Assembly: GCA_002499705.1 (NCBI GenBank) | Contig: DAMU01000036.1 | Location: 7,314-71,313, forward strand | Source of the DNA: Euryarchaeota archaeon UBA91 | Lineage (GTDB): Archaea; Thermoplasmatota; Poseidoniia; Poseidoniales; Poseidoniaceae | Direction of reading: 5' to 3' | DNA length: 64,000 nt | Shown: piece by piece, positions 1 to 64,000 of the stretch | Position numbering within the stretch: the stretch's first letter is position 1 | How the letters are laid out: each line of letters starts with the position of its first letter | Notes under the pieces: generated by a model | Told to the model about the DNA's origin: nothing | Seen by the model: the letters and a program-made list of their open reading frames with translations, nothing else | Databases searched by the model: none | Program-made: the position numbers and the translations under genes

Positions 1-1583
1 AAGACGAGGGATAAATCAGTTGGGTGCTCGATTTGTCGGAGTCTTCCACTCCATGTGAGGGATTGATTTTCGTGAAGTGAGTCGGTACCTATAGCGTTCA
101 GCCTCACATTGAGTTTGATGGATTGTTCAGAGCCAGGGCGCTCAAGATACCATCCATCGTCATGCATTGCCGCTTTACCATCGATGAGTACAAACTTATT
201 CTGGGCGTATCCCCATTGCGTAGCCCCAGCATCCCAAAGCAGTGATTCAGGCGCAGCAGGTTCTCCGACCAGTTGGTACGTGTCGACCATAAGGCGCATC
301 ATCATTTTTTCATCGTCCCACGAAACAGTTACGTTAGCCACGATTCCTTGACCCGCTTCAATCCATTCTGTTCGTGTGGAAGGGAATGTCATTGCAACAC
401 GTGTTTGACCAAACGAGTATGTTTGGCTATCGACAAAGTAACCTTCAGTATCAAGAGGTTCAAATGAATACTGCATGAAGGTACTGAGCGTGTAAACTTT
501 ATTTGGATCCATCAGCATTGAAGCAGGATTTGCAGAAAGCATTGCCTGCATCGACATAGCCGACATTGGGTCAATGAGATTTGTTCCATTTCCGTTATTC
601 GCATCGATGCACCACATGCTTCGACCATCGTTCCACATTAAGCGACCTGCGGCCTCATAGGTCGAACCGTTGTATCCTTCAGTGATAGCATTGGAGGCAT
701 CCTCGTCAGTTGGAAGAATACAAATCTCATTGCCGTTTGGTCCCGAAAGTGTCCATTGACCATTTGTAATCAGAACCTTTCCTGCCATAGACACTAAACT
801 TCCAGACTCATAACTCCACGTCGATTCTCCAGCCCATTCAAGCATCTTGACTTGAGGTGAATGGCTTCGGTCGAGAAGAATTGTTGGTCCCTGAGTCATC
901 AGCGCCCATCTCAAGCTTGTTTCTTGGTAAGCAATCATGCCTGTCACTTCAATTTTGGAATCCGCTTCAATCCAAACACGGGGAGATGATTGAATGAGAA
1001 GTTGCATTTGGTGGGCTTCGTCGCTAATATATGCGCTTGTAAAGGTCGCATCTGGATTGACAGATTCGCTGATGAAACCGTTTACTGTTACAATTTCTCC
1101 AACATAATCTTCTGGAGCAACAGCGAGGTCCGTAATCGATACTCGCTGAAGCACTGGCAGATCTTCTGGTTCCCAATACAACGCACCTGAACCCGTAGCT
1201 TGCATGTAAAAGCGGCCATTCCAATCAACAACATCACCCATGACGGTAACATTCGTTCCAATCGGAGGAATTTCACCGGTTGAATACCAGCGCACTTGAA
1301 TGACGCCAGTGTCGTCTTCGATTACCAAATCGACACGGTCTTCTCCGTTTCCGTAACGGTCTTCAATCCAAGAGATGACTTCTCCTTCAACCAATACGAC
1401 TTCATTTTTGTACTGAATCAAATCTTCAACCTCAACAATCTGTGGCTCACGAACCATAGCATACCAGTTTAATGTGGCAACCAAGAATACCGAGAGAGCG
1501 AACATGACCCATAATTTCTGGCCTCGAGTCGCTGGATTGTCATCCGTTATTTTTAGCATAATGTCCTTGAGAGCATCCGCCAT
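1..1583 (-). CDS. Hypothetical membrane-anchored/secreted protein with OB-fold-like repeats (partial: the C-terminal end runs off the left edge of the window)
   Basis: Translating the minus strand by hand from the ATG at 1581-1583 (in-frame TAA just upstream) stays open to position 1. It is missing from the ORF track presumably because there is no stop codon inside the window. The N-terminus MADALKDIMLKITDDNPATRGQKLWVMFALSVFLVATLNWYAMV has one hydrophobic helix. Two segments follow with an OB-fold-like alternating beta pattern (VVLVEGEVISWIEDRYGNGEDRVDLVIEDDTGVIQVRWY; GEIVTVNGFISESVNPDATFTSAYISDEAHQMQLLIQS). Confidence 0.45.
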   Translation of the reverse strand, partial: MADALKDIMLKITDDNPATRGQKLWVMFALSVFLVATLNWYAMVREPQIVEVEDLIQYKNEVVLVEGEVISWIEDRYGNGEDRVDLVIEDDTGVIQVRWYSTGEIPPIGTNVTVMGDVVDWNGRFYMQATGSGALYWEPEDLPVLQRVSITDLAVAPEDYVGEIVTVNGFISESVNPDATFTSAYISDEAHQMQLLIQSSPRVWIEADSKIEVTGMIAYQETSLRWALMTQGPTILLDRSHSPQVKMLEWAGESTWSYESGSLVSMAGKVLITNGQWTLSGPNGNEICILPTDEDASNAITEGYNGSTYEAAGRLMWNDGRSMWCIDANNGNGTNLIDPMSAMSMQAMLSANPASMLMDPNKVYTLSTFMQYSFEPLDTEGYFVDSQTYSFGQTRVAMTFPSTRTEWIEAGQGIVANVTVSWDDEKMMMRLMVDTYQLVGEPAAPESLLWDAGATQWGYAQNKFVLIDGKAAMHDDGWYLERPGSEQSIKLNVRLNAIGTDSLHENQSLTWSGRLRQIEHPTDLSLV

Positions 1584-1701
1584 AGTTGCTTCACTTAACC
1601 CCCGTGCTTAGGCATTGCCATCCATCATTCCGTTGTTGAGATGGAAATTTCCAGAGATTCTGGGCGTGCGGGGCCTTTTTAACGGAAAAGTAGACCGCTT
1701 G

Positions 1702-3009
1702 ATGGGGATGGCCATGCGTGACCGTGTGATTCGCGATGAGATTCACAAGGACATCTTTGTCCCTGCCAACCATGCTAAGATTATCGATACGCGTGAATTT
1801 CAACGCCTTCGGTCCATTCAACAACTTTCTACTTGTGAGTATGTATTTCCAGCGGCAAATCATAACCGCTTTTCCCATTCACTTGGAGCCTATCATTTGG
1901 CTGGCACCTTGGTTTCCTCGCTCAATGAGGTTCAACCCGGCCTTGTCTCTGATGGGGATTGTGAATTGATACAGTTGGCGGCTTTACTCCATGACGTGGG
2001 CCACCCGCCGTTTTCACACCTGCTTGAAACTCCAGAAGTGTTTGCCACCTACCATTCGCACGAACATTGGGGGCGATTGTTATTGGAATCTGAAGATACG
2101 GAAGTTGGAAAAGCCCTTTTGGAAGTCCTCGGCTTGAACCGTCGAGACCGATTGTTCGCACTCCTCGATGGCCAAACAGAGCACGATGGCGTCACAATTC
2201 CACCTTTCATGAAAGAGATTGTAGCCAGCCAATTAGACGTAGACCGCATGGACTACATGGTTCGGGACCAAGCCAACACAGGTGCTCAAATTGGTGGATT
2301 TGATATTGCTCGAGTCATCCGTGCCCTACGAGTGAACAAAGACGGTCACTTCATCGTCAAATCTTGGGGTCTACCTGCCATTGAAGCCTACCTCGTTACA
2401 CGGTATCACATGTATCACCAAGTCTATTTCCACAAGGTCAACATGCTGACTCAAAATTACCTCGTCAGGATGCTTGTTCGTGCCCGAACTCTCGCTCAGG
2501 ATGGGCTCCTCGAACTTTCTAAACCGCTTCAAAATATGTTGTTGAACACCTCTCTTGATCCGAAAGGGTATGCTTCACTGAACGATGCACACATACGAGT
2601 TGCTCTACCAGAGTGGGCAGAACATGAGGACACAGTTTTGTCACACTATGCAATGCGTTTACTCTCTCGAAGAGACTTCCACAAATCGTTGAGAATCGAA
2701 GGTTTAACCACTGAAATGGTGGATGTTGTTTTGCCAAGACTAGAACCTCTTGTTCAAGCGGCCGGTTACAATCCGACTATCGACATCATCACAGCACGAA
2801 TTTCAAAGCGTGGTTACATGCCATATGAGCAGGGGATTTTGATCGAAGATGGCCGAGACGCAGCAGACCATTCACCACTTGTTCGTTCACTTACTCAACC
2901 GAATGAACGTGCATTGATATTCGTACCCGATGCAATCCGAGATGAACTTGAGACCAGTGTTCGCGAATGGGTTAAACCATCTCAGTCCTCCCTTGCACAG
3001 TTTGAATGA
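1702..3009 (+). CDS. HD-domain phosphohydrolase, dGTPase/dNTP triphosphohydrolase-like
   Basis: ORF 1615..3009. Motifs DTREFQRLRSIQQLS, NHNRFSHSLGAYHLA and LLHDVGHPPFSH are typical of HD-superfamily dNTPases. I prefer the in-frame ATG at 1702 (MGMAMRDRVIRDEIHKDIFVP). The 1615 start would leave only about 30 bp to the divergent gene starting at 1583. Confidence 0.7.
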   Translation: MGMAMRDRVIRDEIHKDIFVPANHAKIIDTREFQRLRSIQQLSTCEYVFPAANHNRFSHSLGAYHLAGTLVSSLNEVQPGLVSDGDCELIQLAALLHDVGHPPFSHLLETPEVFATYHSHEHWGRLLLESEDTEVGKALLEVLGLNRRDRLFALLDGQTEHDGVTIPPFMKEIVASQLDVDRMDYMVRDQANTGAQIGGFDIARVIRALRVNKDGHFIVKSWGLPAIEAYLVTRYHMYHQVYFHKVNMLTQNYLVRMLVRARTLAQDGLLELSKPLQNMLLNTSLDPKGYASLNDAHIRVALPEWAEHEDTVLSHYAMRLLSRRDFHKSLRIEGLTTEMVDVVLPRLEPLVQAAGYNPTIDIITARISKRGYMPYEQGILIEDGRDAADHSPLVRSLTQPNERALIFVPDAIRDELETSVREWVKPSQSSLAQFE

Positions 3010-3052
3010 TGCAGGGGTAAGTTCATGTCTTGCGCCTATTCCCTTGTCGCAG

Positions 3053-3126
3053 GGGCCCGTAGCTTAGTTGGTTAGAGCACCCGGCTCATAACCGGGGGGT
3101 CAAGGGTTCAAGTCCCTTCGGGCCCA
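3053..3126 (+). tRNA. tRNA with CAU anticodon: elongator tRNA-Met, or tRNA-Ile2 if C34 is modified to agmatidine
   Basis: Folded by hand: acceptor stem GGGCCCG/CGGGCCC (7 bp), U8 A9, D stem GCTT/GAGC, anticodon stem CCCGG/CCGGG with loop CU-CAU-AA, 5-nt variable loop, T stem AAGGG/CCCTT with a TTCAAGT loop, discriminator A, no encoded CCA. Total 74 nt. G1-C72 argues against an archaeal initiator tRNA. Confidence 0.85.
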
Positions 3127-3152
3127 CTTTTGACGAGGGGCCCACGTAGGCG

Positions 3153-3158
3153 TTTTTT
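3153..3158 (+). terminator. Oligo-T tract downstream of the tRNA (archaeal-type terminator)
   Basis: A T6 run 27 nt after the tRNA 3' end. A shorter CTTTTG lies directly at the 3' end (3127-3132). Confidence 0.3.
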
Positions 3159-3224
3159 AGAACCACTATTGCGCAACGGTTATGAGGGTCTCATTACTGG
3201 GGTAGACTACTAGGTGGAACCTAT

Positions 3225-4154
3225 ATGATGAAGCGCGCTCTGTTCTTACTTACTCTTTACGTCTGCTCGGTCATGTTGGTTGCTGTTCCAGCATCTGCTC
3301 AGGCTCCTACTGCAGCTATCTCTCTCTCGTGTGCTCCAATTTCGATTAACATTGAAGTTAAGCCTGGTTCGACATACAACGGTTTTACCACCTGCACAGC
3401 AAATAACCCTACAGCATACCAAGAAAAAATCAGCATTTTGGTTACCAGTGATGGATTAGCAACTGCTGCTCCTGGTGACATGTATATTGGTGGGAATCAA
3501 GAAGTAGACTTCCAGATCTCCGTTCGAGCAACGCCTTACATGGTCATGCAAAGTCGAACCCTTTCGGTTTCTGCAACAGTTCAAGAAATCAATTCGCTTC
3601 CTCCGGTGAATACCGCTTCTTCACAGAACAACATGATTGTGAACATCATGCAATACTCATTGGTTCAGGTTGAAGCTGTCGAACCATTCGTTCAATTGAT
3701 GCCAAAGAAGGACAAGAACTTCGAGTTCAAAGTCTACAACCTTGGAAATCAGATTGACTTCATGAAAGTCGGTATTACCGAAACCAGTCGCGAAAACCTC
3801 GAAGAGGCTGGTTTCACAATCAACCTACCTGCTGTCAAGGTGCAAATCGATGCAATCCCAACTGCAACCAAGGTCCGTGTTATGGCCCGAACGCCTAAGA
3901 CTCAAGGATGGAGCGATGCTTACCACGTTCTCGACTTCTTCGCAGAATCCGAGTTCGCATGTAACAACGGTGGATGTATTCGAGAATCTCAGATGATTAC
4001 AGTTTATGTTCGTGGTGTTTACCTGCCTGGTTTCGAAGTTGTTCCTGCCATCTCAATGATTGCACTTGCAGCAGCAGCCGCAGGTCGTCGATTCTCAGAA
4101 GATCGAGAAGAAGAAGAAGACGTTGTCTGGTATGATTCAGCTCCCGGGCTGTAA
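3225..4154 (+). CDS. Secreted surface protein with a PGF-CTERM-like membrane anchor
   Basis: Signal peptide MMKRALFLLTLYVCSVMLVAVPASAQA. C-terminus has PGF (nt about 4026-4034), then a hydrophobic helix VVPAISMIALAAAAAG, then RR, then an unusual 20-aa acidic tail (FSEDREEEEDVVWYDSAPGL). Confidence 0.6.
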   Translation: MMKRALFLLTLYVCSVMLVAVPASAQAPTAAISLSCAPISINIEVKPGSTYNGFTTCTANNPTAYQEKISILVTSDGLATAAPGDMYIGGNQEVDFQISVRATPYMVMQSRTLSVSATVQEINSLPPVNTASSQNNMIVNIMQYSLVQVEAVEPFVQLMPKKDKNFEFKVYNLGNQIDFMKVGITETSRENLEEAGFTINLPAVKVQIDAIPTATKVRVMARTPKTQGWSDAYHVLDFFAESEFACNNGGCIRESQMITVYVRGVYLPGFEVVPAISMIALAAAAAGRRFSEDREEEEDVVWYDSAPGL

Positions 4155-4254
4155 CGGCACTTGTAACTGCCCTCGCGAACAGTGCTTTCGTTGACTCATT
4201 CAAGGGTCGCCTTGATAATCCCCTTCGCTAAACGGTGTATTAGCAGGGATTACT

Positions 4255-5505
4255 ATGGGTGGATTACTTGACAAGGCCAACGCGACCAAAACAGAGACTG
4301 TTGATGAAGTAGAAGTGACTGTAAAGGTCAAGACAAAGCCCGCATCTGCGGATGTTAAGTCCAGTTCAAAGCCTTCCTCCTCCAGTTCTTCAGCACCAAA
4401 GCAAAACCCAGAATTGGCGATGAAACTCAACATTGCTGGTTGGGTTGCAATTGTCGTTGGAGGAATCCTCGCCTTACAAGGCGGTGGAATGGGCATACTT
4501 GTCGTCATGGGCGTGTTGCTCGTAGGTATCGGTCTGATTGTTCAATCTGAGCGACTTGCCGAGGGTGACATGAATGTGGTCAAACTCGGGCTCTCCATTT
4601 TTGTGGCAGTCATTGTTGCTGCAGGACCCTATGCAGCATTGGTTCTGGTCCCTGCAGATTCATCGATGGCTCTGACTGAAATCGCTATCAATGAAGATGC
4701 TGATGAGATTACATTCTACGTCCGAGGTTCATTTGATTCTGCAACGGCAACAATTAGCCTGGATGGCGAAACTGTTTGGTCTGACACCTTGACGCTCTCA
4801 AATGACCGGGCGAAATTCAAGGCACCTCTCAGCGCCTTCTTTGACGGTAATTCTCAAGATTATCGGTTGGCATCGATGAACTCTTATCTCATTGAAGTCG
4901 CCTCAAATGATGACCAAACTGCATCTTCAGAGATCACTCCATCGTTGATGAACCGTGAAATATTGAATTCAGGTGCTCGAATTTCCGAGGTATTGAAGAC
5001 TGAGACCTCTGGAACAACGACCACAACGTCGGTAGATGGACTGATTGTTGAATCGATTATGGGTATGTTTGCTCCTGGTGAAGGTCCCCAGGATAACGGA
5101 GAACACTCCATGACCAATCTCGGTCTAACTCCAGTATCGTCCGACTACACAATGCAGTTGAGAATCAAGAAGAGTGGTTCAACTGAATACAGTTCCCCAA
5201 TCATCACTGTCGACGGTCTTGACGCAACATGGACCAGTGCAGTAAGTGGTTCCAAGAGTGGTAAGACGAATGGATGGTTAGGACTTCCAGGGACTGCCAC
5301 AGACTCACTGAATACCGAATACATTCAGAAAGACTCGTTTTATGACGGTGCAGGATGTTACACTTTTGAAATTGTCATCACCAATGACTTCTATGCTGGA
5401 ATGACGGACTCCGGTTCTTCTGCTACGGGGATTATGGTGAGCAGCAATTCATGGGAACTTGACTTCAATGCAAACAGTGACCAAAGAACAATGGAAGTCT
5501 GCTGA
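4255..5505 (+). CDS. Hypothetical membrane protein (Ser/Lys-rich N-terminal region, 3 predicted TM helices, extracellular C-terminal domain)
   Basis: 416-aa ORF. Low-complexity SSKPSSSSSSAPK stretch, then hydrophobic helices (IAGWVAIVVGGILAL, ILVVMGVLLVGIGLIV, LSIFVAVIVAAGPYAALVLV), then a Thr/Ser-rich domain. Confidence 0.5.
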   Translation: MGGLLDKANATKTETVDEVEVTVKVKTKPASADVKSSSKPSSSSSSAPKQNPELAMKLNIAGWVAIVVGGILALQGGGMGILVVMGVLLVGIGLIVQSERLAEGDMNVVKLGLSIFVAVIVAAGPYAALVLVPADSSMALTEIAINEDADEITFYVRGSFDSATATISLDGETVWSDTLTLSNDRAKFKAPLSAFFDGNSQDYRLASMNSYLIEVASNDDQTASSEITPSLMNREILNSGARISEVLKTETSGTTTTTSVDGLIVESIMGMFAPGEGPQDNGEHSMTNLGLTPVSSDYTMQLRIKKSGSTEYSSPIITVDGLDATWTSAVSGSKSGKTNGWLGLPGTATDSLNTEYIQKDSFYDGAGCYTFEIVITNDFYAGMTDSGSSATGIMVSSNSWELDFNANSDQRTMEVC

Positions 5506-5521
5506 ACCTCGGAGTTGACAT

Positions 5522-5539
5522 TTCGCAATCTGTTGCGAA
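5522..5539. terminator. Perfect 7-bp inverted repeat (TTCGCAA-tctg-TTGCGAA) between convergent genes
   Basis: Lies 17 nt after the stop of the + gene (5505) and 33 nt after the stop of the - gene (5572). T-rich flank (ctcttgctt) on the + side. Could be a bidirectional terminator. Confidence 0.3.
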
Positions 5540-5571
5540 CTCTTGCTTAGTGTTCCCTTCGAGAGGAAATC

Positions 5572-7221
5572 TCATCCTTCAATTTCTTCAAAGACTTCTG
5601 GGACATCGCCATGATTTATCTTCTGTGCAGCTCTTCTTGCAAAGAGTGAAGTTCCAATCACAATGAGAACGACAAGAATCCCGTAGACGATAAGCGGTTG
5701 ATCTTCGGTTTCTTCTCCAATATACCATCCGACTTCTTGGGAATTACCACCTTCTACGTTGGTGATGTCGCCAGCGATTGAACTCAGAATGTTCGGGATC
5801 AGTGTTCGACAATTGAGGACTTGAGCACCATCACTGTTAGCCCACCACGAGACAGGTAATTCCTTTTCTTCACCGGGTGTCAAAGTGGTGGTAAGCGCAG
5901 TTGTTTCGGTGAGATTGTCACCGACATAACACCAAATGTTGACGGTTGCAGCAGCATCACCTGTATTTCGAACGCTTACCATAGCACCAATCCTTTTGTT
6001 GACCTCGGCAGTGGTATCTTCAGCATCTATTGAGACAACTTCAATGTACGGTAATGGGACATTAATTTCAGCAGTAGGTGTTTGTGGTGCTGGAACAGTC
6101 GTGGTAAAGTCTCCCCAACCGGAACTCAATGTGAGTGTAAGTTCGGCATTTTCTGAGTGATAGACTCCGTTTTGGTCGACCCATTCAACGATTCGCTGCC
6201 ATTCACTACCGCCGATGTCGACTACGCCGTTTGCATCGGTTATGTCGTCACGGACCGAACTTCCATAGCCGATTCCTGTTTGGTGGACCGTAATGTTAGC
6301 GGCATTTGTTTGAATTTGGCGTTGAGACAGTAATCGAATCCAACCATCAGTGTAGCCACCCGTACCTTGATTATTGGTGTAGATGATTTCTGCAAGGTCG
6401 TGAACAACGATATCCTCATCGGTTCGACTTCCGAGAATGGCACTTGCATTTACTGTAATACTCGAACCGTCACTCACGTGGATAGGAGCACTTCCGATTA
6501 TGGAACTGGATTGAATCTCACATATGTGCGCACAGGTCAAATCAGCGCCATAGATAGTAGCTCCATCAAGCAGTAAGGTTCCAAACACTTCGAGTTCAAA
6601 CGAGGCACTGTTCCATTTCAGGCTACCATTTGTTTGATTGATTTCATTTGCCAAAAGGAGAGGTGATTCGCCACTCCCAGAATGCAGTGCTTGAATGGAC
6701 ACAATCTGAATTTCAAAAGCGTAATAGACATAGAAATCTGCTAACAAATCGGTTCCGTTAAGGGATACATCGATGAAAATATGGTCACTACCTACAGCGT
6801 CAATTGTTTCTTCGCCTACAGTCATGTTAAACATGGCAGAATTTGGAATTGTTTGGTCAAAGTCAACTCTTAGTTGCCCAGATTCTGCTAAATCTCCAAA
6901 GTTCAAATGAAGTTGAGTGTTGTTCATTATTGCAATTCCTGAATCTAACTCTTCGCCGATAAGAGAACCTGATAGGGTGAGTGTGGAGTTTTCCTGCACG
7001 GTAATAGAATTGCCTGTAGCAATTGTCACGTCACCGTTTATGGTTAACTCAGCGCCATTCTCAATGACGATATTTCCATTCATTGCGTGTGTCCCATTCC
7101 AAGTCTCGTCAGCACTGATGAGAACAGTCGAACCCTCGGTGGGCGGTGAAGCATGAACACCTGCAATTGCGCTCAAGGATGTAAAAAGGAGGAGAAGTGT
7201 GAAGCAGACAGCGGTTCGCAT
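5572..7221 (-). CDS. Secreted surface protein with beta-helix-like N-terminal module and C-terminal TM anchor
   Basis: The ORF track starts at a TTG at 7284. The in-frame ATG at 7221 gives a cleaner signal peptide, MRTAVCFTLLLLFTSLSAIAGVHA. C-terminus is a TM helix (IVYGILVVLIVIGTSLFA) plus an RR tail. The N-terminal module ETWNGTHAMNGNIVIENGAELTINGDVTIATGNSITV is paralogous to the N-terminus of the 1462-aa protein at 20586. Confidence 0.6.
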   Translation of the reverse strand: MRTAVCFTLLLLFTSLSAIAGVHASPPTEGSTVLISADETWNGTHAMNGNIVIENGAELTINGDVTIATGNSITVQENSTLTLSGSLIGEELDSGIAIMNNTQLHLNFGDLAESGQLRVDFDQTIPNSAMFNMTVGEETIDAVGSDHIFIDVSLNGTDLLADFYVYYAFEIQIVSIQALHSGSGESPLLLANEINQTNGSLKWNSASFELEVFGTLLLDGATIYGADLTCAHICEIQSSSIIGSAPIHVSDGSSITVNASAILGSRTDEDIVVHDLAEIIYTNNQGTGGYTDGWIRLLSQRQIQTNAANITVHQTGIGYGSSVRDDITDANGVVDIGGSEWQRIVEWVDQNGVYHSENAELTLTLSSGWGDFTTTVPAPQTPTAEINVPLPYIEVVSIDAEDTTAEVNKRIGAMVSVRNTGDAAATVNIWCYVGDNLTETTALTTTLTPGEEKELPVSWWANSDGAQVLNCRTLIPNILSSIAGDITNVEGGNSQEVGWYIGEETEDQPLIVYGILVVLIVIGTSLFARRAAQKINHGDVPEVFEEIEG

Positions 7222-7262
7222 GTGTGTGCGTAGTAATCCCACATTATAGGCTTCTCTCCGTT

Positions 7263-7928
7263 TCAGTAGGGGACGTCTTTCCAACCAATCTTGTAACCAA
7301 ACACATTGAATGAACGGTGTAATACAGGAGTAAAGAGGACCAATGCCAGCATTGGCAATCTCAATTCAGGATCTGCGAGAATCGATGTTCCGAGGAAAAG
7401 TTGACCTGCTAAAAATACCATTATGGCGAAAGGTAGGGTGTCCAATAGTGGCGCTTTTGAAGAGATATCCCCTTCTCGCCTGAGTCCTCTTCGTCGCTTG
7501 ACAAAAGAGCCACTGCTGTCACCTACAAGGCAAAAGAATCCAAGGAAACTTCCGAGGATGAACGCGGTGAGCATTTCACCTCCTACAGAGAACCAAGCAC
7601 CTTCTGCTCCTTGCAGCGGGTGAGTGAAGATTCCATTTTCCCCTACAGCGACATCCGCACCCGGTATGTCTCCAAGAGAAGCTACGATTAACATGCTGAG
7701 TAATCCTGAGGTCAGTGAACCTCCGATAAGTCCATTCCATGTTTTTCCATCACCAAGGATGCGTTTTCCGTCGCTGAGCGTCCTGCCGCCATCGATTGGC
7801 CACGGCCCATATCCCGTTTTTGGCAACCACTTACCCCACATCATGGCAAATGTATTTGCTAAAAATCCTGGTAAGTAGAGCCAAAGTGTGAGCAAACAGA
7901 GTCCGAGAAAATTCATTTCAATCACCAA
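7263..7928 (-). CDS. carS: CDP-archaeol synthase (CarS, UPF0290/DUF46 family)-like membrane protein
   Basis: About 200-aa polytopic membrane protein. The segment PIDGGRTLSDGKRILGDGKTWNGLIGG matches what I remember of the CarS signature loop (D-G-x-R-x-LGDGKTW-x-G). The track start is a TTG. An ATG four codons downstream (MNFLG) is the alternative. Confidence 0.55.
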   Translation of the reverse strand: MVIEMNFLGLCLLTLWLYLPGFLANTFAMMWGKWLPKTGYGPWPIDGGRTLSDGKRILGDGKTWNGLIGGSLTSGLLSMLIVASLGDIPGADVAVGENGIFTHPLQGAEGAWFSVGGEMLTAFILGSFLGFFCLVGDSSGSFVKRRRGLRREGDISSKAPLLDTLPFAIMVFLAGQLFLGTSILADPELRLPMLALVLFTPVLHRSFNVFGYKIGWKDVPY

Positions 7929-7964
7929 AGGCTAGCACCTTTGCTTGATGTCGAGAGGGACGGT

Positions 7965-7987
7965 CTTTGAAACATCCCCTTTGAAAC
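7965..7987. promoter_or_regulatory. Direct repeat CTTTGAAAC (two copies, 5-bp spacer) in the carS/purD divergent intergenic region
   Basis: tCTTTGAAACatcccCTTTGAAACga at 7965-7973 and 7979-7987. Confidence 0.25.
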
Positions 7988-8057
7988 GATGTAAGAGTGC
8001 AAACTGTCTGAATGCAGACGCGATGGGATTATGTGATGGCGTCATCCCAAGCAAACT

Positions 8058-9332
8058 ATGGCAGGGAAGGTGGTACTCGTCGTCGGCGGAGGAGGGCGTG
8101 AACACGCACTTTGCATGGAGTTAGAACGTTCTCCACATGTTGCTGAATTGCACTGTTCTCCGGGCAATGCTGGAACATCACGTCTAGCGACGAATCATTC
8201 CATCTCTGCTACAGATATTGACGGGCTGCTGCATCTTGCCAAAACTCTTGATGCAGATTTGGTTGTTGCTGGACCTGAAGCCCCCTTGTGCGCATCACTT
8301 GCAGACCGATTGGAACAGGTTGGAATCCCATGCTTTGGGCCCGTAGCAAAACTTGCAAATCTTGAGGGTTCGAAGTTACACGCAAAACAAGTCATGCGTG
8401 CTGCAAATGTACCTACTGCTGCATTCCATGTTCTTTCAAACACCAGCGATATTGATGCTGCACTGGATGACTTTTCAGGTAATCCTTGGGTCGTCAAGCG
8501 AGATGTTTTGGCAGGTGGTAAGGGGGTTGTCGTTACTCAAAACAGAGAAGAGGCTCTCGAATTTATTCTAAGTTCCATCGAAAGTGATGGACAGGTTTTG
8601 CTTGAAGATTTCTTACCTGGAGAAGAAGCCAGTATGCTGGTCATCATGGATGGTTCCGGCTATGTTTGCCTCCCTGCAAGTCAAGATCACAAGCGTGCTT
8701 ATGATGGCGATGAAGGGCCAAATACTGGTGGAATGGGCGCTTATTGTCCCGCTCCAGTGGTTACAGATGCAATTCGACAAACAACGATTGAGACGATCAT
8801 TGAACCGATGCATCGGTATTTACTCGCAGGTGGAACTCCGTATCGCGGAGTCCTCTATGTAGGCCTAATGATCCCCGAATCTGGAGAGCCGAACGTTGTT
8901 GAATTTAACGTTCGTTTTGGTGATCCAGAGTGCCAAATTACCTTGCCTTTGTTGAAAACCGATGTCTTTGAAGTGCTTGAGGCTGCGGCCTTGGATCGCT
9001 TGTCGCAATTGAATGTAGAATTTCATAACCTCTATGCGACAACCGTTGTTTTGGCAGCAGAGGGTTATCCAAAATCTCCAGTAAAAGGTCGTTTGATTCA
9101 TGGGGCTGAGCATAAGATTCTGCAATCTGGCGGTGCTACTGCTTGGGTCAACCATGCAGGCACCAGTTTCGATGACCGCGGCCAACTGATTTCGACCGGT
9201 GGAAGAGTTCTCTCGTGCAGTGCATCTGCACCAACCCTCGAGGCTTCGGTGAAGTTAGCATATGAACTGATTGAATCGATTGAATTAGAAGGCTCGCATT
9301 ACCGAAGTGACATCGCATTTCGTGCACTTTAG
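8058..9332 (+). CDS. purD: Phosphoribosylamine--glycine ligase (GAR synthetase)
   Basis: N-terminus MAGKVVLVVGGGGREHALCMEL, the usual ATP-grasp layout (GGKGVVV and EEFL-GEE-like blocks), 424 aa. Confidence 0.9.
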   Translation: MAGKVVLVVGGGGREHALCMELERSPHVAELHCSPGNAGTSRLATNHSISATDIDGLLHLAKTLDADLVVAGPEAPLCASLADRLEQVGIPCFGPVAKLANLEGSKLHAKQVMRAANVPTAAFHVLSNTSDIDAALDDFSGNPWVVKRDVLAGGKGVVVTQNREEALEFILSSIESDGQVLLEDFLPGEEASMLVIMDGSGYVCLPASQDHKRAYDGDEGPNTGGMGAYCPAPVVTDAIRQTTIETIIEPMHRYLLAGGTPYRGVLYVGLMIPESGEPNVVEFNVRFGDPECQITLPLLKTDVFEVLEAAALDRLSQLNVEFHNLYATTVVLAAEGYPKSPVKGRLIHGAEHKILQSGGATAWVNHAGTSFDDRGQLISTGGRVLSCSASAPTLEASVKLAYELIESIELEGSHYRSDIAFRAL

Positions 9333-9510
9333 GCAGCCGTTTTGACCCCGCAAAATAGCCCAAAAAGAGGGGTTGGAAAACGGGTGTGAAATGTGACACA
9401 GCGTTGCTTTCATATGTCGTTATATCAGCGGAGTCATTAAAAGAGGCTCTCAAGTGGCGAAGACGCTTCAGCCTTGCTGCTGTCGCGTAAACACCTTTGA
9501 GGGAAAAAAA

Positions 9511-12500
9511 ATGGAACAAAAAACTGGCACACAAAGCACTGCGCCGGCAGCACCGTTGGGATGGCTTATTGCCCCCCTAGCAGTCCTGCTCGCTATCGCA
9601 GCCATCAAGCTCGTCGGAGTAGACTTCGAGCTCAACGTAGACAACATGACGCCGATGATATTCGTCATCGTCGCAAGTATCTTTGGACTTCTTCCATCGA
9701 TGCTAAACCAATCCGAATCTGCATCATTCTCAAAGGCCACTCTCTCCCTCTCAACATTGGCCGTTGCTCTTGTTGGTGCAGAAATTATCTATCTCCAAGG
9801 CTACGGTGCATTCACAGGTCTTCTGTTCGCTCTGGTTACCTTCGGCGTTCATTTCATGGCCAGTCGTGGACGATATGAACTCGCTTCGATTTTCATCTTC
9901 ACCGCCGTTGGAATCAATGTAGGAATCATCATGGCAGGAGATGCTCTTGCGACTCTTCCCGAGATTTACAACATGGCAGGAGTTGACGAACAACCGAGTT
10001 ATGTCTCGACTTTTAATCTGAAGAATCAAGCTGTGGGCTATCAGTTCTTTTCGTATCTGACTTTATTTATTTTGCTTGGCGCTCTTGTTGCCACCTTTGC
10101 TCGTGGTCAATTGACGCCTGTTAGCGAACAAGGCTGGTTCAGTTTCATGAACGCTGACACTTCATCATTCATCAACAAAAAGAACCTACCATTGCAAGTT
10201 GCTCTCGCAGTTTGGGCACTCGCTCACATCGCAAGCCTCTGGCATTACGACAGTGTTACTGTTGCTGATCAATTGGGAATCAACACCGTTGAAGGCTATC
10301 ATGGCTACTTCAGTTACTGGTCAGCGTTCTTCACCGGCATGGTTGCGCTTATCGTAGCAGGCATGTTTGCTGAACGCTGGCATACCCGTGCAATGACGCT
10401 TTCATCCATGTGGTTGTTGTATCAAGTCTCGACTTGGTATGATGCAGGAATGTTCGAAGTGGCAATGTTGGAAAACAACTGGGGAAGCCTCATCTGGCTT
10501 GGTGCAACGTTCTTTATTGGCGTTGGCATTTACTCGATTTCGACTCATGAATCGTGGGGCGGTTGGGTAAACCGTGAAGACCATGAATACTCTGGTGCTC
10601 GATTGTTCTGGAATCAAAACTGGGCCAGTGTTATGATTGGCTTGGCATTCTTCTTTGGATTGGTGATACGAACACAATGGTATCTCGTTCCTTCAATGAA
10701 TGCTTATGGCACTGGAAACTGGGACATGACCGGCGGTTCTGACCCGTGGTACATGAAGCGTGTTGTCGACTATATCCTTGCGAACAATGCACACATGATA
10801 TTTGATGCAGACCGGTTCTACCCAGTCGGTGGAATCAATCCTCGACCTCCAATCTTCACATGGTCAATCGCAGTCTTGGCTATGATTCTTGAACCGTTCT
10901 TCGACAACGGTGATGCAGTTTGGTGGGCGATTTTGTCTCTACCTGCAATTTACGGAGCACTCACCATCTTCCCTGTTGCTGCTATTGCACGAGAACATAT
11001 CAACGACAAAGCAGCAGTTATTGCTGCTTGGCTGATTGCTTTCATGCCTGCTCACGTGAGCCACACAACATGGGCTCTTGCTGACCACGACGCATTCATC
11101 ATGCTTTTCCTCACACTCGGATTCATGTTCTGGTTGCGAGCGGTCAAGTACGCAGGAACCGAGCGATTGCTACGTTCTTCATCAGCGACCCCTGCTGCGT
11201 TTATTGCGGCTATTTCTGCTGTTCTGACTCAACGAAAGGCTGCCTTTGCATCTGCTGTTTTAGCAGGTGTAAGTTTTGGTGTTGTCTCTCTTGGTTGGAA
11301 AGGTTTCGTAGTTGGCCCATCGATTTTATTCTTGGCTTACGCAGCTCAAGTTTCGATCAACATGTTCCGCCGTCGTGATTCAACAACACTCAATGTATTG
11401 TTCTTGACGATGCTTTCCGTCAATTTCTTGATGGCATTGCCGTTCTACGGCCACCCACAAATCAATCTGGTTCTTGACGGCACCGGCCTTCAACCGTTCT
11501 TGTTCATCTTTGTGTTCACATTGGCTATCAGCTTTGTAACGACCGGATTCCGAGACAAACCTTGGTTGCTTATTTTAGGTGTTCTCGCAACTTCTGGTGC
11601 TGTATTCTTCCTCGCATTGTGGCTTCTCAAGCAAGCAAATATTTCCAATGCTTGGGATGTCTTGTTCACAGGCAGTGGTTACTTTACCAAGACCAAGATT
11701 TTCGGAACAGTTGCAGAAGCAAACGCACCGAACAGAGGGCAACTCTTTGCGCAGTTCGGACCAATTACGTTTGTTCTCTCCCTGATTATGGGAGTTCTCT
11801 GCATCTGGTCTGCTCTTCGTGAACGTAAGCAAACCAATCTTGTATTCGGAATTTGGATTCTGGCAGCTTCCTTCATGGCTTGGACTGCGGCCCGATTCAT
11901 GTTCAATGCTACACCAGCCATCGCCGTTCTCGGTGCATGGGGAATTGTATCCCTTTGGAAGTGGGCTAATTGGGGTGGACTTGTCAAGACATGGAAGAAA
12001 CTCGGCATTCGTTCTCCTGAAGACCGAATCCGTGGAGCTCGTGTAGCTGTTTGGCGCACGCCGTCATTCTCAGCCATCATGCTTGTCATGATTATGCTGT
12101 TTGGTCAACAATTCACATACGGCCTTGATGCTGCTATCCCTGGCAGTAACAATGCAGAAGATGATATTGACGAAACCATTTACAACATCATTCCTGACGC
12201 TTTCCGTTGGGAAATTGGTGGCTTCTCACTGCTCGATGACAGTAATTACGACGGAAACTGGTATCTCGGTTCATTCGGGTCTGGTTTCAATGATAACGGT
12301 TGGAATACTGCGTATCAGTGGCTTGCATCTCAAGATACCGATATGAGTTATTCTCAACGTCCGGCATTCGTGTCATGGTGGGACTACGGTTTCCAAGCGC
12401 TCGATACCGGTGAACACCCATCTGTTTCCGATAACTTCCAGTCCGGAATCCCTGCAACTGGTAACATGTTGCTGGCTCGAAGCCAAGAGGACTTAGTCTC

Positions 12501-15500
12501 GATGTTTATCTGGCAACTAGGTCAAGGTGACATTGAATACAATCAAGCCCGAAATGGTGAAACAGCCTTTACTTCAGGATACAGTAACATCGTTGGCAAG
12601 TACCTCGTCGAAACTCAACAAATGGAACTCTTTACGACCATGTCAACAAGCGTCGACCATGATGAAATGATTGCGTTGGCAGAACTCAACAGTTTCCGAG
12701 TCTTCCAAACCAACGACGATGTTGTCCTTGCAGAAGGTTATCACCACACGAATGGAGTGTTTGACAAGTCAACACCTTACTGGCGTGTCTATGAAGACGG
12801 AGAACGCATGCTCTGTACAGAAGCACTCTCTCAAACCTGTGTTGATGGCGACTGGTCGGAATTGTTTGAAGCGAACCGAACATTCAACAACAATATTCGA
12901 ACTGGTGCAGACAACATTTACGACACCACACATTACATCATTGGAGATTATTGGTATACTGCTGATCTCATCGAAGAGTACGACTCGGTTGGAACCAACA
13001 TCCATCGTAAGAATACCCGTCTCTCGTTGACTGTGCAATTGCTTTCTCAGTCTCTCGAATCTCATCAAATCATCGACATGTATGACGATTTGATTAACCT
13101 TGAAGGCTATTATTCGGTCCAAGATTATGACGGAGCGCCAGGAGAAACGATTGACCGTGACCATGAAATCCGTTACTTCGCAATTGACAACCGATTGTAC
13201 CCTCGTGCAGGACGTTATACTGAAGACATGAATTACAACCAAGGACAGCCAATGGGTATCTTTGGTGCACCTACTATCTTGAGTGGTCAAGATGTTTCCA
13301 CTTACATGGATGAGGTCTACGAAACAATGCGTGGAGAGTTCCCTGATGAAATGACACGTGAAGAAGTTGACCTCGCGATTACGGAAGATTTCCTTAATCA
13401 ACAATCCGGTGCGGACATTGATCCATTACAGGTTCAAGACGTTCGTGTTGACCACAACGCTGCATTCTTCGACACTATGCTTGCTCGAGCATACGTGGGA
13501 TACGGGGCATCATCACTCGGTGTTGATGCAGGTTCATCCAATCCACAACCTGCACAACACTTTGGACAATCTGGAAGTCCGGGCAGTATATTGACTCAAG
13601 CGCTTCCATTACCAGGTGCAATGCAAAATCACTTTGTAATCGCGAACTGGTATACTGCTGAGGAGAACAGTTCAGTAACCGCTGAGCAGCAATCCACTGG
13701 AATCGCTTCAACAAACACACTTGTCAAGATTCTCAAGTATTACTCTGGTGCAGAAATTTCTGGCCAAGTGACAATGAGCGACAATGGGCAAGGCTTGCCT
13801 GGTGTTCGAATTCTGATTGAGCGTGATGCTTTCTCAGGCGAGGGTATTGAAGACCTTGACCCGGACACCTATTGGGTCCCAATCGGCTATACTGATGCTG
13901 ATGATGAGGGGAAGTGGTCTTTTGATGCTCCAGCTGGACGCATCCGTGTGAGCGCTTTTGCAGGTGATTACAATCCAACCACCGCTCAGGATAACATCCG
14001 TACTGGTGCTTTCTCTCAAGGATTAGGCGATATTTTGACGGTAACGAATGATGACCGCCAAATTAACGACATCACCGCTATTCTCGGTGAAGTTGCCAAC
14101 ATGAGTTGGCTTGGCGAATACCAGCACAACATCACAGCTCAACAAGCAGACAGGTTCGTCGATGTCCCTACTTCGTTTGACATCGCTGTCGAAAGCAGCG
14201 GTGTGTCAGGTCAAGTAACTTGGAGCGGGCACGAATCCTTCGACGGTGATGCTCTGGTCAGTACCGACTTCATTTTGCGTAACATCTGGTCCATGACTGA
14301 AAATTACACATTGACAACTACCAACGGTTCGTTCTCTTCTGATGACAGTCGAATCCTCCAAGGAACTGGTGAAGTGACATTTACCGAAAATGGAACCTTT
14401 GAAAGTGAAGGTGTAGCCTTTGCAGATGATTTCACTGGAACATTCACACGTTCTATTGCTGACGGTCGAGTTTACACAAGTAACGGAACCTGGAACGGCA
14501 AAGGTACACTTGAAGCATCTTGGATAAACTCTGAGAGCGTTGCTTCTTGTCTTGACAATGAAACTGCTCCAATGCCTGAAAATGAGTCGATATGTCTTCA
14601 AGACGCATCCGCCTCTCCACAGATTTACCTCTTAGACGGAGAAGTTGAAGCGAACGGAAGAATCACTTCTGATGGAATTTCCACCTTGGTTACCGAGCAC
14701 GTAGGTGACTCGTTTGAAGCGACTGGTTCGTTTGAAGGAACAGGAACTCTCAACGGCACCGGTCTCTTTGTCGGTGCTGGTGATTTCTCTGGGCCAATGG
14801 TCCAAGCAGGTTCATTCTACATCACCGGATTGATTCCTGGTGTTTACAACATGATTGCTCAGTTGGATAACGGCAAGGAAGTCTTGCTTCCAGATCCAGT
14901 GAATGTCGGAATTTCACCAACTTATGATTTGGAAATGAACATGCCAGGTTCAATCTTTGAGGACACTCTCGACGATTTCTTTGATGAACCGTTTGCAAAC
15001 GAGACTATTGAATTGGTTGATGTGGACCTTGGACTTTCAGAAGTAATCGAAATCCTCACTGATGAATTCGGTAATTTCTCGTATGGCCCAATTTCTGCAG
15101 GTGAATATTATTACAGAGTCGATGTTGATAACGATGGCTGGTATGAATTGAATGAAACATTCGTCGCTGGTGATTCCTCAGAGAACTTCACATTAGCCAT
15201 GAGTGTTCCTGAGATGCACGATATCTCTCTGCAACTCACTTCTCCTGTAGACCCACTTACACAAGAGCCATACGCTGATGTGACGGGTAGAGTCGTGACC
15301 TTCACGAATGATGATCCATTGTTCGGTCCACTGAACGCAACATCTGATGAAACTGGTCTTGTTTACATCGAATTGCCGATGGGAGCCTACACTATTTCTG
15401 ACGAAACTGGAGACGACTATATTCTGTTCGACTACGTTTCGCTTGAGACTGAAGACTTGTCGATTTCAAGTGCATACGCAATCGGAACATGGGTAAACGG

Positions 15501-18500
15501 AACTATCCGCGTCGCTGATGGCGGATTGTTCAACAATGATTTGACCTACGATGATTGGTCAGAACAAGATGACAGCATCAAATTCGACCAAAGCCAACCA
15601 GCATCTGGTCTTGATGTCTTCTTCATCTCCGATGACTTGTCATTCTCGGCCGTTGTTGAAACAGACGGAAACTACAGTATTCGACTACCGAGTGGTAATG
15701 ATTTCCACATGACGACCTTTAGTATCGCATCTCAGATGTCTGGAGGTCAATTGATTGAACTTACCGGTGATGCTGAAATGGATATGGGTCTTATGTATCT
15801 CAAGCCAACGACCGGGGTAACTGGTTTCGTATTCCTATACGATAATACATCCCTCTGGGATGGTCTAGCACCTGGTTACGAAAGTTCTCAAGAAGTCGTG
15901 GCAACCGATGCCGATGGACTTGAATGGAGGTCGCCAATCACAGATACTGGTGAATTCATCTTTAACTTGCAATACGGTGAATGGGATTTCACTGTTGATG
16001 TGGAAGCACTGAATTCTACTGATGTTGTCAATTACAACATCCTCAGTGAGTCTGATGCTATGCCAACACCTGTTGAACTGTTTGTCAACCCTGACTTTAT
16101 CACCATTGAACTCAATATATTCATGGATGCTGGAGCAGATGGCGTATTTGCCAATGGGACTGCTGTGAGCCCGTCTTTCACACTCATGCCGCTTAATGAC
16201 CATGGTCAACAGCACAACTACACTGCTGCAGACTATACTTCTGCGGGCAACATAACTGTTGTCTTAGAGCCTGGAATCTACTCTCTCCAACTCAATTCGA
16301 CAAACCCAGAGGATAGTAATGCGTCGGATTATGCGCTTCTCGGAGCAAATGTGTTTGACCCAATTATTGTAGGGCTTGAAGCATATGAAGAAGCAGTTCC
16401 ATTCCCACTACGTAACGAATACTTGGTGACTGGAGAACTGTTGAACAACAGCGGTGGTGCAGTAGAGAAGCAATTCTTGCTTCGAAATGAAGCCGACGAT
16501 CTGTGGTTTAACATGGCATCAGATGAGAACGGCAGTTTCGCCTCCTACGTTACAGCTGGTGATTGGGTTGCAATTGTTGCTCCATTCATAGCAGATAATG
16601 ACAGTACTGAAACTCTACGCTATCCGTTTACTGTTGGCCCAGATTCATCCGTTCGATACAATTTGTCCTTGACTTCACAAGATGTCATTGAAATGAATTT
16701 CCAACTGCAAGAATCGGACACTGATTCCAACATGTCCGGAATACGTGTTACTTTGGTTAGCCATGACGGGTTTGGCAATGTGACTCTGTCGAAATCCGAT
16801 GATAGCGGAAATGTATCAGAAGAAATAATGCCAGGTAACTGGAGCCTCTTCCTCAACGAAACAGCTCCACAGCGTCATTGGTCACTTGAATACGGACCGT
16901 TCCATACTGACAGTGCTGTCGATGGAGTTCTTGATATCGGAATCATCAATGCAGAACTGGAAGTTGAAATTGGCGGAAAGGTCTTCTGGGATCTTGACGA
17001 CAACGATATTCCAGGTGGAACAGAGGGTGTTGCAAACACAACAGTCTCCGTTGTTGGAATGAATAATTCACAAATTGATACGAATGTGACTACCGATGAA
17101 TTCGGTGTTTGGTCCTTGTTTGTCCCTATTGACGATGAATACCAAGTCACTGTGAGTAAAGAAGGTTTCAGCACCGAGGTTTACAACATCTCGAACTCAA
17201 GTGCTTACCCTGTCTATTCAGAACCCGAATCATATGATATTGAAATGACTGCTGGAAACGTTGTCGTTTCTGGCAATGTTACTGACATTAACGATGCGAG
17301 CCGATTGAACGGCTCCACAGTCGTTCTCTATCCTTCCAGTGGTATGGCAGGAGATATCCAAAATGTTACCCCAGTCTTTGAAAATAATCAACTGACATGG
17401 TCTGCGGTTATTGCACCAGGTGAATGGATTGTTGTTGTGACACAAGCAGATGCTGGTGAAAACGGCGGCGGTGTTGCTGTTGGATTACTTGACGCAAGTA
17501 TTTCCGACGGTGCAACACTCGACCTTGAAATGTCACTTGGTGGATGGATTGATTTGACAACCTCCTGGACAGACATCAACTTGAACGACCACCATGCAGG
17601 TTCCGGAGATACCAACGGCTCGGCTCTCTTGAATGAGTCCGTATCTGTGACCTTTGGAATTGGTTCTGATATTGAATGGGATATGCCAGTCGGAAATGAC
17701 GGAACCATCAGTATCTTGATGCCTGCTGAAGAAATCGAAATGGATTCATCCTTCGTAACTATTCAGCATGACCTCAATTTAGAAATGAACTACATTGGTG
17801 GTGCAGTGACACTTGTTGCTGAGGGCCGTTCTCCAGTCGCTCTTTCATACACACGCAGTATCAATTCAGATACTTCAATCACCATGGTGGAAAACAGCAT
17901 AGTGAACGCAACTGTTGTCGCTGATTCTGACCTTTCCTTTGTGGCAATTGAAGAAGAAGAAGCCTACAAGGCAATTGAGTTCGACTTGAACATCCAGTAT
18001 GACGGCACAGAAACAACTCAAGTGTTTGATGTCGCAGGTCAAATTGGAATCGCACCTGATGAAGCAGATTGGAACATTGAATTCTGGGATGGAACGAATT
18101 TCGTTGAATCCCACAACGTTACACTCGGAATCGGTGAAGATTTGAATGATACCAGTGTTGAATCATCAACTGTTCTTCGGGTGAGAATTCTTGCGCCGAA
18201 CCAGTCTGATGCATGGCATCTTGAAGAGCCTCATACTCTCAAGGTTCGATTGAGTACTGATTCTACACCTTCAAGTGAGATTGCCGTATCTGTTCAGGTA
18301 CCTCAGATCTATGCATTTGAGTTCTCTGATGTCCCAACTGTTGTTGGTCTCGACAACGCAGGAAGCCAGACATTTGGCTTTGATTTGACGAATTTGGGTA
18401 ACGGTGACGATACGTTTACTATTGAACTTGCAGACAACATCCCTGAAGGTTGGGAAATCACTCCGATGCAATCGGTTATGACCATCACCAAAGATGTGAC

Positions 18501-19086
18501 GCGCTCGCAATTGTTCACGATATTTTCAGCGACTGATTTCACTGAAGGAACAAAGACGGTAACTGTAACTGTTACCAGTTCCAACGGATTGCTTTCTGAT
18601 ACCTTTGATGTCGACATTATTCCATTGAGTATCCGGCTTGACATCGATCAAGGTGACATCATTACGCTTTCAGGTTCAACCGCAGATACACAAAATCAAC
18701 TGGTTATTCCAGTCACCAACCTTGGTTTGATGGCAACGGATAATGTTGAAGTTTCAGCAAAGATTGTTGACGGTAAGTCACTTGGCACAGTTACGATTTC
18801 GCTTGATGCAGAATCAACAACAAATGCGAACTTCACTGTCTCCGCTGCGGACTCAGGAAGCACAGTTCGATTTGAAGTAACTGTAGAAGTTGTTGGTGAT
18901 GACAGCAATAAGGTGACTCAGGAAATCGGTGCAGACAAGATGATTGATTTCAGTGTTGAATACTACATTGACGAAACCACTGAGGAGTCTCCTTGGTTTA
19001 CACTCGTTATCTTCGTCATCGGTGCTCTTGTAGTCTACGGTGGTGTTCGATTAGCCCGAAGCCGCTCTTCATCGACTCGATTCTGA
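9511..19086 (+). CDS. aglB: AglB/STT3 oligosaccharyltransferase fused to a giant extracellular beta-sandwich array with a C-terminal TM anchor (about 3190 aa)
   Basis: Track ORF 9454..19086 starts at a GTG. I prefer the ATG at 9511 (MEQKTGT). Residues 1 to about 420 form an extra polytopic domain. The OST core starts at DPWYMKR (nt about 10741, first external loop). The WWDYG catalytic motif is at nt about 12376-12390. After about nt 13400 there are roughly 1900 aa of tandem CarboxypepD_reg/transthyretin-like modules (e.g. GQVTMSDNGQGLPGVRILIERD...YWVPIGYTDADDEGKWSF; LTDEFGNFSYGPISAGEYYYRVD). It ends with a TM helix FTLVIFVIGALVVYGGV plus RLARSRSS. Confidence 0.8.
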   Translation: MEQKTGTQSTAPAAPLGWLIAPLAVLLAIAAIKLVGVDFELNVDNMTPMIFVIVASIFGLLPSMLNQSESASFSKATLSLSTLAVALVGAEIIYLQGYGAFTGLLFALVTFGVHFMASRGRYELASIFIFTAVGINVGIIMAGDALATLPEIYNMAGVDEQPSYVSTFNLKNQAVGYQFFSYLTLFILLGALVATFARGQLTPVSEQGWFSFMNADTSSFINKKNLPLQVALAVWALAHIASLWHYDSVTVADQLGINTVEGYHGYFSYWSAFFTGMVALIVAGMFAERWHTRAMTLSSMWLLYQVSTWYDAGMFEVAMLENNWGSLIWLGATFFIGVGIYSISTHESWGGWVNREDHEYSGARLFWNQNWASVMIGLAFFFGLVIRTQWYLVPSMNAYGTGNWDMTGGSDPWYMKRVVDYILANNAHMIFDADRFYPVGGINPRPPIFTWSIAVLAMILEPFFDNGDAVWWAILSLPAIYGALTIFPVAAIAREHINDKAAVIAAWLIAFMPAHVSHTTWALADHDAFIMLFLTLGFMFWLRAVKYAGTERLLRSSSATPAAFIAAISAVLTQRKAAFASAVLAGVSFGVVSLGWKGFVVGPSILFLAYAAQVSINMFRRRDSTTLNVLFLTMLSVNFLMALPFYGHPQINLVLDGTGLQPFLFIFVFTLAISFVTTGFRDKPWLLILGVLATSGAVFFLALWLLKQANISNAWDVLFTGSGYFTKTKIFGTVAEANAPNRGQLFAQFGPITFVLSLIMGVLCIWSALRERKQTNLVFGIWILAASFMAWTAARFMFNATPAIAVLGAWGIVSLWKWANWGGLVKTWKKLGIRSPEDRIRGARVAVWRTPSFSAIMLVMIMLFGQQFTYGLDAAIPGSNNAEDDIDETIYNIIPDAFRWEIGGFSLLDDSNYDGNWYLGSFGSGFNDNGWNTAYQWLASQDTDMSYSQRPAFVSWWDYGFQALDTGEHPSVSDNFQSGIPATGNMLLARSQEDLVSMFIWQLGQGDIEYNQARNGETAFTSGYSNIVGKYLVETQQMELFTTMSTSVDHDEMIALAELNSFRVFQTNDDVVLAEGYHHTNGVFDKSTPYWRVYEDGERMLCTEALSQTCVDGDWSELFEANRTFNNNIRTGADNIYDTTHYIIGDYWYTADLIEEYDSVGTNIHRKNTRLSLTVQLLSQSLESHQIIDMYDDLINLEGYYSVQDYDGAPGETIDRDHEIRYFAIDNRLYPRAGRYTEDMNYNQGQPMGIFGAPTILSGQDVSTYMDEVYETMRGEFPDEMTREEVDLAITEDFLNQQSGADIDPLQVQDVRVDHNAAFFDTMLARAYVGYGASSLGVDAGSSNPQPAQHFGQSGSPGSILTQALPLPGAMQNHFVIANWYTAEENSSVTAEQQSTGIASTNTLVKILKYYSGAEISGQVTMSDNGQGLPGVRILIERDAFSGEGIEDLDPDTYWVPIGYTDADDEGKWSFDAPAGRIRVSAFAGDYNPTTAQDNIRTGAFSQGLGDILTVTNDDRQINDITAILGEVANMSWLGEYQHNITAQQADRFVDVPTSFDIAVESSGVSGQVTWSGHESFDGDALVSTDFILRNIWSMTENYTLTTTNGSFSSDDSRILQGTGEVTFTENGTFESEGVAFADDFTGTFTRSIADGRVYTSNGTWNGKGTLEASWINSESVASCLDNETAPMPENESICLQDASASPQIYLLDGEVEANGRITSDGISTLVTEHVGDSFEATGSFEGTGTLNGTGLFVGAGDFSGPMVQAGSFYITGLIPGVYNMIAQLDNGKEVLLPDPVNVGISPTYDLEMNMPGSIFEDTLDDFFDEPFANETIELVDVDLGLSEVIEILTDEFGNFSYGPISAGEYYYRVDVDNDGWYELNETFVAGDSSENFTLAMSVPEMHDISLQLTSPVDPLTQEPYADVTGRVVTFTNDDPLFGPLNATSDETGLVYIELPMGAYTISDETGDDYILFDYVSLETEDLSISSAYAIGTWVNGTIRVADGGLFNNDLTYDDWSEQDDSIKFDQSQPASGLDVFFISDDLSFSAVVETDGNYSIRLPSGNDFHMTTFSIASQMSGGQLIELTGDAEMDMGLMYLKPTTGVTGFVFLYDNTSLWDGLAPGYESSQEVVATDADGLEWRSPITDTGEFIFNLQYGEWDFTVDVEALNSTDVVNYNILSESDAMPTPVELFVNPDFITIELNIFMDAGADGVFANGTAVSPSFTLMPLNDHGQQHNYTAADYTSAGNITVVLEPGIYSLQLNSTNPEDSNASDYALLGANVFDPIIVGLEAYEEAVPFPLRNEYLVTGELLNNSGGAVEKQFLLRNEADDLWFNMASDENGSFASYVTAGDWVAIVAPFIADNDSTETLRYPFTVGPDSSVRYNLSLTSQDVIEMNFQLQESDTDSNMSGIRVTLVSHDGFGNVTLSKSDDSGNVSEEIMPGNWSLFLNETAPQRHWSLEYGPFHTDSAVDGVLDIGIINAELEVEIGGKVFWDLDDNDIPGGTEGVANTTVSVVGMNNSQIDTNVTTDEFGVWSLFVPIDDEYQVTVSKEGFSTEVYNISNSSAYPVYSEPESYDIEMTAGNVVVSGNVTDINDASRLNGSTVVLYPSSGMAGDIQNVTPVFENNQLTWSAVIAPGEWIVVVTQADAGENGGGVAVGLLDASISDGATLDLEMSLGGWIDLTTSWTDINLNDHHAGSGDTNGSALLNESVSVTFGIGSDIEWDMPVGNDGTISILMPAEEIEMDSSFVTIQHDLNLEMNYIGGAVTLVAEGRSPVALSYTRSINSDTSITMVENSIVNATVVADSDLSFVAIEEEEAYKAIEFDLNIQYDGTETTQVFDVAGQIGIAPDEADWNIEFWDGTNFVESHNVTLGIGEDLNDTSVESSTVLRVRILAPNQSDAWHLEEPHTLKVRLSTDSTPSSEIAVSVQVPQIYAFEFSDVPTVVGLDNAGSQTFGFDLTNLGNGDDTFTIELADNIPEGWEITPMQSVMTITKDVTRSQLFTIFSATDFTEGTKTVTVTVTSSNGLLSDTFDVDIIPLSIRLDIDQGDIITLSGSTADTQNQLVIPVTNLGLMATDNVEVSAKIVDGKSLGTVTISLDAESTTNANFTVSAADSGSTVRFEVTVEVVGDDSNKVTQEIGADKMIDFSVEYYIDETTEESPWFTLVIFVIGALVVYGGVRLARSRSSSTRF
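12376..12390 (+). other. WWDYG catalytic motif of the STT3/AglB oligosaccharyltransferase
   Basis: tgg tgg gac tac ggt in the frame of the 9454/9511 ORF (AFVSWWDYGFQALD). Confidence 0.8.
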
Positions 19087-19162
19087 TTCAAGAAACAGAC
19101 AACACATTATAGCCAAAGATTCGCAAGGATTTTTGCTGCTGTGATGCTGTAGGGGTGAAGAA

Positions 19163-20383
19163 GTGAGTGATTTAGATAATTTCGAATTACTTCCTGAACC
19201 CGAAGATTCTCGAATTCTCTCGGCGATTGACCCTTCTGCGGTTGGCTTTCAAGATGGCTGGAGAGCAGAGGTTACTGGTTGGGCACCGTATGAGGCAACC
19301 CCAGTTCCGCGTGTACGCCGAAAGAGGCTGCTTGCCACCAATGGAGTCTTTTTTGCTGTGATTGCCGTCATATTACTGGTAGTATGGAATTCAGGACTTT
19401 TGTTCATCGAACTCTCACCGCCAAAATCCGAATGGGCTTTTGAACAATCGCAATTCGATGAGTTTTCAGAAACTGGACTGAGTGGCGATGGTGTTCGAGT
19501 TTGCATGGTTGACACTGGTATCGATTTGAGTCACCCTGCTTTTTCAGGCATCGAGGTCACATTCAAGGATATGATTGGAAATTCTGATTCTCCTCTCGAT
19601 TATGGATATGTGGCACATGGAACGCTCATGGCAGGCATTTTGGTTTCAGGAGAACACCAGATGGGCATTGCTCCAAACATCACCTTGGCTGTCGTTGCTG
19701 CACTCGGAGCTGATGATGAAAATATGAACAGCGGTTCAGAGGACACTGTGGCGAGTGCAATCTTATGGTGTCAAGATGAATTCCAAGCCGATATCATCTC
19801 ACTATCGCTCGGAGGTGAGCAACAAGTTCAGATGGAGACAGAAGGCTCGAGCGTTTCTGCAGTGCGACGTGCAGTCGATTCAGGGATATTTGTCGTTGCA
19901 GCTGCTGGAAACGACGGTGGGAGTGGAGATGATGGGCTGGTGTCCGTCCCGGGTAATGTACCTCGAGTCATCACCGTTGGTGCATCGACCCAAGAACAAA
20001 CAGTTTGGGTCAATTCTTCATCGGGCTCCCAAACCCTCTCTGACGGCACTCTTCGTCAAAGTCCGCATCTAAAACCCGAGGTCATCGCACCAGGTGAGAA
20101 CATAATCAGCACTGGTTCTGGCGACCGCTGGTATTCCAGCAGCGGTACTTCAGACTCGACAGTATTTGTGACCGGAGCCCTTTCGCTCATTCTTGAGGCA
20201 TACCCGTCCTTCAAGCCAACTTCGGATTCAAATGGCGATTGTATTGATCTTGTCAAGAACTCGTTGAAGGATACTTCACTCCGATATCAACTTACAGTGG
20301 AACATGACAATCGCTGGGGCTATGGTCAACTTCAAGCCTTTGATTGGTTCCAAGACTTGGCAGGACAATCTGCGAATTGCTGA
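19163..20383 (+). CDS. Subtilisin-like serine protease (peptidase S8) with N-terminal signal anchor
   Basis: Catalytic triad contexts CMVDTGIDLSHPAF (Asp), HGTLMAGIL (His) and SGTSDSTVFVTGALSL (Ser). N-terminal TM segment VFFAVIAVILLVVW. Lies 76 bp downstream of aglB. Confidence 0.8.
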   Translation: MSDLDNFELLPEPEDSRILSAIDPSAVGFQDGWRAEVTGWAPYEATPVPRVRRKRLLATNGVFFAVIAVILLVVWNSGLLFIELSPPKSEWAFEQSQFDEFSETGLSGDGVRVCMVDTGIDLSHPAFSGIEVTFKDMIGNSDSPLDYGYVAHGTLMAGILVSGEHQMGIAPNITLAVVAALGADDENMNSGSEDTVASAILWCQDEFQADIISLSLGGEQQVQMETEGSSVSAVRRAVDSGIFVVAAAGNDGGSGDDGLVSVPGNVPRVITVGASTQEQTVWVNSSSGSQTLSDGTLRQSPHLKPEVIAPGENIISTGSGDRWYSSSGTSDSTVFVTGALSLILEAYPSFKPTSDSNGDCIDLVKNSLKDTSLRYQLTVEHDNRWGYGQLQAFDWFQDLAGQSANC

Positions 20384-20399
20384 ACGGCAATTTGTCTTT

Positions 20400-20585
20400 C
20401 ATCCACTATGAACGGCTTACTTCGTTTGATTTTTTGGAAATCATGACTACTGTTATCTTGATATTATTAGTTGAGATTGATACATTAACACTCGTTTTTA
20501 CGATATTCTTGGCCGTTTTTGATATTCTTAAACGGGCAATTGAGGCGCAGTATTATATTCGAGGGAGAGATGGGAGAAAGGAGAG
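20400..20585. promoter_or_regulatory. AT-rich intergenic region with reiterated TTGATATT(A/C)TT motifs, upstream of the 1462-aa giant gene
   Basis: cttgatattattag, tacgatattcttgg and tttgatattcttaa fall within about 90 bp. The 84-aa ORF 20344..20598 called here is low-complexity and probably not coding. Confidence 0.3.
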
Positions 20586-23500
20586 GTGTCTATTTTGAAG
20601 AACACAACATCACACAAAAGCATATCGTTAGTCGCATTATTGTTGCTCTCAGTGTTAACCGGCCTGGTAACTCTACCAACCGCATCCGCTGTCAACGAAA
20701 CGAAGTCTGGAATTATTTCTGGAACTGAAACTTGGACTGGAACAATGAACCTCAACGGCGATGTTACCGTCGCAGAAGGTGCTAAACTCATCGTTAATGC
20801 AGGAACGACCGTAAACATACCTTATGGTTACTACATTGATGTTGAGGGTGCGATTTGTATCGGTGACACGTCATGCGGTTCAAGTTCTGGTTCAGCAAGT
20901 AATCAAGCACGCTTCATCTGGTCAACCCCTTCTGATTATACCCTACAAGGCCGCTGCTATTCGAATAACAGCAACAATCCAAACTACAATGATGATACTG
21001 CATGTGGTTCTGGAATGATTATTCGTTCCACTATTGACCAAGCGATAACTTCGATTAAATACGCTCACTTTGAAAATGCATACGGTATTCCCTTCGACAC
21101 AAATCAGGTGAGCGGTAAGCAATACGGTGTATTGGTTTTTGACGGTTCCTCGACAACCGCAACTGGACTCAGTTTCCAAGACATTAACACATCGAATATC
21201 ATTGCTCTGGACCTTGCATCACCAACCATTGATGATTCGACATTCACGCTTGGTATCGATGGTAATGGATACGATGCTGCAGCCGTTCGTGCCTATGGAG
21301 CTGGTGCTGGAATTCTTGGAACTATGCGTATACAGAACTCTGATTTCACCGGTAACACCGAAGCAGATTGTGGACAACAAGGCGGAGGCCGCAGCCTCAT
21401 TTACATCGAAGAGTCGTATGTAGATCTCTCGAATCTCGAACTCAAGGACAATGCATACGGATTGTTCTTGAAACAGAGTTCTGGCTCGCTTACAAATTCA
21501 ACAATTGATGTCAAGTGCAGTGGAATTGATACAAACTCTCACAAAGTCACTGGAACCATCAACCATACCCTATACCTAAACGACAACGACATCACAACCG
21601 CAGATGGTTCTGGAATCACTGCTTATGATGGTGCAATCGTTGTAGCAAACCGAAACACAATTTCAGGCGCAGCCCAGGGTTCAGGATTTGGTATCCGTTC
21701 GTCTTCTGTCATTGCAAATGACAACGTCATCGGTCCAATCGGTGGCTGGAATGGTTTGTGGATATACGGCACTTCTGATGTGAGTGCTGAAAACAACACC
21801 ATTCAGGATACAGCAAAAGAGGCCGTCCTCATTGGAGAATACCACTTCAACGACCAAGGATGGAATGTTCCTACACCAACTGCGGCTCGTTTGTATTTGG
21901 CAAATAACCTCATTTCCAACAACACTGGAACATGCAACTCACAAATGTATGATGGCGATTTCCCATGTCCAGCTATCCACGTTTTCATGTCATCTGCCAC
22001 AATTTATGATAACACTGTAGTCAATAACGGTGGAGATGGCATGCGTATCAAAGGCAGTATTGTCAATGCACAACGAAACACTATGGAAGTATCTGGCTTT
22101 GCAGCCAACATCAGCATGTTTGACGATAATTACGGAAGTAAATACGGTTCGATTGCATACTTCTCCGGCAACTCTTACTCGAATGCTTCACAAATTTACA
22201 ACATTACAGAATCCCGTGTTACCGTCCAATCTGAATATATCCCAGATGCAGGTGGCAACGAACTCTATCCCGTTCAATTGAGCTGGCTTGGTCCTGAATG
22301 CCCGTATGTATTGGATGAATGTCTCATTGTTCCATCGACTGCCGTCATGCCTCCAGCATTCATGCCTTTGGCACTGGAAGTTATCGACAACTCCACCGTG
22401 TTTTCATATGCGAACTTACAGAACTTTGACTCATCAAAGATTCATGTTCAGAACCAAAACTCAGCATGGGGTAGCCAAGTTCGTGAAGGTGAACTCGTGC
22501 GCTATCAAGTCAAAGCAAAGAACAGCAATGTTGCTGGAGCAACAGTCGTTATCCGTGATGCTACTGGACTACCACTCTACACATTGACAACCGATGCATT
22601 TGGATTCACACCAGAAGTATCTCTTCCATCTGATTTCCTTCTTGACCGTAATTGGAACCACTTAGTAGGTGAAAATAATGTTCAAATTCCTGGCGTGACG
22701 GATGCTCAAGGTAACCCTGTCTTTATCGATGAAGATTCATGTTCTGACGGATATGACAACGATGGTGATACCAAAGTAGATGCAGAAGACAGCGACTGTA
22801 CAAACGGTCGAGAGTTGCCGTTCTACTCCGTTGAAGCATACATGTTCGGCAAAGGTCAGAAAGATTTTGACTTCGTACTAAGCGGTTCGATTGATGATGT
22901 GATTAACCTTGATAATCTCAAACCAAGCGTGACTGTGACTCAAAATGACGGGTTCTCATTTGCCACAACTGTCGAACTTACCGGTTCTTCATGGGACGGT
23001 ATCAGCGGTCCTTACCCTCTGGACTTTGTTGCCTACCAAAACCAATTTGGATTAATCAAGCGTGTTGAAATCCAGCCCCCGGGTTCCACAGATTGGTACT
23101 CTGCTATCGATACATCGGGTGCGGCTGGTATGATCACCAAATCAAATCATCCTTTCAAGACATGGAGTTTTGACTGGGAAATGTCTGCTCATCCTGAAGG
23201 AGAAGGCGATGTTACATTCCGTGTGCGTTCATACGATGGCTTGGATTACTCACCTGTGGAAGTTCGTAAATACAAACTCAACTTGGTGGCTCCTTCGATT
23301 TTAGTTGACACTCCAAATGATGGGACATCTCACGATAATGGAAAAGTGACGTTCACCGGAACTGCCAGTGACCCCTATTCGGGAACTTGGGGGAGCGATA
23401 TCAACTCAATTTGGTTCGATATCAATGGTCCGAATGGATATACTGCTAACTTTGACATTCCCGGCTCAACCGCATGGGCATACGATTGGCAATTCCAAGA

Positions 23501-24974
23501 ATTGCAAACTGGTGAGTATGACTTCCGCATTTGGGCTTCAGACAGTGATTTCTGTAATTCAAAATCTGGATGGATGGATTGTAACTTTGAGACTCGAACC
23601 CTCAACATCAACACCGACAATGCAATTCCATTTGTGCAATTGAGTGAACCACTCAATACGGATATTCTTCGTGCAAGTGAAACTCAACTCATTCAAGGTG
23701 TAGCATTGGATAACGACGGACTTGTTACACGTGTTGAGATCAGCATTGTCGATTTGACGAGTGGTGTTGAAATCAACAACGGTCCGGACCCGGTTACCAA
23801 TTTCGCTCAAAATGGCGCCTGGTACACTACCTGGGATACCTCTGACCTCATCCATGACCAACAATATGAACTGGTCATCAAGGCATGGGACGGAAAGAAT
23901 TACTCGTTAGAAGAACGTATTCGAATCACCATTGACAACCCAAGTGATGCCGACAATCTCATCCCTGAATTCAATTCGACTGGATGGGTTGGAACCATTA
24001 CCCTGTTCTGTGATTCTAATCCGACCAAGCAAGATCGTTGTAACGGTGGAATCAGCATTGATTTGACAGATCACTTTTCTGATCCAGACGGTCCGACTGC
24101 CAGTGCGACCAACGGTCTTGTTTTCGACGTCTATGATGATTTGACGAATCTCGATGACGACGAATATGGAAACTACCTCACTTTCAGTTCTAATGGTGTA
24201 GTCAAGTATGACCCAGCCTATGTTACTGGTCTTTCAAATGACATCGCAGAATGGTCGCTTGTAGGCTTGATGTTTGAAGCACGTGATTCGTATGGTTCAG
24301 TTGCTTACTCCTACAAAGTCAACGTTGTAGTGGTTGAAGTTTCATTCACCGTTGAGCGTCAAGATTCGGGCTCGCTAGGACCGGGTAATCCTGCTGTGTT
24401 CAGTGGACAAGGGTTGCCGAACAGTCTTGTTGAAGCACGTTTCGATTCCCTCAGCGGGGTTCGAATCAATCAGACACGTGTGAATGCTGATGCTACGTGG
24501 GAAATGGAGATTTCAAGTAGCCAACTCTCGGGTATCGAAGGCACTCGAAACATCATCTTTGAGATGGACGATCAAGTCTTTACTCAGCCAGGTGAAAATT
24601 CCGGTGCTTTGTTCAAGGTCAGTCTTGGAGAAGAAGAGTCTTCAGGGCTTAATGTGGGAATGATTGCGCTAATTGCTGTTGGCGTTCTCTTACTCTTGGG
24701 AGCAGGAATGTTCTTCCTCCAAGTCGAATATGAAGAATTTGATGAAGAGTCAGAATTAACCGCTGCTGAAGAAAAAGCATCTGCCGATCCATATGCTTGG
24801 GCGAAAGCTCGCCAAGATTCGGCATCCATTCCTTCAAATCAAGTCGCAACAACTCCTGTAGCAGTTCAACAGGTCGTTACGAGTGCACCACAGGCATCCC
24901 AGCATCCAGGATGGCTATGGGATGCAGAGTCAAATAACTGGGTCCCAGACCCAAATTATGTCCCCGAACAGTGA
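20586..24974 (+). CDS. Giant secreted right-handed beta-helix protein with C-terminal TM anchor and Trp-rich cytoplasmic tail
   Basis: GTG start with GGGAG/GGAGAGG upstream; a TTG at 20595 is the alternative. Signal peptide ...LVALLLLSVLTGLVTLPTASA. Many parallel beta-helix turns (NDNVIGPIGGWNGLWIYGTSDVSAENNTIQD; YDNTVVNNGGDGMRIKGSIV). An aspartate-rich calcium-binding repeat (DEDSCSDGYDNDGDTKVDAEDSDC). TM helix MIALIAVGVLLLLGAGMFFL. Tail ends HPGWLWDAESNNWVPDPNYVPEQ. Confidence 0.7.
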   Translation: MSILKNTTSHKSISLVALLLLSVLTGLVTLPTASAVNETKSGIISGTETWTGTMNLNGDVTVAEGAKLIVNAGTTVNIPYGYYIDVEGAICIGDTSCGSSSGSASNQARFIWSTPSDYTLQGRCYSNNSNNPNYNDDTACGSGMIIRSTIDQAITSIKYAHFENAYGIPFDTNQVSGKQYGVLVFDGSSTTATGLSFQDINTSNIIALDLASPTIDDSTFTLGIDGNGYDAAAVRAYGAGAGILGTMRIQNSDFTGNTEADCGQQGGGRSLIYIEESYVDLSNLELKDNAYGLFLKQSSGSLTNSTIDVKCSGIDTNSHKVTGTINHTLYLNDNDITTADGSGITAYDGAIVVANRNTISGAAQGSGFGIRSSSVIANDNVIGPIGGWNGLWIYGTSDVSAENNTIQDTAKEAVLIGEYHFNDQGWNVPTPTAARLYLANNLISNNTGTCNSQMYDGDFPCPAIHVFMSSATIYDNTVVNNGGDGMRIKGSIVNAQRNTMEVSGFAANISMFDDNYGSKYGSIAYFSGNSYSNASQIYNITESRVTVQSEYIPDAGGNELYPVQLSWLGPECPYVLDECLIVPSTAVMPPAFMPLALEVIDNSTVFSYANLQNFDSSKIHVQNQNSAWGSQVREGELVRYQVKAKNSNVAGATVVIRDATGLPLYTLTTDAFGFTPEVSLPSDFLLDRNWNHLVGENNVQIPGVTDAQGNPVFIDEDSCSDGYDNDGDTKVDAEDSDCTNGRELPFYSVEAYMFGKGQKDFDFVLSGSIDDVINLDNLKPSVTVTQNDGFSFATTVELTGSSWDGISGPYPLDFVAYQNQFGLIKRVEIQPPGSTDWYSAIDTSGAAGMITKSNHPFKTWSFDWEMSAHPEGEGDVTFRVRSYDGLDYSPVEVRKYKLNLVAPSILVDTPNDGTSHDNGKVTFTGTASDPYSGTWGSDINSIWFDINGPNGYTANFDIPGSTAWAYDWQFQELQTGEYDFRIWASDSDFCNSKSGWMDCNFETRTLNINTDNAIPFVQLSEPLNTDILRASETQLIQGVALDNDGLVTRVEISIVDLTSGVEINNGPDPVTNFAQNGAWYTTWDTSDLIHDQQYELVIKAWDGKNYSLEERIRITIDNPSDADNLIPEFNSTGWVGTITLFCDSNPTKQDRCNGGISIDLTDHFSDPDGPTASATNGLVFDVYDDLTNLDDDEYGNYLTFSSNGVVKYDPAYVTGLSNDIAEWSLVGLMFEARDSYGSVAYSYKVNVVVVEVSFTVERQDSGSLGPGNPAVFSGQGLPNSLVEARFDSLSGVRINQTRVNADATWEMEISSSQLSGIEGTRNIIFEMDDQVFTQPGENSGALFKVSLGEEESSGLNVGMIALIAVGVLLLLGAGMFFLQVEYEEFDEESELTAAEEKASADPYAWAKARQDSASIPSNQVATTPVAVQQVVTSAPQASQHPGWLWDAESNNWVPDPNYVPEQ

Positions 24975-25032
24975 AGTCTCAACGCTCACGAAAGGGGAAC
25001 TATTGAAACGGAGGAAAACCGGAGAGAAGATT

Positions 25033-27558
25033 ATGGCTGTACAACCCAAACCAGGAGTGCAGGAAAGAATACTCTTGCACCTGCTTGATTACTCCGATTT
25101 CAAGAGCAGTGTCGAAGTTCCATTTGCACTTTCGCAGATGGGAATTGCAAATGCAGTAGCCATTGCCCGCTCGAACGTACCTCGTGCCATTGCAGGACTC
25201 AAAGACCAAGGACTTCTCATCGAGCGGCAGGCCCACGTTGCTGGTGTTTCGAGGAAGCGAAAGGCGTATTTTCTCACAGATCCAGGCATCAATGTCTCAG
25301 AAGAAACATGGACCAGGTTGCGAGAATTCCAGCTTCGAAGCATTATGGCTGATGGTAACATTATCAATTCAACTCTAGGGGAGATCAATGACCATCTTGA
25401 TTTCTCTATGCGCCCCGTAGATATTATTCGTTACATGGATGACAATTGCGTACTGGATACTCGAACATTGTCTGCTGATTTAGTTGAAAGGGATCTTTCA
25501 AAACATGTTGAAAAACAACTTGTCACTTCGCTTGGAGATTTGCCTCGCCTTCGACATTTCTACGGTCGTGAAAAAGAGTTGGACAACATGGTGAGTCTCG
25601 TTGATGCTCGAGCAACTACTTTGTTGGTCCCAGGTATCGCTGGTATAGGTAAAACCACAATTGCTTCAAAATTGATTGAACGATTTATGCATCGGCGTAA
25701 TTTGCTTTACCATCGCTGTCAAGATTGGGAAAGTTCCCGTTCATTCTTTGAGGCAGTTGCAGATTGGTTGGCAAATATTGGGGATTCGACCTTTTCTGAT
25801 TATTTGGCGGCAACTCCAGTCCCTCAGCCTGCAGATGCAGCACGGTTACTTGTTGACTCTCTGGAAGGAACGCCTACGCTGATTGTCATTGATGATTTTC
25901 ACAAAGTCGCAGACACGACATTGCATCAAACGTTCCAAGCGATGTCCTTAGCTCTCCTAGGCAGTGAGGAAGAAATTGGTCTGGTCATTTTTTCACGCTC
26001 ATTCAAACCCGTAGTGCCAGCAAAGGATGCAGAAGGTAGAATCGCAAGTTTAGTTCTACCACTCGATGGTTTAGATTCGGATGCTGGAAGGCAACTTTTG
26101 AGCAGTTTTGAAAATCTTGGAGACGAACAATGGCTCCACATTCACGGACTTTCAAGAGGTCATCCTCTTGTTTTAGAATTGATTAATCGCGGCGCTTCAG
26201 CAGGTGCTTACCACGAAACATTGGAGAATTATGTCACCGTTGAAATCTTTTCCAAGTTGAGTGGTGAACAAAAGCGAGTTCTTTCTGCCCTCGCAATTTA
26301 CCGTGAGCCAGTTGCTCTGAGTGCATTGGCTGAGCAGGGATTGGATACCGACGAATTGGATTCGCTTGTCGAACAAGGTTTGGCTCGTCAGGGCGATGTT
26401 GATTTTTACGATGTCCACGATTTAATTCGAGAGTTCTTAGTTCGCAGTTTAGATGAGAATACCAAGAAAGAATTCCATGCCAAATGTTGCCTCTGGTATG
26501 AGAAGCAAAATTTCACTGCAAGCATCATCATCGAACGTATTTATCATTTAATCCGCAGTGATAAAGGAGGAGATGCTGCCTTACTTATTGCTGATGAAGG
26601 TCGTGACCTTGTTGCACAAGGACACATGGAACTGTTGAGTTTAATCGAAGGTCTGTCGCTTGATGGACTCGATATTCAGATACAGATTCGAATTTTGCAA
26701 TTACGTGGTGAGATTCTCGTACTACTCGGCCGTTTCTTAGAAGCTGAAGAGATATTTTTGTCAACCCAATCTTTGACGGATTCTTCGAAGGCAACTCGTA
26801 TTGGTGCTGAAGTTCTGTCCGCATTAGCAGATATTGCCCTCAAGCAAGGCGACACGGACAAAGCACTTTCCATGCATCATGATGCTCTTGAAAAATTCAT
26901 TCAGTTTGGAGATGAAAAGGGTGCAGCTCGTTCGTACAACAACATGGGCTATTTACTACGCCGCAAAAATGACTTGTCAAAGGCATTGGATGCCTATGGT
27001 GAGGTTGAAACTATTTTGAAAGGTTCCAACAATGCTGAACTTGTGGGTACTCAACTTACACTTGCCCGTGCATTCATTGAACTGAATGAAATCGATCGTG
27101 CCCGTGACCATGCACTCCAAGCATTTGAGAATACTGATGGCGGTGACGATGTCTTGTTGCATGCTCGCGCTCAAGCGGTTCTCGGCCGTTATTATGCAAA
27201 AGTTGGGGATGCAGATGTCGCATCTCATCACTACTCAACAGCATTAGAGACCATGAGCGAAGCGGGTGACTTGTTGTCACTGGTTGAAATTACGATTCTT
27301 CTGGGAGAAGTCCTTCAAGATTCAGGGCGTGCGGAAGATGCTATGGAACATTACCGAGAGGCATTGGTTATCGCAGAAGCGAATGACCTTCGTATGCAGA
27401 TAGGAGAATTACTTTCACGTCTCGGTGGTGTTGCACCAGATAAGCCCCGTCGAATGGAGTATCTTCAGAGAGCATTATCTGTATTCAGGGAATTGGGCGC
27501 AAAATCCCGTATGAAGGAAGTTCAAGCTCAAGTTCATGCAGCAGTAATGGGCCGTTAA
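25033..27558 (+). CDS. Signal-transduction ATPase: N-terminal winged helix + STAND/NB-ARC-like P-loop NTPase + C-terminal TPR repeats
   Basis: Track ORF 24883 overlaps the upstream gene. The ATG at 25033 (MAVQPKPGVQERILLHLL) has a GGAGAG 6 nt upstream. The wHTH-like segment is ILLHLLDYSDF...GIANAVAIARSNVPRAIAGLKDQGLLIERQ. Walker A LLVPGIAGIGKTTIA (nt about 25634-25660). Walker B LIVIDDFH. TPR-like repeats after about aa 560 (ARSYNNMGYLLRRKNDLSKALDAY; AQAVLGRYYAKVGDADVASHHY; LLGEVLQDSGRAEDAMEHYREAL). Confidence 0.7.
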   Translation: MAVQPKPGVQERILLHLLDYSDFKSSVEVPFALSQMGIANAVAIARSNVPRAIAGLKDQGLLIERQAHVAGVSRKRKAYFLTDPGINVSEETWTRLREFQLRSIMADGNIINSTLGEINDHLDFSMRPVDIIRYMDDNCVLDTRTLSADLVERDLSKHVEKQLVTSLGDLPRLRHFYGREKELDNMVSLVDARATTLLVPGIAGIGKTTIASKLIERFMHRRNLLYHRCQDWESSRSFFEAVADWLANIGDSTFSDYLAATPVPQPADAARLLVDSLEGTPTLIVIDDFHKVADTTLHQTFQAMSLALLGSEEEIGLVIFSRSFKPVVPAKDAEGRIASLVLPLDGLDSDAGRQLLSSFENLGDEQWLHIHGLSRGHPLVLELINRGASAGAYHETLENYVTVEIFSKLSGEQKRVLSALAIYREPVALSALAEQGLDTDELDSLVEQGLARQGDVDFYDVHDLIREFLVRSLDENTKKEFHAKCCLWYEKQNFTASIIIERIYHLIRSDKGGDAALLIADEGRDLVAQGHMELLSLIEGLSLDGLDIQIQIRILQLRGEILVLLGRFLEAEEIFLSTQSLTDSSKATRIGAEVLSALADIALKQGDTDKALSMHHDALEKFIQFGDEKGAARSYNNMGYLLRRKNDLSKALDAYGEVETILKGSNNAELVGTQLTLARAFIELNEIDRARDHALQAFENTDGGDDVLLHARAQAVLGRYYAKVGDADVASHHYSTALETMSEAGDLLSLVEITILLGEVLQDSGRAEDAMEHYREALVIAEANDLRMQIGELLSRLGGVAPDKPRRMEYLQRALSVFRELGAKSRMKEVQAQVHAAVMGR

Positions 27559-28035
27559 TCAGTCATAGGTCTGTGGCCGATCGTATTGCAAGGTCGTCAT
27601 CCCATCAGAATGTACGACCCATACTGAAGTGACGCCTGCAAGAACTACAGTACCTTGATGTCCACCAGCTCCAGTGCCAGAGATTGAAACATTGGTATCG
27701 AGTGTCCCTCCCTCATCAATCAATTCTATTGAGGTGTCTGTTAGGATAATTTTCATCTGCGATTCATCCGCTTCAGTAAGTCTCCAAGTCACTTTTTCAG
27801 CATAATCAATTGCGCCCATACGACTTGCTTCGTCTGCACGTTCGACTGCTGCAGCAAGGTCGTCAAGATTTGATTGAATTGCATTTTCATTCCATCGTTC
27901 ACGGGTTGCAGTCTCAATCTCATAGGCCCACAAACTGAACATGGTAAGGAGTAAGACACCCAAAAGGAACGTGAAAATGTAACCCAACTCTGTTGCAGCA
28001 GCACGTTCATCGTGCATGAATCGCTTTGATTTCAT
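27559..28035 (-). CDS. Small pilin-like protein with class III (type IV prepilin-like) signal peptide
   Basis: N-terminus MKSKRFMHDERAAATELGYIFTFLLGVLLLTMF is a charged DER-A motif followed by a hydrophobic helix. It is the last gene of a three-gene minus-strand operon whose genes overlap by 4 nt (ATGA). Confidence 0.55.
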   Translation of the reverse strand: MKSKRFMHDERAAATELGYIFTFLLGVLLLTMFSLWAYEIETATRERWNENAIQSNLDDLAAAVERADEASRMGAIDYAEKVTWRLTEADESQMKIILTDTSIELIDEGGTLDTNVSISGTGAGGHQGTVVLAGVTSVWVVHSDGMTTLQYDRPQTYD

Positions 28036-30242
28036 GAGATGACCTCCGTCATGTGGGCATTTAGTGCAGCCATTTGAAGAGTGAACTGTATTGGTTCACC
28101 GTTGGTGTGCCAAACTGCTTCGGATGTTGCATATGATGGGTCTGGCACCCATCCAACATAATCACTCAACAAATCAATCCTTCCAGGATAAACAGTCCAA
28201 TCTTCACTTGATTCGAGCCCGTCTGCTGATGCATCAGCAATGGCCACTCCGTAAGGGCTTGACCATCCTCGACGAACCTCATAGGCAATCGTCGAAGCAA
28301 GCGATGAACGATCGACTAATTCTATGTCTAAGTTCATTGTTCCAGCGCCACTGACACTGTCTTGAGTAGGGTGAAGTGATGGTATGGTTGCAGCAAATCT
28401 TGGTCCGGGGCCCCCTCGGTCGGATGGAGATACCACAATGTATGGTTCAAATTCCGGATGGTTGGTGACCACAGCACCTCCGACATACGCCACTTCCATT
28501 CCGACAATTGATGAGGTGAACTCATAACTCAGTCGAGAGAGATGGAATCCCCACACTGTTCCGAGGTTTGCATGTGTTGAAGCACCGTTAACTCCAATGA
28601 GAGTAATTTGCATACTTGCTGGATGGTTTCCAGAACGCCATGCATTTTTCAGGTCAACTTGGCTTCTTCCACTCATCGATTGCCAAGGCAACTCCGTTGC
28701 AATCCATCCACTTGCCTGAACATTAATCGATAAACATCGTTGTGCTCCATCATGGTGTGCTTGGATAAGTCCATTTTGTCCACGTAAAAGGTAGAGTCGA
28801 AGTGCATGTCCATCTTCAACGTTCATTTGATTGACTCCCTGATTGATGTTAACAGTTCGCTGGGTATTTTCATCAAAGAGTGAGCCATTGGCATTACTCG
28901 CACCGGTTAAGTTCCAATCAACAATCATACCGGCCCGGACAAGATGGATTTGTTTGTTGCTTGAACCGTCTGCGTAGATCGTGTGTGATTGGCCTGACAA
29001 TGCACCAGTATCATCTGCAGCAATTACCTGCAATCCAGAACCGTTTGTATCTGCTCGCCAAGAGACGAAAACGTCTCCATTTGCATCAAGCATTGGAGCA
29101 CCATCAATTTCAGCAGGAGGCCAATCAAAACTGAGACTTTGGTTTGCAGCAACAGAAACCCCACCGCCTCTCCATGTTACGGTGACACTTGTCTGGCCGG
29201 GATTGGTGAAGACCAATTCACCTTCAAGCGATGGCGTTACAAATGAATGACCAAGATATTGTCCATCGGAACTTGGCCAAGCGGTTTGACCAACATTGAC
29301 TTCTGTATTTGTTTGAAGAAGAAGCCTTGAGGGTGCACTGGTCGTAATGTGGACCACCTCAGGCGTGTCAAGGGAGAATTGATGAGTGAAATCTACCCCT
29401 ACACGGTTTTGATTTGACGGTAATGCATAATGTGAATTTGAGGTTTGATTGGTAATTATTATCTGGTTTGCAACCTCGCTCAGTATGTGGATTTGATTGT
29501 TTCCAGCCGGCAATGGAAGTGACCAAGAGGTACCGGTTAAATCGACTGGATTTGGGTCATTGGCTTGCATTAATGTCGTCCCACCATTTCCTCGAGAAAG
29601 CAGTAGATGCAGTTCATGAGAAGAATGGATGACTATTTCACCAGATTGACTGGTATTGACGATGTGCATTCCATCAACCATAAGTTCGAGTTCAGATAGC
29701 TTCGTGGATTGATTCCAAATTTCGATCTCAATAGGCCCAAGAGGGAGTGCGAGTCCAGGTGATGCAGTCATTGTGACGCTCTCCACCCATTCAGGGATGG
29801 TGAACATGTATGGATTCGCAGGACCGAGACGCAGGTCATCAACACACACTGCAGAATTCATGGATTCTGGGTGCCGTACGCTGAACTGGTCATCATAGTC
29901 GAGGGCTCCCTGAACTCGGAAACTGGTGTCGTCGAACCAAGTTGCAGAATACCACATGCTGCTTTGCATCATGTTCCAGTTCAAACTGCCGTCCACGGGA
30001 ATAAGTTCAATTTCCGTAGAATCTCCTGGCATTCCACTTTCGCTTAGAGATGAGGTTTGATGCGCTAACAGCGACATTTGAGAAGACATATCATGACGTT
30101 CGATTGAGCCCTCCAATTCCTCAATGACTGGAATCATTGAAACCATCATCATACCGATGATACTCAGAACTCCGCCGAAGAGAAGAACAGTGGCAACCGC
30201 TGCTGAAACGGCATCTTCATCACGTTGCAGGTTGTACTTCAT
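28032..30242 (-). CDS. Large pilin-like / pilus-associated protein with class III signal peptide (736 aa)
   Basis: N-terminus MKYNLQRDEDAVSAAVATVLLFGGVLSIIGMMMV has the R-D-E-D-A-V-S motif and then a hydrophobic helix, as in archaeal prepilins. It overlaps both operon neighbours by 4 nt. Confidence 0.6.
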   Translation of the reverse strand: MKYNLQRDEDAVSAAVATVLLFGGVLSIIGMMMVSMIPVIEELEGSIERHDMSSQMSLLAHQTSSLSESGMPGDSTEIELIPVDGSLNWNMMQSSMWYSATWFDDTSFRVQGALDYDDQFSVRHPESMNSAVCVDDLRLGPANPYMFTIPEWVESVTMTASPGLALPLGPIEIEIWNQSTKLSELELMVDGMHIVNTSQSGEIVIHSSHELHLLLSRGNGGTTLMQANDPNPVDLTGTSWSLPLPAGNNQIHILSEVANQIIITNQTSNSHYALPSNQNRVGVDFTHQFSLDTPEVVHITTSAPSRLLLQTNTEVNVGQTAWPSSDGQYLGHSFVTPSLEGELVFTNPGQTSVTVTWRGGGVSVAANQSLSFDWPPAEIDGAPMLDANGDVFVSWRADTNGSGLQVIAADDTGALSGQSHTIYADGSSNKQIHLVRAGMIVDWNLTGASNANGSLFDENTQRTVNINQGVNQMNVEDGHALRLYLLRGQNGLIQAHHDGAQRCLSINVQASGWIATELPWQSMSGRSQVDLKNAWRSGNHPASMQITLIGVNGASTHANLGTVWGFHLSRLSYEFTSSIVGMEVAYVGGAVVTNHPEFEPYIVVSPSDRGGPGPRFAATIPSLHPTQDSVSGAGTMNLDIELVDRSSLASTIAYEVRRGWSSPYGVAIADASADGLESSEDWTVYPGRIDLLSDYVGWVPDPSYATSEAVWHTNGEPIQFTLQMAALNAHMTEVIS

Positions 30243-31324
30243 CGAGATACCTCCACGCGCTTTACATCCACTTCAAGATACAACTGTGCACCTTGGGTTT
30301 CAACAGTAAAACCATCTGCACCGCTTGCTCTCAAAAACGGGGCATACCCAACATAGGTGTCCAAGGTGCCCGATGCTCTGTTGAGATTGTATTCATCCAG
30401 CATTCGATCATGATATTGGGGTGTTATCAAATCATTGAGGGAATTGACGACTGTGAATTTCACATTGTATGCCTCACCGGAAAAAAGCGTCATTGGGCCC
30501 ATCGAAATCATGTTCATTCCAATTTTATTTCCAGAGCCAAGTGAACCGTTAATCGTGACATCACTGAGGACCAGTGAGAGACGAAACTCACCGTTTACCA
30601 GTGGGTCGATTTCGATTTTTGGAAAGTGAGAAACACTCCATGGCTCATTTGGAAACCTCTCTACTCGAGCATTATTCATCAAAGCGATTTGGTGTTCACC
30701 CTGTCCAAGAGAAGTTGTGATTTGGATTCCAGAAATGAGATAGGTGAAACTGCGATGAATCGGATTGTTATCCGAATCAAAAACTGTAACTACCATCCAG
30801 TGCTGTTGAGTTGAGTTATGCCTCACAAGAACTTCTTCATGTGACGCTTCAAAGGAAAAACTCTCAACCCCGTATTCGGTTTCAATGGTTATGCTTCGTG
30901 CAGTTTCGTTCATCGAATAAATGCCTAAGGCGGAACTATTTTCATCTCGAACAGTGACTGAATCATACGGTGTCAAATCAGCCGCCATCGTCCAAGTTTC
31001 TACTTTTTCCACCGATTGAATCATCGTAGATTGCAATGCAAGAGTGTGACGTATTCCCGTTCCTTCGGGCGCTCCGCCTGCGACATCAATTCGGTCTTCG
31101 AAACGTTCCGCAATTCCTGTTGCGCTGTTCCAGTTTGTATTGTCTTCAAAATCAGTGATGTAGGGGTTCAAGAAAACCCACACCCCACCCATAATTGTGA
31201 TGACCATGGCGAGCATCATCACGACTCCGAGAACTTCACTGACAGCCCTTTGGTCTCGTCGAAGAGACGGGCGCCAAACTGTGTTTGGTTGTGCGTTCAC
31301 ATACGGCACAACCTTTGGCATCAT
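30239..31324 (-). CDS. Pilin-like protein with class III signal peptide (archaeal type IV pilin N-terminal domain, DUF1628-like)
   Basis: RRDQRAVSEVLGVVMMLAMVITIMGGVWVF at aa 22-51 is a near-textbook archaeal class III signal (RAVSEV-hGhh). It is preceded by a 21-aa leader. First gene of the operon. Confidence 0.65.
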   Translation of the reverse strand: MMPKVVPYVNAQPNTVWRPSLRRDQRAVSEVLGVVMMLAMVITIMGGVWVFLNPYITDFEDNTNWNSATGIAERFEDRIDVAGGAPEGTGIRHTLALQSTMIQSVEKVETWTMAADLTPYDSVTVRDENSSALGIYSMNETARSITIETEYGVESFSFEASHEEVLVRHNSTQQHWMVVTVFDSDNNPIHRSFTYLISGIQITTSLGQGEHQIALMNNARVERFPNEPWSVSHFPKIEIDPLVNGEFRLSLVLSDVTINGSLGSGNKIGMNMISMGPMTLFSGEAYNVKFTVVNSLNDLITPQYHDRMLDEYNLNRASGTLDTYVGYAPFLRASGADGFTVETQGAQLYLEVDVKRVEVSR

Positions 31325-31340
31325 TTAGCAATTGACCCTC

Positions 31341-31362
31341 TCACCCCCCCATAGGGGGGTGA
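31341..31362. promoter_or_regulatory. 9-bp G/C palindrome TCACCCCCC-cata-GGGGGGTGA between the metallo-beta-lactamase gene stop and the pilin-operon start
   Basis: Perfect inverted repeat about 20 bp upstream of the operon's start codon on the minus strand. ATTTTG follows on the + strand. Confidence 0.35.
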
Positions 31363-31380
31363 TTTTGTCAATAACTCATT

Positions 31381-32199
31381 TCACGGAGAACTCTTTTTGA
31401 GCAACTCATTTTCGTTGCTCTGGCCGATATAGTGGGAGCGCTCTGGGCCATCTTGGAGTGAGATTGTAATGTCTCCAGTAAACAGTTCATCAATGTGGTA
31501 AAGAACGGTGGATTCAGCAAGGTGGGGTTGATTGTTTTTTTCCGACAAGTGCGTGAGTGAAATACTCTTAGTAGCAGGCGTGCAAACCTGTGCCAAGAAA
31601 CGCCCAGTTTGGTCATTTGACAGGTGCCCTCCTCGGCCGCTAATTCTGTCTTTGAGTGTGTAAGGATATGGCCCATTCATCAACCGGTTGTGGTCATAAT
31701 TTGCCTCAATCGAAATGTGTTCGCAACCGCGTACATGCGTGACAAGTTCATCTGTCCATGAACCGAGGTCTGTAATAACGGCAGCCCTCTGTCCGTTATG
31801 ACTTGCAACAAATGCTACATTATCTGCACCTGAATGAGGGACAGGGACGGGGAGTATCGCTAAATCCTCGCTTACTCGAATGACGTCGAGTGCTTCAAAA
31901 TAATGAGTGAGTTCAGGCATGAGACCGAGCTCTTCTGCAGTTCGGTGATTTGCCTGAATGTTCATATTCCATCTTTTCTGAGAAACAGCAGCACCTCCAC
32001 CATGATCACCGTGATGGTGGGTAATGAAAATATAATCAATATCGGTTGGGTGAAGATTCAATCTTCCAAGTCTTTTCTCAAGTTGTGCGCCACTGAATCC
32101 TTGGTCGATCAACACTTTCGCCTGTTCGGTTTCAAGCAACGTCGCATTTCCGCGACTGCCTGTACCAAGGTGCGTGAGTGTCATCGTCATCTCAATCAT
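31381..32199 (-). CDS. Metallo-beta-lactamase (MBL)-fold metallo-hydrolase
   Basis: TLTHLGTGSRGNATLLE and IFITHHHGDHGGG (the HxHxDH zinc motif), then downstream His and Asp residues. The track start at 32349 adds 50 atypical residues. I prefer ATG 32199, 32190 or 32184 (MIEMTMTLTHLG). Confidence 0.65.
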   Translation of the reverse strand: MIEMTMTLTHLGTGSRGNATLLETEQAKVLIDQGFSGAQLEKRLGRLNLHPTDIDYIFITHHHGDHGGGAAVSQKRWNMNIQANHRTAEELGLMPELTHYFEALDVIRVSEDLAILPVPVPHSGADNVAFVASHNGQRAAVITDLGSWTDELVTHVRGCEHISIEANYDHNRLMNGPYPYTLKDRISGRGGHLSNDQTGRFLAQVCTPATKSISLTHLSEKNNQPHLAESTVLYHIDELFTGDITISLQDGPERSHYIGQSNENELLKKSSP

Positions 32200-32424
32200 T
32201 AGTACCGTGACGCGAACGGTCTTTGAAGAAACCGCATCAATTGCTGCAAACTTTGTGATTTCCTCCTTCAAGTTGCCTTTTCTGAAGGTCCAATTCCAGT
32301 TTAAATCGAAGGAATTTTCCGGTCGATGAATGAGGACTTGTCCGAACATCGCTCCATCACCCTCATAAGTGTCTTGAAAGGGTTGAGCACCTGCGAAGCG
32401 TATGCTTTGTAGGCTGGTCTCAAA

Positions 32425-35400
32425 ATGCGTCGTAGTTTAACCACTCTTCTAACCACACTTGCTGTTGTAGCAAGTCTGGTGTTCATGTCACAATTTCCAG
32501 CAATTTCGCCGGTTTCGAATTTGCATCCAGATACCACGGATGGCTCCAAGCCCCCATCGACAGATACCGACGGAGATAAAATCCCAGATGTCCATGAAAA
32601 TCTGTTTGAGGAATGGATGAATTGGAGTACTGTTGATGGCCGAATCATTGTCATGCCAGGCATGGACAGTAACAATGCGTCCGATGCATTGGTGGATAAT
32701 GACCGAGATGGTTTGAATGCTACCGAAGAATTTTGTTGGCCTTATCCCGCAAATTGTACTGCTCCTGGATTCCCTCGCGGACTGACTGGGGTTGTAGACA
32801 GTGAGGGTGAGCGCAGTTATCTTGACCCTCGTGTCTCTGATACAGATGGAGATGGAATGCCTGATGGATATGAAGCATACATGTGTGAACGCGTTGGCGG
32901 TTTCAACATATTTTCGCTCAAGTATGAGTGCCAAAACTTCGACCCTCTAAACGGATCTGATGTTTACGATGATCCTGATGAAGATGGATTTGACGTTAAT
33001 CGAGACGGCGTATTATCAACCACTGAACGCTTTTCATCTCCGGAGGAATACATTTACGGAGCGCCATTGAATCATACGACTGAATTGGACGGCATGTGGT
33101 GCTCTGCAACATTACCTGAAGGCTCAGTCTTCAAGAACTGGCCATTTATTCCAACCGGCCCTAATGCTACTTTCACAAATCTACTCTCAGCATGTACTGA
33201 GAATGCCACGATGGTCATTGACGAAGACATTTGGCTAGGAACTGACCCTCTTCTTGCAGACTCTGACCGCTACCATTGGGATGGCTTTTCAATTCGCAGA
33301 CTTTTCCCTTCTTTCGGAGATGGGATTCCAGATGGATGGGAAGTCCATTTCGGCCTAGAACCACTTAACCGGACCAATGCTCTTCTCGACCCAGACTTGG
33401 ATGGTTGGGATGCGAACCGAGATGGGGGAGTCTCTCCGGATGTAAGTCGTACGTTAACAGCACTGGCATTAGGTGAATCATTGTCTACATTGGAAGAGTA
33501 CTTCGTCCATGAGGATAATGGAAACTCCGTACTTCCTGGTATGAAATCAGTTCTCCTTGGCAACCAACTTGATACTCACGAATCAATGCCTCTGAGCTTT
33601 GTCACACCTGCTGAAGAAATGAGCCTCATACATTACGATCTTCGTGATTTAGAAAGTGATGGGACGATGCTTTATGCAACAACTCGATACGGCGTAACGG
33701 TTTTTGATTTTGAACAGTCCGTGAATTATGATCATTGGATGCCTCAAGGTGTTGAGTTGCATGAGTCTCTTCTTCTTTCCTTACAAGATACCAGTTTTGC
33801 TTTAGCCCTTGCAACAAATGTTGGATTGGCAGTCGCCCCTCTTCAAGCCAATGGTGATCTCGCTCCTCTGGAAAGTTGGTCATGGTCGCTATCTGAAGAA
33901 ATTCACGCACTTGCCGCATTGAACATTGAAGGTCAAAATCAGCAAATCCTCGGCTTAGGTCAATCCGGTCAAGGAGCTGTTTTTGAAGTCACCACATTAT
34001 CACAAATCGCTCAACAATATTCCATTGCGGTAGGACTTGAAACAGCCCTTAGTCAATCGAATGCAAGCGTAACTAGCATTGCACATGGTGCAGCAGGTGG
34101 AGGAAATAATACGCTCTATGTCGGAACCGATAGAGGGTTAATTATCGGTGAGACTTCAACGGCCCGTGGTATGTTTGAACCGACTTGGCGATTTTATTAC
34201 ACCCCCGAAGTGACGCCGTATCCAACAGCAATCGATGAAATTCGCTCTCTCTCTCTGGGCATGGTTGCCAATCCGGCAGAGGTTCGAACGATGGTGCTTG
34301 ATGGACCTACACCCAGCAATGCTCAGGTCTTGTGGTTTGGAACTCCTTCTGGAGTTCATATGATGAATCTCCTTGACAATTCGATTTCACACAGTGGATT
34401 ATTGGAGCACCCTGGAGTCGAAGGCAAATACCTGCGTGAATACAATAACGTCCATTCAATTCTCCCTACTGGTGATGAACTTTTGATTGGTTCAGACAAG
34501 GGGCTTTGGGCTATTTCCGGTGATTATTCTGCAGTCTATGGCTTCCAAAACCAGGAAACAGTCTATGGAGAAATTGTCACTATCCAAACAATTACAGTTG
34601 ATGAAAATACAACAATTTACACTGGTTCCGCACCAGGGAAATACGCAAATCTTGAATTGATGAACCCTGGAGCAAATGATTCCGATAATGATGGTATGCC
34701 GGATGGTTGGGAAGTCGCCAATGGTTTGGACCCAACAGATCCTTGGGACTCACTTTTTGATATGGATGGAGACGGTATAGACCTCGACCAATCAGGTGAT
34801 GGTTTCTTAGAACGACTTTGGACGAATTTAGACGAGTATCGATTCGTTAGTCAGACGACTGCAGGCTACAATTCAACCAATCCGAAAGCGGGTGATACCG
34901 ATGGTGATGGATTGGGCGATGGTAGTGAGTACTTTGGGTTCTTTTACGAAAATTCTACTCTCTGGTGCCACTATACGGTCCAAATGGAATACATTTGTGA
35001 TGATGCAGCCGGACAAGCAGCGAATGCGACTTATCTCGGTCTTTCCAGCAGCGACAGAGGTACTGACCCAACAAATTTCGACAGCGATGGTGACGGCATG
35101 CCTGATGGATGGGAAATACACCATCGACGATGGATTGGTTCTTCGTTTACCGGTGGTAATAACTGGACTCTGGACCCGAATCGCGCCGAAGATGCAAATT
35201 GGGATGCAGACCGTGATGGTTTAGCAAATCTATGCGAATATCAGTGGTCGCTTGTACGAAGTGCAGCAATTGAAGGCTTGTTACTCGAATCTCATGGAGA
35301 AACGGTCAATGCGAGTCTGGATTGGTTTGATGCTGACCCAAACAACATTGATTCTGATGGTGATACGTTGCCTGATGGTTGGGAATCTGGCGGCGCTTGC

Positions 35401-38178
35401 ACTTGGGACCCTTCTCGCCAAGGTGTGAACCCGCTCAACGCCTCAGACCTCTTTGAAAATCCAGATGGAGACGGATATGACATCAATCATGATGGAGTCT
35501 TAGACGACAACGAAGCCTTTGTCAACTACTTAGAATTCCATATTCGTTCTGACTTATTCAGTGGTAATCAGACCCTTGATGGTGTGGCTTTACCTAACGG
35601 ATTCTCAACTGACCTCTTTTCGAATGTCAGTTCATTTGGAATTCCAGAAGCGAACTTTGGTGAACGTGCATCAGGCTCAGTCACCGCCCTTCAATCAATT
35701 ACTGATGTTGGCTCATCTGACCCATTCAACGCAGATTCGGATTCAGATGGAATGCCGGATGGATGGGAGATTTGGTTTGCTCGCTGGAATGTTCTCGATG
35801 ATGGATGGACGTTGAATCCTCTTGATTCATCTGACCGTTGGGAAGACGCAGATGACGATGGAATGGCGAATTGGGAAGAATACAATGCTATCTCTCCTGA
35901 ATATACCGAAACAGATCAAAATCGTTCAGCTCCACAATGGTTTGTCACAACCGTCGGTTCAGCATTTGCTTTGCAACAATGGCCTGGTAACTCTGTTGAG
36001 TTCTCCTTTGGTTCATTCATCACTCAAGACCAAGTGAACCTTACCGGATGGACATGTGACCCAAACAATGTCGACACAGATGGGGATGGCATGATTGATG
36101 GCATAGAACAATTGTTCACCTCATGGAATCTCACCGCCGAAACTTGGACGCTTAATCCGTTGGTTGCAGGCGATGGTGATTTCGATGGAGATGCGGATGG
36201 GCTGATTGATAGCCAAGAATTTGCAATCGCTGTCGAGGCCCCAACCAATGGTTTAGAGCACCCCTCAGATGCTCCTCTGCTCCACCTTGATGGAGATGTC
36301 CAACAGCCTACTGAGAAGGCACAACGGGTGTTTAACATTCTCATCACCAAAGAGACACGAGGTAAGCGTCTGTTAAACGACTTCAACGACTGGCAAGCAG
36401 GAGTTCCTCCAAATGCGATTCTCTCGACACTTCTTGGAATGTCTGATCCAACAAATCCTGACACAGATGACGATGGCATGTATGACGGTTTTGAGTATTG
36501 GTTCACCGAATGGGATCTAGAAGAAAACCGATGGAGTATGAATCCACTCATCGACAGTGACGTTAATCTTGATACGGATGGCGATAGTTTCGATTGCGAT
36601 GGTGATGGGAATATCTCGATGGAGGAACGTTTCTCCAATTTACGTGAATGGGAGTCTCGCACATATGGGAAATACCTCGAGCGTTTCTCGGTCCCAGTTG
36701 ACAAAGGAATCGTTAACTTTGGCGATGACGCTATGCAGGCTTACATGGAAGAACAGGGCATGAATCTTCTTCAAGCGCAGCAAGCACTGTACACTGATTT
36801 CGCATCCAAGAGTCAATCGAGTGCAGACAGAATGGCCATGATCAATGAATTTAATCAAGATAATTTCAATCGCACTTTACTTGGAATCTCAGACCCAACC
36901 AATTCCGATTCTGATTCTGATGGAATTGAGGATGGATGGGAATATTGCTATGCTGTCTTCGGCATGGAAGATCCTACGACCATCAACCACTGGGCTGCAA
37001 ACCCTCTCAACCCTTGGGATGTTAATTACGATGGAGACCGTGATGGATGGTATGGCCGTACCGTCTTTGACCAGCCTGCCACGCAAGGCAGTTGGTCAGG
37101 TCGAGTATTTACTCCCGGAACCGCAGTCGTTCAGTCTGGACTTGGCGATTTGCCTTTCACTAACTGGATGGAATGGGATAACATGACGCGTCCTGATTTG
37201 AACGATTCAGATGGAGACAGTATTTCCTATTCAACAGTAGTCTCGAACGGAGCAGTTGTTTACCATCAGCAAGATTTCAATTTATCAGATGGTCGGGAGG
37301 TGTTCAAGTATGGAATTAACCCGAGTGATAATGATTCTGATGGCGATATGCTACCAGACTGGTATGAGTATTCGAAAGCTTGGAATGAATCAAACGACAA
37401 CTTTAGTTCGTTTTTACAAATTCAGGTTATTTGGATTGATGCTGCTACTGGAGGTGCATGTTCCACCGATACAAATTCCTGTCTTCCTCTATCCCAGCAA
37501 GGAGCCAATGGAATACTTTCACGTCCAAATCTCGCCTCGACTTGGTTTACTTTGAATCCTGCCGATCCCGTAGATGCTAATTACGACCCTGACCAGGATG
37601 GAAATTGGGATTGCAGTGGCGCAGGATGTGTCTATGAGCCTTATACGAATTTCCAAGAATTTTTCAGTATCACTGACACTGACCTCTCCTCGCCTAATGC
37701 GGTGCGACTTAGCGGAATGATCTATGATGGCGAAGTTGTATTGGAGTGGTGGCAGTTAAGGGCAGCACTCTTGAAGCTCGATTCATCCGGAGTAAGTAGC
37801 GAAAATTACTTGAAAATGGATAAATCCTTTGCCAATGATATTCGATTTGCTTACATCGTCGATGACAGAGATACGAATTTCCTCGTTCTTGATTCCAGTG
37901 ATGATGTAATTCATTTGGCAGGAAATCGAACCGATTCATGGGATATGTATTATGTCGGTTCGCCAAATACTGCACCTGTGAGGGCCGTCGGTGAACATGA
38001 ATTCGGATGGTATCTGCTCGACTTAGACAACGACCACATCGCAGAGGGTACTGACCCTACGAACTGGGATACAGATGGTGATTGGATGGTTGATTGGTTT
38101 GAAGTTCATGATGATGAAGAAGACGGAATTCGTGGAGATTCTTCACCGATTCGTTATGATTCTCGTCAAACTGGATGA
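32425..38178 (+). CDS. Giant secreted protein (1917 aa) built from thrombospondin-type-3 / dockerin-like Ca-binding D-x-D-x-D-G repeats; no C-terminal TM anchor
   Basis: Signal peptide MRRSLTTLLTTLAVVASLVFMSQFPAISP. At least 15 repeats such as DTDGDGMPDGYE, DSDNDGMPDGWEV, DSDGDGMPDGWEI, DSDSDGMPDGWEIWF, DTDDDGMYDGFEYWF, DSDSDGIEDGWEY and DTDGDWMVDWFEV. A central Gly/Ala-rich region (about aa 370-700) may be a propeller. The C-terminus ...DSSPIRYDSRQTG has no hydrophobic segment. Confidence 0.7.
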   Translation: MRRSLTTLLTTLAVVASLVFMSQFPAISPVSNLHPDTTDGSKPPSTDTDGDKIPDVHENLFEEWMNWSTVDGRIIVMPGMDSNNASDALVDNDRDGLNATEEFCWPYPANCTAPGFPRGLTGVVDSEGERSYLDPRVSDTDGDGMPDGYEAYMCERVGGFNIFSLKYECQNFDPLNGSDVYDDPDEDGFDVNRDGVLSTTERFSSPEEYIYGAPLNHTTELDGMWCSATLPEGSVFKNWPFIPTGPNATFTNLLSACTENATMVIDEDIWLGTDPLLADSDRYHWDGFSIRRLFPSFGDGIPDGWEVHFGLEPLNRTNALLDPDLDGWDANRDGGVSPDVSRTLTALALGESLSTLEEYFVHEDNGNSVLPGMKSVLLGNQLDTHESMPLSFVTPAEEMSLIHYDLRDLESDGTMLYATTRYGVTVFDFEQSVNYDHWMPQGVELHESLLLSLQDTSFALALATNVGLAVAPLQANGDLAPLESWSWSLSEEIHALAALNIEGQNQQILGLGQSGQGAVFEVTTLSQIAQQYSIAVGLETALSQSNASVTSIAHGAAGGGNNTLYVGTDRGLIIGETSTARGMFEPTWRFYYTPEVTPYPTAIDEIRSLSLGMVANPAEVRTMVLDGPTPSNAQVLWFGTPSGVHMMNLLDNSISHSGLLEHPGVEGKYLREYNNVHSILPTGDELLIGSDKGLWAISGDYSAVYGFQNQETVYGEIVTIQTITVDENTTIYTGSAPGKYANLELMNPGANDSDNDGMPDGWEVANGLDPTDPWDSLFDMDGDGIDLDQSGDGFLERLWTNLDEYRFVSQTTAGYNSTNPKAGDTDGDGLGDGSEYFGFFYENSTLWCHYTVQMEYICDDAAGQAANATYLGLSSSDRGTDPTNFDSDGDGMPDGWEIHHRRWIGSSFTGGNNWTLDPNRAEDANWDADRDGLANLCEYQWSLVRSAAIEGLLLESHGETVNASLDWFDADPNNIDSDGDTLPDGWESGGACTWDPSRQGVNPLNASDLFENPDGDGYDINHDGVLDDNEAFVNYLEFHIRSDLFSGNQTLDGVALPNGFSTDLFSNVSSFGIPEANFGERASGSVTALQSITDVGSSDPFNADSDSDGMPDGWEIWFARWNVLDDGWTLNPLDSSDRWEDADDDGMANWEEYNAISPEYTETDQNRSAPQWFVTTVGSAFALQQWPGNSVEFSFGSFITQDQVNLTGWTCDPNNVDTDGDGMIDGIEQLFTSWNLTAETWTLNPLVAGDGDFDGDADGLIDSQEFAIAVEAPTNGLEHPSDAPLLHLDGDVQQPTEKAQRVFNILITKETRGKRLLNDFNDWQAGVPPNAILSTLLGMSDPTNPDTDDDGMYDGFEYWFTEWDLEENRWSMNPLIDSDVNLDTDGDSFDCDGDGNISMEERFSNLREWESRTYGKYLERFSVPVDKGIVNFGDDAMQAYMEEQGMNLLQAQQALYTDFASKSQSSADRMAMINEFNQDNFNRTLLGISDPTNSDSDSDGIEDGWEYCYAVFGMEDPTTINHWAANPLNPWDVNYDGDRDGWYGRTVFDQPATQGSWSGRVFTPGTAVVQSGLGDLPFTNWMEWDNMTRPDLNDSDGDSISYSTVVSNGAVVYHQQDFNLSDGREVFKYGINPSDNDSDGDMLPDWYEYSKAWNESNDNFSSFLQIQVIWIDAATGGACSTDTNSCLPLSQQGANGILSRPNLASTWFTLNPADPVDANYDPDQDGNWDCSGAGCVYEPYTNFQEFFSITDTDLSSPNAVRLSGMIYDGEVVLEWWQLRAALLKLDSSGVSSENYLKMDKSFANDIRFAYIVDDRDTNFLVLDSSDDVIHLAGNRTDSWDMYYVGSPNTAPVRAVGEHEFGWYLLDLDNDHIAEGTDPTNWDTDGDWMVDWFEVHDDEEDGIRGDSSPIRYDSRQTG

Positions 38179-38249
38179 CATTTGTCATTTGACTCGTAGG
38201 GGCATGATTCAAAGGCCATAGGCTCTAAGCCCTGTTAGGGGGAGCGTAT

Positions 38250-41200
38250 ATGCAGAACGATTTGTCGAACGGGCGCGGCGTAATGTTTGTACTGTTCTTC
38301 ATAATGGTACTCGCTCCAATGGGTCCTATGGCGGATGTCGTTGTCGGTTCTGCTGACGCAACAGGGGTTTCACGCCACGTTTACTCGCTCCATGATGGGT
38401 CAACAGAGTATGTAGCACTGTATCAAGGTGCAAACCCTGACACTGGTGCTATGGTATCCTTACCGAAAGGTGCCCTTGTTACTGACGTTTCTCTCACACT
38501 TTCCGGCGCCTCTGCTACGGGATGGAGTCAAACTGCTACTGATGACCGAGATGAATGGATTTCTGGTTCTTCATCAGCTACGGATGACCGAAGCGACGAG
38601 TTAGGACTTGCTTTTTCAAACCGTTCGACAACATTCTTCCCTCATGGTTATGATGAAGTGGAGCATCCTTCCTCCGATGCATGGCTCGATAATGGATCAT
38701 ACGCTATCCGTCAGCCTCACACTTCAAATTCTACAGAAAGCAGATTTTCCCAGCAAGCTCTCAAAACGTCGTCAAGTTTGATGAAACAAAGCCAAGGAGC
38801 GATTTTGAAACACCACGATTGGCTTTTCATGTCGACATGGAGTTCTTCCTCATTCCATAACATCGTTCACAGACTTTATCCAAATAACGCAACGAAGGAA
38901 TCCGTCATTACACTTGACCAAGGACAGTGCACCATTGCCAGCCTTCACCCAAGTTCATATTATGGAAGTTATGGTTTCCGTGACTGGACAATCACTGATG
39001 ATGAGCGTATGTTTGCGATTCTTTCTGGATATCGATACCATTACTCTTCTTCAGCTCCAACTCAATATCACCGCGTACTTGAGATGGACATTTCTCGTGA
39101 CGATACATGGACCTGTATCGATTCATATGACGTCTCTCCGCAGTACTCAGACTACACCGCTATTGCGTATGACCGGACATCCGATGAAGTTTGGATTGTT
39201 CACAACGCTCAGCGCCGCATCGTTCCTTACACTTTTGGCGACCAGCCAGACGGTCAATACACTCGTGGCCAAGATATGTATTCGTATTCTTCATCATCCG
39301 GAAGTTCTTGGGAATGTGGAAAAACCGGCCAACAAGTGCGTGGTTTGGAAGTAAACCAAAGCACTTTTTTCATGCGTTGCCAAAAGGGCACCTCGAGTCA
39401 AGACAAAGACCAGCTTGAGGCTTGGACTATTTCCGGTACATCCACTTCTCTCGTTCCGCAATCGGGTACTCGATTGCTTTCAACTCTCGGTTATGGATTG
39501 CAATATGATGGGTCTCGATTCGTTACTGTAGACTGCGGGTATTCGACTTGGTCTTCTGCAACTTTGTATTACCGTGAATACGGCACAGGATGGCAGTTCA
39601 AGACAACACCTGCTCCGGGAACGACTACGTGGTATGGCCCTGTAACTGAATCATCAGATCCGATTTTAATGGTAAATATGCAAACATATTCTTCTGCAGC
39701 CTCCATTGGTGATAGAGTCGATTACTGGGTTTCTGCTGATAATGGAACGCATTGGGAATCTGTGGAATCAAATTCGACCATTCATTTTTCATACCCCGGA
39801 ACTGAATTAGTTTGGAAAGCTCAGTTGATTGGTTCTACTGCAGTATCTTGGTGGGTGGACTTAGAATATTCGACAGAATATGCATCCTCTGGCAGTTGGA
39901 CTTCACCGCCGTTTACTACGGGTACGAAAATTGGGAAGGTGAAGCCGAATTGGGTTGCTGATGTTCCTTCTGGAACTTCTGTAGTCGTTCAAGTTTCGAA
40001 TGACAACGGTTCGACATGGCTTCCAGCAACAAATAACCAAGAGGTAAGTTTCCCATCAACTGAGGCTGGAAATACAATCAAATATGCAGTAAGTTTGTCA
40101 ACAACCGATGTTTCTCTCTCCCCCTTGATTGATTCAATCACGATGGAATACGAAGAAGGATATCCTGACCGTCCGAAACTGGATATCGGAAATGATTTGG
40201 TTTGGGATTGGGAATCTCTTCTTTTCCTGAATGAATCAGCAGTAACTGCCTCTGACCAATCCGTAGTGAATGATGAAGTTCAGGCACAACCAACGCTCGT
40301 TCAAGCGTTTAATTCGTTTATTCCTCAAAACGGTGATGGCGACGTGCTTATTCCTATTGCAGTCAAAGCAGCCTCATCCGGTAGGGTGAAGATTTCCAAC
40401 ATTGACATCGCCTACAAAATGCAAACACGTGCAATTGACGCTTCACTCGAAGGAGGTCTTCTTTCGCCTGATGGTATATCTCGAAATTTACAGGTTCGTA
40501 TCGCACCTGGTGATGAAGTTGACAGAGTGACTGAATCGCTTATTGCTCTAAATAATTCATACGGCGAAAATCCAGCGTTTGATTGGCAGCGTGGTGATAC
40601 ATGTTCTGTAATTAGTGATGCCGGTGGCATTGTTCAATTCGATGTAGCAAACTGTACTTCAACAATGGACTCATTCGGCGAAGTTACGATTCGAATACCG
40701 GTAGCTGTAAACTGGACTTGGGATGACGAAAGCAGCATGCAGGCCTTGATTACAGTCGAAGATGACCTCGGACAGGCAGTATCTGCTTGGGAAACTGAAG
40801 ACTTGGATATCATTGTTGAAAATGACATTCAACTTGATGGTCTACGTGTTTTCGAGGAAACTGGACGTGAGCTCTACTCTCAAGACTGGGTGCGAGGCGG
40901 ATTCAATCTCTCATTCACTGGTCAGATATTTTTCCAAAATTCTCAACTCACGCCTTTGGGTGGACAATTCGCACTACGAGTCCTCGGACAAAACGTGACG
41001 TATGATGGCGATCCTATCGGGGAGCCTATTCTGTTGGCCCAAGAACAGAATCCAGCATTTGGTGAATACAATATCACTTTCCAATCACCGCTTGAATCCT
41101 CACCAGGAGGAATGGTTTTCTATGTCGAGGCTATTCAATTGAAGAACGGCTCAACCTTTGCTAACCCGGGATACAATACCATACGACTGGTTTTAGATGG

Positions 41201-43685
41201 CAACTCCCCGATTGTTTTGTCTTCGACTCCAGGTGACGGAACTGAACGTCACGCAGGACCGCCAGCCCCTGGTGGTCAGCCAATCAGTATTATGATTCAA
41301 GATTCCGTAGATCCTCCAAACCAAGTCACTTTGAATTATTGGATTGGGTGCAAAGCGAGCGATTCACTTGGTTGCAGTGATTACAATTTTGATGGATTGC
41401 CGAATTCAGATGAATACGAGATGAAGGTCCTCACTTCCCCGGATACTCAAGTCGGTGGGCTGAATATCTTCGATGGATTGATTGATGATTCTATGCTTCT
41501 ACATGGTCAACGTGTGTCGTATTTCATCACCGGAAAAGATGCACAAGATAACGCAATTGCAGAAGGCGGAGGTCCTGTTTGTCCTGACAGCAACATCGCC
41601 TGCGGATACGTTCCCGGCGAGGTTATGCCTGACTGGGACAATGACTTGGGAACCTATAACATACGTGTGGAATTTGAACCGCAGCTCGACTTGGATAATT
41701 CGACTATTTTAGGTCACGATGACAAAGCACCCTTACACCCGGGTATACCATACACCGCTCAAATCGTACTCTCAGACCGTAACGGTTGGGAAGACATTCA
41801 ATACATTCAACTGGCGCTTGGAGGCGACTTCAATGATGACGAAACATCATTGTTCATTTCACTCACGAAAGGAATGGATGGAGCACCAGTCGCTGTAATG
41901 ACATCTGGTTCTGCTAACATCGCAGTTTCGAATCTTTACTCAAGTGTGGACTTGGATGAGAATAACAACAGCATCATCAAAATCCTAGCACGCTTCCAAC
42001 TCACGTGGACGTTCCCTGAATCCTTTGATACAGATGGATTAACTCAAATCACTCCGAAGATTCTTGTTACAGATCTGCCCTGTAATGTGGGGGAAGAGAC
42101 ACCATGCTTCGAAGCAACAGCTGGTTTGGGCAACGATGCTTGGAGTCTTGACAACGATTTCCGATTCGATACCATGGAGGGGCACATTCGTGCAGTTGAA
42201 CTTCGAGATGGAACCAATCATTACAATTCCGACTTTACAGAAACCCTCATCGGTGCTGGTCAGGCCTTACGAGTGAACGGTCGTGTTCTGTTCTCTGAAG
42301 ATGAGACACCTGCTCCTGCAGGTGCATTTGATGTTGTCTTTGGAGACTATGATAATACTTGGAAAACATCAACGCGCAATGATGGTGAGTTCAGCCTTGA
42401 TTTGCTGATACCATCCGTGCCTTCTGGACATCTTGACTTGCGTTTGGGTCTAGGGGATTTGCCAGGTTTAGCTATGGATGAGACACCGACTATACAGCGA
42501 GTTCGTCTTGCTGTTGACAACTCACGCCCTACCATTGCAGCAATTACTCTTGACGAAGTTTCGGCTGGAAACGATTTGTCAATCGGAGCTTGCGGTGACC
42601 TGTTAGTCATGCTTGAAACCATTGATGACTATGGCTTTGACCTTACAGAACCAGCGGTGTTGCATTATCGTGTTCGGGCAGGAGAGGCTGAGATCTCACG
42701 AGGCAGTGTTCCGCTACCTGATACTACTCCGTTTGGTGAACAATTTTTCTGGACTGGTAATCTCGACCTCACTGATTCAGGAGCCACTACGCTTTTGCCG
42801 TCCTACATGGTTGACGTTTGGGTTTCAGGTTCAGACTCTTCAGGTAACCCGTTTGATACGCTCGGTAATTCCATTTCCCAACCAATCGCATCATGGTCGC
42901 TGGCTCTACTCGGGCCAAGCATTGACTTGAATTTGCCAACAAGTACATTCTCTTGGGATGACCCAAGTCCAATCACCGGGCAAGAAGTTGGACTCGAGTT
43001 TGAAGTTCGTAATCTCGGAGGAAAGGGCGATGTTGCTTTCATTCTCCAGCGAGCAGTTGATGGAGGGTTCTGGCAAGATACCTCACGCATTGACCTCGTA
43101 GCATCAGCCGGTTCGACAGTCGTTGGAACTCTACCAACGGTGGCCGATGTTGATGCGGGCGACAGTATTCAGTTCAGAATCGTCATCTTGGTTGATGAAG
43201 TCGAGATGGATCGAAAGACACTGGATCCTTTGCTGGTTAAAGAAGAAACAATTCGAGATGGTGAAGCACTTGCATTACAAGCCCAAGAAGGGGCATTCAG
43301 TATCGTTCTTTACCTGATTGCTCTTGTATCTCTAAGCCTTGCAATGTGGTTGCTTGTTATGAATCGAAGAATACGTGAAGGTGAACTCGAAGGTGGAGTT
43401 GAAGACCAGACTGAAGAAGTCCTTGAGGACCTCGCAATCTCGAAAACTCTCCCCGCAATCGATACCAATGTTCCTCCTCCAGCCGGGTTAATTCTTCCAC
43501 AACCGGCTGCAACACCCGCACCTGCAGTTGTTCAACCTGCACCAGCACCCCAACCCGAGCCTGCTCCGCAACTCGATGCTCCACGTGCTCCGCCTCCCCT
43601 ACCGCCGACCGGTTTGCCGCAAGGGTGGACTCAAGAACAGTGGAATCACTTCGGCTGGGACTATGTCAATGCAATGAAAAAGTGA
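38250..43685 (+). CDS. Giant surface protein (1811 aa) with signal peptide, C-terminal TM helix and Pro-rich cytoplasmic tail ending in a PPLPPxGLPxGW-EQW-GxDY motif
   Basis: ATG with GGGGGAG upstream. Signal MFVLFFIMVLAPMGPMADVVVGSADA. Long Ser/Thr/Asn-rich extracellular beta-rich region. TM helix FSIVLYLIALVSLSLAMWLLVM (nt about 43294 onward). Tail ...PPPAGLILPQPAATPAPAVVQPAPAPQPEPAPQLDAPRAPPPLPPTGLPQGWTQEQWNHFGWDYVNAMKK. Confidence 0.7.
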   Translation: MQNDLSNGRGVMFVLFFIMVLAPMGPMADVVVGSADATGVSRHVYSLHDGSTEYVALYQGANPDTGAMVSLPKGALVTDVSLTLSGASATGWSQTATDDRDEWISGSSSATDDRSDELGLAFSNRSTTFFPHGYDEVEHPSSDAWLDNGSYAIRQPHTSNSTESRFSQQALKTSSSLMKQSQGAILKHHDWLFMSTWSSSSFHNIVHRLYPNNATKESVITLDQGQCTIASLHPSSYYGSYGFRDWTITDDERMFAILSGYRYHYSSSAPTQYHRVLEMDISRDDTWTCIDSYDVSPQYSDYTAIAYDRTSDEVWIVHNAQRRIVPYTFGDQPDGQYTRGQDMYSYSSSSGSSWECGKTGQQVRGLEVNQSTFFMRCQKGTSSQDKDQLEAWTISGTSTSLVPQSGTRLLSTLGYGLQYDGSRFVTVDCGYSTWSSATLYYREYGTGWQFKTTPAPGTTTWYGPVTESSDPILMVNMQTYSSAASIGDRVDYWVSADNGTHWESVESNSTIHFSYPGTELVWKAQLIGSTAVSWWVDLEYSTEYASSGSWTSPPFTTGTKIGKVKPNWVADVPSGTSVVVQVSNDNGSTWLPATNNQEVSFPSTEAGNTIKYAVSLSTTDVSLSPLIDSITMEYEEGYPDRPKLDIGNDLVWDWESLLFLNESAVTASDQSVVNDEVQAQPTLVQAFNSFIPQNGDGDVLIPIAVKAASSGRVKISNIDIAYKMQTRAIDASLEGGLLSPDGISRNLQVRIAPGDEVDRVTESLIALNNSYGENPAFDWQRGDTCSVISDAGGIVQFDVANCTSTMDSFGEVTIRIPVAVNWTWDDESSMQALITVEDDLGQAVSAWETEDLDIIVENDIQLDGLRVFEETGRELYSQDWVRGGFNLSFTGQIFFQNSQLTPLGGQFALRVLGQNVTYDGDPIGEPILLAQEQNPAFGEYNITFQSPLESSPGGMVFYVEAIQLKNGSTFANPGYNTIRLVLDGNSPIVLSSTPGDGTERHAGPPAPGGQPISIMIQDSVDPPNQVTLNYWIGCKASDSLGCSDYNFDGLPNSDEYEMKVLTSPDTQVGGLNIFDGLIDDSMLLHGQRVSYFITGKDAQDNAIAEGGGPVCPDSNIACGYVPGEVMPDWDNDLGTYNIRVEFEPQLDLDNSTILGHDDKAPLHPGIPYTAQIVLSDRNGWEDIQYIQLALGGDFNDDETSLFISLTKGMDGAPVAVMTSGSANIAVSNLYSSVDLDENNNSIIKILARFQLTWTFPESFDTDGLTQITPKILVTDLPCNVGEETPCFEATAGLGNDAWSLDNDFRFDTMEGHIRAVELRDGTNHYNSDFTETLIGAGQALRVNGRVLFSEDETPAPAGAFDVVFGDYDNTWKTSTRNDGEFSLDLLIPSVPSGHLDLRLGLGDLPGLAMDETPTIQRVRLAVDNSRPTIAAITLDEVSAGNDLSIGACGDLLVMLETIDDYGFDLTEPAVLHYRVRAGEAEISRGSVPLPDTTPFGEQFFWTGNLDLTDSGATTLLPSYMVDVWVSGSDSSGNPFDTLGNSISQPIASWSLALLGPSIDLNLPTSTFSWDDPSPITGQEVGLEFEVRNLGGKGDVAFILQRAVDGGFWQDTSRIDLVASAGSTVVGTLPTVADVDAGDSIQFRIVILVDEVEMDRKTLDPLLVKEETIRDGEALALQAQEGAFSIVLYLIALVSLSLAMWLLVMNRRIREGELEGGVEDQTEEVLEDLAISKTLPAIDTNVPPPAGLILPQPAATPAPAVVQPAPAPQPEPAPQLDAPRAPPPLPPTGLPQGWTQEQWNHFGWDYVNAMKK
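43593..43682 (+). other. Conserved cytoplasmic C-terminal tail motif PPLPPTGLPQGWTQEQWNHFGWDYVNAMKK (copy A)
   Basis: The last 30 codons of the 1811-aa gene. Its paralogue is at 53167-53250. Confidence 0.6.
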
Positions 43686-43694
43686 GTTGTTTGA

Positions 43695-44147
43695 ATGACT
43701 GACACAGGGGCTACTCCCATCGACGGAATGGTGACATTGCAAGAACGGATGGTGAACCTCATCAATCAACTGAACATGCCTCTAATTGAAGTCAGCCTGG
43801 TTCTCAGCAAGCACATTGCAGGACTTTCTCGTTCATTAGATGAACATATCAACGAAACTCAGCAGACATTTTCTGAATCGGTAACGCATCCTTGGGATAT
43901 AGAAACACCCGAAGACCCAGAAAATGAGTTTAGTTTTGATCTTGAAAAAATATTCAAAATCATTGATGCTGACAGGATGGACATTCTCGCTACCCTTATT
44001 CGAGTGACACTCGTTGAAATTGATGCGTCATTGGCTGAAGGATTACTTGCGTTACGGCCATGGGAGGCACTTTCTCGTACTCAGTTGTCAAAGGCAAAGG
44101 GGCCTGGACAACTCTTCTCACCCCTTGAAATTCCAGAAGACTGGTGA
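43695..44147 (+). CDS. Small acidic hypothetical protein (150 aa), likely co-transcribed with the 1811-aa giant gene
   Basis: Starts 9 nt after the giant gene's stop (tgagttgtttgaATG). No TM helix. Acidic (many D/E), with a conserved-looking core and a C-terminus EIPEDW. Confidence 0.5.
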   Translation: MTDTGATPIDGMVTLQERMVNLINQLNMPLIEVSLVLSKHIAGLSRSLDEHINETQQTFSESVTHPWDIETPEDPENEFSFDLEKIFKIIDADRMDILATLIRVTLVEIDASLAEGLLALRPWEALSRTQLSKAKGPGQLFSPLEIPEDW

Positions 44148-44184
44148 GCAATGGGTTTGAAAATAGCGACACGTACCGCCCAGC

Positions 44185-44976
44185 ATGGACAAGTCGGTTC
44201 GTATCTGTTTTGGAATCCTCGGGGTCCTACTTGCACCACTTCTCTCGGGCTGCATCGGTACTGACGGTCTCGCCAATTCAGCAACAAATCGAGGAATACC
44301 CGGTGGATTGACGCTGGCATGTCTGGATGATTCAGTCTACACTTCGATGGTTGTCGAAGTCGATTATCATCCGGGATATAGACCTGAAACCACCTCTACG
44401 GATTTGTTACTGGAACGTCTTGATTCGGTATGTGACAAACCCCAAGGCATTACGATTCAATTAACCGAGACTTCGTTCACCAATGATGAAATCTGGACTG
44501 CTGATGATGTTCGAGATGTGGGTTGGGAAGAAAAAAGTCATGATCCAAGAGATAAATCAGTTCTTTATTGGCAAGTCATTTTCCCGGCGGGCGTCTATGA
44601 AGACAGCAGTGTTCTCGGTGTTGCTGTTGATGCATCGACCGTGGCTATGTTCAAGGATTCGATAGATGATGCAGAGAATATCTTCCGCAGACCTTCCGCC
44701 GAGAAAATTGAGAACAGTGTATTGGTGCATGAATTTGGTCACCTTTTGGGATTGGTTAACATTGTATACACTTCACCCGCCGACCACGAAGACAGTGAGC
44801 ATCCTGGCCATTCAAACAATGAAGATTCGGTGATGTACTGGGCAATTGAATCTACAAGTATTTCGAATTTCTTTTCAAATGAGTTGCCGACTGAATTTGA
44901 CCTCGATGACAAACAGGACCTGATTGGTTTGGCCGACGGTTCTATTGAATGCACAGACCAGCTGTGGAGACCTTAA
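44185..44976 (+). CDS. Putative lipoprotein zinc metalloprotease (HEXXH, metzincin-like)
   Basis: Lipobox-like signal MDKSVRICFGILGVLLAPLLSGC. Active-site-like VLVHEFGHLLGLVN, then HEDSEHPGH and a Met-turn-like SVMYW. Confidence 0.5.
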   Translation: MDKSVRICFGILGVLLAPLLSGCIGTDGLANSATNRGIPGGLTLACLDDSVYTSMVVEVDYHPGYRPETTSTDLLLERLDSVCDKPQGITIQLTETSFTNDEIWTADDVRDVGWEEKSHDPRDKSVLYWQVIFPAGVYEDSSVLGVAVDASTVAMFKDSIDDAENIFRRPSAEKIENSVLVHEFGHLLGLVNIVYTSPADHEDSEHPGHSNNEDSVMYWAIESTSISNFFSNELPTEFDLDDKQDLIGLADGSIECTDQLWRP

Positions 44977-45395
44977 CCAGTTTGAGAGGCAATAAGTTTC
45001 GTTGCTTCTCGCCAAGCATCAAACACTGAATAAGCCCACAAACCAATCCATAAGACGATGGTAAGGGCAAGTGGAATTTGCAAGAGCGTCCAATCGAATG
45101 CTTTGCGATGTTGTCTGTTGAAATGTTGACCGAGGAATAAAAACGGTATTGATGCCAGTAAGGCAGTGATTAACGGGCGCAACGTGCCCCAAGCGCCTAC
45201 TCCAAAAGTAAACTCTTTCCAGATTTCTCGAAATAAACGGACTGGCCTCCATTCAAGCATGGTGCTTTTCTCCTCATCAGGAGACTCCATGCTCACTTCG
45301 GTATGTACATCCATACTCGCCACTGCATTGCCCTGTTGGTTCTCGTTTGTCAAGATGACGGGGCTTTTTTCGACACGAATATCAAAAACCGCCAA
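44973..45395 (-). CDS. Hypothetical small membrane protein
   Basis: 140-aa ORF with two hydrophobic helices at the C-terminus (LITALLASIPFLFLG; IPLALTIVLWIGLWAYSVF). Weak call. Confidence 0.35.
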   Translation of the reverse strand: MAVFDIRVEKSPVILTNENQQGNAVASMDVHTEVSMESPDEEKSTMLEWRPVRLFREIWKEFTFGVGAWGTLRPLITALLASIPFLFLGQHFNRQHRKAFDWTLLQIPLALTIVLWIGLWAYSVFDAWREATKLIASQTG

Positions 45396-45403
45396 CTCGA
45401 GGC

Positions 45404-46456
45404 GTGGTCATGGTTCGGATTTTAGTGACGGGTTTTGAACCATTTGGCGAGCATGTTGAGAATATTTCCAGCCGGATTGTCGAAGCACTTCCACAACAAA
45501 TTCAGCTTGATGACCCTTGGTCTGCTTTACGAGAAACCAAGAAACAATCTCTACAAGCCGTCATCGAAACACGTATTCTTACCGTTGATGAGGCCGGTTC
45601 ATTGCACACATCCAGCGCAGTTGAAAAAGGAGAGAGATGGGATGCAATTCTACACCTCGGACTCTGCGAATCTTGCCAAATACCTCGAATTGAAACTCTT
45701 GCCCGAGACCATCTTGACATGAGGATTCCAGACAACAGCGGCCGTCAAGTCTCGAATCAAGTGATTACCGGTGAAGGTTCTCTTCCAGTTACTGTACCTG
45801 CAGAGTCATGGATGTCAGTTCCATGGAGTTTGGAATGCGAACTTTCCCAAGATGCAGGTTCGTATCTTTGTAATGAAACACTCTATCAGACACTTCGAGC
45901 ATTACATAAAATTTCACGGGTCAATGAAATCATGCCGCCATGTCTATTTGTCCATCTGCCTGATGTCGTAAACTGTTCAATACAGGAAGGTTTAGAATTT
46001 ACTCACGAGGTTCTTGAAAGAATGATGTTTCGACCCGTCCTTTCTGTTGTCGGTGCTTTGATTACTCGTGGTGAATCTTATCTTGTTGCTCAACGTTCAA
46101 CCACAGAAAAGCATGCCGGGAAGTGGGAGTTTCCCGGAGGAAAAGTTGAGTCAAACGAAACACATCCCTTTGCCTTAGAGCGAGAGATGGATGAAGAATT
46201 TGGATGGCAAGTTCGATGCGGAAATTCGATTGGAACGTGGTATCATTCGCTTGAAAAAATGGATATTGCTTTGCACATTTTGCCAACCGATTTCATCGGC
46301 ATCCCTCCAGATTTTACCGACATGACGCTGTGGACAGCTCATGAGGCAATTTGCTGGAGGAATCTCGACGATCCTTCAAAACTCGACTGGCTTGGAAACG
46401 ACGGTGCTGTTGTCCAATGGATGAAGGAAACGAATTATTTGGCTAAATCCAAGTAA
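45404..46456 (+). CDS. Fusion protein: pyroglutamyl-peptidase I (Pcp, C15)-like N-terminal domain + NUDIX (MutT-like) hydrolase C-terminal domain
   Basis: The N-terminus VRILVTGFEPFGEHVEN matches the Pcp start, and AGSYLCNETLYQTL matches the Pcp catalytic-Cys context. The C-terminal half has the Nudix box GKWEFPGGKVESNETHPFALEREMDEEFG. The track start is a GTG; the ATG at 45410 is likelier. Confidence 0.65.
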   Translation: MVMVRILVTGFEPFGEHVENISSRIVEALPQQIQLDDPWSALRETKKQSLQAVIETRILTVDEAGSLHTSSAVEKGERWDAILHLGLCESCQIPRIETLARDHLDMRIPDNSGRQVSNQVITGEGSLPVTVPAESWMSVPWSLECELSQDAGSYLCNETLYQTLRALHKISRVNEIMPPCLFVHLPDVVNCSIQEGLEFTHEVLERMMFRPVLSVVGALITRGESYLVAQRSTTEKHAGKWEFPGGKVESNETHPFALEREMDEEFGWQVRCGNSIGTWYHSLEKMDIALHILPTDFIGIPPDFTDMTLWTAHEAICWRNLDDPSKLDWLGNDGAVVQWMKETNYLAKSK

Positions 46457-46991
46457 CTGCTTCACCGTCTTCACTCATCGCAAGGTCATCTTTGATTGAA
46501 CGTGGTGCGATATCTCTGCCTTTATGCCAAGTTGCCGCTTCCAACCAGTCACCGAGATTTTCACCTTCAAGAGTGATTGAAATGACTCCGCCGAGAGGCT
46601 GTTCTTCACCTAAAGGAAATGCTATTTTACCAACAATTGCCGCCTGACGTAGTAGGTCAAAGGAAGTGCTTGAGCCATCAAAACGAAGCGTCATTGCGTC
46701 CAGCGCAGTATCGAGTATTCGTTGTTCATGTAATAATTTAAGAAATGTTTCAAGTGAAACTTGCTCACCTCTCCACGTCTCATGAATCGCATTTCCAAGG
46801 GTCGGCACATCGACTTCTTCTTGGCTTGGAAATTCAGGGAAGACAGCGAAAAGTGCTTCTCTCACCTTCGCAGGAGAATCTGCTCCTCTTAGCTCCGTTT
46901 GAACAATGATGCGCAAGTTTTCATTGACACCGTTCAGGCGAAGCATAGGCTCTTGCATGAATACCGCCAAACCTCTCCGGCACATGAACAT
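46443..46991 (-). CDS. Hypothetical cytoplasmic protein
   Basis: The track ORF (start 47141) overlaps the divergent glycosyltransferase gene by 93 nt. In-frame ATGs at 46991, 46985 or 46958 remove the overlap. I do not recognise a family. Confidence 0.4.
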   Translation of the reverse strand: MFMCRRGLAVFMQEPMLRLNGVNENLRIIVQTELRGADSPAKVREALFAVFPEFPSQEEVDVPTLGNAIHETWRGEQVSLETFLKLLHEQRILDTALDAMTLRFDGSSTSFDLLRQAAIVGKIAFPLGEEQPLGGVISITLEGENLGDWLEAATWHKGRDIAPRSIKDDLAMSEDGEAVTWI

Positions 46992-47048
46992 GCCTTTTGA
47001 AGACAAAAAAGGCGAAGAGGTGAAAGTCAAAGTCACATTCGGATTGCT

Positions 47049-48080
47049 ATGAGTGATGCCCAACCTTCGATTGCATCCATCATTCCTGTGCTGAATGAGT
47101 CGGAGTACATCGGTGCATGTTTGGACTCTCTCATCGAACAAACCCTCTCACCTGAGCAGCACATGGTCTTGGTTCTTGATGGAGGTTCAACCGATTCCAC
47201 AGGCGATGAAGTTCAGAAAGCAATTGAACGAAGTAAAAAGCGTGGAGGGCCTCTCATAGAGTTGCATTTCAATCCTAAAAAGCATGTTGCAGAAGCTCGA
47301 AACTTGGCATTAACTCTGCTTCCCGATTCAGTTCGATATACCGTTGAAATGATCGGTCACTCTACCGTTGAACCTGACCACTTAGAACTGCGAATGAATG
47401 AATGGTCTCGCATAGAATCGTCAACCTCCTCACCTTTGGCTGCAGTTGGTATTCGCGTTCATCCCCGTCAAGGTAAGCATGGAATTGTTGAAAATTGGAT
47501 TGAAGGAACGCTTGCATCTCCGTTGGGGAGCGGCAATGGGCAATTTGAATCCTTTACCACCTCAGGACCAACTAAGACCCCTGCTTTCGCCATGCATTCT
47601 CGGACGGCATTAGAGGATGTAGGAGGATGGGATACTGCCTACATAACCAGCCAAGACAGCGACCTTTCGATGCGATTGGTTGATTCAGGATATGCAGTCT
47701 ATCGAACACCGGCGACAGGTGTGAGTATGGTGAAACGTTCTGGACTTTCCAAGTGGTGGAAAATGGGGCACAGATACGGTTTTTGGCGGATGAAGATTTT
47801 GCAAAAGCATCCTAAAAGAATCAGTTTACGAGAATTTTTGCCATGGATTGGATTTTTAGTAACCTTAGGACTTTACATGGCACAGTCAGATCTTGTAGTC
47901 ATACTCCCCGTCTGCTATCTTTCAGTTCTCATGATTGAGGGCATTCGAAGCTCGTTCCGTTTCAAACGATTCTCAAGCCTTTTTGGTGTTCCTTTTTGTC
48001 TCATAATGCTTCACACCAGTTTTTCTCTGGGTCTCCTTGACGGGGTATTTCGCAAAGGTAGAGCGCCCAGTGACCGGTGA
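47049..48080 (+). CDS. Family 2 glycosyltransferase (dolichyl-phosphate sugar synthase-like) with C-terminal TM helices
   Basis: PSIASIIPVLNESEYIGACLDSLIEQTL...HMVLVLDGGSTDST is the GT2 N-terminal signature, with DxD-like downstream acidic residues. C-terminal hydrophobic helices (LPWIGFLVTLGLYMA; VVILPVCYLSVLMI). Confidence 0.8.
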   Translation: MSDAQPSIASIIPVLNESEYIGACLDSLIEQTLSPEQHMVLVLDGGSTDSTGDEVQKAIERSKKRGGPLIELHFNPKKHVAEARNLALTLLPDSVRYTVEMIGHSTVEPDHLELRMNEWSRIESSTSSPLAAVGIRVHPRQGKHGIVENWIEGTLASPLGSGNGQFESFTTSGPTKTPAFAMHSRTALEDVGGWDTAYITSQDSDLSMRLVDSGYAVYRTPATGVSMVKRSGLSKWWKMGHRYGFWRMKILQKHPKRISLREFLPWIGFLVTLGLYMAQSDLVVILPVCYLSVLMIEGIRSSFRFKRFSSLFGVPFCLIMLHTSFSLGLLDGVFRKGRAPSDR

Positions 48081-48098
48081 TACTCGTGCGTACAATGG

Positions 48099-49127
48099 AT
48101 GAAAACATACTTGAGTGTTCAATTGAAACGAGGTTTGAGTATTATGGCAAATGAGCGTACTGTTACGGCTCGCGGCATCGCAGTGTTGCCATTACTGCTT
48201 CTCGCAGTTACTCATTTTACTGTTACTCCATTGAAAGAAATATTTGAGATAGAACCACGTTTGATGTATGGTTGGTATGCAATCGGTATTGTTGTTGGCG
48301 TTTTCTTGTTTCGACGAACACGGACTGTTCGTGACCATGAATTTCATCGCGCACAAACCATGAAGTCAATGAAAAAAGTGTACGATGCAGAAGAAGCAGG
48401 AGTTTGGCAAACCGATGTGCAACTCGATAGTAATCTAAGTGCTGAAGGGGAGATGGCTCTCAAAAGAAATGTTTCCAGTATCGACAAAGAATCACCTGAA
48501 CTTGAACTAGGCGAAGATGAAAAAGTGGATGTTGATTTACTGCTTGAATCTGAACGGATTCGAAAAGCAAATCGTCGAATGAGCGGTGCTGAATCATTTG
48601 ATGATGAATATGTTGATTCTACCATTGGTGCAACGCGGAAGAAATCTCCAATGGATTCTTTCCTTGACGCTTTAGCCCGCTTATTTGGTAGGGGTGACGC
48701 AGTCCAATTACGAGAAGAAACACGACAGGCTGCTCTGCGTGCTGCCTCGAGCGCTTCTCCAGTTACTGCACAACGCCCGGTTGCTCCATTGAGGGCAGTC
48801 TCTTCACCAAGCGAGGGTGAATTGAAGATGACAACGATGTCGGATGATGGTGGAATCGATTTGGTCGTTTCCGAGAAGGGTGATGCGGTCGCCCAGTCGG
48901 CTCAGTTACAATCTGAGACCGAAAAGGTCTATGCTTGGGATTCCAATACTCCTGCCCAGCAGTCGAATGAAAGCATCGAATCTATGGCCATGATTTCAAC
49001 ACCCCAGTATGAAATGAACCAGCCAACTGAGGTTATTGCTTCACCCACCGGTAAATTGTGCCGTGGATGTAATGCAACTATCCCACAGGGTGAACCGTTC
49101 TGCCTTGAATGCGGACTTGACGCATAA
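48099..49127 (+). CDS. Hypothetical membrane protein with cytoplasmic acidic linker and C-terminal zinc ribbon
   Basis: Two N-terminal TM helices (GIAVLPLLLLAVTHFTV; GWYAIGIVVGVFLF). Charged low-complexity middle. C-terminus CRGCNATIPQGEPFCLECG (CxxC...CxxC). The start may be ATG 48144 (MANERT). Confidence 0.45.
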   Translation: MKTYLSVQLKRGLSIMANERTVTARGIAVLPLLLLAVTHFTVTPLKEIFEIEPRLMYGWYAIGIVVGVFLFRRTRTVRDHEFHRAQTMKSMKKVYDAEEAGVWQTDVQLDSNLSAEGEMALKRNVSSIDKESPELELGEDEKVDVDLLLESERIRKANRRMSGAESFDDEYVDSTIGATRKKSPMDSFLDALARLFGRGDAVQLREETRQAALRAASSASPVTAQRPVAPLRAVSSPSEGELKMTTMSDDGGIDLVVSEKGDAVAQSAQLQSETEKVYAWDSNTPAQQSNESIESMAMISTPQYEMNQPTEVIASPTGKLCRGCNATIPQGEPFCLECGLDA

Positions 49128-49176
49128 GTTGGTCGTTTTCAAGCGAGATATTGAAAGAGGTCGTTGATACCCCTCG

Positions 49177-50325
49177 GTGTGTTGGGTGATTGACATATCT
49201 GAAAAGCGGGATTACTATGAAGTCTTAGGAGTGGCAAAAGATGCCTCTTCTGCAGACCTCAAAAACGCTTTTCGCAGTCTCGCTCGAAAGTATCATCCCG
49301 ACCGAAGTCAAGAAGACAACGCTGAAGAGATGTTCAAAGAAATTCAAGAAGCATATGCCGTTCTTTCAGATGAGCAGAAGCGTGGGCAATACGATCGATT
49401 TGGACATAAAGGACCTGGCGGCGGTTCTCCGTTTGGAGGTTTCGGCGGTGGCGGATTCAACATCAATTTAGAAGACCTCTTTGGTGGTGACATATTCTCT
49501 AACATCTTCGGTGGAGGTGGCGGTGGTGGACGACGTTCCCGCCGCCGAGGCAGCGACATTCGAATGTTTCATACAGTCGACCTTAAGAAAATCCATCACG
49601 GAAGTCAAGAGGAAGTTGAGGTTGAGTTACCTGTTGCATGCTCGAAATGTGCTGGAACTGGAGCCAAAGATGGCGAGATTTCTGACTGTAGAGAGTGCAA
49701 CGGCCAGGGCCGTGTTCGAATGCGCCAGCAGGTTGGGCCTTTTGTCCAAGACGTTGTTCGAGACTGTCCTTCATGCGAAGGCTCCGGCCATCAAATTGAC
49801 GAACAGTGCAGTACGTGTCGTGGTAAAGGAAAAGAAATCAAAGCCACAACATTACGCTTCAATATTCCCGCCGGAGCTGAATCTGGAACACGGCTTCGTA
49901 TGCGAGGTAAAGGTGAGCCAGCGCCTAATGGAAAGGGTGAGGATGGTGATTTATTTATTGAAATCGAAGTTGAAGAGCACCTATGGTTCGAACGTTCCAG
50001 TGCTGATTTAATCATGTCCTTGCCACTCGGTTATTCAGACCTTGTGTTGGGTACAAGTATCACTCTTGAGCACGTCGACGGTAAGGATTTGACAATTAAG
50101 GTTCCAGCCTATTCCAATTCTGGCGATACCATTGAAATTAAGAAAAGAGGCTTACCCCGAAACAGAGGCTCTGGCCGTGGAGATGTGATTGTATTGCTGA
50201 AGTTACACATGCCCAAGAAGGTTGATAAAAAGTCAAAGAAATCTCTTCAGGAATTAAAAGATGTTCTTGCACCAAAAGATATTCTTGAACGTATTAAAGC
50301 GGATGCGAAAGACCGACGGAATTGA
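49177..50325 (+). CDS. dnaJ: Chaperone DnaJ (Hsp40)
   Basis: J domain DYYEVLGVAKDASSADLKNAFRSLARKYHPDRS. Gly/Phe-rich linker. Four CxxCxGxG zinc-finger repeats (CSKCAGTG, CRECNGQG, CPSCEGSG, CSTCRGKG). Start is uncertain: a GTG at 49177 or 49186. Confidence 0.85.
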   Translation: MCWVIDISEKRDYYEVLGVAKDASSADLKNAFRSLARKYHPDRSQEDNAEEMFKEIQEAYAVLSDEQKRGQYDRFGHKGPGGGSPFGGFGGGGFNINLEDLFGGDIFSNIFGGGGGGGRRSRRRGSDIRMFHTVDLKKIHHGSQEEVEVELPVACSKCAGTGAKDGEISDCRECNGQGRVRMRQQVGPFVQDVVRDCPSCEGSGHQIDEQCSTCRGKGKEIKATTLRFNIPAGAESGTRLRMRGKGEPAPNGKGEDGDLFIEIEVEEHLWFERSSADLIMSLPLGYSDLVLGTSITLEHVDGKDLTIKVPAYSNSGDTIEIKKRGLPRNRGSGRGDVIVLLKLHMPKKVDKKSKKSLQELKDVLAPKDILERIKADAKDRRN

Positions 50326-50493
50326 AATTAGCTTAGACGATAGGACGTTATTCTTTCACTTGTTTTTTTGTTTTCGCCATCGATTACACTGTCAATTGAG
50401 AAATCATTGATGGATTGTTTAGGACTCATACATCGAGAATTGTTTGCCTATGAAGTGCAAGGTATGATAGGCAATAGTGAATTGGAATGCAAC

Positions 50494-53253
50494 ATGGTGA
50501 ACAAACAGGTATCCATCGTGCTACTCAGCATTTTGCTGTTTTCTATTCCTTCTCACGCAGTTGCTACAAAGGAGGCTACCTTTGTGGAACAATTTGGAGA
50601 GGTGTTTGAAGAAGTTGTTATTGCCGACTCTTCCGATATGCTTGACGACCCCCGAGACCTTGAATTTCACCCTGGCCGAACCAATGAACTTTGGGTAGCC
50701 AACCGTGCTACAGACAGCATCACTATCATCGAAAACACTGGCATGGAGTCTCAGACCTCTCAAAATCGTCAAGATTCCAACAGAAATCATTTCCTTGAAG
50801 AAGTCAGTTCAATTGCATTTGGCGCCTACCATCCAGAGTTTGACTGGCAATGGGGTTCTGCCCAAGAAACTGGTAATACCTTCTGTGGCCAAATTCAACA
50901 GAATTTCTTCATGGGACCAACACTCTGGCCTTCTTCTTTGAACCATTTTGCAGTCGAAAACCAAAACAACGGTAATGGGCTACTTGGAAGCCATATTGAT
51001 ATGAATCACGAATCTCCATACGGAGTTGGAATTGCTCATGATTATGACAATGTTTACTGGTATAACGACGGCTACTACGGCGAACTTGTTCGCTACGATT
51101 TCCAAGATGACCATGACACTGGTGAAGACGACCATTCAGACGCAATCATCCGTCGATATTCCGATATTACTCTCACGCACGCCTACGGCATACCCGGGCA
51201 CATGGTCATGGACAAGAGTTCAGGTATTCTCTACATCGCAGATGCCGGAGCAAATAGGGTTCTTTGGGTTAATACCGATGATACGAATTTCGAGACCGAG
51301 GACATTATGGACGATGCGTCTCGCCTTGAGCCATTGCAAGAATATTCCAGAATAACGGACATTGAATGGGGAGTTCTCGCCTCGGGACTTGACTTTCCTT
51401 CTGGAATTGCACTCGACGGTGACCGGCTGTTTGTCTCTCAGAACGGTAACGGTAAAATCGTCGCCTATGACTTGAATTCAGACGGTAAAAGCGCTACTGA
51501 AGCGGATTCTATCCAAACCTCAGCCTCTTCGATAATGGGACTGGAAATTGGACCAAACGGGCATCTGTTTTACGTTGATAACGGAAGAGATGAGGTCGTT
51601 CGGATTGATCCATTTATGGACGTAGATGGCGATGGAGTCGGTGACGATGTAGATAATTGCCCCTACATTTCAAACTCTGCTCAGGCTAATTATGATAACG
51701 ATTCCAAAGGGGATGCTTGTGATGAGGACGATGATAATGATTCAGTTCTCGACATAGATGACAATTGTCTTCGAGGTAATCTCTCTTGGATTTCTTCTAT
51801 GCTGACTGATCACGATTCGGATGGCTGTGCCGATTTGACCGAAGACTTCGATGACGATAACGATGGCCTATATGACCAGATAGATTCGTGTGCACTCGGT
51901 GACGTTGGTTGGACTTCTTCTGCTCTTACGGATTATGATTTCGATGGATGCCAAGACGCTGGTGAAGATTACGATGATGATAACGACCGAATTTGCGATG
52001 CCGAAGAAGTCGATGGTTTCTGGGCTTGCACTGAATCCTCTGCTTCCGCTGATTTGTGTCCTACCAGCCCTCCATCCTTCTTTTCCACTTTAACAAATGA
52101 TGGAGATCAAGACGGTTGCCAAGATATTGGTGAAGACCTCGACGATGATAATGACGGCTTCTTTGACGAACTCGACCATTGTCCGGTCAATGCCGGAACC
52201 AGTAACCTCGGTTCGCTGATGGGATGTTCCGATTTTGATAATGATGGCTATGCCGATTCAATCGATGAGTTCCCCACTGAACCCACCCAGTGGTCAGACC
52301 TCGATGGTGACGGATTTGGCGATGAATCAACTGGGTTTGAAGGCGACCAGTGCAAGACGGTTGTAGGCACTTCGTTTGAAGACCGCATTGGCTGTCTCGA
52401 TTCGGATGATGATGGCTGGTCTGACCCTGATTCGACATGGACAACAAGCTCCGGCGCTGATGCGTTCCCAACGTATTACAGTCAGCATGTTGATCAAGAC
52501 GGTGACGGTTATGGCGATGCAGCCAATGGCTTCCAAGCAGACATATGCCCTTTGATTGCCGGTACATCTTTCCAAGATGTGTTTGGATGCTTAGACTCCG
52601 ATGGTGACGGATGGTCAGATGCAGGAGATGCTCTGCCAGAAGACCCAACTCAGTATTTGGATGCAGACATGGACGGCTATGGCGATTCTATGTCAGGTAA
52701 TCTCCCTGACAGTTGCCCTGGCTTGTTCGGACTTTCATCGTCCGAACGATTTGGATGCCCTGACTCTGACGGTGATGGATGGGATGACGGTTTAGATGCA
52801 TTCTCTGAAGATGACCGATTTTGGTCGGACGCTGATGAAGATGGACATCCGGACCAGACGGGTACAGAATTGAGCGATGATTGTCCTGAAGTTGCTGGAA
52901 ACTCAAACCAAGATCGTATCGGATGCCCTGATGCAGATGGAGACGGTTGGTCCGATGAAGCAGATACCTTCCCGCAAGATGCAACTCGGCATGTCGCCTC
53001 TGAATCTTCCTCTCTGACTCTTCAGATTGGTCTTGCAGGTTTTGCAGTGCTCATTCTTCTCGCACTTGTTGCAGTGTTTGTAACTCGTCGTGACGGTAAC
53101 TCGACAATGGATTTGACACCTCAACCGGTAACACCTCAACTGAATGCTCCAATGGTCGCCAACACTCCACCACTTCCACCAGAGGGCCTACCTGCCGGCT
53201 GGACGATGGAGCAATGGGCATGGTACGGCGAAGATTACCTCAAGAACCGTTGA
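50494..53253 (+). CDS. Secreted protein with beta-propeller-like N-terminal region, Cys-containing thrombospondin-type-3 Ca-binding repeats, C-terminal TM helix and PPLPPxGLPxGW-EQW-YGxDY tail
   Basis: The track ORF starts at 50368. The ATG at 50494 (MVNKQVSIVLLSILLFSIPSHAVA) gives a signal peptide. Repeats DVDGDGVGDDVDNCPYISNSAQANYDNDSKGDACDEDDDND and multiple D-x-DGDG-Y/W-xD...C-P-x-x-AG-x-S-x-x-D-R-x-GC units. TM helix LQIGLAGFAVLILLALVAVFV. Tail ...PPLPPEGLPAGWTMEQWAWYGEDYLKNR. Confidence 0.7.
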   Translation: MVNKQVSIVLLSILLFSIPSHAVATKEATFVEQFGEVFEEVVIADSSDMLDDPRDLEFHPGRTNELWVANRATDSITIIENTGMESQTSQNRQDSNRNHFLEEVSSIAFGAYHPEFDWQWGSAQETGNTFCGQIQQNFFMGPTLWPSSLNHFAVENQNNGNGLLGSHIDMNHESPYGVGIAHDYDNVYWYNDGYYGELVRYDFQDDHDTGEDDHSDAIIRRYSDITLTHAYGIPGHMVMDKSSGILYIADAGANRVLWVNTDDTNFETEDIMDDASRLEPLQEYSRITDIEWGVLASGLDFPSGIALDGDRLFVSQNGNGKIVAYDLNSDGKSATEADSIQTSASSIMGLEIGPNGHLFYVDNGRDEVVRIDPFMDVDGDGVGDDVDNCPYISNSAQANYDNDSKGDACDEDDDNDSVLDIDDNCLRGNLSWISSMLTDHDSDGCADLTEDFDDDNDGLYDQIDSCALGDVGWTSSALTDYDFDGCQDAGEDYDDDNDRICDAEEVDGFWACTESSASADLCPTSPPSFFSTLTNDGDQDGCQDIGEDLDDDNDGFFDELDHCPVNAGTSNLGSLMGCSDFDNDGYADSIDEFPTEPTQWSDLDGDGFGDESTGFEGDQCKTVVGTSFEDRIGCLDSDDDGWSDPDSTWTTSSGADAFPTYYSQHVDQDGDGYGDAANGFQADICPLIAGTSFQDVFGCLDSDGDGWSDAGDALPEDPTQYLDADMDGYGDSMSGNLPDSCPGLFGLSSSERFGCPDSDGDGWDDGLDAFSEDDRFWSDADEDGHPDQTGTELSDDCPEVAGNSNQDRIGCPDADGDGWSDEADTFPQDATRHVASESSSLTLQIGLAGFAVLILLALVAVFVTRRDGNSTMDLTPQPVTPQLNAPMVANTPPLPPEGLPAGWTMEQWAWYGEDYLKNR
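53167..53250 (+). other. Conserved cytoplasmic C-terminal tail motif PPLPPEGLPAGWTMEQWAWYGEDYLKNR (copy B)
   Basis: The last 28 codons of the 961-aa gene. It aligns with copy A at 43593-43682 with identical PPLPP, GLP, GWT, EQW and G-DY positions. Confidence 0.6.
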
Positions 53254-53283
53254 ATGTTACGCTCGACTACTTGCATCTGAGTT

Positions 53284-54594
53284 TTACAACTCATCAAGTA
53301 TCCCAGCACTGATCAACAATACAAGAAGCATTATTGTCATCAATACTGCCAATGCATGGAAAGCAATCGAGACCAAAATACGAATTTCCTTGCTTTCAAT
53401 CCTGTTGTAAGGGTAGATCTTGGACACTTCTTCATGCCCACCCTTGAGGCCATAGACAGTTCGAGCAAATGTGGCTCTGCGTACAATTTCAAAGCACACC
53501 ATGACGCCAGCCATTACGAGAATTGTGCCAAGCGCCAATCCAACATAATAACCTGCTCCAATGAGCCCAAAAATGGCAATCGGGAAGAACGTGAGATGCA
53601 TGTGAACAATGTATGTTGGGTATACAGCCTCGTTGAGATAAGCCAACCATTTACTTGGACGGTTCAAGAATTTCGATGCCCAACTGAATATTAAGAGGCA
53701 CCAAAACCATGCATGAAATGATTGAACTATTGCTGCAATGATTGTGGTTCCTGAAATGGCAGCATATCCCTCATTCACCCATCCACCGGACATGATGTTC
53801 GGTATCGTATTCGATTCACTCAACATGAACCAGAAGACTGCTAAAATTGGTGTCAAAATCGTTATTGGTATTCTTATCTTATCAAGGGCAGGAAAGTAAT
53901 CATCCTTTGCTGAAATCATCAAGTATCCAAACAAGAAGTAGAGTAAATACCGAGAAAACTCCCACCACATTCCAACTTCACCAAAACCCCATGGCTTGAA
54001 CAAAAGGGCATTGATGAAGAGTAAAACGGCAGGAATGAGCATTATTCCGAGCCCATATCGAATGTTCAGTATTGACTGTACAGTTCGCACAATCAAGCCC
54101 TGAGGATTCTTTCGAATGTGTGCGAATACAGGCGTCAACAGCAGTGAATAGATGAGTAGATTGTAGATGAACCACAAATGGCCGTAAGGCATATTCTCTG
54201 AACCCGGAAATATTGTAAACAATCCAGTGAGTGCCTTTTTCGGTTCAAATATGCCAAAAAACAGGATGAAGGTTGCGAAGATCAACGGGAATCCTAAGCG
54301 TATCCCTCGTTCTGCAACATACTTTTTGGCCGTTCTGCGTCGGAAAGCGAAAGCACTCCCCATTCCAGAGATGACAAATAATGCCGCAAGTCTCCATTGA
54401 TGCATCACTCCAATTATGATGAAAAGTGGAAAGTTGAACAACTCCATACTGCTTCCTTCACCCTCGAGTTGTCCGAGGGAGAAAACAGCATAATGAAACC
54501 AAATGAGCAGTGCAAAGAGAATAACTCGCAGCCAATCAATGTCGTAACGGCGTGATGATTGACCGACAGTATTTGGCGAAGGTGAATGAATCAT
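53284..54594 (-). CDS. Acyltransferase family 3-like integral membrane protein (about 10 TM)
   Basis: N-terminal RYDIDWLRVILFALLIWFH resembles the start of the acyltransferase_3 (OatA-like) family. 436 aa, hydrophobic throughout. Confidence 0.5.
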   Translation of the reverse strand: MIHSPSPNTVGQSSRRYDIDWLRVILFALLIWFHYAVFSLGQLEGEGSSMELFNFPLFIIIGVMHQWRLAALFVISGMGSAFAFRRRTAKKYVAERGIRLGFPLIFATFILFFGIFEPKKALTGLFTIFPGSENMPYGHLWFIYNLLIYSLLLTPVFAHIRKNPQGLIVRTVQSILNIRYGLGIMLIPAVLLFINALLFKPWGFGEVGMWWEFSRYLLYFLFGYLMISAKDDYFPALDKIRIPITILTPILAVFWFMLSESNTIPNIMSGGWVNEGYAAISGTTIIAAIVQSFHAWFWCLLIFSWASKFLNRPSKWLAYLNEAVYPTYIVHMHLTFFPIAIFGLIGAGYYVGLALGTILVMAGVMVCFEIVRRATFARTVYGLKGGHEEVSKIYPYNRIESKEIRILVSIAFHALAVLMTIMLLVLLISAGILDEL

Positions 54595-54679
54595 GCTTCA
54601 ATACCAAATCGTTCCAAGCATCGTGGTATTTCAAACGACACCCTTCCTTGCGCTTTCATCTGGTTAATCAAGAAGCCTT

Positions 54680-55636
54680 TTGAAACATTGGTGGCCTGCG
54701 AAACTTGGTTCAATGAGTGGGTATGGCGAGGAAGACTCCACTGGGAAGAGTCTCATGACACTCGGGGCAATCGCTCTGTTCAGTTTTGTATTTCTTTTCT
54801 ATTGGGATGTATTCACCTTGCTGGAAAGAACATCAGCCTCTTTTAGGACCTCTTTTCTACCAGACTCAGTGATTTTCTTTTGGCGAATGTCTTGCCTGCT
54901 TGTGAGTATATATGCAATTATCTACATGTTTCGCATGAAGACGGGCACCATGGTCGTACTCGACCATGATACGCGTTCCGAAATCATTCTTCATCCTCTC
55001 GGGATTCGAAAGTTTGTGACGTTCAGTAGCTGGACCCTCATCTGCAGTGTCGTCTATTTTCTTCTTGCCACGCTCTCTTCATTTTCTTTGTTTTTTGGTT
55101 CTGTCCTTCCCACTTGGATAAACACCGCTCAAGTTCTCTTTTTCACGATGGCTTTGGGTGCAGGTTTCCTAACCTCAACAGTTGTACGTTATGTCATTTT
55201 ACCCGCTGAAGTCAAGCAAAAGAGGGTACATGAACATCAATTCTACTTTCACAACCAAATGATGCATAATTTCACGACAATTTTCTTGGCATTTGAAATT
55301 GTCCTCGTTCAACCGGAGTTGCGACCTCACTTTGCAATATTTGGATTGCTTATTGGAACTCTTTACGCTCTTTTTGCTTTTCCATTCGCCTATTTTGGGG
55401 GCGGCTATTATGTTTACAGTTTTATTGACCCGAGACTAAAACTTGCACCCTTGTTTGTGAGTGGTCTTGCAGGTGCAATTTCGGTATTCTACCTTGGTCT
55501 TTGGCTCCTCAGTCTGCTTGTTGAATACAACGGGCTGATCGGTGGAGTGGCTGTGGTCATATGGCTGTCACTTATCGTTCAATTCCAACCCGAAGATATT
55601 GAATATGAAGTTGAAACGAATTCAATTCAAGGATGA
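54680..55636 (+). CDS. Hypothetical polytopic membrane protein
   Basis: 318-aa ORF with at least 8 hydrophobic helices. No recognisable catalytic motif. The start may be ATG at about 54755 (MTLGAIALF). Confidence 0.45.
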   Translation: MKHWWPAKLGSMSGYGEEDSTGKSLMTLGAIALFSFVFLFYWDVFTLLERTSASFRTSFLPDSVIFFWRMSCLLVSIYAIIYMFRMKTGTMVVLDHDTRSEIILHPLGIRKFVTFSSWTLICSVVYFLLATLSSFSLFFGSVLPTWINTAQVLFFTMALGAGFLTSTVVRYVILPAEVKQKRVHEHQFYFHNQMMHNFTTIFLAFEIVLVQPELRPHFAIFGLLIGTLYALFAFPFAYFGGGYYVYSFIDPRLKLAPLFVSGLAGAISVFYLGLWLLSLLVEYNGLIGGVAVVIWLSLIVQFQPEDIEYEVETNSIQG

Positions 55637-55646
55637 AAGTGCCGAA

Positions 55647-57875
55647 TCAAGCATCTTTCAACGACAGCGTTGTTGGGATTCGAGCTGCGCTTGCTTCTCC
55701 ATCCATTCTACCATTGAGCTCGATATCGACAACCTCTGCATCTCCAGAGAGTTCCGCCATTATGAACGTCTTATTCCCTTTCGCCATTGTATCAAGGAAC
55801 ACCTCTTCACCCCGATGAAGGAATCGAGGTTCTACCAGTTCAATTTTCCATGCTTCGCCAACCGGGGCATCGAAACGCAATGCTGCTAAATCCCAATTAC
55901 CTTCCAATATGTGGACGCCAACCATTATTGGAATGGCATTCGGCTCCTTTGCCATTCGGTGGTCTAACTTCCATACAGCCATTGCGACATTCTCTGTGCG
56001 GTATTCAAGGTCAGTAGAACCCCATGCTTTGTTTGCCTCATCCCATTCAAGCATAGTAACTGCATGAAGTGCATTGGTCAAATTCTTTCGTGATTGCTGA
56101 GGTGTAATCTCGCCCGAATCCATTTGTTGTTTGAACCATGCAAGTTGCTCGGTTTTCATCAGCAAACTTTCGGCAGATTTCTTTCGGCGGTATTGCTGAA
56201 TTCCCAAAAATATGACGGGAATCAAGAACAGAGAGCCAAGGAAAAATCGTGCGATTACGCCCCATTTTTCAGCATTTTCATCGGGGGGGAAGTAGGGCTC
56301 ATTTCCTTCATCCATGAGCGAGTAAATTGATGAGACGAAGTAAGAGACATGTGGCACCTCTTCTCCCCAACTGTGATTGGACTGATTTACAGAATCCAGT
56401 AGAGAGACTCGAAAGAAATGCGTGCCACGACTCATCTCAAGTACCGTCTGAATCTTTCCATTCACCAATGTCACCGTGCGTGCATCTTCATCGACCCATG
56501 TATCTTGTTCCATACTCCAAAGTTCAAGTTGTAGGAGTTCAAGATTACTGCCTTCGACAAGAATCTTGACCAGGTGCTCTGATTCATCCCAGCCTTCAAT
56601 TTCAATACGATAAACGTCTGCAGTGTCATGGATTGCCAGCGTCAGTTGCCCTTCAATTTGTCCGGACTGTAGCGGCATGAGAGGCCAAGAAGAATTATCG
56701 GCAGATTGCGAAGATGGGAGATACGAAGGTGCTTCTTCGCCGGAACCAATATCGGAAAAATCCTCAACATGAATCACTAACCAGTGAACATTGGATTCAA
56801 CCACAAATCGTGCCGCACTGATATTTGGGTAAGGGTAAAACACCGTTGCTCTTTCTGAACTCAACTCTTGAACCTCACCCGATATCCATGATCCACTCAC
56901 CAATTGGTCGATGCGAACCGTAGAATCAAGAGCAATTGATTGCAATGTAAACTTCTGCGTATCATTCATCTCTATTGTTGCTGAAGTGGAATAATGCCCG
57001 ACGATTTTCAAATCCTCATGGTCTTGAATGAATTGGTTTGCATTCCCATCATTGAAGAGCACTGCCTTGAGAACCCACGCTGTTTCTAGAGATTCGCTTT
57101 CCACTTTTAGCAGAACTCTTCCACTTTCAGAGAAATGCCAAAACTTGGATTCTGGATGGTCATTTGCTGTAAGAGCATTTACCTGCTCAATCGTTTGATT
57201 ACTCAACAGTTCAGCAGTTTGGTTTTGAAAGTACAATGCAAACGATATGTCTGCAGTCGCATGCATGAGTTGCAGTTCAAGAGAATCCCCTGCAGATACA
57301 TTTAGCGGCACGTATTCCGGAGTGCTTTCTTGAAGAACACCTCGCAAAAATTGATTTTCGTAAAACTCTCCTAAGCCTATACTGTCCAAGTCCCCTCGGT
57401 TTGGATCGATACACTCGAGGATTTGATGGCACATATGCAGTTGGTTTAGTTGAATGGATTCAGTAGGAGCAGGCCGAGTTGTAGCGTAATTCTCATCGAT
57501 GGTTTGAACCAGTGAGTATGCGATGTATTCTTCTTCTGTACTGGTTATGTTAAGGTCGACTGAAGTATTGGTTGAAGCCTGAAGTGACAATACTGATGTG
57601 GTTGAGGTTGTCGTTCCATCAAGGGTAATTTGAGCTTCACAGTAATCGCAATCAAGCGATATGCTGAACCACTCTCCAGCAGTCATTGTCCATTGCCGAT
57701 GGTATTGTTCCGAGGGTTCAGATTGGAACCCAGTTATTCGCCCATCGGTAATTGTTTCATTGGTTTGAGCGCTCGGTTCGGAAGCGACAGAAAGCGGGTT
57801 AAACGCCAAGATTAGAAAGAGCATGGTCATGCTAACAGCGACAAAGGTGGTATTGCGACCATTTCCTCCGTCCAT
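55647..57875 (-). CDS. Type I membrane protein: signal peptide, about 510-aa extracellular domain, single TM, about 200-aa cytoplasmic domain
   Basis: Signal FVAVSMTMLFLILAFNPLSVASEP. TM helix ARFFLGSLFLIPVIFLGI followed by QQYRRKK. The cytoplasmic part contains the Trp-rich segment MLEWDEANKAWGSTDLEY. Confidence 0.55.
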   Translation of the reverse strand: MDGGNGRNTTFVAVSMTMLFLILAFNPLSVASEPSAQTNETITDGRITGFQSEPSEQYHRQWTMTAGEWFSISLDCDYCEAQITLDGTTTSTTSVLSLQASTNTSVDLNITSTEEEYIAYSLVQTIDENYATTRPAPTESIQLNQLHMCHQILECIDPNRGDLDSIGLGEFYENQFLRGVLQESTPEYVPLNVSAGDSLELQLMHATADISFALYFQNQTAELLSNQTIEQVNALTANDHPESKFWHFSESGRVLLKVESESLETAWVLKAVLFNDGNANQFIQDHEDLKIVGHYSTSATIEMNDTQKFTLQSIALDSTVRIDQLVSGSWISGEVQELSSERATVFYPYPNISAARFVVESNVHWLVIHVEDFSDIGSGEEAPSYLPSSQSADNSSWPLMPLQSGQIEGQLTLAIHDTADVYRIEIEGWDESEHLVKILVEGSNLELLQLELWSMEQDTWVDEDARTVTLVNGKIQTVLEMSRGTHFFRVSLLDSVNQSNHSWGEEVPHVSYFVSSIYSLMDEGNEPYFPPDENAEKWGVIARFFLGSLFLIPVIFLGIQQYRRKKSAESLLMKTEQLAWFKQQMDSGEITPQQSRKNLTNALHAVTMLEWDEANKAWGSTDLEYRTENVAMAVWKLDHRMAKEPNAIPIMVGVHILEGNWDLAALRFDAPVGEAWKIELVEPRFLHRGEEVFLDTMAKGNKTFIMAELSGDAEVVDIELNGRMDGEASAARIPTTLSLKDA

Positions 57876-57899
57876 GTCGTTGCCTGTGGAGTATTTGCT

Positions 57900-59735
57900 T
57901 TGAACTTAGGCCCTACCAAGTGTCCAATGCTTGAAGAAGCGATGGCTTTTGGCCTGTTCATGGAGGCAGGGCTTGGTCGAACCGTGACTGCGAGATATCG
58001 CTTTGCCCGTCAGTGGGCATTGGGTGATCGAAAAAATCCTGTTGCGTCAACTCCTGCATTGGTTTTACTTGATGGAGATGAGGAAATTGATGCCCAATTA
58101 GCACCTTTCCGTTCCACTACGAGCGATCAAATCCCGGCTACATTGACATTTGAATCACGCCTTCCACTTTCACCACCTGATTTCCTTAAACCGTCACCGA
58201 AATGGAGTGTCTCAATAGGGCATGTCCTTCCTCCGTCTTTAGATGAAGCAGACGCTGGTGAACCAGCCGGAACTGCTCAAGTGCTTCCGGTATCTTGGCA
58301 AAGGCTAAATCACGATGTTGGGCTAACCGATTCGTCCCTCAAACCGGATGTTGTGGTTTTGGTTGATGCAGTTCAACTTGCCTCCCAGCCTGGAAAGTTG
58401 GTTGAGGCAATTACTACATTGAAGCGACGCTTTCCTGGATCACTGCTATGGACGCCGGGTCTAGGAGGGCCAGATAATCTTGCAGTGCTCACATGGTTCG
58501 GTGTCGATTTGTTTGACTTGGCACGGTCACGTCAAGCATCAGCAGCAGGTGTCCTTCTCACAGAACAAGGACCACGACACATTGTCGAATCAATGAATGA
58601 ATCTGCTGATATGGACGCTCAACTCTCTCACTGGAAGTATGCAATTGCTTCCGTTCGAGGTGCGATGGCTTCAGATCAAATGCGTTCTTTGGCTGACCGT
58701 CAGTCTCTCACCAGTCCGCGATTAGTTGAGCACCTTCGTCGTCATGACCTGTTCTGTCGAGACATCCCCGGCCTTCTCTCCTCGCATGTGAGTTCAGAAT
58801 TCACGTTCCCATGCCATTCAGTTTCTGTCCAATCCGACCCTCTCATTTCAGATTGGGAATCGTTTATCACTACACAATACAGTGCTCCAGAGGGCCTTGA
58901 TTCGATACTGATTTTACTTCCCTGTTCTGCTCGAAAACCATATCGTTTATCCAAATCACATGGCCGTTTCATACGAGCCATTGGGACAAGTGCTTGTCAC
59001 GAAGTCATGGTGACTTCTCCCCTCGGATTGGTTCCTAGAGATTTGGAAGAGGTTTGGCCTGCTGGGCATTATGATGTCCCAGTTACGGGTGATTGGACTG
59101 GTGATGAATTGTCTCGAATTCAACGCATGTTTCAATCATTGGTTGAGCGTCATAATTACCAGCGAATCATCAATCACTCAGGCATCGATTTCACTCACGA
59201 CTCTATTGAAATTTCTGACACCCGTCAAGGCGATTCCGCCGGTTCACATGAAGCTCTTGAACGTCTTACTGCAGCCGTAAAAAAGGCCGTTGATGAACTC
59301 AGTGCAAGGGGGCGGAAAACCGAAAAAATCCTTCTTGACAACTTTTCAAGTATCGCTCGAAAACAGATGAACAGTGACGCTTGGGTTAAAGGTTTGAAAG
59401 TGCGAGGAAAGCCACCTCGATATCGACTTGAGCGTGAAAATACGCAGATGGCATTGTGGTCTATTGACCGAAGCGGTTTTTCATTACCAAAAGCCATTAT
59501 TCCTACGCTTGCTGAAATCAATGCCCTGCCCGAAGTTCATTTGAAGAGCGACGTTGTTTGGAGAGGCGACATTTTTGGTCAAATCGTTGAATCATTTGAT
59601 GCAACAATTCGTGCAGGTTCCGATGTATTGGTTTTGCAAGGCGGAAAGGTCCTCGGTCTTGCTCGAGCGCATGCACCCGCCTGGGAATGGCCATCGACAC
59701 CGGGTCGTTTGGCAAAGTCCCATCAGCGGTTGTAG
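57900..59735 (+). CDS. arcS: Archaeosine synthase ArcS-like protein (tRNA-guanine transglycosylase-like domain + PC-X3-KPY-X2-S-X2-H motif + C-terminal PUA-like domain)
   Basis: ILLPCSARKPYRLSKSHGRF matches the PC-X3-KPY-X2-S-X2-H signature as I recall it for ArcS. The C-terminus VWRGDIFGQIVESFDATIRAGSDVLVLQGGKVLGLARA is PUA-like. The start is uncertain because the track uses a non-ATG codon; MLEEAMAF or MAFGLF are alternatives. Confidence 0.6.
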   Translation: MNLGPTKCPMLEEAMAFGLFMEAGLGRTVTARYRFARQWALGDRKNPVASTPALVLLDGDEEIDAQLAPFRSTTSDQIPATLTFESRLPLSPPDFLKPSPKWSVSIGHVLPPSLDEADAGEPAGTAQVLPVSWQRLNHDVGLTDSSLKPDVVVLVDAVQLASQPGKLVEAITTLKRRFPGSLLWTPGLGGPDNLAVLTWFGVDLFDLARSRQASAAGVLLTEQGPRHIVESMNESADMDAQLSHWKYAIASVRGAMASDQMRSLADRQSLTSPRLVEHLRRHDLFCRDIPGLLSSHVSSEFTFPCHSVSVQSDPLISDWESFITTQYSAPEGLDSILILLPCSARKPYRLSKSHGRFIRAIGTSACHEVMVTSPLGLVPRDLEEVWPAGHYDVPVTGDWTGDELSRIQRMFQSLVERHNYQRIINHSGIDFTHDSIEISDTRQGDSAGSHEALERLTAAVKKAVDELSARGRKTEKILLDNFSSIARKQMNSDAWVKGLKVRGKPPRYRLERENTQMALWSIDRSGFSLPKAIIPTLAEINALPEVHLKSDVVWRGDIFGQIVESFDATIRAGSDVLVLQGGKVLGLARAHAPAWEWPSTPGRLAKSHQRL

Positions 59736-59848
59736 ATATCACTTCAATTGTCGAGCAATCCTCCGTTTATGCCAAACAAAATCCCCTTGGTTGAAGCGGA
59801 GCGATTAAGAAGGGGTGACAAGTCGCCGAATTACTTGGAGTTGTTCTC

Positions 59849-60307
59849 ATGGCACGTATGTATAAGTCACGCAGAGGAAAGAGTGGGTCAAGCAAGCCCT
59901 TTGTCAAGGAAGCACCAGAGTGGTCAAACACCGATGCTGCTGCTATCACACAACTCATTATTGACCTAGGCAAGGAAGGTCATTCCACAGCAGTCATTGG
60001 CACTATTCTTCGTGACCAACACGCTGTTCCAAACGCCCGACTTGTCATAGGCAAGCGTATTGGTAGTGTTTTGGCCGAGAACAACATTGGCGGAACTTAT
60101 CCTGAAGACATGATGAATCTCATGCGACAAGCTGTTGGAATAATTAATCATCTTGGCAGTGGTAATCACAAGGATCTTCACAACAAGCGCGCATTGGAAA
60201 TTACAGAATCCAAAATTCGTCGTTTGGCAAACTACTACATGGCTGAAGGACGAATTCCGTCTGAATGGCGATACAAGCGTGACGAACTCCGCCTCATGGT
60301 TGAGTGA
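59849..60307 (+). CDS. rps15: 30S ribosomal protein S15 (uS15, archaeal/eukaryotic S13e type)
   Basis: MARMYKSRRGKSGSSKPF is the canonical archaeal S15 N-terminus. 152 aa, basic, with the conserved C-terminal helical domain (KDLHNKRALEITESKIRRLANYY). Confidence 0.85.
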   Translation: MARMYKSRRGKSGSSKPFVKEAPEWSNTDAAAITQLIIDLGKEGHSTAVIGTILRDQHAVPNARLVIGKRIGSVLAENNIGGTYPEDMMNLMRQAVGIINHLGSGNHKDLHNKRALEITESKIRRLANYYMAEGRIPSEWRYKRDELRLMVE

Positions 60308-60366
60308 GTTCGAGATTGTATCTTCTCCACTGATGTGGTGACTTCATCAAGAGTGACCTACTCGTT

Positions 60367-61284
60367 GTGATTGGTGGGGCTATGAACGACTTACTTCTCA
60401 CACATCCTTTCTCAGATGTCAAAAAGAGAATTCTTGAACTATCAGAGCAGATTAAAGTTGCAGACATGGTCCACATTCACGCCTCTGCTGACTTGTCAGG
60501 CCTTCTCGCATTGTCGATGTTGGAATCCGCATTTCTCGATACTGGCATAAAATATCGACGTCGTTTCTTACCATCAGACCAGCACATCCCTCGAGACGAA
60601 CGCTTACAACCAGAACTTCCAAAAGAAGGTTTACTGATTTTTATCGCACCTTTTGAAGATACATGGACACTGGAGGAACTGCCTCCAACCAAATATATCC
60701 ACATTACACCGTTATCTGTTTCTGTACGATTAGGCTCGAAACAATCTGAACGCCGAGGTGCATTGGATGTGGTTGCACAGTGCGCTGCTCTTGCTGCCCA
60801 GATGGCACCGAATGGACAGAAAGTTCGACTTTTGCGCCCATTTGCGGCTACCGGCCTCTGGTTGCGAGAAGCATTGGACACGACTTTTGACCCAATTCAT
60901 ACTGCCGTGCGAGACCATTTGCGCGAAGAAGGCTCGTTCAGGGTGGTCCCTCTTCCTGAAGTCCCCTCTCCGGCTTCAGGTATGATACCGGGCCTTTCTG
61001 AGCGGATGTCATCACGATTGCAAAAAGGCTGGTTGAAAATGGATATTGATACACGCTCCTCAGCTTTGAGTGAATTGATTCTCCCAACGTTAACAGATTC
61101 ATCTTTGTCTACTCCACGGCTTGAGGAACTGGTGTGGCATCGTCTAATGATTGGAACTTCTGATGTTGATGTAATGAGTCAGATTTTTTTGGCGGAAAAA
61201 GCGTGGCCTGAGGAATCATCTGATGCTAAAATCCATTCCTCTAAATTAGCAGATTTCTTCCTCAAAACCGGACATCTTGTTTAG
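60367..61284 (+). CDS. Hypothetical protein (possibly a degenerate DHH/RecJ-like protein, which in Euryarchaeota is often next to rps15)
   Basis: 305-aa ORF with no TM helix. VHIHASADLSGLLALSMLESAF loosely recalls DHH motif I/II spacing but lacks a clear DHH triad. The identification is weak. Confidence 0.35.
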   Translation: MIGGAMNDLLLTHPFSDVKKRILELSEQIKVADMVHIHASADLSGLLALSMLESAFLDTGIKYRRRFLPSDQHIPRDERLQPELPKEGLLIFIAPFEDTWTLEELPPTKYIHITPLSVSVRLGSKQSERRGALDVVAQCAALAAQMAPNGQKVRLLRPFAATGLWLREALDTTFDPIHTAVRDHLREEGSFRVVPLPEVPSPASGMIPGLSERMSSRLQKGWLKMDIDTRSSALSELILPTLTDSSLSTPRLEELVWHRLMIGTSDVDVMSQIFLAEKAWPEESSDAKIHSSKLADFFLKTGHLV

Positions 61285-61330
61285 TGTGGGCAATCGACGG
61301 GTTGAAACCTCATAACATACTGGGATATTC

Positions 61331-61681
61331 ATGGCCATTGAAAGATTGCTTACTGGTAGCATCCGAGATCAAGTACAAGATTTGATGTCAACAGAAGATT
61401 TGGTTATCGAAGCATTTCGAGACCTGGTCAAAGATGAACTCAAATCACATATCCGCAGTAAAGTCGACGAAGACCCTGAATTGAAAGCCGAGATTAAGGA
61501 AGCAGTCGCCTATTATTTCCATACAAAGGCACGAACAATTTACGCTGAACTCAAAGCAACCCGTGCTGCTACTCGTCTTGGCTTGCGACTTTTACCAGAT
61601 GACTTGCAAGGAGAAGTAGGTGAAGCGGTTGTCTCTCTTTTCGAGAAGGAACTTGGTGCTTTACTTGAGAAGGCACTTTGA
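61331..61681 (+). CDS. Hypothetical small helical protein (116 aa)
   Basis: Clean ATG ORF, charged, predicted helical (KAEIKEAVAYYFHTKARTIYAELKATRAATRLG). No family recognised. Confidence 0.4.
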   Translation: MAIERLLTGSIRDQVQDLMSTEDLVIEAFRDLVKDELKSHIRSKVDEDPELKAEIKEAVAYYFHTKARTIYAELKATRAATRLGLRLLPDDLQGEVGEAVVSLFEKELGALLEKAL

Positions 61682-61750
61682 TTCAATTTATGGACGCCAA
61701 AGCGCTTCTATTATGTGCCATGCGCGCTGGGTTGAGCCGTAGGTGAACTC

Positions 61751-63790
61751 ATGACGGCACGTCCATTCTTGTTTGTGTTGATTTTTATCGCCTCGCTGAT
61801 GTCGCCTTTGACGGAATCATTCATCGATACTGCGAAGGCTGAAGAGGTGGTGGTCTGCTGTGATTCTGCTGATGTAGAACTCCACTTGCTTGGTTCTGCC
61901 TCATCAGGAACGATGTCTCCTTTTTCACAGGACTTGACAGATACAACTTCAACTGCAACGATAGCAAATGCTGTCACTTCTGAGGAAACTGTCGGGAAGT
62001 GGGTTTTGCCGAACGTTTGGCCTGGAACCATCCCTGCAAATACATGGCAAGTTGCAATCAAGTACGAAGTAACCGATGCTGCAAGTGCACAAGTCAATGC
62101 CACTGCGACTCTGAAGATTGGTAGTCAAACATTCAGCGCTTCAACCGAGCCAGGGAGTTCTTTTTTGGCTCAAGGTCAGGGGACGCTGATCTTTGATATC
62201 GACGTTGATACAACCTCGATTTCAGATAATGGTGCTATCGAACTTACACTTTCTGCACGCTCGGTGGTTTTTTCTTTGCCAACTGGTGATGCGAAGTTAG
62301 AGTTTTTATGGGGTTCTGAAGACAGTGACTCTACTGTAGAAGCTGAGATTCCATTGTTCGATTTAACATTACTCGAACCTGAAGTTGAGGGCTCCGAAGT
62401 TTACTTTTCGGTCGTCATTGATTCGAACTGGGGGATGGATATGCTCTCAAAGTCCGAGTCTCTTGAAATCTTGGTTGGCGGTACAGCTCTTACAGGTGAC
62501 CCTATTGAGACGACATCAGGCAGTGGAGTGCGAGTCACTTGGACATGGGACGGTGCAAAGGGAGGAATCGAAACGGTAACTGTTGAGACGCGTTTCATTC
62601 TTGAAGTAGGGGATTCAGCACTCACAGGTTCGACAAGTTTTGAAATTGAAACTTTTGATTCATCCGGTGGAACAGGAACCTATTATCCTCCTGAGGAACC
62701 ACTCAAAACGAATGGCGACGGTAGTCCGTTAACAGTTACGGGGACATTCTCGTTGGATTCATCGAACAGCGTGCTTGAATTTGATCGTGTTACCCGAATT
62801 GAAATTGGTGGTGAAATGGCGTTTTGGATGCGCTGGGGAATGGACCACTTAGGAGATGAAGTCACCTCGCTTTCACTTCCTTTGAAAAGTTTTGACGCCG
62901 GCAGCGTTACCGATGAAGAACGTGTCAGTCGAACAATCGAACAAATCGAAGTCAGTGAGTTTGAACGACAAATGTCAAATTCAGGATTAGCAACCTACTA
63001 TCTTGGAGTTGGGCTGGGTTTTGATGTTAGTAATCTGTTAGGTGCAGATGCTAAGGATTTTTCTTCGTTCTCAATAAAACTCGACCTTAACGGCCAATCA
63101 GATGTTGTCAACCATCCGGTAACATTGGTGGTTTCAACTTCCATTGACTTTGAAAGTGGCGAGAATACTGAACTCCTAGCGGATTTTATGAATGCACAAC
63201 CTGCGAAACTCTGGAGTGATTGCACCCTTTCACTACGTGGAACCACTTCGGCAATGGCTTCATTTATCGTTCCAAACCTCAATCCATCGGACGTTGTTTC
63301 GATCAGTCGCCTCCGCTTCCCATGGGGGGAAACACTCGAACTCAAGGGTGAGGGTATAACCCAAGATGACAAATTTACCTTTTCAGTCACGCCAGTTAAT
63401 TCACCACTCGATAGTCCATTACCTCTGTTTTTGATTGTCACACTTGGTCTTCTGTTAGGCTTTGTATTCGCTTTGAAGTTTGCAAAAATGCGACAAAAGA
63501 AATTACTCTATGTTGAACTCATTCTTGTTCCGTTAGTACTCATCATCCACGTCTTAGGATTCGTCTCTGTATTTGTAGGTGGGGCAGTTGGTACGGTAAT
63601 CCTGATTTGGTGGGTTACTGCCATAACAAGTCCTCGTTCGAGAACGGATTTGGTTGAGGAAGCATTACAATTGACCACACCGGTCATTCCTTGCCCAGCT
63701 TGCGGAACGCCCAACCCAGTTGTCAGTCAAGAACGCCCACTTCGATTTGCCTGCGTAGGTTGCGAACGTGTCATCAAAATTGTCGCTTAA
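61751..63790 (+). CDS. Secreted surface protein with two C-terminal TM helices and a cytoplasmic zinc-ribbon tail
   Basis: Signal MTARPFLFVLIFIASLMSPLTESFIDTAKA. Thr/Ser-rich beta-rich ectodomain. Helices LPLFLIVTLGLLLGFVFAL and LILVPLVLIIHVLGFVSVFVGGAVGTVILIWWV. C-terminus CPACGTPNPVVSQERPLRFACVGCERV. Confidence 0.55.
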   Translation: MTARPFLFVLIFIASLMSPLTESFIDTAKAEEVVVCCDSADVELHLLGSASSGTMSPFSQDLTDTTSTATIANAVTSEETVGKWVLPNVWPGTIPANTWQVAIKYEVTDAASAQVNATATLKIGSQTFSASTEPGSSFLAQGQGTLIFDIDVDTTSISDNGAIELTLSARSVVFSLPTGDAKLEFLWGSEDSDSTVEAEIPLFDLTLLEPEVEGSEVYFSVVIDSNWGMDMLSKSESLEILVGGTALTGDPIETTSGSGVRVTWTWDGAKGGIETVTVETRFILEVGDSALTGSTSFEIETFDSSGGTGTYYPPEEPLKTNGDGSPLTVTGTFSLDSSNSVLEFDRVTRIEIGGEMAFWMRWGMDHLGDEVTSLSLPLKSFDAGSVTDEERVSRTIEQIEVSEFERQMSNSGLATYYLGVGLGFDVSNLLGADAKDFSSFSIKLDLNGQSDVVNHPVTLVVSTSIDFESGENTELLADFMNAQPAKLWSDCTLSLRGTTSAMASFIVPNLNPSDVVSISRLRFPWGETLELKGEGITQDDKFTFSVTPVNSPLDSPLPLFLIVTLGLLLGFVFALKFAKMRQKKLLYVELILVPLVLIIHVLGFVSVFVGGAVGTVILIWWVTAITSPRSRTDLVEEALQLTTPVIPCPACGTPNPVVSQERPLRFACVGCERVIKIVA

Positions 63791-63979
63791 TCAAAGTTTA
63801 AGTCCTTTGAGAGAGTCAACAAGTGAAGTAGCCTGTTGATAATCTGATGGTGAGAAATAGCCGACAAATTCACCTTCCTCTTCTACAGCAATCACGGCTT
63901 GAGGTGCTCTCTTGGCAACATTATCTAAGACTGATTTGAGGGTTTCTGAAAGTTTGACCTCTAAAAAATCCATTTCCAT
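63791..63979 (-). CDS. Small hypothetical ORF (62 aa); the real gene may start beyond the right edge of the window
   Basis: MEMDFLEVKLSETLKSVLDNVAKRAPQAVIAVEEEGEFVGYFSPSDYQQATSLVDSLKGLKL. Only 21 nt remain to the window end. Confidence 0.25.
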   Translation of the reverse strand: MEMDFLEVKLSETLKSVLDNVAKRAPQAVIAVEEEGEFVGYFSPSDYQQATSLVDSLKGLKL

Positions 63980-64000
63980 CCATTCGGAGCATTTGACAGC

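What the first reader, a model, noticed from the sequence alone, without database searches (positions are those of the whole stretch)
9511..19086. AglB/STT3 oligosaccharyltransferase fused into a roughly 3200-aa protein with both ends in the membrane
A typical archaeal AglB is 600-1000 aa: 13 TM helices plus a periplasmic domain carrying WWDYG. Here that unit (DPWY loop at about 10741, WWDYG at about 12376) has two large additions.
- Upstream: an extra polytopic domain of about 420 aa of unknown function.
- Downstream: about 1900 aa of tandem CarboxypepD_reg/transthyretin-like beta-sandwich modules, ending in a TM helix plus an Arg-rich stop-transfer (FTLVIFVIGALVVYGGVRLARSRSS).
The predicted topology is therefore membrane-anchored at both ends with a giant extracellular arc. 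That could place the OST catalytic site in, or scaffold it onto, the cell envelope or S-layer. The gene is followed directly by a subtilase and then a giant beta-helix surface protein. Alternatively the gene is not the housekeeping OST at all.
Basis: partly seen in the sequence, partly recalled or inferred. Interest (0 to 1): 0.7.

Follow-up and report, generated by a model that had tools for sequence, protein, structure and literature searches.

The report
Giant membrane-looped archaeal oligosaccharyltransferase (AglB)
The enzyme that attaches sugar chains to secreted proteins is, in the abundant ocean archaea of Marine Group II, built into one conserved 3,190-residue protein with an extra ten-helix membrane domain of unknown fold and a huge sugar-coated outer domain that re-enters the membrane, an architecture I found described in no paper.

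Summary
Window 9511-19086 (+) is one intact ORF of 3,191 aa. It contains a complete STT3/AglB core, aa ~370-1400, with GGSDPWY, DHD, TVAE, AARF and WWDYG all invariant.

The core is preceded by a ~369-aa domain of 10 TM helices. That domain has no Pfam, PDB or fold match and is never found on its own. The core is followed by ~1,750 aa of acidic, sequon-rich beta-sandwich ectodomain, one TM helix and a basic tail ending in Phe.

It is not an artefact or a one-off. I found 241 full-length relatives of 3,027-3,338 aa (median 3,183). They occur in 382 GTDB species genomes and in both Poseidoniales families, with the same gene neighbourhood down to 28-39% identity. So the giant form is the norm in this order. 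Databases label it only 'STT3 domain-containing' or 'hypothetical', and no paper I could search describes the architecture.

Best reading: this is the order's catalytically competent AglB, probably the housekeeping one, with built-in accessory modules. The functions of the two additions are inferred, not shown. Whether a second, canonical aglB exists in these genomes could not be tested.

Verdict: new variant of a known kind; interest 0.6.

The parts
9511..19086 (+). Giant AglB/STT3 gene: 3,191 codons plus stop, 349 kDa
   Evidence: Intact ORF. A 100%-identical protein P0001 and more than 240 colinear orthologues exist.
9511..10617 (+). N-terminal extension, aa 1-369. It has 10 TM helices with the N-terminus in the cytoplasm. 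It is specific to this family and its fold is unassigned. The conserved charged residues (RGRYE 119-123, RG..P....GWF 198-210, AERWHTR 287-293, GGW.NR...E.S.AR.F 350-366) lie on the cytoplasmic face.
   Evidence: Hydropathy. AlphaFold2: pLDDT 84.6, pTM 0.83, 10 long helices. No Pfam hit at E<=1. hhalign against the STT3 TM core gives probability 0.2%. The profile against 1.84 billion representatives hits only giant proteins or their fragments. No credible PDB fold match. Invariant residues.
10618..12120 (+). STT3/AglB transmembrane core, aa 370-870, 13 TM helices (GT-C type)
   Evidence: PF02516 and TIGR04154. The profile aligns to A. fulgidus AglB-L residues 4-447 (3WAJ/5GMY).
10732..10752 (+). 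External loop 1 catalytic motif GGSDPWY (D411)
   Evidence: Aligned to GGNDPWY of AfAglB-L. Invariant in 241/241.
11083..11091 (+). Second acidic motif DHD (aa 525-527)
   Evidence: Aligned to the DHH of FNDHH in AfAglB-L. Invariant in alignments A4 and A5. Variants listed.
11707..11718 (+). External loop 5 motif TVAE. The family consensus is T-(I/V)-(G/A)-E, which is TIXE-type.
   Evidence: T733 and E736 are invariant. Variants counted. The assignment to the TIXE motif is by position and pattern; HMMER's alignment in this loop is offset.
11887..11907 (+). AARFMFN. R795 aligns with the Arg of QNRFAYY in AfAglB-L TM11-12 (a candidate phosphate-binding Arg).
   Evidence: Alignment. R795 is invariant. 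The role of the Arg rests on general knowledge of AglB/PglB structures and was not tested.
12376..12390 (+). WWDYG motif (aa 956-960), followed by DNFQ at 12430-12441
   Evidence: Aligned to WWDYG of AfAglB-L and of the AglB-S C-terminal domains. Present in 241/241.
12121..13710 (+). Extracytoplasmic AglB domain, aa 871-1400. It includes a less conserved ~200-aa insertion (aa ~990-1195, nt 12478-13095) with an invariant Cys pair C1102/C1110. It also includes a very conserved block, aa 1200-1400 (IRYFAIDNRLYP, MGIFGAPTILSGQD).
   Evidence: Conservation profile. Invariant columns. The first AlphaFold2 model gave pLDDT ~80 only for the insertion. The region is depleted in sequons. The DK/MI motif was not identified.
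13711..18975 (+). Ectodomain, aa 1401-3155: 189 kDa, pI 4.05, sequon-rich, made of beta-sandwich modules. Detectable modules: CarboxypepD_reg-like at 13756-13989 and 17023-17190, and CARDB-like at 18670-18918. Other conserved features: invariant Cys pair C1680/C1695 (14548-14595) and an invariant DxDxDG loop (15121-15138).
   Evidence: Pfam. Weak NOMO2 match. Sequon density 2.6-3.6 per 100 aa against 1.0-1.4 expected, with 13 sequons at least 80% conserved. Composition. Invariant columns.
18997..19083 (+). C-terminal TM helix (aa 3163-3181) and cytoplasmic basic tail ARSRSSSTRF ending in Phe
   Evidence: Hydropathy. Conserved tails. 238/241 end in F, as PF, RF or KF.
19163..20383 (+). Conserved downstream neighbour: S8 subtilase. 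It is a type II membrane protein with a cytosolic LPEPxD.RILSA.D peptide, a basic cluster, a TM helix and an external catalytic domain.
   Evidence: Pfam PF00082. Alignment of five orthologues. Adjacent in every locus examined.
20586..24974 (+). Conserved neighbour: 1,462-aa type I surface protein with beta-helix and Big_7 domains, a TM helix at aa ~1352 and a cytoplasmic tail
   Evidence: Conserved position.
24883..27558 (+). Conserved neighbour: cytoplasmic STAND NTPase (AAA_16) with TPR repeats
   Evidence: Conserved position.
7263..9332 (.). Conserved upstream neighbours: CDP-archaeol synthase (7263-7928, - strand) and PurD (8058-9332, + strand)
   Evidence: Synteny.

Best explanation
This is the Poseidoniales (Marine Group II) version of AglB, the STT3-type oligosaccharyltransferase. 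AglB transfers a lipid-linked glycan to Asn in N-x-S/T sequons of proteins on the outer face of the cytoplasmic membrane.

**Shown.**
- It is one gene and one ORF.
- It has a complete 13-TM STT3 core, and every catalytic motif I could place is invariant.
- It is inherited vertically as a core gene of the order, in both Poseidoniaceae and Thalassarchaeaceae, with a nearly fixed length.
- Two additions occur only together and only in this family. One is an N-terminal 10-TM domain of unassigned fold. The other is a ~1,750-aa acidic beta-sandwich ectodomain that returns to the membrane through a last TM helix with a conserved basic tail ending in Phe.

**Inferred topology.** N-terminus in the cytoplasm, then 23 TM helices, then the catalytic domain and the ectodomain outside, then TM24, with the tail in the cytoplasm.

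**Inferred function, in decreasing confidence.**
1. The enzyme is active, and it is probably the cell's general OST.
2. The ectodomain is itself heavily N-glycosylated. It has conserved, enriched sequons, and the catalytic domain next to it is depleted of them.
3. The ectodomain is a fixed multi-domain structure rather than a variable adhesin stalk. I think it acts as a built-in accessory or scaffold module. It forms a glycosylated arch over the active site and integrates the enzyme into the cell envelope. This would resemble, in cis, the luminal accessory subunits of eukaryotic OST.
4. The N-terminal domain presents a conserved cytoplasmic face. It may dock a partner there, possibly the protein's own C-terminal tail, the translocon, or glycan-assembly enzymes.
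For: **Identity and catalytic motifs.**
- PF02516 above its cut-off and TIGR04154 at E 6e-47.
- The profile aligns to all 13 TM helices of A. fulgidus AglB-L and to yeast and human STT3.
- GGSDPWY, WWDYG and DNFQ are present in 241/241 relatives. T(I/V)(G/A)E and DHD are conserved. R795 is invariant.

**Core-gene status.**
- 241 full-length relatives of 3,027-3,338 aa, SD 43.
- 382 GTDB species genomes.
- A second clade is named Thalassarchaeaceae.
- Relatives are colinear end to end at 28-39% identity.
- The block carS-purD-OST-S8-surface protein-STAND is kept in all five loci examined.
- GC content matches the surrounding DNA.
- The gene is transcribed in situ: 'aglB' is up-regulated in O1-active samples in the supplement of PMC9723583.

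**N-terminal extension.**
- Confident 10-helix model.
- Only 78 hits in 1.84 billion representative proteins, all giants or contig-end fragments.
- No Pfam, PDB or fold match, and it is not a duplicate of the core.

**Ectodomain.**
- Beta-sandwich families are found in all 14 diverse members tested.
- Sequon density is 2.6-3.6 per 100 aa against 1.0-1.4 expected. It is 0.25 against 0.83 expected in the catalytic domain. Thirteen sequons are at least 80% conserved.
- Other secreted proteins of the window are also sequon-rich, whereas cytoplasmic ones are not. This implies a working N-glycosylation system.
- It has invariant Cys pairs and a DxDxDG loop.

**Other.** No second STT3 is present in the 64-kb window.
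Against: - Nothing here measures activity, abundance, glycosylation or localisation.
- The DK/MI motif that completes the Ser/Thr pocket could not be located.
- The AlphaFold2 model of the core plus periplasmic domain was poor (pLDDT 48). There is no structural check of the active site or of how the additions pack.
- I could not scan a whole Poseidoniales genome, so a second, canonical aglB cannot be excluded.
- The score against TIGR04154 (160 bits) is far below that model's cut-off of 450.
- Conserved gene order may partly reflect the generally syntenic genomes of this order rather than functional coupling.
- The roles proposed for the N-terminal domain and the ectodomain are inference from architecture only.
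Confidence: 0.6

Rival explanations
1. This is a dedicated rather than general OST. It would be a specialised paralogue that glycosylates a particular set of envelope proteins, for example the neighbouring 1,460-aa surface protein, as part of a conserved surface-maturation cluster with the S8 protease. A separate canonical AglB elsewhere in the genome would do the general work.
For: - The block OST / membrane-anchored S8 protease / type I surface protein / STAND-TPR is kept even at 28-39% identity, with short intergenic gaps.
- Some archaea are known, from general knowledge, to carry several AglB paralogues. A. fulgidus AglB-L, -S1 and -S2 all appear among the PDB hits.
Against: - The gene is found in 382 species genomes of a streamlined order.
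- No second STT3 lies in the window.
- Neither full-length homologue search listed a canonical-length STT3, but each list shows only the best 120 hits, which were full-length giants or partial copies of them. This is weak evidence.
- The published MAG annotation that mentions aglB mentions one, but that table lists only differentially expressed genes.
Confidence: 0.2
2. This is a polyprotein. The chain would be cleaved after the AglB unit (around aa 1340-1400), perhaps by the adjacent membrane-anchored subtilase. That would release a separate, C-terminally anchored, heavily glycosylated surface (S-layer-like) protein and an AglB of ordinary size that keeps the N-terminal domain.
For: - An extracellular, membrane-anchored S8 protease is always encoded immediately downstream.
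- The ectodomain resembles an archaeal surface glycoprotein. It is acidic, sequon-rich, made of beta-sandwiches and has a C-terminal TM anchor.
- The boundary region (NPQPAQHFGQSGSPGS...) is Gly/Pro/Ser-rich.
Against: - No cleavage motif or precedent was identified.
- The boundary region is itself highly conserved, and the first CarboxypepD_reg-like domain follows it directly, as the last domain does in canonical AglB-L.
- The fusion has been kept intact in every one of 241 full-length members. A gene split, which would be expected if the covalent link were dispensable, was never seen.
Confidence: 0.15
3. This is a catalytically inactive, purely structural envelope protein that has kept an STT3-like membrane anchor.
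For: - The DK/MI motif was not found.
- The score is below the TIGR04154 cut-off.
Against: All other catalytic motifs are invariant over 241 sequences and down to ~30% identity. The STT3 core is the most conserved part of the protein. This is the pattern expected of an active enzyme.
Confidence: 0.03
4. This is an artefact: a frameshift or mis-assembly has joined a normal aglB to a neighbouring surface-protein gene.
For: None found.
Against: The same uninterrupted ORF is present in hundreds of independent assemblies. These include single-cell genomes and polished contigs of 0.5-1.7 Mb.
Confidence: 0.01

Closest known systems
AglB-L of Archaeoglobus fulgidus (PDB 3WAJ, 5GMY, 7E9S) and archaeal AglB in general
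   Same: - Homologous 13-TM GT-C core.
- The EL1 Asp motif (GGNDPWY vs GGSDPWY), the DxH/DHD motif, a TIXE-type EL5 motif, the Arg in TM11-12, and WWDYG with the following (A/D)N(P/F)FQ.
- An external C-terminal catalytic domain.
   Different: - AfAglB-L is 875 residues as crystallised, and the solved STT3 chains hit here are 705-935 residues. This protein is 3,191.
- AfAglB-L has no N-terminal 10-TM domain.
- It has no ~200-aa insertion after WWDYG.
- It has no 1,750-aa ectodomain.
- It has no C-terminal TM helix.
Eukaryotic OST complex (STT3A/B plus ribophorins, OST48 and other subunits; e.g. PDB 6S7O, 6S7T, 6C26)
   Same: The catalytic subunit is homologous. By analogy, extra TM helices and large beta-rich domains sit on the non-cytoplasmic side next to the active site.
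   Different: In eukaryotes these parts are separate subunits. Here they are in one chain. No sequence similarity to any accessory subunit was found. The resemblance is in how it may work, not in membership.
NOMO (Nodal modulator) of the BOS complex (PDB 9C7V; Pfam NOMO1-like_9th, NOMO_3rd)
   Same: A string of CarboxypepD_reg/transthyretin-like beta-sandwich domains, then a single C-terminal TM helix and a short cytosolic tail, on the topologically equivalent side of the membrane. 8 of 14 family members hit PF22902. There is a weak profile hit to NOMO2, E 0.034.
   Different: The similarity is marginal and limited to generic beta-sandwich modules. NOMO has no STT3 domain and no N-terminal membrane domain, and it is eukaryotic.
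Archaeal S-layer/surface glycoproteins with C-terminal anchors (e.g. the Haloferax volcanii S-layer glycoprotein with PGF-CTERM/ArtA) and the TIGR04154 'archaeosortase A-associated STT3' subfamily
   Same: An acidic, sequon-rich extracellular beta-rich polypeptide ending in a TM helix plus a basic cluster. The best NCBIfam hit is TIGR04154.
   Different: - There is no PGF motif before the last helix (tails).
- The tail ends in a conserved Phe.
- The score is below the TIGR04154 cut-off (160 vs 450 bits).
- The surface-protein-like part is covalently joined to the enzyme.

Membership tests
STT3/AglB/PglB oligosaccharyltransferase (GT-C, CAZy GT66) | N-terminal membrane domain of 13 TM helices homologous to STT3 | tested here: met
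   PF02516 scores 53 bits against a cut-off of 24.5. The profile aligns to AfAglB-L residues 4-447. About 13 hydrophobic segments lie in aa 370-863.
STT3/AglB/PglB oligosaccharyltransferase (GT-C, CAZy GT66) | Catalytic acidic residue in external loop 1 (first DxD-type motif) | tested here: met
   GGSDPWY aligns to GGNDPWY of AfAglB-L. D411 is invariant in 241/241.
STT3/AglB/PglB oligosaccharyltransferase (GT-C, CAZy GT66) | Second acidic motif (DxD/DxH/ExD) after TM helix 3-4 | tested here: met
   DHD 525-527 aligns to the DHH of FNDHH in AfAglB-L. It is invariant in A4 and A5.
STT3/AglB/PglB oligosaccharyltransferase (GT-C, CAZy GT66) | TIXE/SVSE motif in external loop 5 | tested here: met
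   TVAE 733-736. The family consensus is T(I/V)(G/A)E, with T and E invariant. Placement is by pattern, because the HMMER register in this loop is offset.
STT3/AglB/PglB oligosaccharyltransferase (GT-C, CAZy GT66) | WWDYG motif in the external C-terminal domain | tested here: met
   aa 956-960, present in 241/241, aligned to AfAglB-L and the AglB-S domains.
STT3/AglB/PglB oligosaccharyltransferase (GT-C, CAZy GT66) | DK or MI motif that forms the Ser/Thr-binding pocket together with WWDYG | tested here: inconclusive
   No alignment reaches it. The region aa 1194-1430 alone has no PDB hit. The invariant block IRYFAID1226NRLYP...MGIFGAP is a candidate by eye only. The AlphaFold2 model of this part is unusable.
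STT3/AglB/PglB oligosaccharyltransferase (GT-C, CAZy GT66) | Transfer of lipid-linked oligosaccharide to Asn of N-x-S/T | not testable with these tools
   Indirect evidence only: secreted proteins of the window are sequon-rich.
NCBIfam TIGR04154, archaeosortase A system-associated STT3 | Score at or above the curated cut-off (450 bits) over the 831-position model | tested here: not met
   160.6 bits, with model positions 3-574 matched.
PGF-CTERM/archaeosortase substrates | PGF (or a similar) motif immediately before the C-terminal TM helix and basic tail | tested here: not met
   The tails read ...ESPWFTLVIFVIGALVVYGGVRLARSRSSSTRF. No conserved PGF is present, and the conserved features are YGG and a terminal F.
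CarboxypepD_reg / transthyretin-like beta-sandwich (Pfam PF13620) | Score above the Pfam gathering threshold | tested here: met
   37.3 bits against 32.3 for the whole protein. 14/14 diverse members match, best E 1e-20.
NOMO/BOS-complex family | Significant similarity to NOMO-specific domains | tested here: not met
   PF22902 scores 19.7 bits against a cut-off of 27. PDB 9C7V E 0.034. The similarity is generic beta-sandwich only.

The most novel reading that the evidence does not exclude
The protein may be an all-in-one glycosylation and envelope machine, in three parts.

1. The ~190-kDa self-glycosylated ectodomain, held at both ends in the membrane, would be a principal structural element of the still unseen Marine Group II cell envelope. 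It would be an S-layer substitute whose subunit is the OST itself.
2. The orphan 10-TM domain would provide a function that is normally separate. Candidates are translocation or recycling of the dolichol-phosphate glycan carrier, or docking of the Sec translocon.
3. The conserved C-terminal ...(K/R/P)F tail would close the loop on the cytoplasmic face of that domain.
Probability: 0.12. Interest if true: 0.85.

Novelty: new variant of a known kind. Interest (0 to 1): 0.6.

Why it matters
Poseidoniales are among the most abundant archaea in surface oceans. They have never been cultured, and their cell envelope is unknown.

If this is their only OST, then every N-glycoprotein on their surface is made by an enzyme about four times larger than any characterised STT3/AglB/PglB. 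It carries 24 predicted TM helices and a built-in glycosylated ectodomain.

That has three consequences:
- It gives a concrete, order-wide candidate for an envelope component.
- It provides a natural example of OST accessory modules fused in cis, which is relevant to how multi-subunit eukaryotic OST may have arisen.
- It adds a new 10-TM membrane domain of unknown fold, fused to a dolichol-dependent enzyme.

It is also a practical warning. Automatic annotation calls many of these genes 'hypothetical protein' or 'GT39'.

Tried and rejected
- **AlphaFold2 of aa 361-1500 with a 14-sequence alignment** gave pLDDT 48. It was too poor for the active site, the DK/MI motif or a fold search, so I discarded it.
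- **Internal duplication.** hhalign of the N-terminal domain against the STT3 TM core gave probability 0.2%. Rejected.
- **True tandem repeats in the ectodomain.** HMMs built from four modules find only themselves; the one exception is a CARDB-like pair, aa 2930-3027 and 3052-3134. Rejected as sequence repeats.
- **Stand-alone N-terminal domain proteins.** The short hits turned out to be contig-end fragments. One ended in an adapter-derived peptide.
- **C-terminal tail as a general sorting signal.** The other surface proteins in the window have different C-termini. It lacks PGF.
- **DK/MI motif.** phmmer of aa 1194-1430 against the PDB gave no hit.
- **Literature.** Eight full-text searches, reading of five papers and two supplement look-ups found no description of a giant AglB. 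I found only 'aglB' or 'oligosaccharyltransferase' listed as an expressed gene.
- **Second canonical aglB.** It cannot be searched genome-wide with the remaining tools. Only the window was searched, and nothing was found.


Full report
**What is in the sequence.**

One ORF runs from 9454 (GTG) to 19086 on the + strand. Orthologues begin at the ATG at 9511 (MEQKTGT...), so the product is 3,191 aa and 349 kDa. DPWY starts at nt 10741 and WWDYG at nt 12376.

Pfam STT3 matches aa 408-670 (E 4e-14, above the curated cut-off). NCBIfam TIGR04154 (archaeal STT3) matches aa 375-993 (E 6e-47), though far below that subfamily's cut-off.

The window is archaeal. It carries CDP-archaeol synthase and archaeal pilin-like genes. 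Its AglB core region is 98% identical at the protein level to a Poseidoniales single-cell genome. GC content is uniform across the gene and its surroundings. The strong T excess at 10-12 kb is what a run of TM helices produces.

**The enzyme core.**

A family profile aligns to residues 4-447 of Archaeoglobus fulgidus AglB-L (PDB 3WAJ/5GMY), which is all 13 TM helices. It also aligns to the WWDYG region, to the C-terminal domains of AglB-S1/S2, and to yeast and human STT3.

The motif correspondences are:

| This protein | AfAglB-L counterpart |
|---|---|
| GGSDPWY (D411) | GGNDPWY |
| LADHD (525-527) | FNDHH |
| AARF (R795) | QNRF |
| WWDYG...DNFQ | WWDYG...ANPFQ |

TVAE (733-736) fits the TIXE-type motif of external loop 5.

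In 241 full-length relatives, G..DPWY, WWDYG and DNFQ are universal. The loop-5 motif is always T(I/V)(G/A)E, and DHD is nearly universal. These residues are invariant in alignments reaching 31% identity. The STT3 core is the best conserved part of the protein.

The DK/MI motif could not be located. The sequence after WWDYG has a ~200-aa insertion. The very conserved block at aa 1200-1400 has no PDB match on its own. My AlphaFold2 model of aa 361-1500 was too poor to use (pLDDT 48).

**The N-terminal addition.**

Residues 1-369 contain ten long helices. This comes from an AlphaFold2 run with a 31-sequence alignment reaching 17% identity, giving pLDDT 84.6 and pTM 0.83. Hydropathy agrees.

Ten helices before STT3 TM1, which must run from inside to outside, put the N-terminus in the cytoplasm. 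The basic loops (RGRYE, RG...KK, AERWHTR) then fall inside and the acidic loops outside.

The invariant polar residues (E123, R198, E288) and the nearly invariant R364 all lie on the cytoplasmic face.

The domain has no detectable relatives outside this family:
- No Pfam match at E<=1.
- It is not a duplicate of the STT3 membrane domain (hhalign probability 0.2%).

A profile of it searched against 1.84 billion representative proteins found only 78 sequences. Every complete one is 3,146-3,228 aa. The short ones are contig-end fragments, and one ends in an adapter-derived peptide. The domain therefore exists only in these giant enzymes.

**The C-terminal addition.**

After the AglB external domain (to aa ~1400) come ~1,750 residues. 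This region is very acidic (pI 4.05; 289 Asp+Glu against 51 Lys+Arg) and rich in Ser, Thr, Asn and Gly.

Pfam detects CarboxypepD_reg-like modules at aa 1416-1493, around aa 2027-2063 (weak, no stretch significant on its own) and at aa 2505-2560. It detects CARDB-like modules near the C-terminus. Across 14 diverse members, all hit CarboxypepD_reg. Many hit NOMO1-like, SdrD_B, SpaA/prealbumin, NPCBM_assoc, CARDB or Big_1. A beta-sandwich array is therefore well supported.

The modules are not repeats of each other, apart from one CARDB-like pair.

The total length is strikingly fixed: median 3,183 aa, SD 43, over sequences that share only ~28% identity in this region. This argues for a defined multi-domain structure rather than a variable stalk.

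Two invariant Cys pairs (C1102/C1110 in the insertion of the AglB external domain, C1680/C1695 in the ectodomain) and an invariant DxDxDG loop fit an extracellular folded protein.

N-x-S/T sequons are enriched two- to three-fold in aa 1401-2600, at 2.6-3.6 per 100 aa against 1.0-1.4 expected from composition. They are depleted in the catalytic external domain, at 0.25 against 0.83. Thirteen sites are conserved in at least 80% of orthologues. Other secreted proteins in the window are also sequon-rich, and cytoplasmic ones are not.

The chain ends with a TM helix (aa 3163-3181) and a short basic tail. 238 of 241 relatives end in Phe, as PF, RF or KF. There is no PGF-type sorting motif.

**Distribution.**

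A full-length search returned more than 120 clusters at 50-100% identity. Nearly all are 3,125-3,227 aa with 99-100% coverage; two listed entries are shorter, at 2,829 and 2,904 aa.

A search with the most divergent representative returned another 120 clusters, nearly all 3,122-3,338 aa; a few partial or shorter entries are also listed. One of them is named Candidatus Thalassarchaeaceae.

A scan of one genome per GTDB species found 382 genomes encoding a relative. The 80 shown are all Poseidoniales/Poseidoniaceae, apart from one evidently mis-binned contig.

The gene order CDP-archaeol synthase / PurD / giant OST / S8 subtilase / ~1,430-aa surface protein / STAND-TPR NTPase is the same at 54%, 50%, 36% and 28-39% identity.

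The subtilase is a type II membrane protein with an external catalytic domain. The next protein is a type I membrane protein.

The giant form is thus an ancestral, order-wide core gene of Marine Group II. It is neither a peculiarity of this genome nor an assembly artefact.

**What is known.**

Databases carry these proteins under several labels:
- 'asparagine N-glycosylation enzyme membrane subunit Stt3'
- 'STT3 domain-containing protein'
- 'dolichyl-phosphooligosaccharide-protein glycotransferase'
- 'glycosyltransferase family 39 protein'
- 'hypothetical protein'

One transcriptomic study lists 'aglB' among genes up-regulated when a Thalassarchaeaceae genus is active (PMC9723583).

Eight full-text searches, reading of five papers (reviews of archaeal N-glycosylation and the main Poseidoniales genomics papers) and two supplement look-ups found no mention of its size, its extra membrane domain or its ectodomain. 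The library does not include most subscription-journal papers, so an existing description cannot be excluded.

**Interpretation.**

I am confident (about 0.95) that this is a genuine, single-chain STT3/AglB homologue with the architecture described.

I think it likely (about 0.65) that it is the general OST of these cells. The grounds are its universality, the intact motifs, in-situ expression, a sequon-rich secretome and the absence of any other STT3 in what I could search. This needs a whole-genome check.

The functions of the additions are inferred only. The ectodomain is probably itself a major N-glycoprotein and a fixed scaffold anchored at both ends. It is comparable in role, though not in ancestry, to the luminal accessory subunits of eukaryotic OST or to the NOMO beta-sandwich rod.

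The N-terminal domain offers a conserved cytoplasmic surface for a partner. The co-occurrence of this domain with the conserved C-terminal helix and tail suggests that the two ends may meet.

The rivals are a dedicated paralogue working with the neighbouring protease and surface protein (0.2), a polyprotein cleaved into AglB plus a surface glycoprotein (0.15), an inactive structural protein (0.03) and an artefact (0.01).

**Verdict.**

This is a new variant of a known kind of enzyme. It is widespread in a globally important, uncultured group and undescribed in the searchable literature. Interest 0.6.

Noticed in passing
window 20586-24974, 38250-43685, 50368-53253 (all + strand): Three large surface proteins are type I membrane proteins: signal peptide, big ectodomain, one TM helix near the end. 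Their Pro-rich cytoplasmic tails end in a shared motif...PGWLWDAESNNWVPDPNYVPEQ...PQGWTQEQWNHFGWDYVNAMKK and ...PAGWTMEQWAWYGEDYLKNR. The first of them is followed by a cytoplasmic STAND NTPase with TPR repeats (24883-27558), a domain type that often binds C-terminal peptides.
   Followed up: partly
window 19163-20383 (+); L001 19617-20825, L002 19624-20856, L083 19731-20981, L085 19551-20807: The S8 subtilase next to the giant OST has a conserved ~55-aa cytoplasmic N-terminus (LPEPxD.RILSA.D), a basic cluster and a TM helix before the catalytic domain. It is therefore a membrane-anchored extracellular protease, conserved in position across the order.
   Followed up: partly
L047 (contig NZEQ01000036.1): A contig assigned to a 'Verrucomicrobiales bacterium' MAG encodes the archaeal giant OST with 69% identity over the 1,140-aa AglB core query. 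This is almost certainly a mis-binned Poseidoniales contig.
   Followed up: no
protein P0190 (359 aa): This apparent stand-alone copy of the N-terminal domain ends in ...LLYTSPSPRD. From my own knowledge, that is the translation of the Nextera transposase adapter, so the protein is a read-through fragment, not a real short protein.
   Followed up: yes
window 28032-31324 (-): Two adjacent genes (736 and 361 aa) have archaeal type IV pilin-like N-termini (Pilin_N, DUF7289). The 736-aa one has an orthologue of similar length (736-757 aa) at the same relative position in three related loci (L001, L002, L085), but not in the most divergent locus examined (L083).
   Followed up: no
window 5572-7284 (-): A 570-aa CARDB-domain protein with a C-terminal TM helix lies next to carS. 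A protein of similar length (570-602 aa) sits at the same place in the related loci, sometimes without any Pfam hit.
   Followed up: no
window 32425-38178 (+) and 50368-53253 (+): Very large secreted proteins (1,917 and 961 aa) carry thrombospondin type 3 (TSP3) calcium-binding repeats. This gene class was noted earlier as widespread in Poseidoniales (PMC6461757).
   Followed up: no

Follow-up and report, generated by a model that had tools for sequence, protein, structure and literature searches.

A three-gene operon of Poseidoniales encodes predicted pilin-like proteins that may form a minor-pilin or tip complex

Among described systems, the haloarchaeal PilA-type adhesion pilins (Pilin_N/DUF1628, PF07790) carry the motif (D/E)(R)A|VS with A or G at position -1, followed by a conserved H-domain. 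They are small, stand-alone major pilins, and they are served in trans by PilB3/PilC3. Such an arrangement is common, since euryarchaeal ATPase/TadC modules often employ pilins encoded elsewhere; in Cuniculiplasma, ~500 kb separates the pilin genes from the machinery. Euryarchaeal minor pilins of the arCOG02911 type combine a FlaFind-type signal with a long all-beta, Ig-like ectodomain (250-550 aa) and have been proposed to be shared between systems (Makarova et al. 2016). Sets of three or more co-encoded pilin-like proteins of graded sizes, one of them large, are found in GspI-J-K, FimU-PilV-W-X with PilY1, TadE/F/G and Methanococcus EpdA-C. These bacterial minor-pilin complexes and EpdA-C are produced in small, matched amounts, and their proposed role is to prime filament assembly and to form the cap. 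In Streptococcus sanguinis PilB and PilC, large extracellular modules (vWA and lectin) that mediate adhesion are grafted onto a pilin N-terminus. Finally, the archaellum stators ArlF/ArlG (FlaF/FlaG) consist of an N-terminal pilin-like helix and a beta-sandwich.

We analyzed a 64,000-nucleotide stretch of an archaeal contig from the Poseidoniales, or Marine Group II (the window), in which three consecutive minus-strand genes, here g1, g2 and g3, encode proteins of 361, 736 and 158 aa (30239-31324, 28032-30242 and 27559-28035, respectively). The two junctions are built alike: each is an ATGA in which start and stop codons share 4 nt, and a perfect GGAGGT lies 6-7 nt 5' of each internal ATG. At the g1/g2 junction (30239-30254, minus strand) the Shine-Dalgarno sequence occupies 30249-30254, the g2 ATG 30240-30242 and the g1 stop codon TGA 30239-30241; at the g2/g3 junction (28032-28047, minus strand) the corresponding positions are 28042-28047, 28033-28035 (g3 ATG) and 28032-28034 (g2 TGA). 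An earlier note on this DNA had described three overlapping genes of these sizes, and the three N-termini that it quoted agree exactly with the translations of the ORFs. Given the overlaps and the perfect GGAGGT sites, the best explanation of the sequence is that g1, g2 and g3 form a translationally coupled operon, which would yield about the same amount of each protein. The operon contains no major pilin: its smallest subunit, g3, is encoded by the last gene, which is coupled to g2 and not set up for separate expression.

The three proteins share an N-terminal pattern in which a variable charged leader is followed by A or G at -1 and an invariant hydrophobic helix. It is the pattern of class III signals, in which a short charged leader precedes about 20 or more hydrophobic residues. 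Predicted cleavage is at RA|VSEVLGV in g1 (leader residues 1-27, 31244-31324; hydrophobic helix 28-53), EDA|VSAAVATV in g2 (leader residues 1-11) and RA|AATELGYIFTF in g3 (leader residues 1-12, 28000-28035). Essentially every orthologue shows it. An A or G occupies position -1 in 185 of 187 distinct orthologue N-termini (g1, 74/74; g2, 64/64; g3, 47/49), and the hydrophobic residues at +1 to +7 show little or no variation, while the upstream leader varies in both sequence and length. Its median length is 11-12 aa in g2 and g3; in g1 it is 27 aa in MGIIa and 12 aa in MGIIb. A crude class III scan of the window (220 ORFs from 60 aa upward, of which those of 100 aa or more were tested) flagged as class-III-like solely these three adjacent genes, plus two ordinary Sec-type signals. 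The prepilin-type signals suggested by the earlier note thus withstood comparison among orthologues, which display the expected cleavage-site consensus, and these sequence patterns support the assignment of g1, g2 and g3 as type IV pilin-like proteins with predicted class III (prepilin) signals.

Profile searches gave related but weaker signals; no Pfam or NCBIfam match of any of the three attains its curated cut-off. The earlier note had proposed a comparison with the archaeal pilin N-terminal domain. This bore out in part: g1 aligned to positions 1-27 of Pilin_N (PF07790; 22.3 bits, cut-off 25.2), and 50 of 55 g1 orthologues match (best E 1e-4), while neither g2 nor g3 matched Pilin_N in the Pfam profile search. 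For TIGR02537, the archaellin/pilin N-terminal domain, g1 scored 15.1 bits (cut-off 20). The best Pfam family for both g1 and g2 is DUF7289 (PF23960), with 24.4 and 24.1 bits, respectively, against a cut-off of 27; these matches span positions 1-80 of 238, only the N-terminal third of the family rather than its full length. DUF7289 is matched by 54 of 55 g1 orthologues, and g1 and g2 are homologous to each other over their N-terminal 46 residues (hhalign E 2.5e-5). Precomputed PF23960 matches also exist on some orthologues. For g3, which is the most conserved of the trio (mean column identity 79%), the best family is DUF7266 (PF23928), aligned over positions 2-142 of 145 at a weak 15 bits (E 0.02, cut-off 27.6) and matched by 16 of 60 orthologues (best E 0.0047). 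Both DUFs are uncharacterized, and we found no papers on them in the literature searched. PDB sequence searches with the g1, g2 and g3 family profiles returned nothing significant; the one hint was an alignment of the g1 N-terminus with the Natrinema pilin PilA2 at E 0.59.

The structure of g2, the only subunit modelled, was predicted by AlphaFold as a 61-residue N-terminal helix (residues 9-69, 30036-30218) followed by an all-beta body (pLDDT 86.4, pTM 0.84). This model rests on 34 sequences; an earlier run with 12 had given a pLDDT of 51. The long alpha-1 helix and beta-rich globular domain are those of a pilin-like protein, and the ectodomain of ~665 aa is predicted to be a chain of beta-sandwiches. 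Fold searches with the model gave generic beta-sandwich matches only, with no specific pilin or adhesin match (TM ≤ 0.17), so the structure prediction called for in the earlier note yielded the helix and the body without a specific fold match. Two cysteines in the ectodomain, C133 and C503, are invariant, which fits an extracellular location. Conservation is high at the ends of the protein (0.72-0.82), including the C-terminal part (residues 570-720), and lower in the middle (0.39-0.58).

Compared with the systems described above, the trio shares with the PilA-type pilins its signal motif and its distance from ATPase and platform genes, but differs from them in being three coupled genes whose products have unrelated ectodomains. 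By its description the arCOG02911 type is close to g2 in signal and all-beta ectodomain; g2 is larger, is confined to Poseidoniales and does not lie beside ATPase/TadC genes. The number and graded sizes of the subunits recall the minor-pilin complexes, although homology to those is limited to the N-terminal helix and the likeness is functional only; the Epd pilins differ further in having Q at +1 and in adjoining eppA. The grafting of large modules onto a pilin N-terminus recalls S. sanguinis PilB and PilC, but those are bacterial, and the modules of g2 match nothing specific. Unlike ArlF/ArlG, whose general build is similar, the trio does not lie in an archaellum operon, shows no match to their profiles and has two members, g1 and g2, of unfitting size.

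Marine Group II (MGII), which has no cultured members, ranks with the most abundant archaea of the surface ocean. We know of no experimental work on their envelope or on their attachment to particles and phytoplankton, for which only 'flagellum-based adhesion' has been proposed. Our literature search found no paper describing the trio, the genes of which have until now been annotated as 'hypothetical'. In an exhaustive search, the g2 family had relatives only in Poseidoniales, in at least 365 GTDB species. The gene order is always g1-g2-g3, and the trio always lies inside an invariant surface-protein block of ~35 kb (9454-43685) that encodes, in order, a 3210-aa STT3 fusion (an AglB-type glycosyltransferase fusion), an S8 protease, a 1462-aa beta-helix protein, a STAND/TPR protein, the trio, a metallo-beta-lactamase (MBL)-fold hydrolase, a 1917-aa TSP3-repeat protein and an 1811-aa protein. 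N-glycosylation sequons are not enriched in g1-g3. As judged from these sequences, the trio belongs to the core of the whole order and is nearly universal in Poseidoniales. Its order-wide conservation in this block had not been part of the earlier note.

The earlier note had also remarked that no assembly ATPase, platform protein or prepilin peptidase is encoded nearby. Family searches agreed: no window ORF of at least 120 aa matched T2SSE, T2SSF or Peptidase_A24, with unassigned ORFs tested to E ≤ 5, and no T2SSE-type ATPase or TadC/FlaJ platform was found within 10 kb past the right end of the window, where housekeeping genes lie. A 318-aa ORF with seven transmembrane segments (54680-55636) was considered as a hidden peptidase or platform and rejected, as it matches no family and lacks a GxGD motif. 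Between the S8 and beta-helix genes lies a small ORF that was considered as a Flp-like pilin; it proved not to be pilin-like. The missing ATPase is nevertheless unremarkable, because euryarchaeal pilins are commonly encoded in trans. What is known of the peptidase, ATPase and platform of this lineage comes from the lineage literature and not from this genome: two FlaI, two FlaJ and one FlaK have been reported for MGIIa MAGs, outside the locus of the trio; FlaI, FlaJ and FlaK are all reported missing from three of four surveyed MGIIb populations; and the archaellum operon is found in all MGIIa genera and in only half of MGIIb genera.

We favor, with a probability of roughly 0.55, the interpretation that the trio is an equimolar minor-pilin or tip-adhesin complex of a filament assembled by machinery acting in trans. 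Each protein would enter the membrane via its own N-terminal hydrophobic helix, and a PibD/FlaK-type prepilin peptidase encoded elsewhere would cut the charged leader after the conserved A/G. The mature proteins would then bind one another by way of their alpha-1 helices, and the resulting heterotrimeric minor-pilin complex might prime and cap a filament resembling a type IV pilus, or else a short pseudopilus. An ATPase/platform pair encoded in trans would build the filament; the likeliest candidate is the second FlaI/FlaJ pair that MGIIa genomes are reported to carry. The multi-beta-sandwich ectodomain of g2 would be exposed and adhesin-like, with the variable middle pointing outward and the conserved N- and C-terminal parts touching the partner subunits. 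This proposal is supported by the class III pattern, the homology to archaeal pilin N-termini, the helix and beta body of the g2 model with its invariant cysteine pair, the conserved ends and variable middle of g2, the coupling signals, the lack of a major pilin in the operon, the precedents for assembly in trans and the machinery reported in the lineage. The sub-cut-off profile scores, the long g1 leader in MGIIa and the lack of a specific structural match for the ectodomain speak against it. The main caveat is that the trio occurs in MGIIb, yet most of the MGIIb populations surveyed are reported to be without FlaI/FlaJ/FlaK. For MGII, the trio offers specific proteins to consider as an adhesive pilus tip or as an envelope complex, and its distribution relative to FlaK, FlaI and FlaJ bears on whether pilin-like proteins here still need type IV machinery.

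Because the trio is present in MGIIb/Thalassarchaeaceae, where this machinery is reported to be mostly absent, a membrane-anchored complex without an assembly ATPase has to be considered. The three proteins would in that case form a heterotrimeric envelope complex whose helices, cleaved or not, act as anchors or oligomerization stalks; in form akin to the action of ArlF/ArlG or of bindosome-type pilin-like proteins beyond a classical pilus, it would organize, tether or mature the giant glycoproteins encoded around the trio. We consider this doubtful but worth serious attention. It would suit the position of the trio among giant surface proteins, an STT3 fusion and an S8 protease in a block that does not vary across the order, the strict 1:1:1 synthesis implied by coupling in an operon with no major pilin, and the label 'FlaG/FlaF family' that JGI gives to one g1 homologue. 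A plain anchor, however, would not need the conserved A/G at -1 behind a variable leader, which is what recognition by a peptidase leads one to expect; ArlF/ArlG, S-layer and anchoring families gave no profile match to g1-g3; and the absence of machinery in MGIIb is taken from reports on surveyed populations, whereas the trio-bearing MGIIb MAGs (TMED85 and a North Sea MAG) were not found in the published lists of fla-positive and fla-negative genera. A more speculative version, to which we give rather low odds, is that pilin-like proteins have been co-opted order-wide as an ATPase-, platform- and peptidase-free, membrane-anchored heterotrimeric scaffold for the giant glycoproteins of the block, persisting in MGIIb without FlaI/FlaJ/FlaK, and that the block would be a long-unknown envelope or attachment module of the most abundant planktonic Euryarchaeota in the ocean.

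That the trio supplies accessory or minor archaellum subunits (minor archaellins, a cap or an adhesive tip) assembled by the archaellum FlaI/FlaJ is improbable in our view. Several g1 homologues carry the JGI name 'flagellin-like protein', g1 weakly matches TIGR02537, and an archaellum operon is found throughout the MGIIa genera, with adhesion as its proposed role. But g1-g3 have neither the globular domain nor the fla/arl operon location of an archaellin: Arch_flagellin matched none of the three in the Pfam search, and no fla genes lie beside the trio in any locus examined. The trio also occurs in lineages of MGIIb, whose archaellum genes are patchily distributed. Bindosome-like substrate-binding proteins feeding ABC transporters, as in Sulfolobus, had been offered as an alternative by the earlier note, and only the class III signals themselves speak for them. 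This reading is largely refuted and we give it very little credence: Pfam, NCBIfam and PDB sequence searches detected no substrate-binding-protein domain in g1-g3, the conserved block has no ABC transporter genes, and g2 is modelled as a chain of beta-sandwiches rather than a Venus-flytrap fold.

Both flanking genes named in the earlier note were recovered by family searches. A wHTH-STAND(AAA_16)-TPR protein (24883-27558, plus strand) is convergent with g3, their stop codons abutting; it neighbours the trio in 79 of 80 species, is a candidate regulator and probably starts downstream of 24883. On the other side, the MBL-fold hydrolase gene (31381-32349, minus strand) lies directly upstream of g1, 56 nt away on the same strand, is found at this position in 74 of 80 species and may be co-transcribed with g1. 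Between the MBL gene and g1, the 9-bp G/C palindrome noted earlier is present as the hairpin TCACCCCCC-TAT(G)-GGGGGGTGA (31341-31362, minus strand), for which Rfam holds no family; it occurs in one clade only, where its stem is conserved and its loop is variable.

The three overlapping minus-strand genes claimed in the earlier note were recovered as described: g1 (30239-31324, 361 aa), g2 (28032-30242, 736 aa) and g3 (27559-28035, 158 aa). Both junctions, g1/g2 and g2/g3, are ATGA overlaps, and a perfect GGAGGT lies 6-7 nt 5' of each downstream ATG, within the 3' end of the upstream gene. This is the textbook arrangement for translational coupling, and it would predict roughly equimolar synthesis of the three proteins.

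We asked which of the window's genes carry class III (prepilin-type) signals. A crude scan of its 220 ORFs of 60 aa or more, in which those of 100 aa or more were tested for a G or A that closely follows a charged residue and leads into a strongly hydrophobic stretch, matched the adjacent g1, g2 and g3, two ordinary Sec-type signals and no others. The clustering of three class-III-like genes is therefore not chance. Among orthologues, both the sequence and the length of the leader vary, and invariance then sets in abruptly at one position. Counted on distinct orthologue N-termini, position -1 is A or G in 74 of 74 for g1 (then invariant VSEVLGV), 64 of 64 for g2 (then essentially invariant VSAAVATV; median leader 11-12 aa) and 47 of 49 for g3 (then invariant AATELGY; median leader 12 aa), which bears out the prepilin-type signal previously read in each protein. 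The (D)(E)(R)A|VS motif of g1 and g2 is of the type found in euryarchaeal Pilin_N proteins. The g1 leader (31244-31324) is unusually long in MGIIa, the source lineage of the window (median 27 aa, beginning with a conserved M-I/M-P...VN); in L008, a locus from MGIIb, it is 12 aa (8943-8978). The HMM search suggested earlier succeeded in part: g1 matched DUF7289 (24.4 bits, cut-off 27), Pilin_N (22.3 bits, cut-off 25.2) and TIGR02537 (15.1 bits, cut-off 20), but always below the cut-off. DUF7289 was matched by 54 and Pilin_N by 50 of 55 g1 orthologues, and the Pfam matches are systematic, though below threshold. Profile-profile comparison showed that g1 and g2 have a homologous 46-residue N-terminus (E 2.5e-5) and nothing else in common; g3 is weakly similar to each, and its DUF7266 match is weak. 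We are confident of the narrower claim that g1-g3 are pilin-type class III signal proteins.

An AlphaFold model of g2 built on a diverse 34-sequence alignment was confident (pLDDT 86.4, pTM 0.84) and has a single continuous helix (residues 9-69) followed by ~665 residues that are nearly all beta-strand, a predicted pilin 'lollipop' whose head is very large. The helix (conservation 0.72-0.80) and residues 570-720 (0.72-0.82) are the most conserved parts and the middle (0.39-0.58) the least; there are two invariant cysteines, C133 and C503. Structure prediction thus gave a helix and an all-beta head and no specific fold match: Foldseek searches of PDB and BFVD returned generic multi-beta-sandwich matches alone (for example toxins, macroglobulins, tail proteins and PA14/FN3 proteins; TM-scores of at most 0.17). 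Because these matches are generic and PDB sequence searches with the trio found nothing, the modelled ectodomain would be adhesin-like in architecture only.

The identical 736-aa protein occurs on an 87.8-kb contig of GCA_002725875.1 and in five other marine assemblies, and the named homologues are from Poseidoniales (Marine Group II, MGII) archaea. A g2-family profile matched just 133 clusters among 1.84 billion representative proteins, ~13 of them full length, including one Thalassarchaeaceae (MGIIb) MAG, and a scan that took a single genome from each GTDB species gave relatives in at least 365 species. Most of the best 80 of these records are titled Poseidoniales, Poseidoniaceae or Poseidonia, and the Iverson MG-II chromosome is among the 80; others carry Euryarchaeota, Methanobacteriota or Thermoplasmatota labels, and one Verrucomicrobiales. 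On the cluster search and the species scan, the g2 family is order-specific and nearly universal within Poseidoniales. A 72-kb contig deposited as 'Verrucomicrobiales bacterium isolate ARS100' (L065, NZEQ01000036.1) carries the same Poseidoniales gene block and is probably mis-binned or mislabelled.

The order g1-g2-g3 was kept in 80 of 80 loci (the best 80 of the 365 or more species). The trio belongs to an invariant ~35-kb block (9454-43685) conserved across Poseidoniales, the most divergent members and MGIIb included, with the same ten-gene order and orientation where contigs are long enough: a 1811-aa protein, a 1917-aa TSP3-repeat protein, a metallo-beta-lactamase-fold (MBL) hydrolase, the trio, a wHTH/AAA_16/TPR (STAND) protein, a 1462-aa beta-helix protein, an S8 protease and a 3210-aa STT3 (AglB-type) fusion with 18 predicted TM segments and a huge extracellular part. 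The block is complete in 45 of the 80 loci, and nearly all others have the same order, ended by contig edges; the 1811-aa homologue is undetectable in four. At their ends, both the 1462-aa and 1811-aa proteins have a TM helix with a Trp/Pro-rich tail.

The reported absence of assembly machinery from the window held in permissive family searches, which found no T2SSE ATPase, T2SSF platform or A24 peptidase there, nor within 10 kb past its right end. Such absence from the neighbourhood is not unusual. Euryarchaeal ATPase/TadC modules use pilins encoded in trans, and arCOG02911 comprises FlaFind-positive all-beta minor pilins of 250-550 aa (Makarova et al.); in Cuniculiplasma, also of Thermoplasmatota, pilin genes lie ~500 kb from the machinery. 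The archaellum operon is found in all MGIIa genera and half of MGIIb genera (Rinke et al.). Each MGIIa population is listed with two FlaI, two FlaJ and one FlaK, and three of four MGIIb populations with none of these (Orellana et al., Table S4). Since two FlaI and two FlaJ are listed, MGIIa possesses one more ATPase/platform pair, for which no pilins are known, and we infer it to be a natural partner for the trio.

We propose that g1, g2 and g3 would be made 1:1:1, inserted via their N-terminal helices, trimmed by a PibD/FlaK-type peptidase after the conserved A or G, and assembled through alpha-1 into a minor-pilin complex that would prime and cap a type IV pilus-like filament or short pseudopilus, with g2 supplying an exposed adhesive surface. 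We put the probability of this whole proposal at 0.55. 'Minor' rather than 'major' subunits are suggested by the strict coupling, the small subunit last in the operon and the graded sizes; the sizes recall GspI-J-K, PilV-W-X, TadE-F-G and EpdA-C, a functional analogy, not homology. The trio is also essentially universal in the order, with its motif intact in MGIIb, where most populations surveyed are reported to lack FlaI, FlaJ and FlaK. If trio-bearing MGIIb genomes are not fla-positive, the trio must work without type IV machinery; in that case its constant linkage to giant surface proteins, to the STT3 fusion and to the S8 protease would suggest an envelope complex anchored in the membrane. 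We regard this as possible but doubtful: a strict A or G at -1 beside a leader that varies freely is difficult to account for if no peptidase acts there, and divergent A24 peptidases can go undetected when absence from MAGs is called with KEGG. A role as archaellum accessory subunits is improbable, because the trio matches no archaellin domain and has no fla genes in its neighbourhood. The bindosome put forward earlier as an alternative found no binding domain or transporter to go with it, and we consider it very unlikely.

Archaea are already known to have pilin-like gene sets located away from their ATPase, as well as large minor pilins of all-beta type; the trio is a new, order-specific member of these kinds, and a literature search found no paper describing it. 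Notable are its unusually large pilin-like subunit, the invariant 35-kb surface block and the organisms themselves, which are abundant and uncultured.

The flanking elements were also as first described. The STAND/TPR gene is convergent with g3; their stop codons abut with zero spacer (27556-27561), and in L008 their 3' ends overlap by 4 nt, so convergent transcripts must overlap or terminate inside each other. The longest STAND/TPR ORF shares ~90 nt with the end of the 1462-aa gene (24883-24974); gene callers give 866-878 aa, so translation probably begins downstream of 24883. The MBL gene (31381-32349) lies upstream of g1 on the same, minus strand, keeps this position in 74 of 80 species, and may head a four-gene operon with the trio. 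Its precomputed match to the Anti-Pycsar Apyc1 family (PF23023) suggests an MBL cyclic-nucleotide phosphodiesterase-like enzyme. Between MBL and g1 is the 9-bp G/C hairpin TCACCCCCC-TAT(G)-GGGGGGTGA (31341-31362), which has no Rfam family and no T-run after it. Its C6/G6-7 stem recurs, with variable loops (TAT, TGT, TAA, TTA, TTC and TAG), in 15 of the 16 closest species and in two more; elsewhere the hairpin is absent. Sizeable ORFs at 54680-57875 and 61751-63790 (7-TM 318-aa, 742-aa and 679-aa proteins) had no family match even at E<=5. The one Rfam match in the window is a single tRNA gene at 3053-3126.

What the first reader, a model, noticed from the sequence alone, without database searches (positions are those of the whole stretch)
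43593..43682. Two giant surface proteins share a conserved post-TM cytoplasmic tail: PPLPPxGLPxGWTxEQWxxYGxDY
The 1811-aa protein (38250-43685) and the 961-aa protein (50494-53253) have unrelated ectodomains. Both finish with a single TM helix followed by a Pro-rich linker and nearly the same final 25-30 residues.
- Copy A: PPLPPTGLPQGWTQEQWNHFGWDYVNAMKK.
- Copy B: PPLPPEGLPAGWTMEQWAWYGEDYLKNR (nt 53167-53250).
The DNA encoding the two tails is not identical. Conservation is therefore at the protein level under selection, not a recent duplication. A conserved cytoplasmic tail on otherwise different envelope proteins suggests a shared intracellular partner, for example a sorting, anchoring or turnover receptor, or cytoskeletal tethering. 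Polyproline (PPLP/PPxY-like) and Trp-rich motifs are classic peptide ligands for SH3, WW and GYF-type domains. I do not recognise this as a described archaeal sorting signal; it is not PGF-CTERM or any other C-terminal sorting class I know.
Basis: seen in the sequence. Interest (0 to 1): 0.75.

Follow-up and report, generated by a model that had tools for sequence, protein, structure and literature searches.

The report
Shared cytoplasmic tail tag, MGII archaea
Two unrelated giant surface proteins in this window end in the same ~30-residue intracellular tail, and this undescribed tag sits on at least ten different families of surface proteins across the abundant marine archaeal order Poseidoniales (Marine Group II), which points to a shared but still unknown partner inside the cell.

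Summary
Both window proteins are built the same way: signal peptide, large ectodomain, one C-terminal TM helix, basic residues, Pro/Ala-rich linker, then PPLPPxGLPxGWTxEQWxxYGxxY and the stop codon. The tail is their only significant similarity (E 3e-10). The two DNA copies differ at nearly every synonymous site.

A 32-position profile finds 628 representative proteins (50%-identity clusters) among 1.84 billion, nearly all with the match at the extreme C-terminus. Of 122 matches, 121 are this C-terminal module in Poseidoniales-type contigs of both families. They sit on about 10 ectodomain groups, including S8 subtilase, RCC1, ASST-like/TSP3, PKD/CARDB and Ig-like proteins.

Pfam, NCBIfam, PDB sequences, fold libraries and the literature search gave no match. 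It is not PGF-CTERM-like and not a WW domain. AlphaFold2 models the 32-mer confidently (pLDDT 88) as an ordered extended Pro-rich segment followed by a 14-residue aromatic helix.

Best reading: an order-specific cytoplasmic docking tag held on a flexible tether. The partner was not identified. The neighbouring 150-aa protein is linked only to copy A's orthologues.

The parts
38250..43685 (+). Carrier A: 1811-aa type-I surface protein with no Pfam domains.
   Evidence: ORF and translation. No Pfam or NCBIfam hits. The exact sequence is in public MGII assemblies, in a cluster of 58 members all unnamed or 'hypothetical'. Orthologues are in L099 and L077.
38277..38348 (+). Carrier A N-terminal hydrophobic signal sequence (GVMFVLFFIMVLAPMGPMADVVVG).
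   Evidence: Read from the translation. No signal-peptide predictor was available.
43296..43361 (+). Carrier A C-terminal TM helix (FSIVLYLIALVSLSLAMWLLVM), followed by NRRIRE.
   Evidence: Positive-inside statistics over 117 carriers are.
43362..43589 (+). Carrier A cytoplasmic linker: 76 aa, acidic then Pro/Ala/Gln-rich, presumed disordered.
   Evidence: Linker composition over 117 carriers is P 13.8% and A 12.5%, with length 24-137 aa and median 67. The linker has low pLDDT in the AF2 model of a related tail.
43590..43682 (+). Tail module copy A: PPPLPPTGLPQGWTQEQWNHFGWDYVNAMKK, then the stop codon.
   Evidence: The same tail flavour (HFGW[DQK]Y[VI]..[ML].K) occurs in P0005, P0014, P0019, P0051 and L099.
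50494..53253 (+). Carrier B: 919-aa type-I surface protein with an NHL/ScyE-like beta-propeller region and thrombospondin type-3 calcium-binding repeats.
   Evidence: Orthologues are 911-936 aa (L007, L018, L101, L114). The database cluster contains 919-aa members.
50494..50565 (+). Carrier B signal sequence (MVNKQVSIVLLSILLFSIPSHAVA).
   Evidence: read from the sequence.
53014..53082 (+). Carrier B C-terminal TM helix (LTLQIGLAGFAVLILLALVAVFV), followed by TRRDG.
53083..53166 (+). Carrier B cytoplasmic linker: 28 aa, Pro/Thr/Gln-rich.
53167..53250 (+). Tail module copy B: PPLPPEGLPAGWTMEQWAWYGEDYLKNR, then the stop codon.
   Evidence: AF2 of this 32-mer gives mean pLDDT 88.2 with a helix over MEQWAWYGEDYLKN.

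Best explanation
The ~30 residues are an autonomous C-terminal module specific to Poseidoniales and located in the cytoplasm. The consensus is PPLPxxGLPxGW-T-M-E-Q-W-x-x-Y-G-x-x-[YW]-L.

Predicted architecture: a proline-rich extended segment and a Gly-Leu-Pro-x-Gly-Trp turn, followed by a 14-residue helix. The conserved residues M, W, Y/G and Y/W-L fall on one face of that helix. I infer that this face packs against the prolines, giving a PPII-plus-helix miniprotein of the pancreatic-polypeptide or Trp-cage kind.

The module hangs on a 24-137-residue disordered Pro/Ala-rich tether behind the single C-terminal TM anchor. The carriers are many unrelated, Sec-exported type-I surface proteins: proteases, propeller/TSP3 proteins, and PKD/CARDB/Ig adhesin-like proteins.

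The most likely function is a common docking tag. One cytoplasmic or membrane-peripheral partner would recognise the same tail on a whole set of exoproteins and so position, cluster, retain or couple them.

Shown: the module, its position, its topology, its purifying selection, its order-wide spread over many ectodomain families, and the absence of any known family match.

Inferred: the packed fold, and the existence and role of a shared partner.
For: - Conservation and selection: only the tail is shared between A and B, and synonymous sites are saturated. In 123 tails the positions not fixed by the search pattern are P-10 92%, P-9 88%, L-8 79%, P-7 100%, G-4 100%, L-3 96%, Y+9 97%, G+10 100%, W/Y+13 96% and L+14 82%.
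- Spread: 628 representatives at E <= 1e-3 and 251 at E <= 1e-10 among 1.84e9 proteins, almost all ending within 0-3 residues of the C-terminus.
- Many-to-one logic: about 10 ectodomain clusters carry the tail, with S8 subtilase+CARDB, RCC1+ephrin-receptor-like, ASST-like+TSP3, PKD/CARDB, Ig_VWA7/NPCBM_assoc, or no Pfam domain at all. Different clusters co-occur in single MAGs, e.g. QQSI01 with L087, L095 and L120.
- Selectivity: other C-terminally anchored surface proteins in the same window lack the tail, namely 9454-19086, 5572-7284(-), 3225-4154 and 20586-24974.
- Topology: N-terminal signal sequences, and K+R of 0.23 before the TM against 1.67 after it.
- Structure: AF2 of the 32-mer gives mean pLDDT 88.2, with 24 of 32 residues >= 90. 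The non-helical residues 11-17 lie in a block with mean 93, and the helix spans 18-31. In a longer tail the motif stays ordered (71-84) while the linkers fall below 52.
- Modularity: one orthogroup appends a second short motif, LLDDLDL-COOH, after a further disordered linker. This is the typical layout of docking peptides.
Against: - No partner was found. Neighbouring genes are orthogroup-specific synteny (LonB, thermosome, adenylate kinase and others), with no gene shared across carrier groups.
- The conserved helix face may be used entirely for intramolecular packing. The solvent-exposed helix face varies between orthogroups, which fits less well with one universal partner.
- The packed fold could not be inspected, because no coordinates or PAE were returned.
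- AF2 confidence on short peptides can be inflated.
- Topology rests on hydropathy and the positive-inside rule, not on a dedicated predictor or an experiment.
Confidence: 0.5

Rival explanations
1. Self-association module. The tails bind each other, as PP-fold peptides dimerise through their aromatic helix faces. Different surface proteins would then be clustered into patches or a coat without any separate partner.
For: The conserved aromatic stripe with an invariant Gly in mid-helix suits close helix-helix or helix-PPII packing. No partner gene was found by neighbourhood analysis. Carriers sometimes lie close together in the genome, about 7 kb apart in the window and two within 8 kb in L046 and L079.
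Against: AF2 already reaches high confidence for a monomer. Long flexible tethers of variable length are not obviously needed for lateral clustering.
Confidence: 0.15
2. Biogenesis, quality-control or turnover signal. The tail would be read by a membrane-associated protease or chaperone (for example LonB, FtsH or Cdc48/proteasome) or by an insertion factor that controls how much of these very large exoproteins reaches or stays in the membrane.
For: The position at the extreme C-terminus with a free carboxylate is typical of degrons and recognition tags. The largest carrier group lies next to archaeal LonB in 25 loci. Only a subset of anchored proteins carries the tail.
Against: The LonB adjacency holds for one orthogroup only and looks like plain synteny. 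The residues after the helix, the actual C-terminal end, are the least conserved part. Some carriers extend 30-100 residues past the motif, so a free C-terminus is not required.
Confidence: 0.17
3. Interfacial membrane anchor. The Trp/Tyr-rich helix would lie in the inner-leaflet headgroup region and fold the tail back onto the membrane, with no protein partner.
For: The segment has a high aromatic content (W, W, Y, Y/W, L) of the kind seen in membrane-proximal Trp-rich regions.
Against: The invariant polar residues T, E and Q, the invariant prolines and glycines, and the exact spacing argue for a specific fold or interface rather than generic partitioning. Aromatic residues are concentrated on one narrow stripe next to an invariant Gly. 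A 24-137-residue tether serves no obvious purpose if the helix simply returns to the membrane.
Confidence: 0.08
4. Signalling peptide released by regulated intramembrane proteolysis. The tail would be freed after the ectodomain engages a substrate or is shed, and would then bind a cytoplasmic regulator such as a TPR/STAND-HTH protein.
For: This is only circumstantial. A HTH-STAND-TPR protein (24883-27558) is encoded overlapping the end of another tailed surface protein in the window. TPR domains are known peptide binders (own knowledge).
Against: That STAND gene follows a protein with a different tail. No intramembrane protease linkage was seen in 120 neighbourhoods. There is no evidence of cleavage.
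Confidence: 0.05
5. Chance similarity of two low-complexity Pro-rich tails, or a recent duplication or gene conversion between the two genes.
For: The flanking linkers are proline-rich and low in complexity.
Against: Profile E-values go down to 6e-16 against 1.84e9 proteins, and there are hundreds of carriers. The conserved part is the aromatic, non-repetitive block. The DNA copies differ at nearly all synonymous sites.
Confidence: 0.01

Closest known systems
Prokaryotic C-terminal sorting domains with a dedicated processing enzyme (PGF-CTERM/archaeosortase A, LPXTG/sortase, PEP-CTERM/exosortase, GlyGly-CTERM/rhombosortase, MYXO-CTERM)
   Same: A short, lineage-restricted C-terminal tag shared by many otherwise unrelated surface proteins in one genome. 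The logic is many substrates to one presumed reader, and a TM helix and basic residues are part of the C-terminal region.
   Different: The order of elements is reversed. Here the TM helix and basic residues come first, then a 24-137-residue linker, then the conserved motif. The motif is therefore cytoplasmic and far from the membrane, whereas sorting signals place the motif outside, immediately before the TM. The module is longer (~30 aa) and is predicted to be folded. There are no NCBIfam or Pfam sorting-domain hits above noise; the best is GVDTG_CTERM at E 0.036 on the TM segment only.
WW domain, and proline-rich ligands of WW, SH3 and GYF domains (PPLP, PPxY, PxxP, PPGW)
   Same: LPxGW[TE] resembles the first strand of WW domains. 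PPLP is the class-II WW ligand consensus (own knowledge).
   Different: hhalign aligns only 9 columns, with probability 42%. Pfam WW gives no hit even at E <= 10. AF2 predicts a helix where WW domains have strands 2-3. PPGW occurs in only ~12% of tails, and no conserved basic residue flanks the PxxP. No WW, SH3 or GYF protein was looked for genome-wide.
PP-fold and Trp-cage miniproteins (avian pancreatic polypeptide, NPY, PYY)
   Same: About 30 residues: a polyproline segment, a tight turn, then an aromatic amphipathic alpha-helix whose Tyr/Trp face could interdigitate with the prolines. The comparison to the PP-fold comes from my own knowledge.
Cytoplasmic-tail adaptor motifs of eukaryotic type-I receptors (integrin NPxY-talin, PPxY-Nedd4) and the Pro-rich cytoplasmic tails of Mycoplasma adhesins that link to the terminal-organelle cytoskeleton
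   Same: Large surface proteins with one TM helix and a short conserved or Pro-rich intracellular tail that couples them to an internal partner. Relatives of Poseidoniales (Thermoplasmatales) lack an S-layer and carry an unordered glycoprotein layer (PMC12448462).
   Different: There is no sequence relationship. No partner or cytoskeleton is known in Poseidoniales, and the envelope of Poseidoniales is itself uncharacterised. The analogy is functional only and rests on my own knowledge.

Membership tests
PGF-CTERM / other exosortase-, archaeosortase- or rhombosortase-type C-terminal sorting domains | Tripartite order: signature motif, then TM helix, then a short basic cluster at the very C-terminus | tested here: not met
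   The order here is TM, then basic residues, then a 24-137-aa linker, then the motif.
PGF-CTERM / other exosortase-, archaeosortase- or rhombosortase-type C-terminal sorting domains | Match to a curated sorting-domain HMM (NCBIfam/TIGRFAM) | tested here: not met
   NCBIfam 20.0 gives only sub-threshold noise on the TM segment of copy B: GVDTG_CTERM at E 0.036 (14.4 bits against a cutoff of 29) and Synerg-CTERM at E 0.16. Nothing matches the motif itself.
PGF-CTERM / other exosortase-, archaeosortase- or rhombosortase-type C-terminal sorting domains | Co-occurrence with a dedicated processing enzyme in the same genomes | not testable with these tools
   Whole Poseidoniales genomes could not be scanned. 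No candidate enzyme recurs in the 120 neighbourhoods.
WW domain | A ~35-residue three-stranded sheet with two signature Trp residues 20-22 apart and a C-terminal Pro, matching Pfam WW | tested here: not met
   No Pfam hit at E <= 10. hhalign aligns 9 columns only, probability 42%. The Trp residues are 5 apart, and AF2 predicts a helix.
GYF-domain ligand | Conserved PPG[WFYML] core | tested here: not met
   The residue before GW is Pro in ~12% of 123 tails. E, A and D are more common.
Canonical SH3 ligand | PxxP with a flanking conserved Arg or Lys (class I/II) | tested here: not met
   PxxP is present (P-10..P-7), but the flanking positions are G/A/S or variable with no conserved basic residue.
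Class-II WW ligand (PPLP) | A PPLP core accessible in a disordered region, and a WW-domain reader in the same organism | tested here: inconclusive
   The PPLP core is 79-100% conserved. AF2 places it in an ordered unit. No reader was searched for genome-wide.
PP-fold / Trp-cage-like miniprotein | A PPII segment packed antiparallel against an aromatic alpha-helix in ~30 residues | tested here: inconclusive
Any Pfam-A, NCBIfam or PDB-sequence family | A significant profile or sequence match | tested here: not met
   Against PDB sequences the best E is 0.85, from fragments of DHFR-TS, CaiT and urocanase.

The most novel reading that the evidence does not exclude
Poseidoniales use a cytoplasmic 'tail code'. 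A folded 30-residue miniprotein tag on a flexible tether would couple a whole set of exoenzymes and adhesins, and possibly the bulk of the cell coat of these probably S-layer-less cells, to a submembrane scaffold or signalling hub. This would be an archaeal counterpart of eukaryotic receptor-adaptor or adhesin-cytoskeleton coupling. The additional tail motifs seen here (LLDDLDL-COOH and DPYAWAK...HPGWLWDxxxNxWVPDPNY) would be further words of the same code.
Probability: 0.3. Interest if true: 0.85.

Novelty: new variant of a known kind. Interest (0 to 1): 0.62.

Why it matters
Marine Group II archaea are among the most abundant planktonic archaea. They are uncultured and their cell envelope is unknown. 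Their large surface proteases and adhesin-like proteins are thought to underlie their role in degrading high-molecular-weight organic matter.

A single, strongly conserved intracellular tag on at least ten families of these proteins gives three practical handles:
- a sequence marker (a 32-position HMM) that picks out a defined subset of the surface proteome in any metagenome;
- a short synthetic peptide that can be used directly as bait to find the intracellular partner;
- a candidate autonomous miniprotein fold.

Conserved cytoplasmic tail modules shared across unrelated surface proteins are, to my knowledge, not a described feature of prokaryotic cell biology.

Tried and rejected
- Pfam and NCBIfam on the tails: nothing.
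- Literal-motif full-text search, six keyword literature searches and two papers read: no description of the motif.
- PDB sequence search with the profile: noise only.
- WW-domain homology: rejected.
- IMG/VR viral contigs scanned with the DNA pattern: 0 matches, so there is no sign of viral carriage.
- Neighbourhood analysis of 120 loci for a shared partner gene: only orthogroup-specific synteny.
- The 150-aa neighbour as a general partner: rejected, because it is linked only to copy-A orthologues.
- Counting carriers per genome: failed.
- A tail-partner complex prediction could not be run, because the structure tool takes single chains only.
Full report
**1. What is in the window.** ORF 38250-43685 (+, 1811 aa) and ORF 50494-53253 (+, 919 aa from the ATG; 961 aa only if counted from an upstream TTG at 50368) both start with a hydrophobic signal sequence. 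Each then has a very large ectodomain and ends in the same arrangement: a single TM helix, Arg-rich residues, a Pro-rich linker, the conserved block and the stop codon. The blocks are PPPLPPTGLPQGWTQEQWNHFGWDYVNAMKK (43590-43682) and PPLPPEGLPAGWTMEQWAWYGEDYLKNR (53167-53250). A six-frame regex scan finds no third copy in the 64 kb.

BLASTP of the whole proteins gives one significant HSP, the tail (25/42 identical, E 3e-10). All other HSPs have E > 0.7. Carrier B has an NHL/ScyE-like propeller region and thrombospondin type-3 repeats. Carrier A has no Pfam or NCBIfam domain. At the DNA level the two tails differ at almost every synonymous third position while the amino acids are kept. This means old divergence under purifying selection, not a recent copy.

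**2. It is a widespread, order-specific module.**
- A profile of the two tails retrieved 58 short proteins or fragments from 5.8e9 clusters, all ending in PPLPPxGLPxGWTMEQWxxYGxxYL. Where named, they come from Euryarchaeota, Poseidoniaceae or Thermoplasmatota MAGs.
- A 32-position profile of 39 tails (A3) was scored against every one of 1.84e9 representative proteins. It found 628 with E <= 1e-3 and 251 with E <= 1e-10. Among the 150 listed, the match almost always ends 0-3 residues from the protein's end. Lengths range from fragments up to 1219 aa.
- Of the 122 matches, 121 are this C-terminal module in Poseidoniales-type contigs from both families, Poseidoniaceae (MGIIa) and Thalassarchaeaceae (MGIIb). 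They include the original Iverson MG-II chromosome CM001443.1 (L097). One of these contigs, L119, is labelled 'Yoonia sp.' but carries MGII genes. The one exception, L040, is an internal PIGWTMEQW in a gammaproteobacterial contig. The same short motif matches PDB urocanate hydratase chains weakly, so it looks like a chance urocanase match.
- In all 121 the motif closes a large ORF of about 360 to more than 1700 aa, is preceded by PPLPxxGL, and in nearly all of them has a strong hydrophobic 19-mer 24-137 residues upstream.
- Positions that my pattern did not fix are still highly conserved in 123 tails: P-10 92%, P-9 88%, L-8 79% (otherwise V or I), P-7 100%, G-4 100%, L-3 96%, Y+9 97%, G+10 100%, W/Y+13 96%, L+14 82%.
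- IMG/VR viral contigs contain no match.

**3. What carries it.** Ectodomains of 100 carriers, with the last 150 residues removed, fall into 10 BLAST clusters. Pfam on representatives gives the following:
- S8 subtilase + CARDB + NPCBM_assoc (~1590 aa);
- RCC1 repeats + ephrin-receptor-like (1531 aa);
- arylsulfotransferase-like propeller + TSP3 (873 aa);
- CARDB/PKD (~1250 aa);
- Ig_VWA7/NPCBM_assoc/CARDB (~1230 aa);
- several groups with no Pfam domain at all.

Each orthogroup keeps its own flavour of the last ~10 residues. Copy-B orthologues of ~915-935 aa end in AWYGEDYLKNR. The copy-A type ends in HFGW[DQK]Y[VI]. Others are YYGQQYLDxM, AYGH[LIV]WWEQN and HYGHEWLKRQG. Each orthogroup also sits in its own conserved synteny: LonB, thermosome, adenylate kinase and others. 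These are therefore old, vertically inherited genes dispersed around the genome.

Different clusters co-occur in single MAGs, for example QQSI01 with L087, L095 and L120. The tag is selective. Other C-terminally anchored surface proteins in this very window lack it: the 3210-aa ORF at 9454-19086, plus 5572-7284(-), 3225-4154 and 20586-24974.

**4. Topology and anatomy.** The carriers have N-terminal signal sequences. The ten residues before the TM helix average 0.23 K+R, against 1.67 after it, over 117 carriers. By the positive-inside rule the tail is cytoplasmic. This is an inference, since no dedicated predictor or experiment was available. The linker is 24-137 residues long (median 67) and rich in Pro (13.8%) and Ala (12.5%).

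AlphaFold2 on the 32-residue tail of copy B with the 39-sequence alignment gives mean pLDDT 88.2, with 24 of 32 residues >= 90. Residues 1-17 are an ordered non-helical stretch, and the block covering residues 11-20 has mean pLDDT 93. The helix spans 18-31, MEQWAWYGEDYLKN. On the helix, the conserved M, W, Y-G and [YW]-L lie at i, i+3, i+6/7 and i+10/11, which is one face. Positions +7/+8, +11/+12 and +15/+16 vary between orthogroups.

A second model, of a longer tail (P0048), keeps the motif ordered (pLDDT 71-84) while the linkers fall below 52. So the picture is an ordered bead on a disordered string.

**5. Comparison with what is known.**
- Pfam-A (2025), NCBIfam 20.0 and PDB sequences give no significant match.
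- A literal-motif full-text search, six keyword literature searches and two papers read turned up no description. This includes the paper on Poseidoniales-specific protein families (PMC9258230).
- All database members are 'hypothetical protein'. The exception is one 46-aa fragment labelled 'lytic transglycosylase, partial', which consists only of this tail and is presumably an annotation artefact.
- The module is not a PGF-CTERM-type signal, because the order of elements is reversed and there is no HMM match.
- It is not a WW domain. hhalign aligns only the 9-column LPxGW stretch, with probability 42%.
- It is not a GYF ligand, since Pro precedes GW in only ~12% of tails. It is not a canonical SH3 ligand, since there is no flanking basic residue.
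- PPLP does fit the class-II WW ligand core, but here it is part of a larger ordered unit, and no reader was sought genome-wide.

**6. Mechanism.** The pattern is one invariant tag, many unrelated cargoes and a long flexible tether. The location is cytoplasmic and only a subset of anchored proteins is labelled. In one PKD/CARDB orthogroup a second short terminal motif, LLDDLDL-COOH, follows a further disordered linker. This pattern is best explained by a docking tag read by a shared cytoplasmic or membrane-peripheral partner. I put that at about 0.5.

The rivals are:
- self-association of the tails (0.15);
- a biogenesis, quality-control or turnover signal (0.17);
- an interfacial membrane anchor (0.08);
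- signalling by released tails (0.05);
- chance or recent duplication (refuted).

Two points weaken the favoured reading. No partner gene is linked to the carriers. The exposed helix face varies between orthogroups. It is not found near any other carrier group. At best it is a partner specific to that one protein.

**7. Verdict.** The finding is real, statistically secure and much larger than stated. It is an undescribed, order-wide C-terminal cytoplasmic module on at least ten families of Poseidoniales surface proteins. Its function remains inferred.

I rate it a new variant of a known kind: a shared C-terminal tag on surface proteins, but with inverted architecture and an intracellular location. 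Interest is 0.62. If a dedicated intracellular reader or scaffold exists (probability about 0.3), it would be a new element of archaeal cell biology.

Noticed in passing
window 20586-24974 (+), tail at about 24800-24971; related fragments P0260-P0283: Another giant surface protein (1462 aa, beta-helix + Big_7) has its own conserved cytoplasmic tail. After the TM helix comes an acidic juxtamembrane stretch with DPYAWAK, then a Gln/Pro/Ala linker, then HPGWLWDxxxNxWVPDPNY near the C-terminus. It is conserved in 24 metagenomic fragments, apparently a single orthogroup. The GWxWD...WxPDP pattern looks like a compressed WW or DUF2510-like motif.
   Followed up: partly
window 24883-27558 (+): The ORF overlapping the end of that beta-helix protein is an 891-aa HTH + STAND NTPase (AAA_16/nSTAND6) + TPR protein. 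TPR domains bind peptides, so this protein type is a speculative reader of cytoplasmic tails. It was not tested.
   Followed up: no
L019, L028, L039, L042, L046, L058, L072, L079, L081, L110, L111, L116; P0048, P0102, P0104, P0153, P0159 and others: One PKD/CARDB orthogroup (~1200-1290 aa) has a bipartite tail. The core module is followed by a 25-95-residue P/Q/T-rich linker and an acidic terminal motif [SD]LLDDLDL/F-COOH. AF2 predicts this motif as a short helix with pLDDT about 69.
   Followed up: partly
window 43695-44147 (+): A 150-aa acidic protein with no Pfam or NCBIfam match starts 9 nt after carrier A's stop codon, in the same frame. It is conserved at 53-56% identity directly downstream of copy-A orthologues in L099 and L077 only. 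It is widespread in MGII assemblies (seen on 51-66 contigs per sequence variant).
   Followed up: partly
window 27559-31324 (-): Three consecutive ORFs have archaeal type IV pilin-like N-termini (for example RRDQRAVSEVLGVVMMLAMVI). Pfam gives sub-threshold Pilin_N and DUF7289 hits, so this may be a pilus or minor-pilin cluster beside the giant surface-protein genes.
   Followed up: partly
window 9454-19086 (+) and 32425-38178 (+): Two further giant proteins of 3210 aa and 1917 aa. The first ends in a TM helix plus a short basic tail without the module. The second, rich in TSP3-like DxDxDG repeats, has no C-terminal TM helix at all. The region from about 9 to 53 kb is effectively an island of very large surface proteins.
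   Followed up: no
Database records: MBP77814.1/MBP77822.1 ('Deltaproteobacteria bacterium CL926'); L119 ('Yoonia sp.' MAG contig CAXRJJ010000022.1); MBT5025791.1: Contigs carrying these MGII genes are deposited under bacterial MAG names, which probably reflects mis-binning. A 46-aa fragment made only of the tail module is annotated 'lytic transglycosylase, partial', which is probably a spurious name.
   Followed up: no
window 50368-50493: The longest ORF for carrier B starts at a TTG 126 nt upstream of the ATG. Database orthologues are 919 aa, so the ATG at 50494, directly before the signal sequence, is the likely start.
   Followed up: yes
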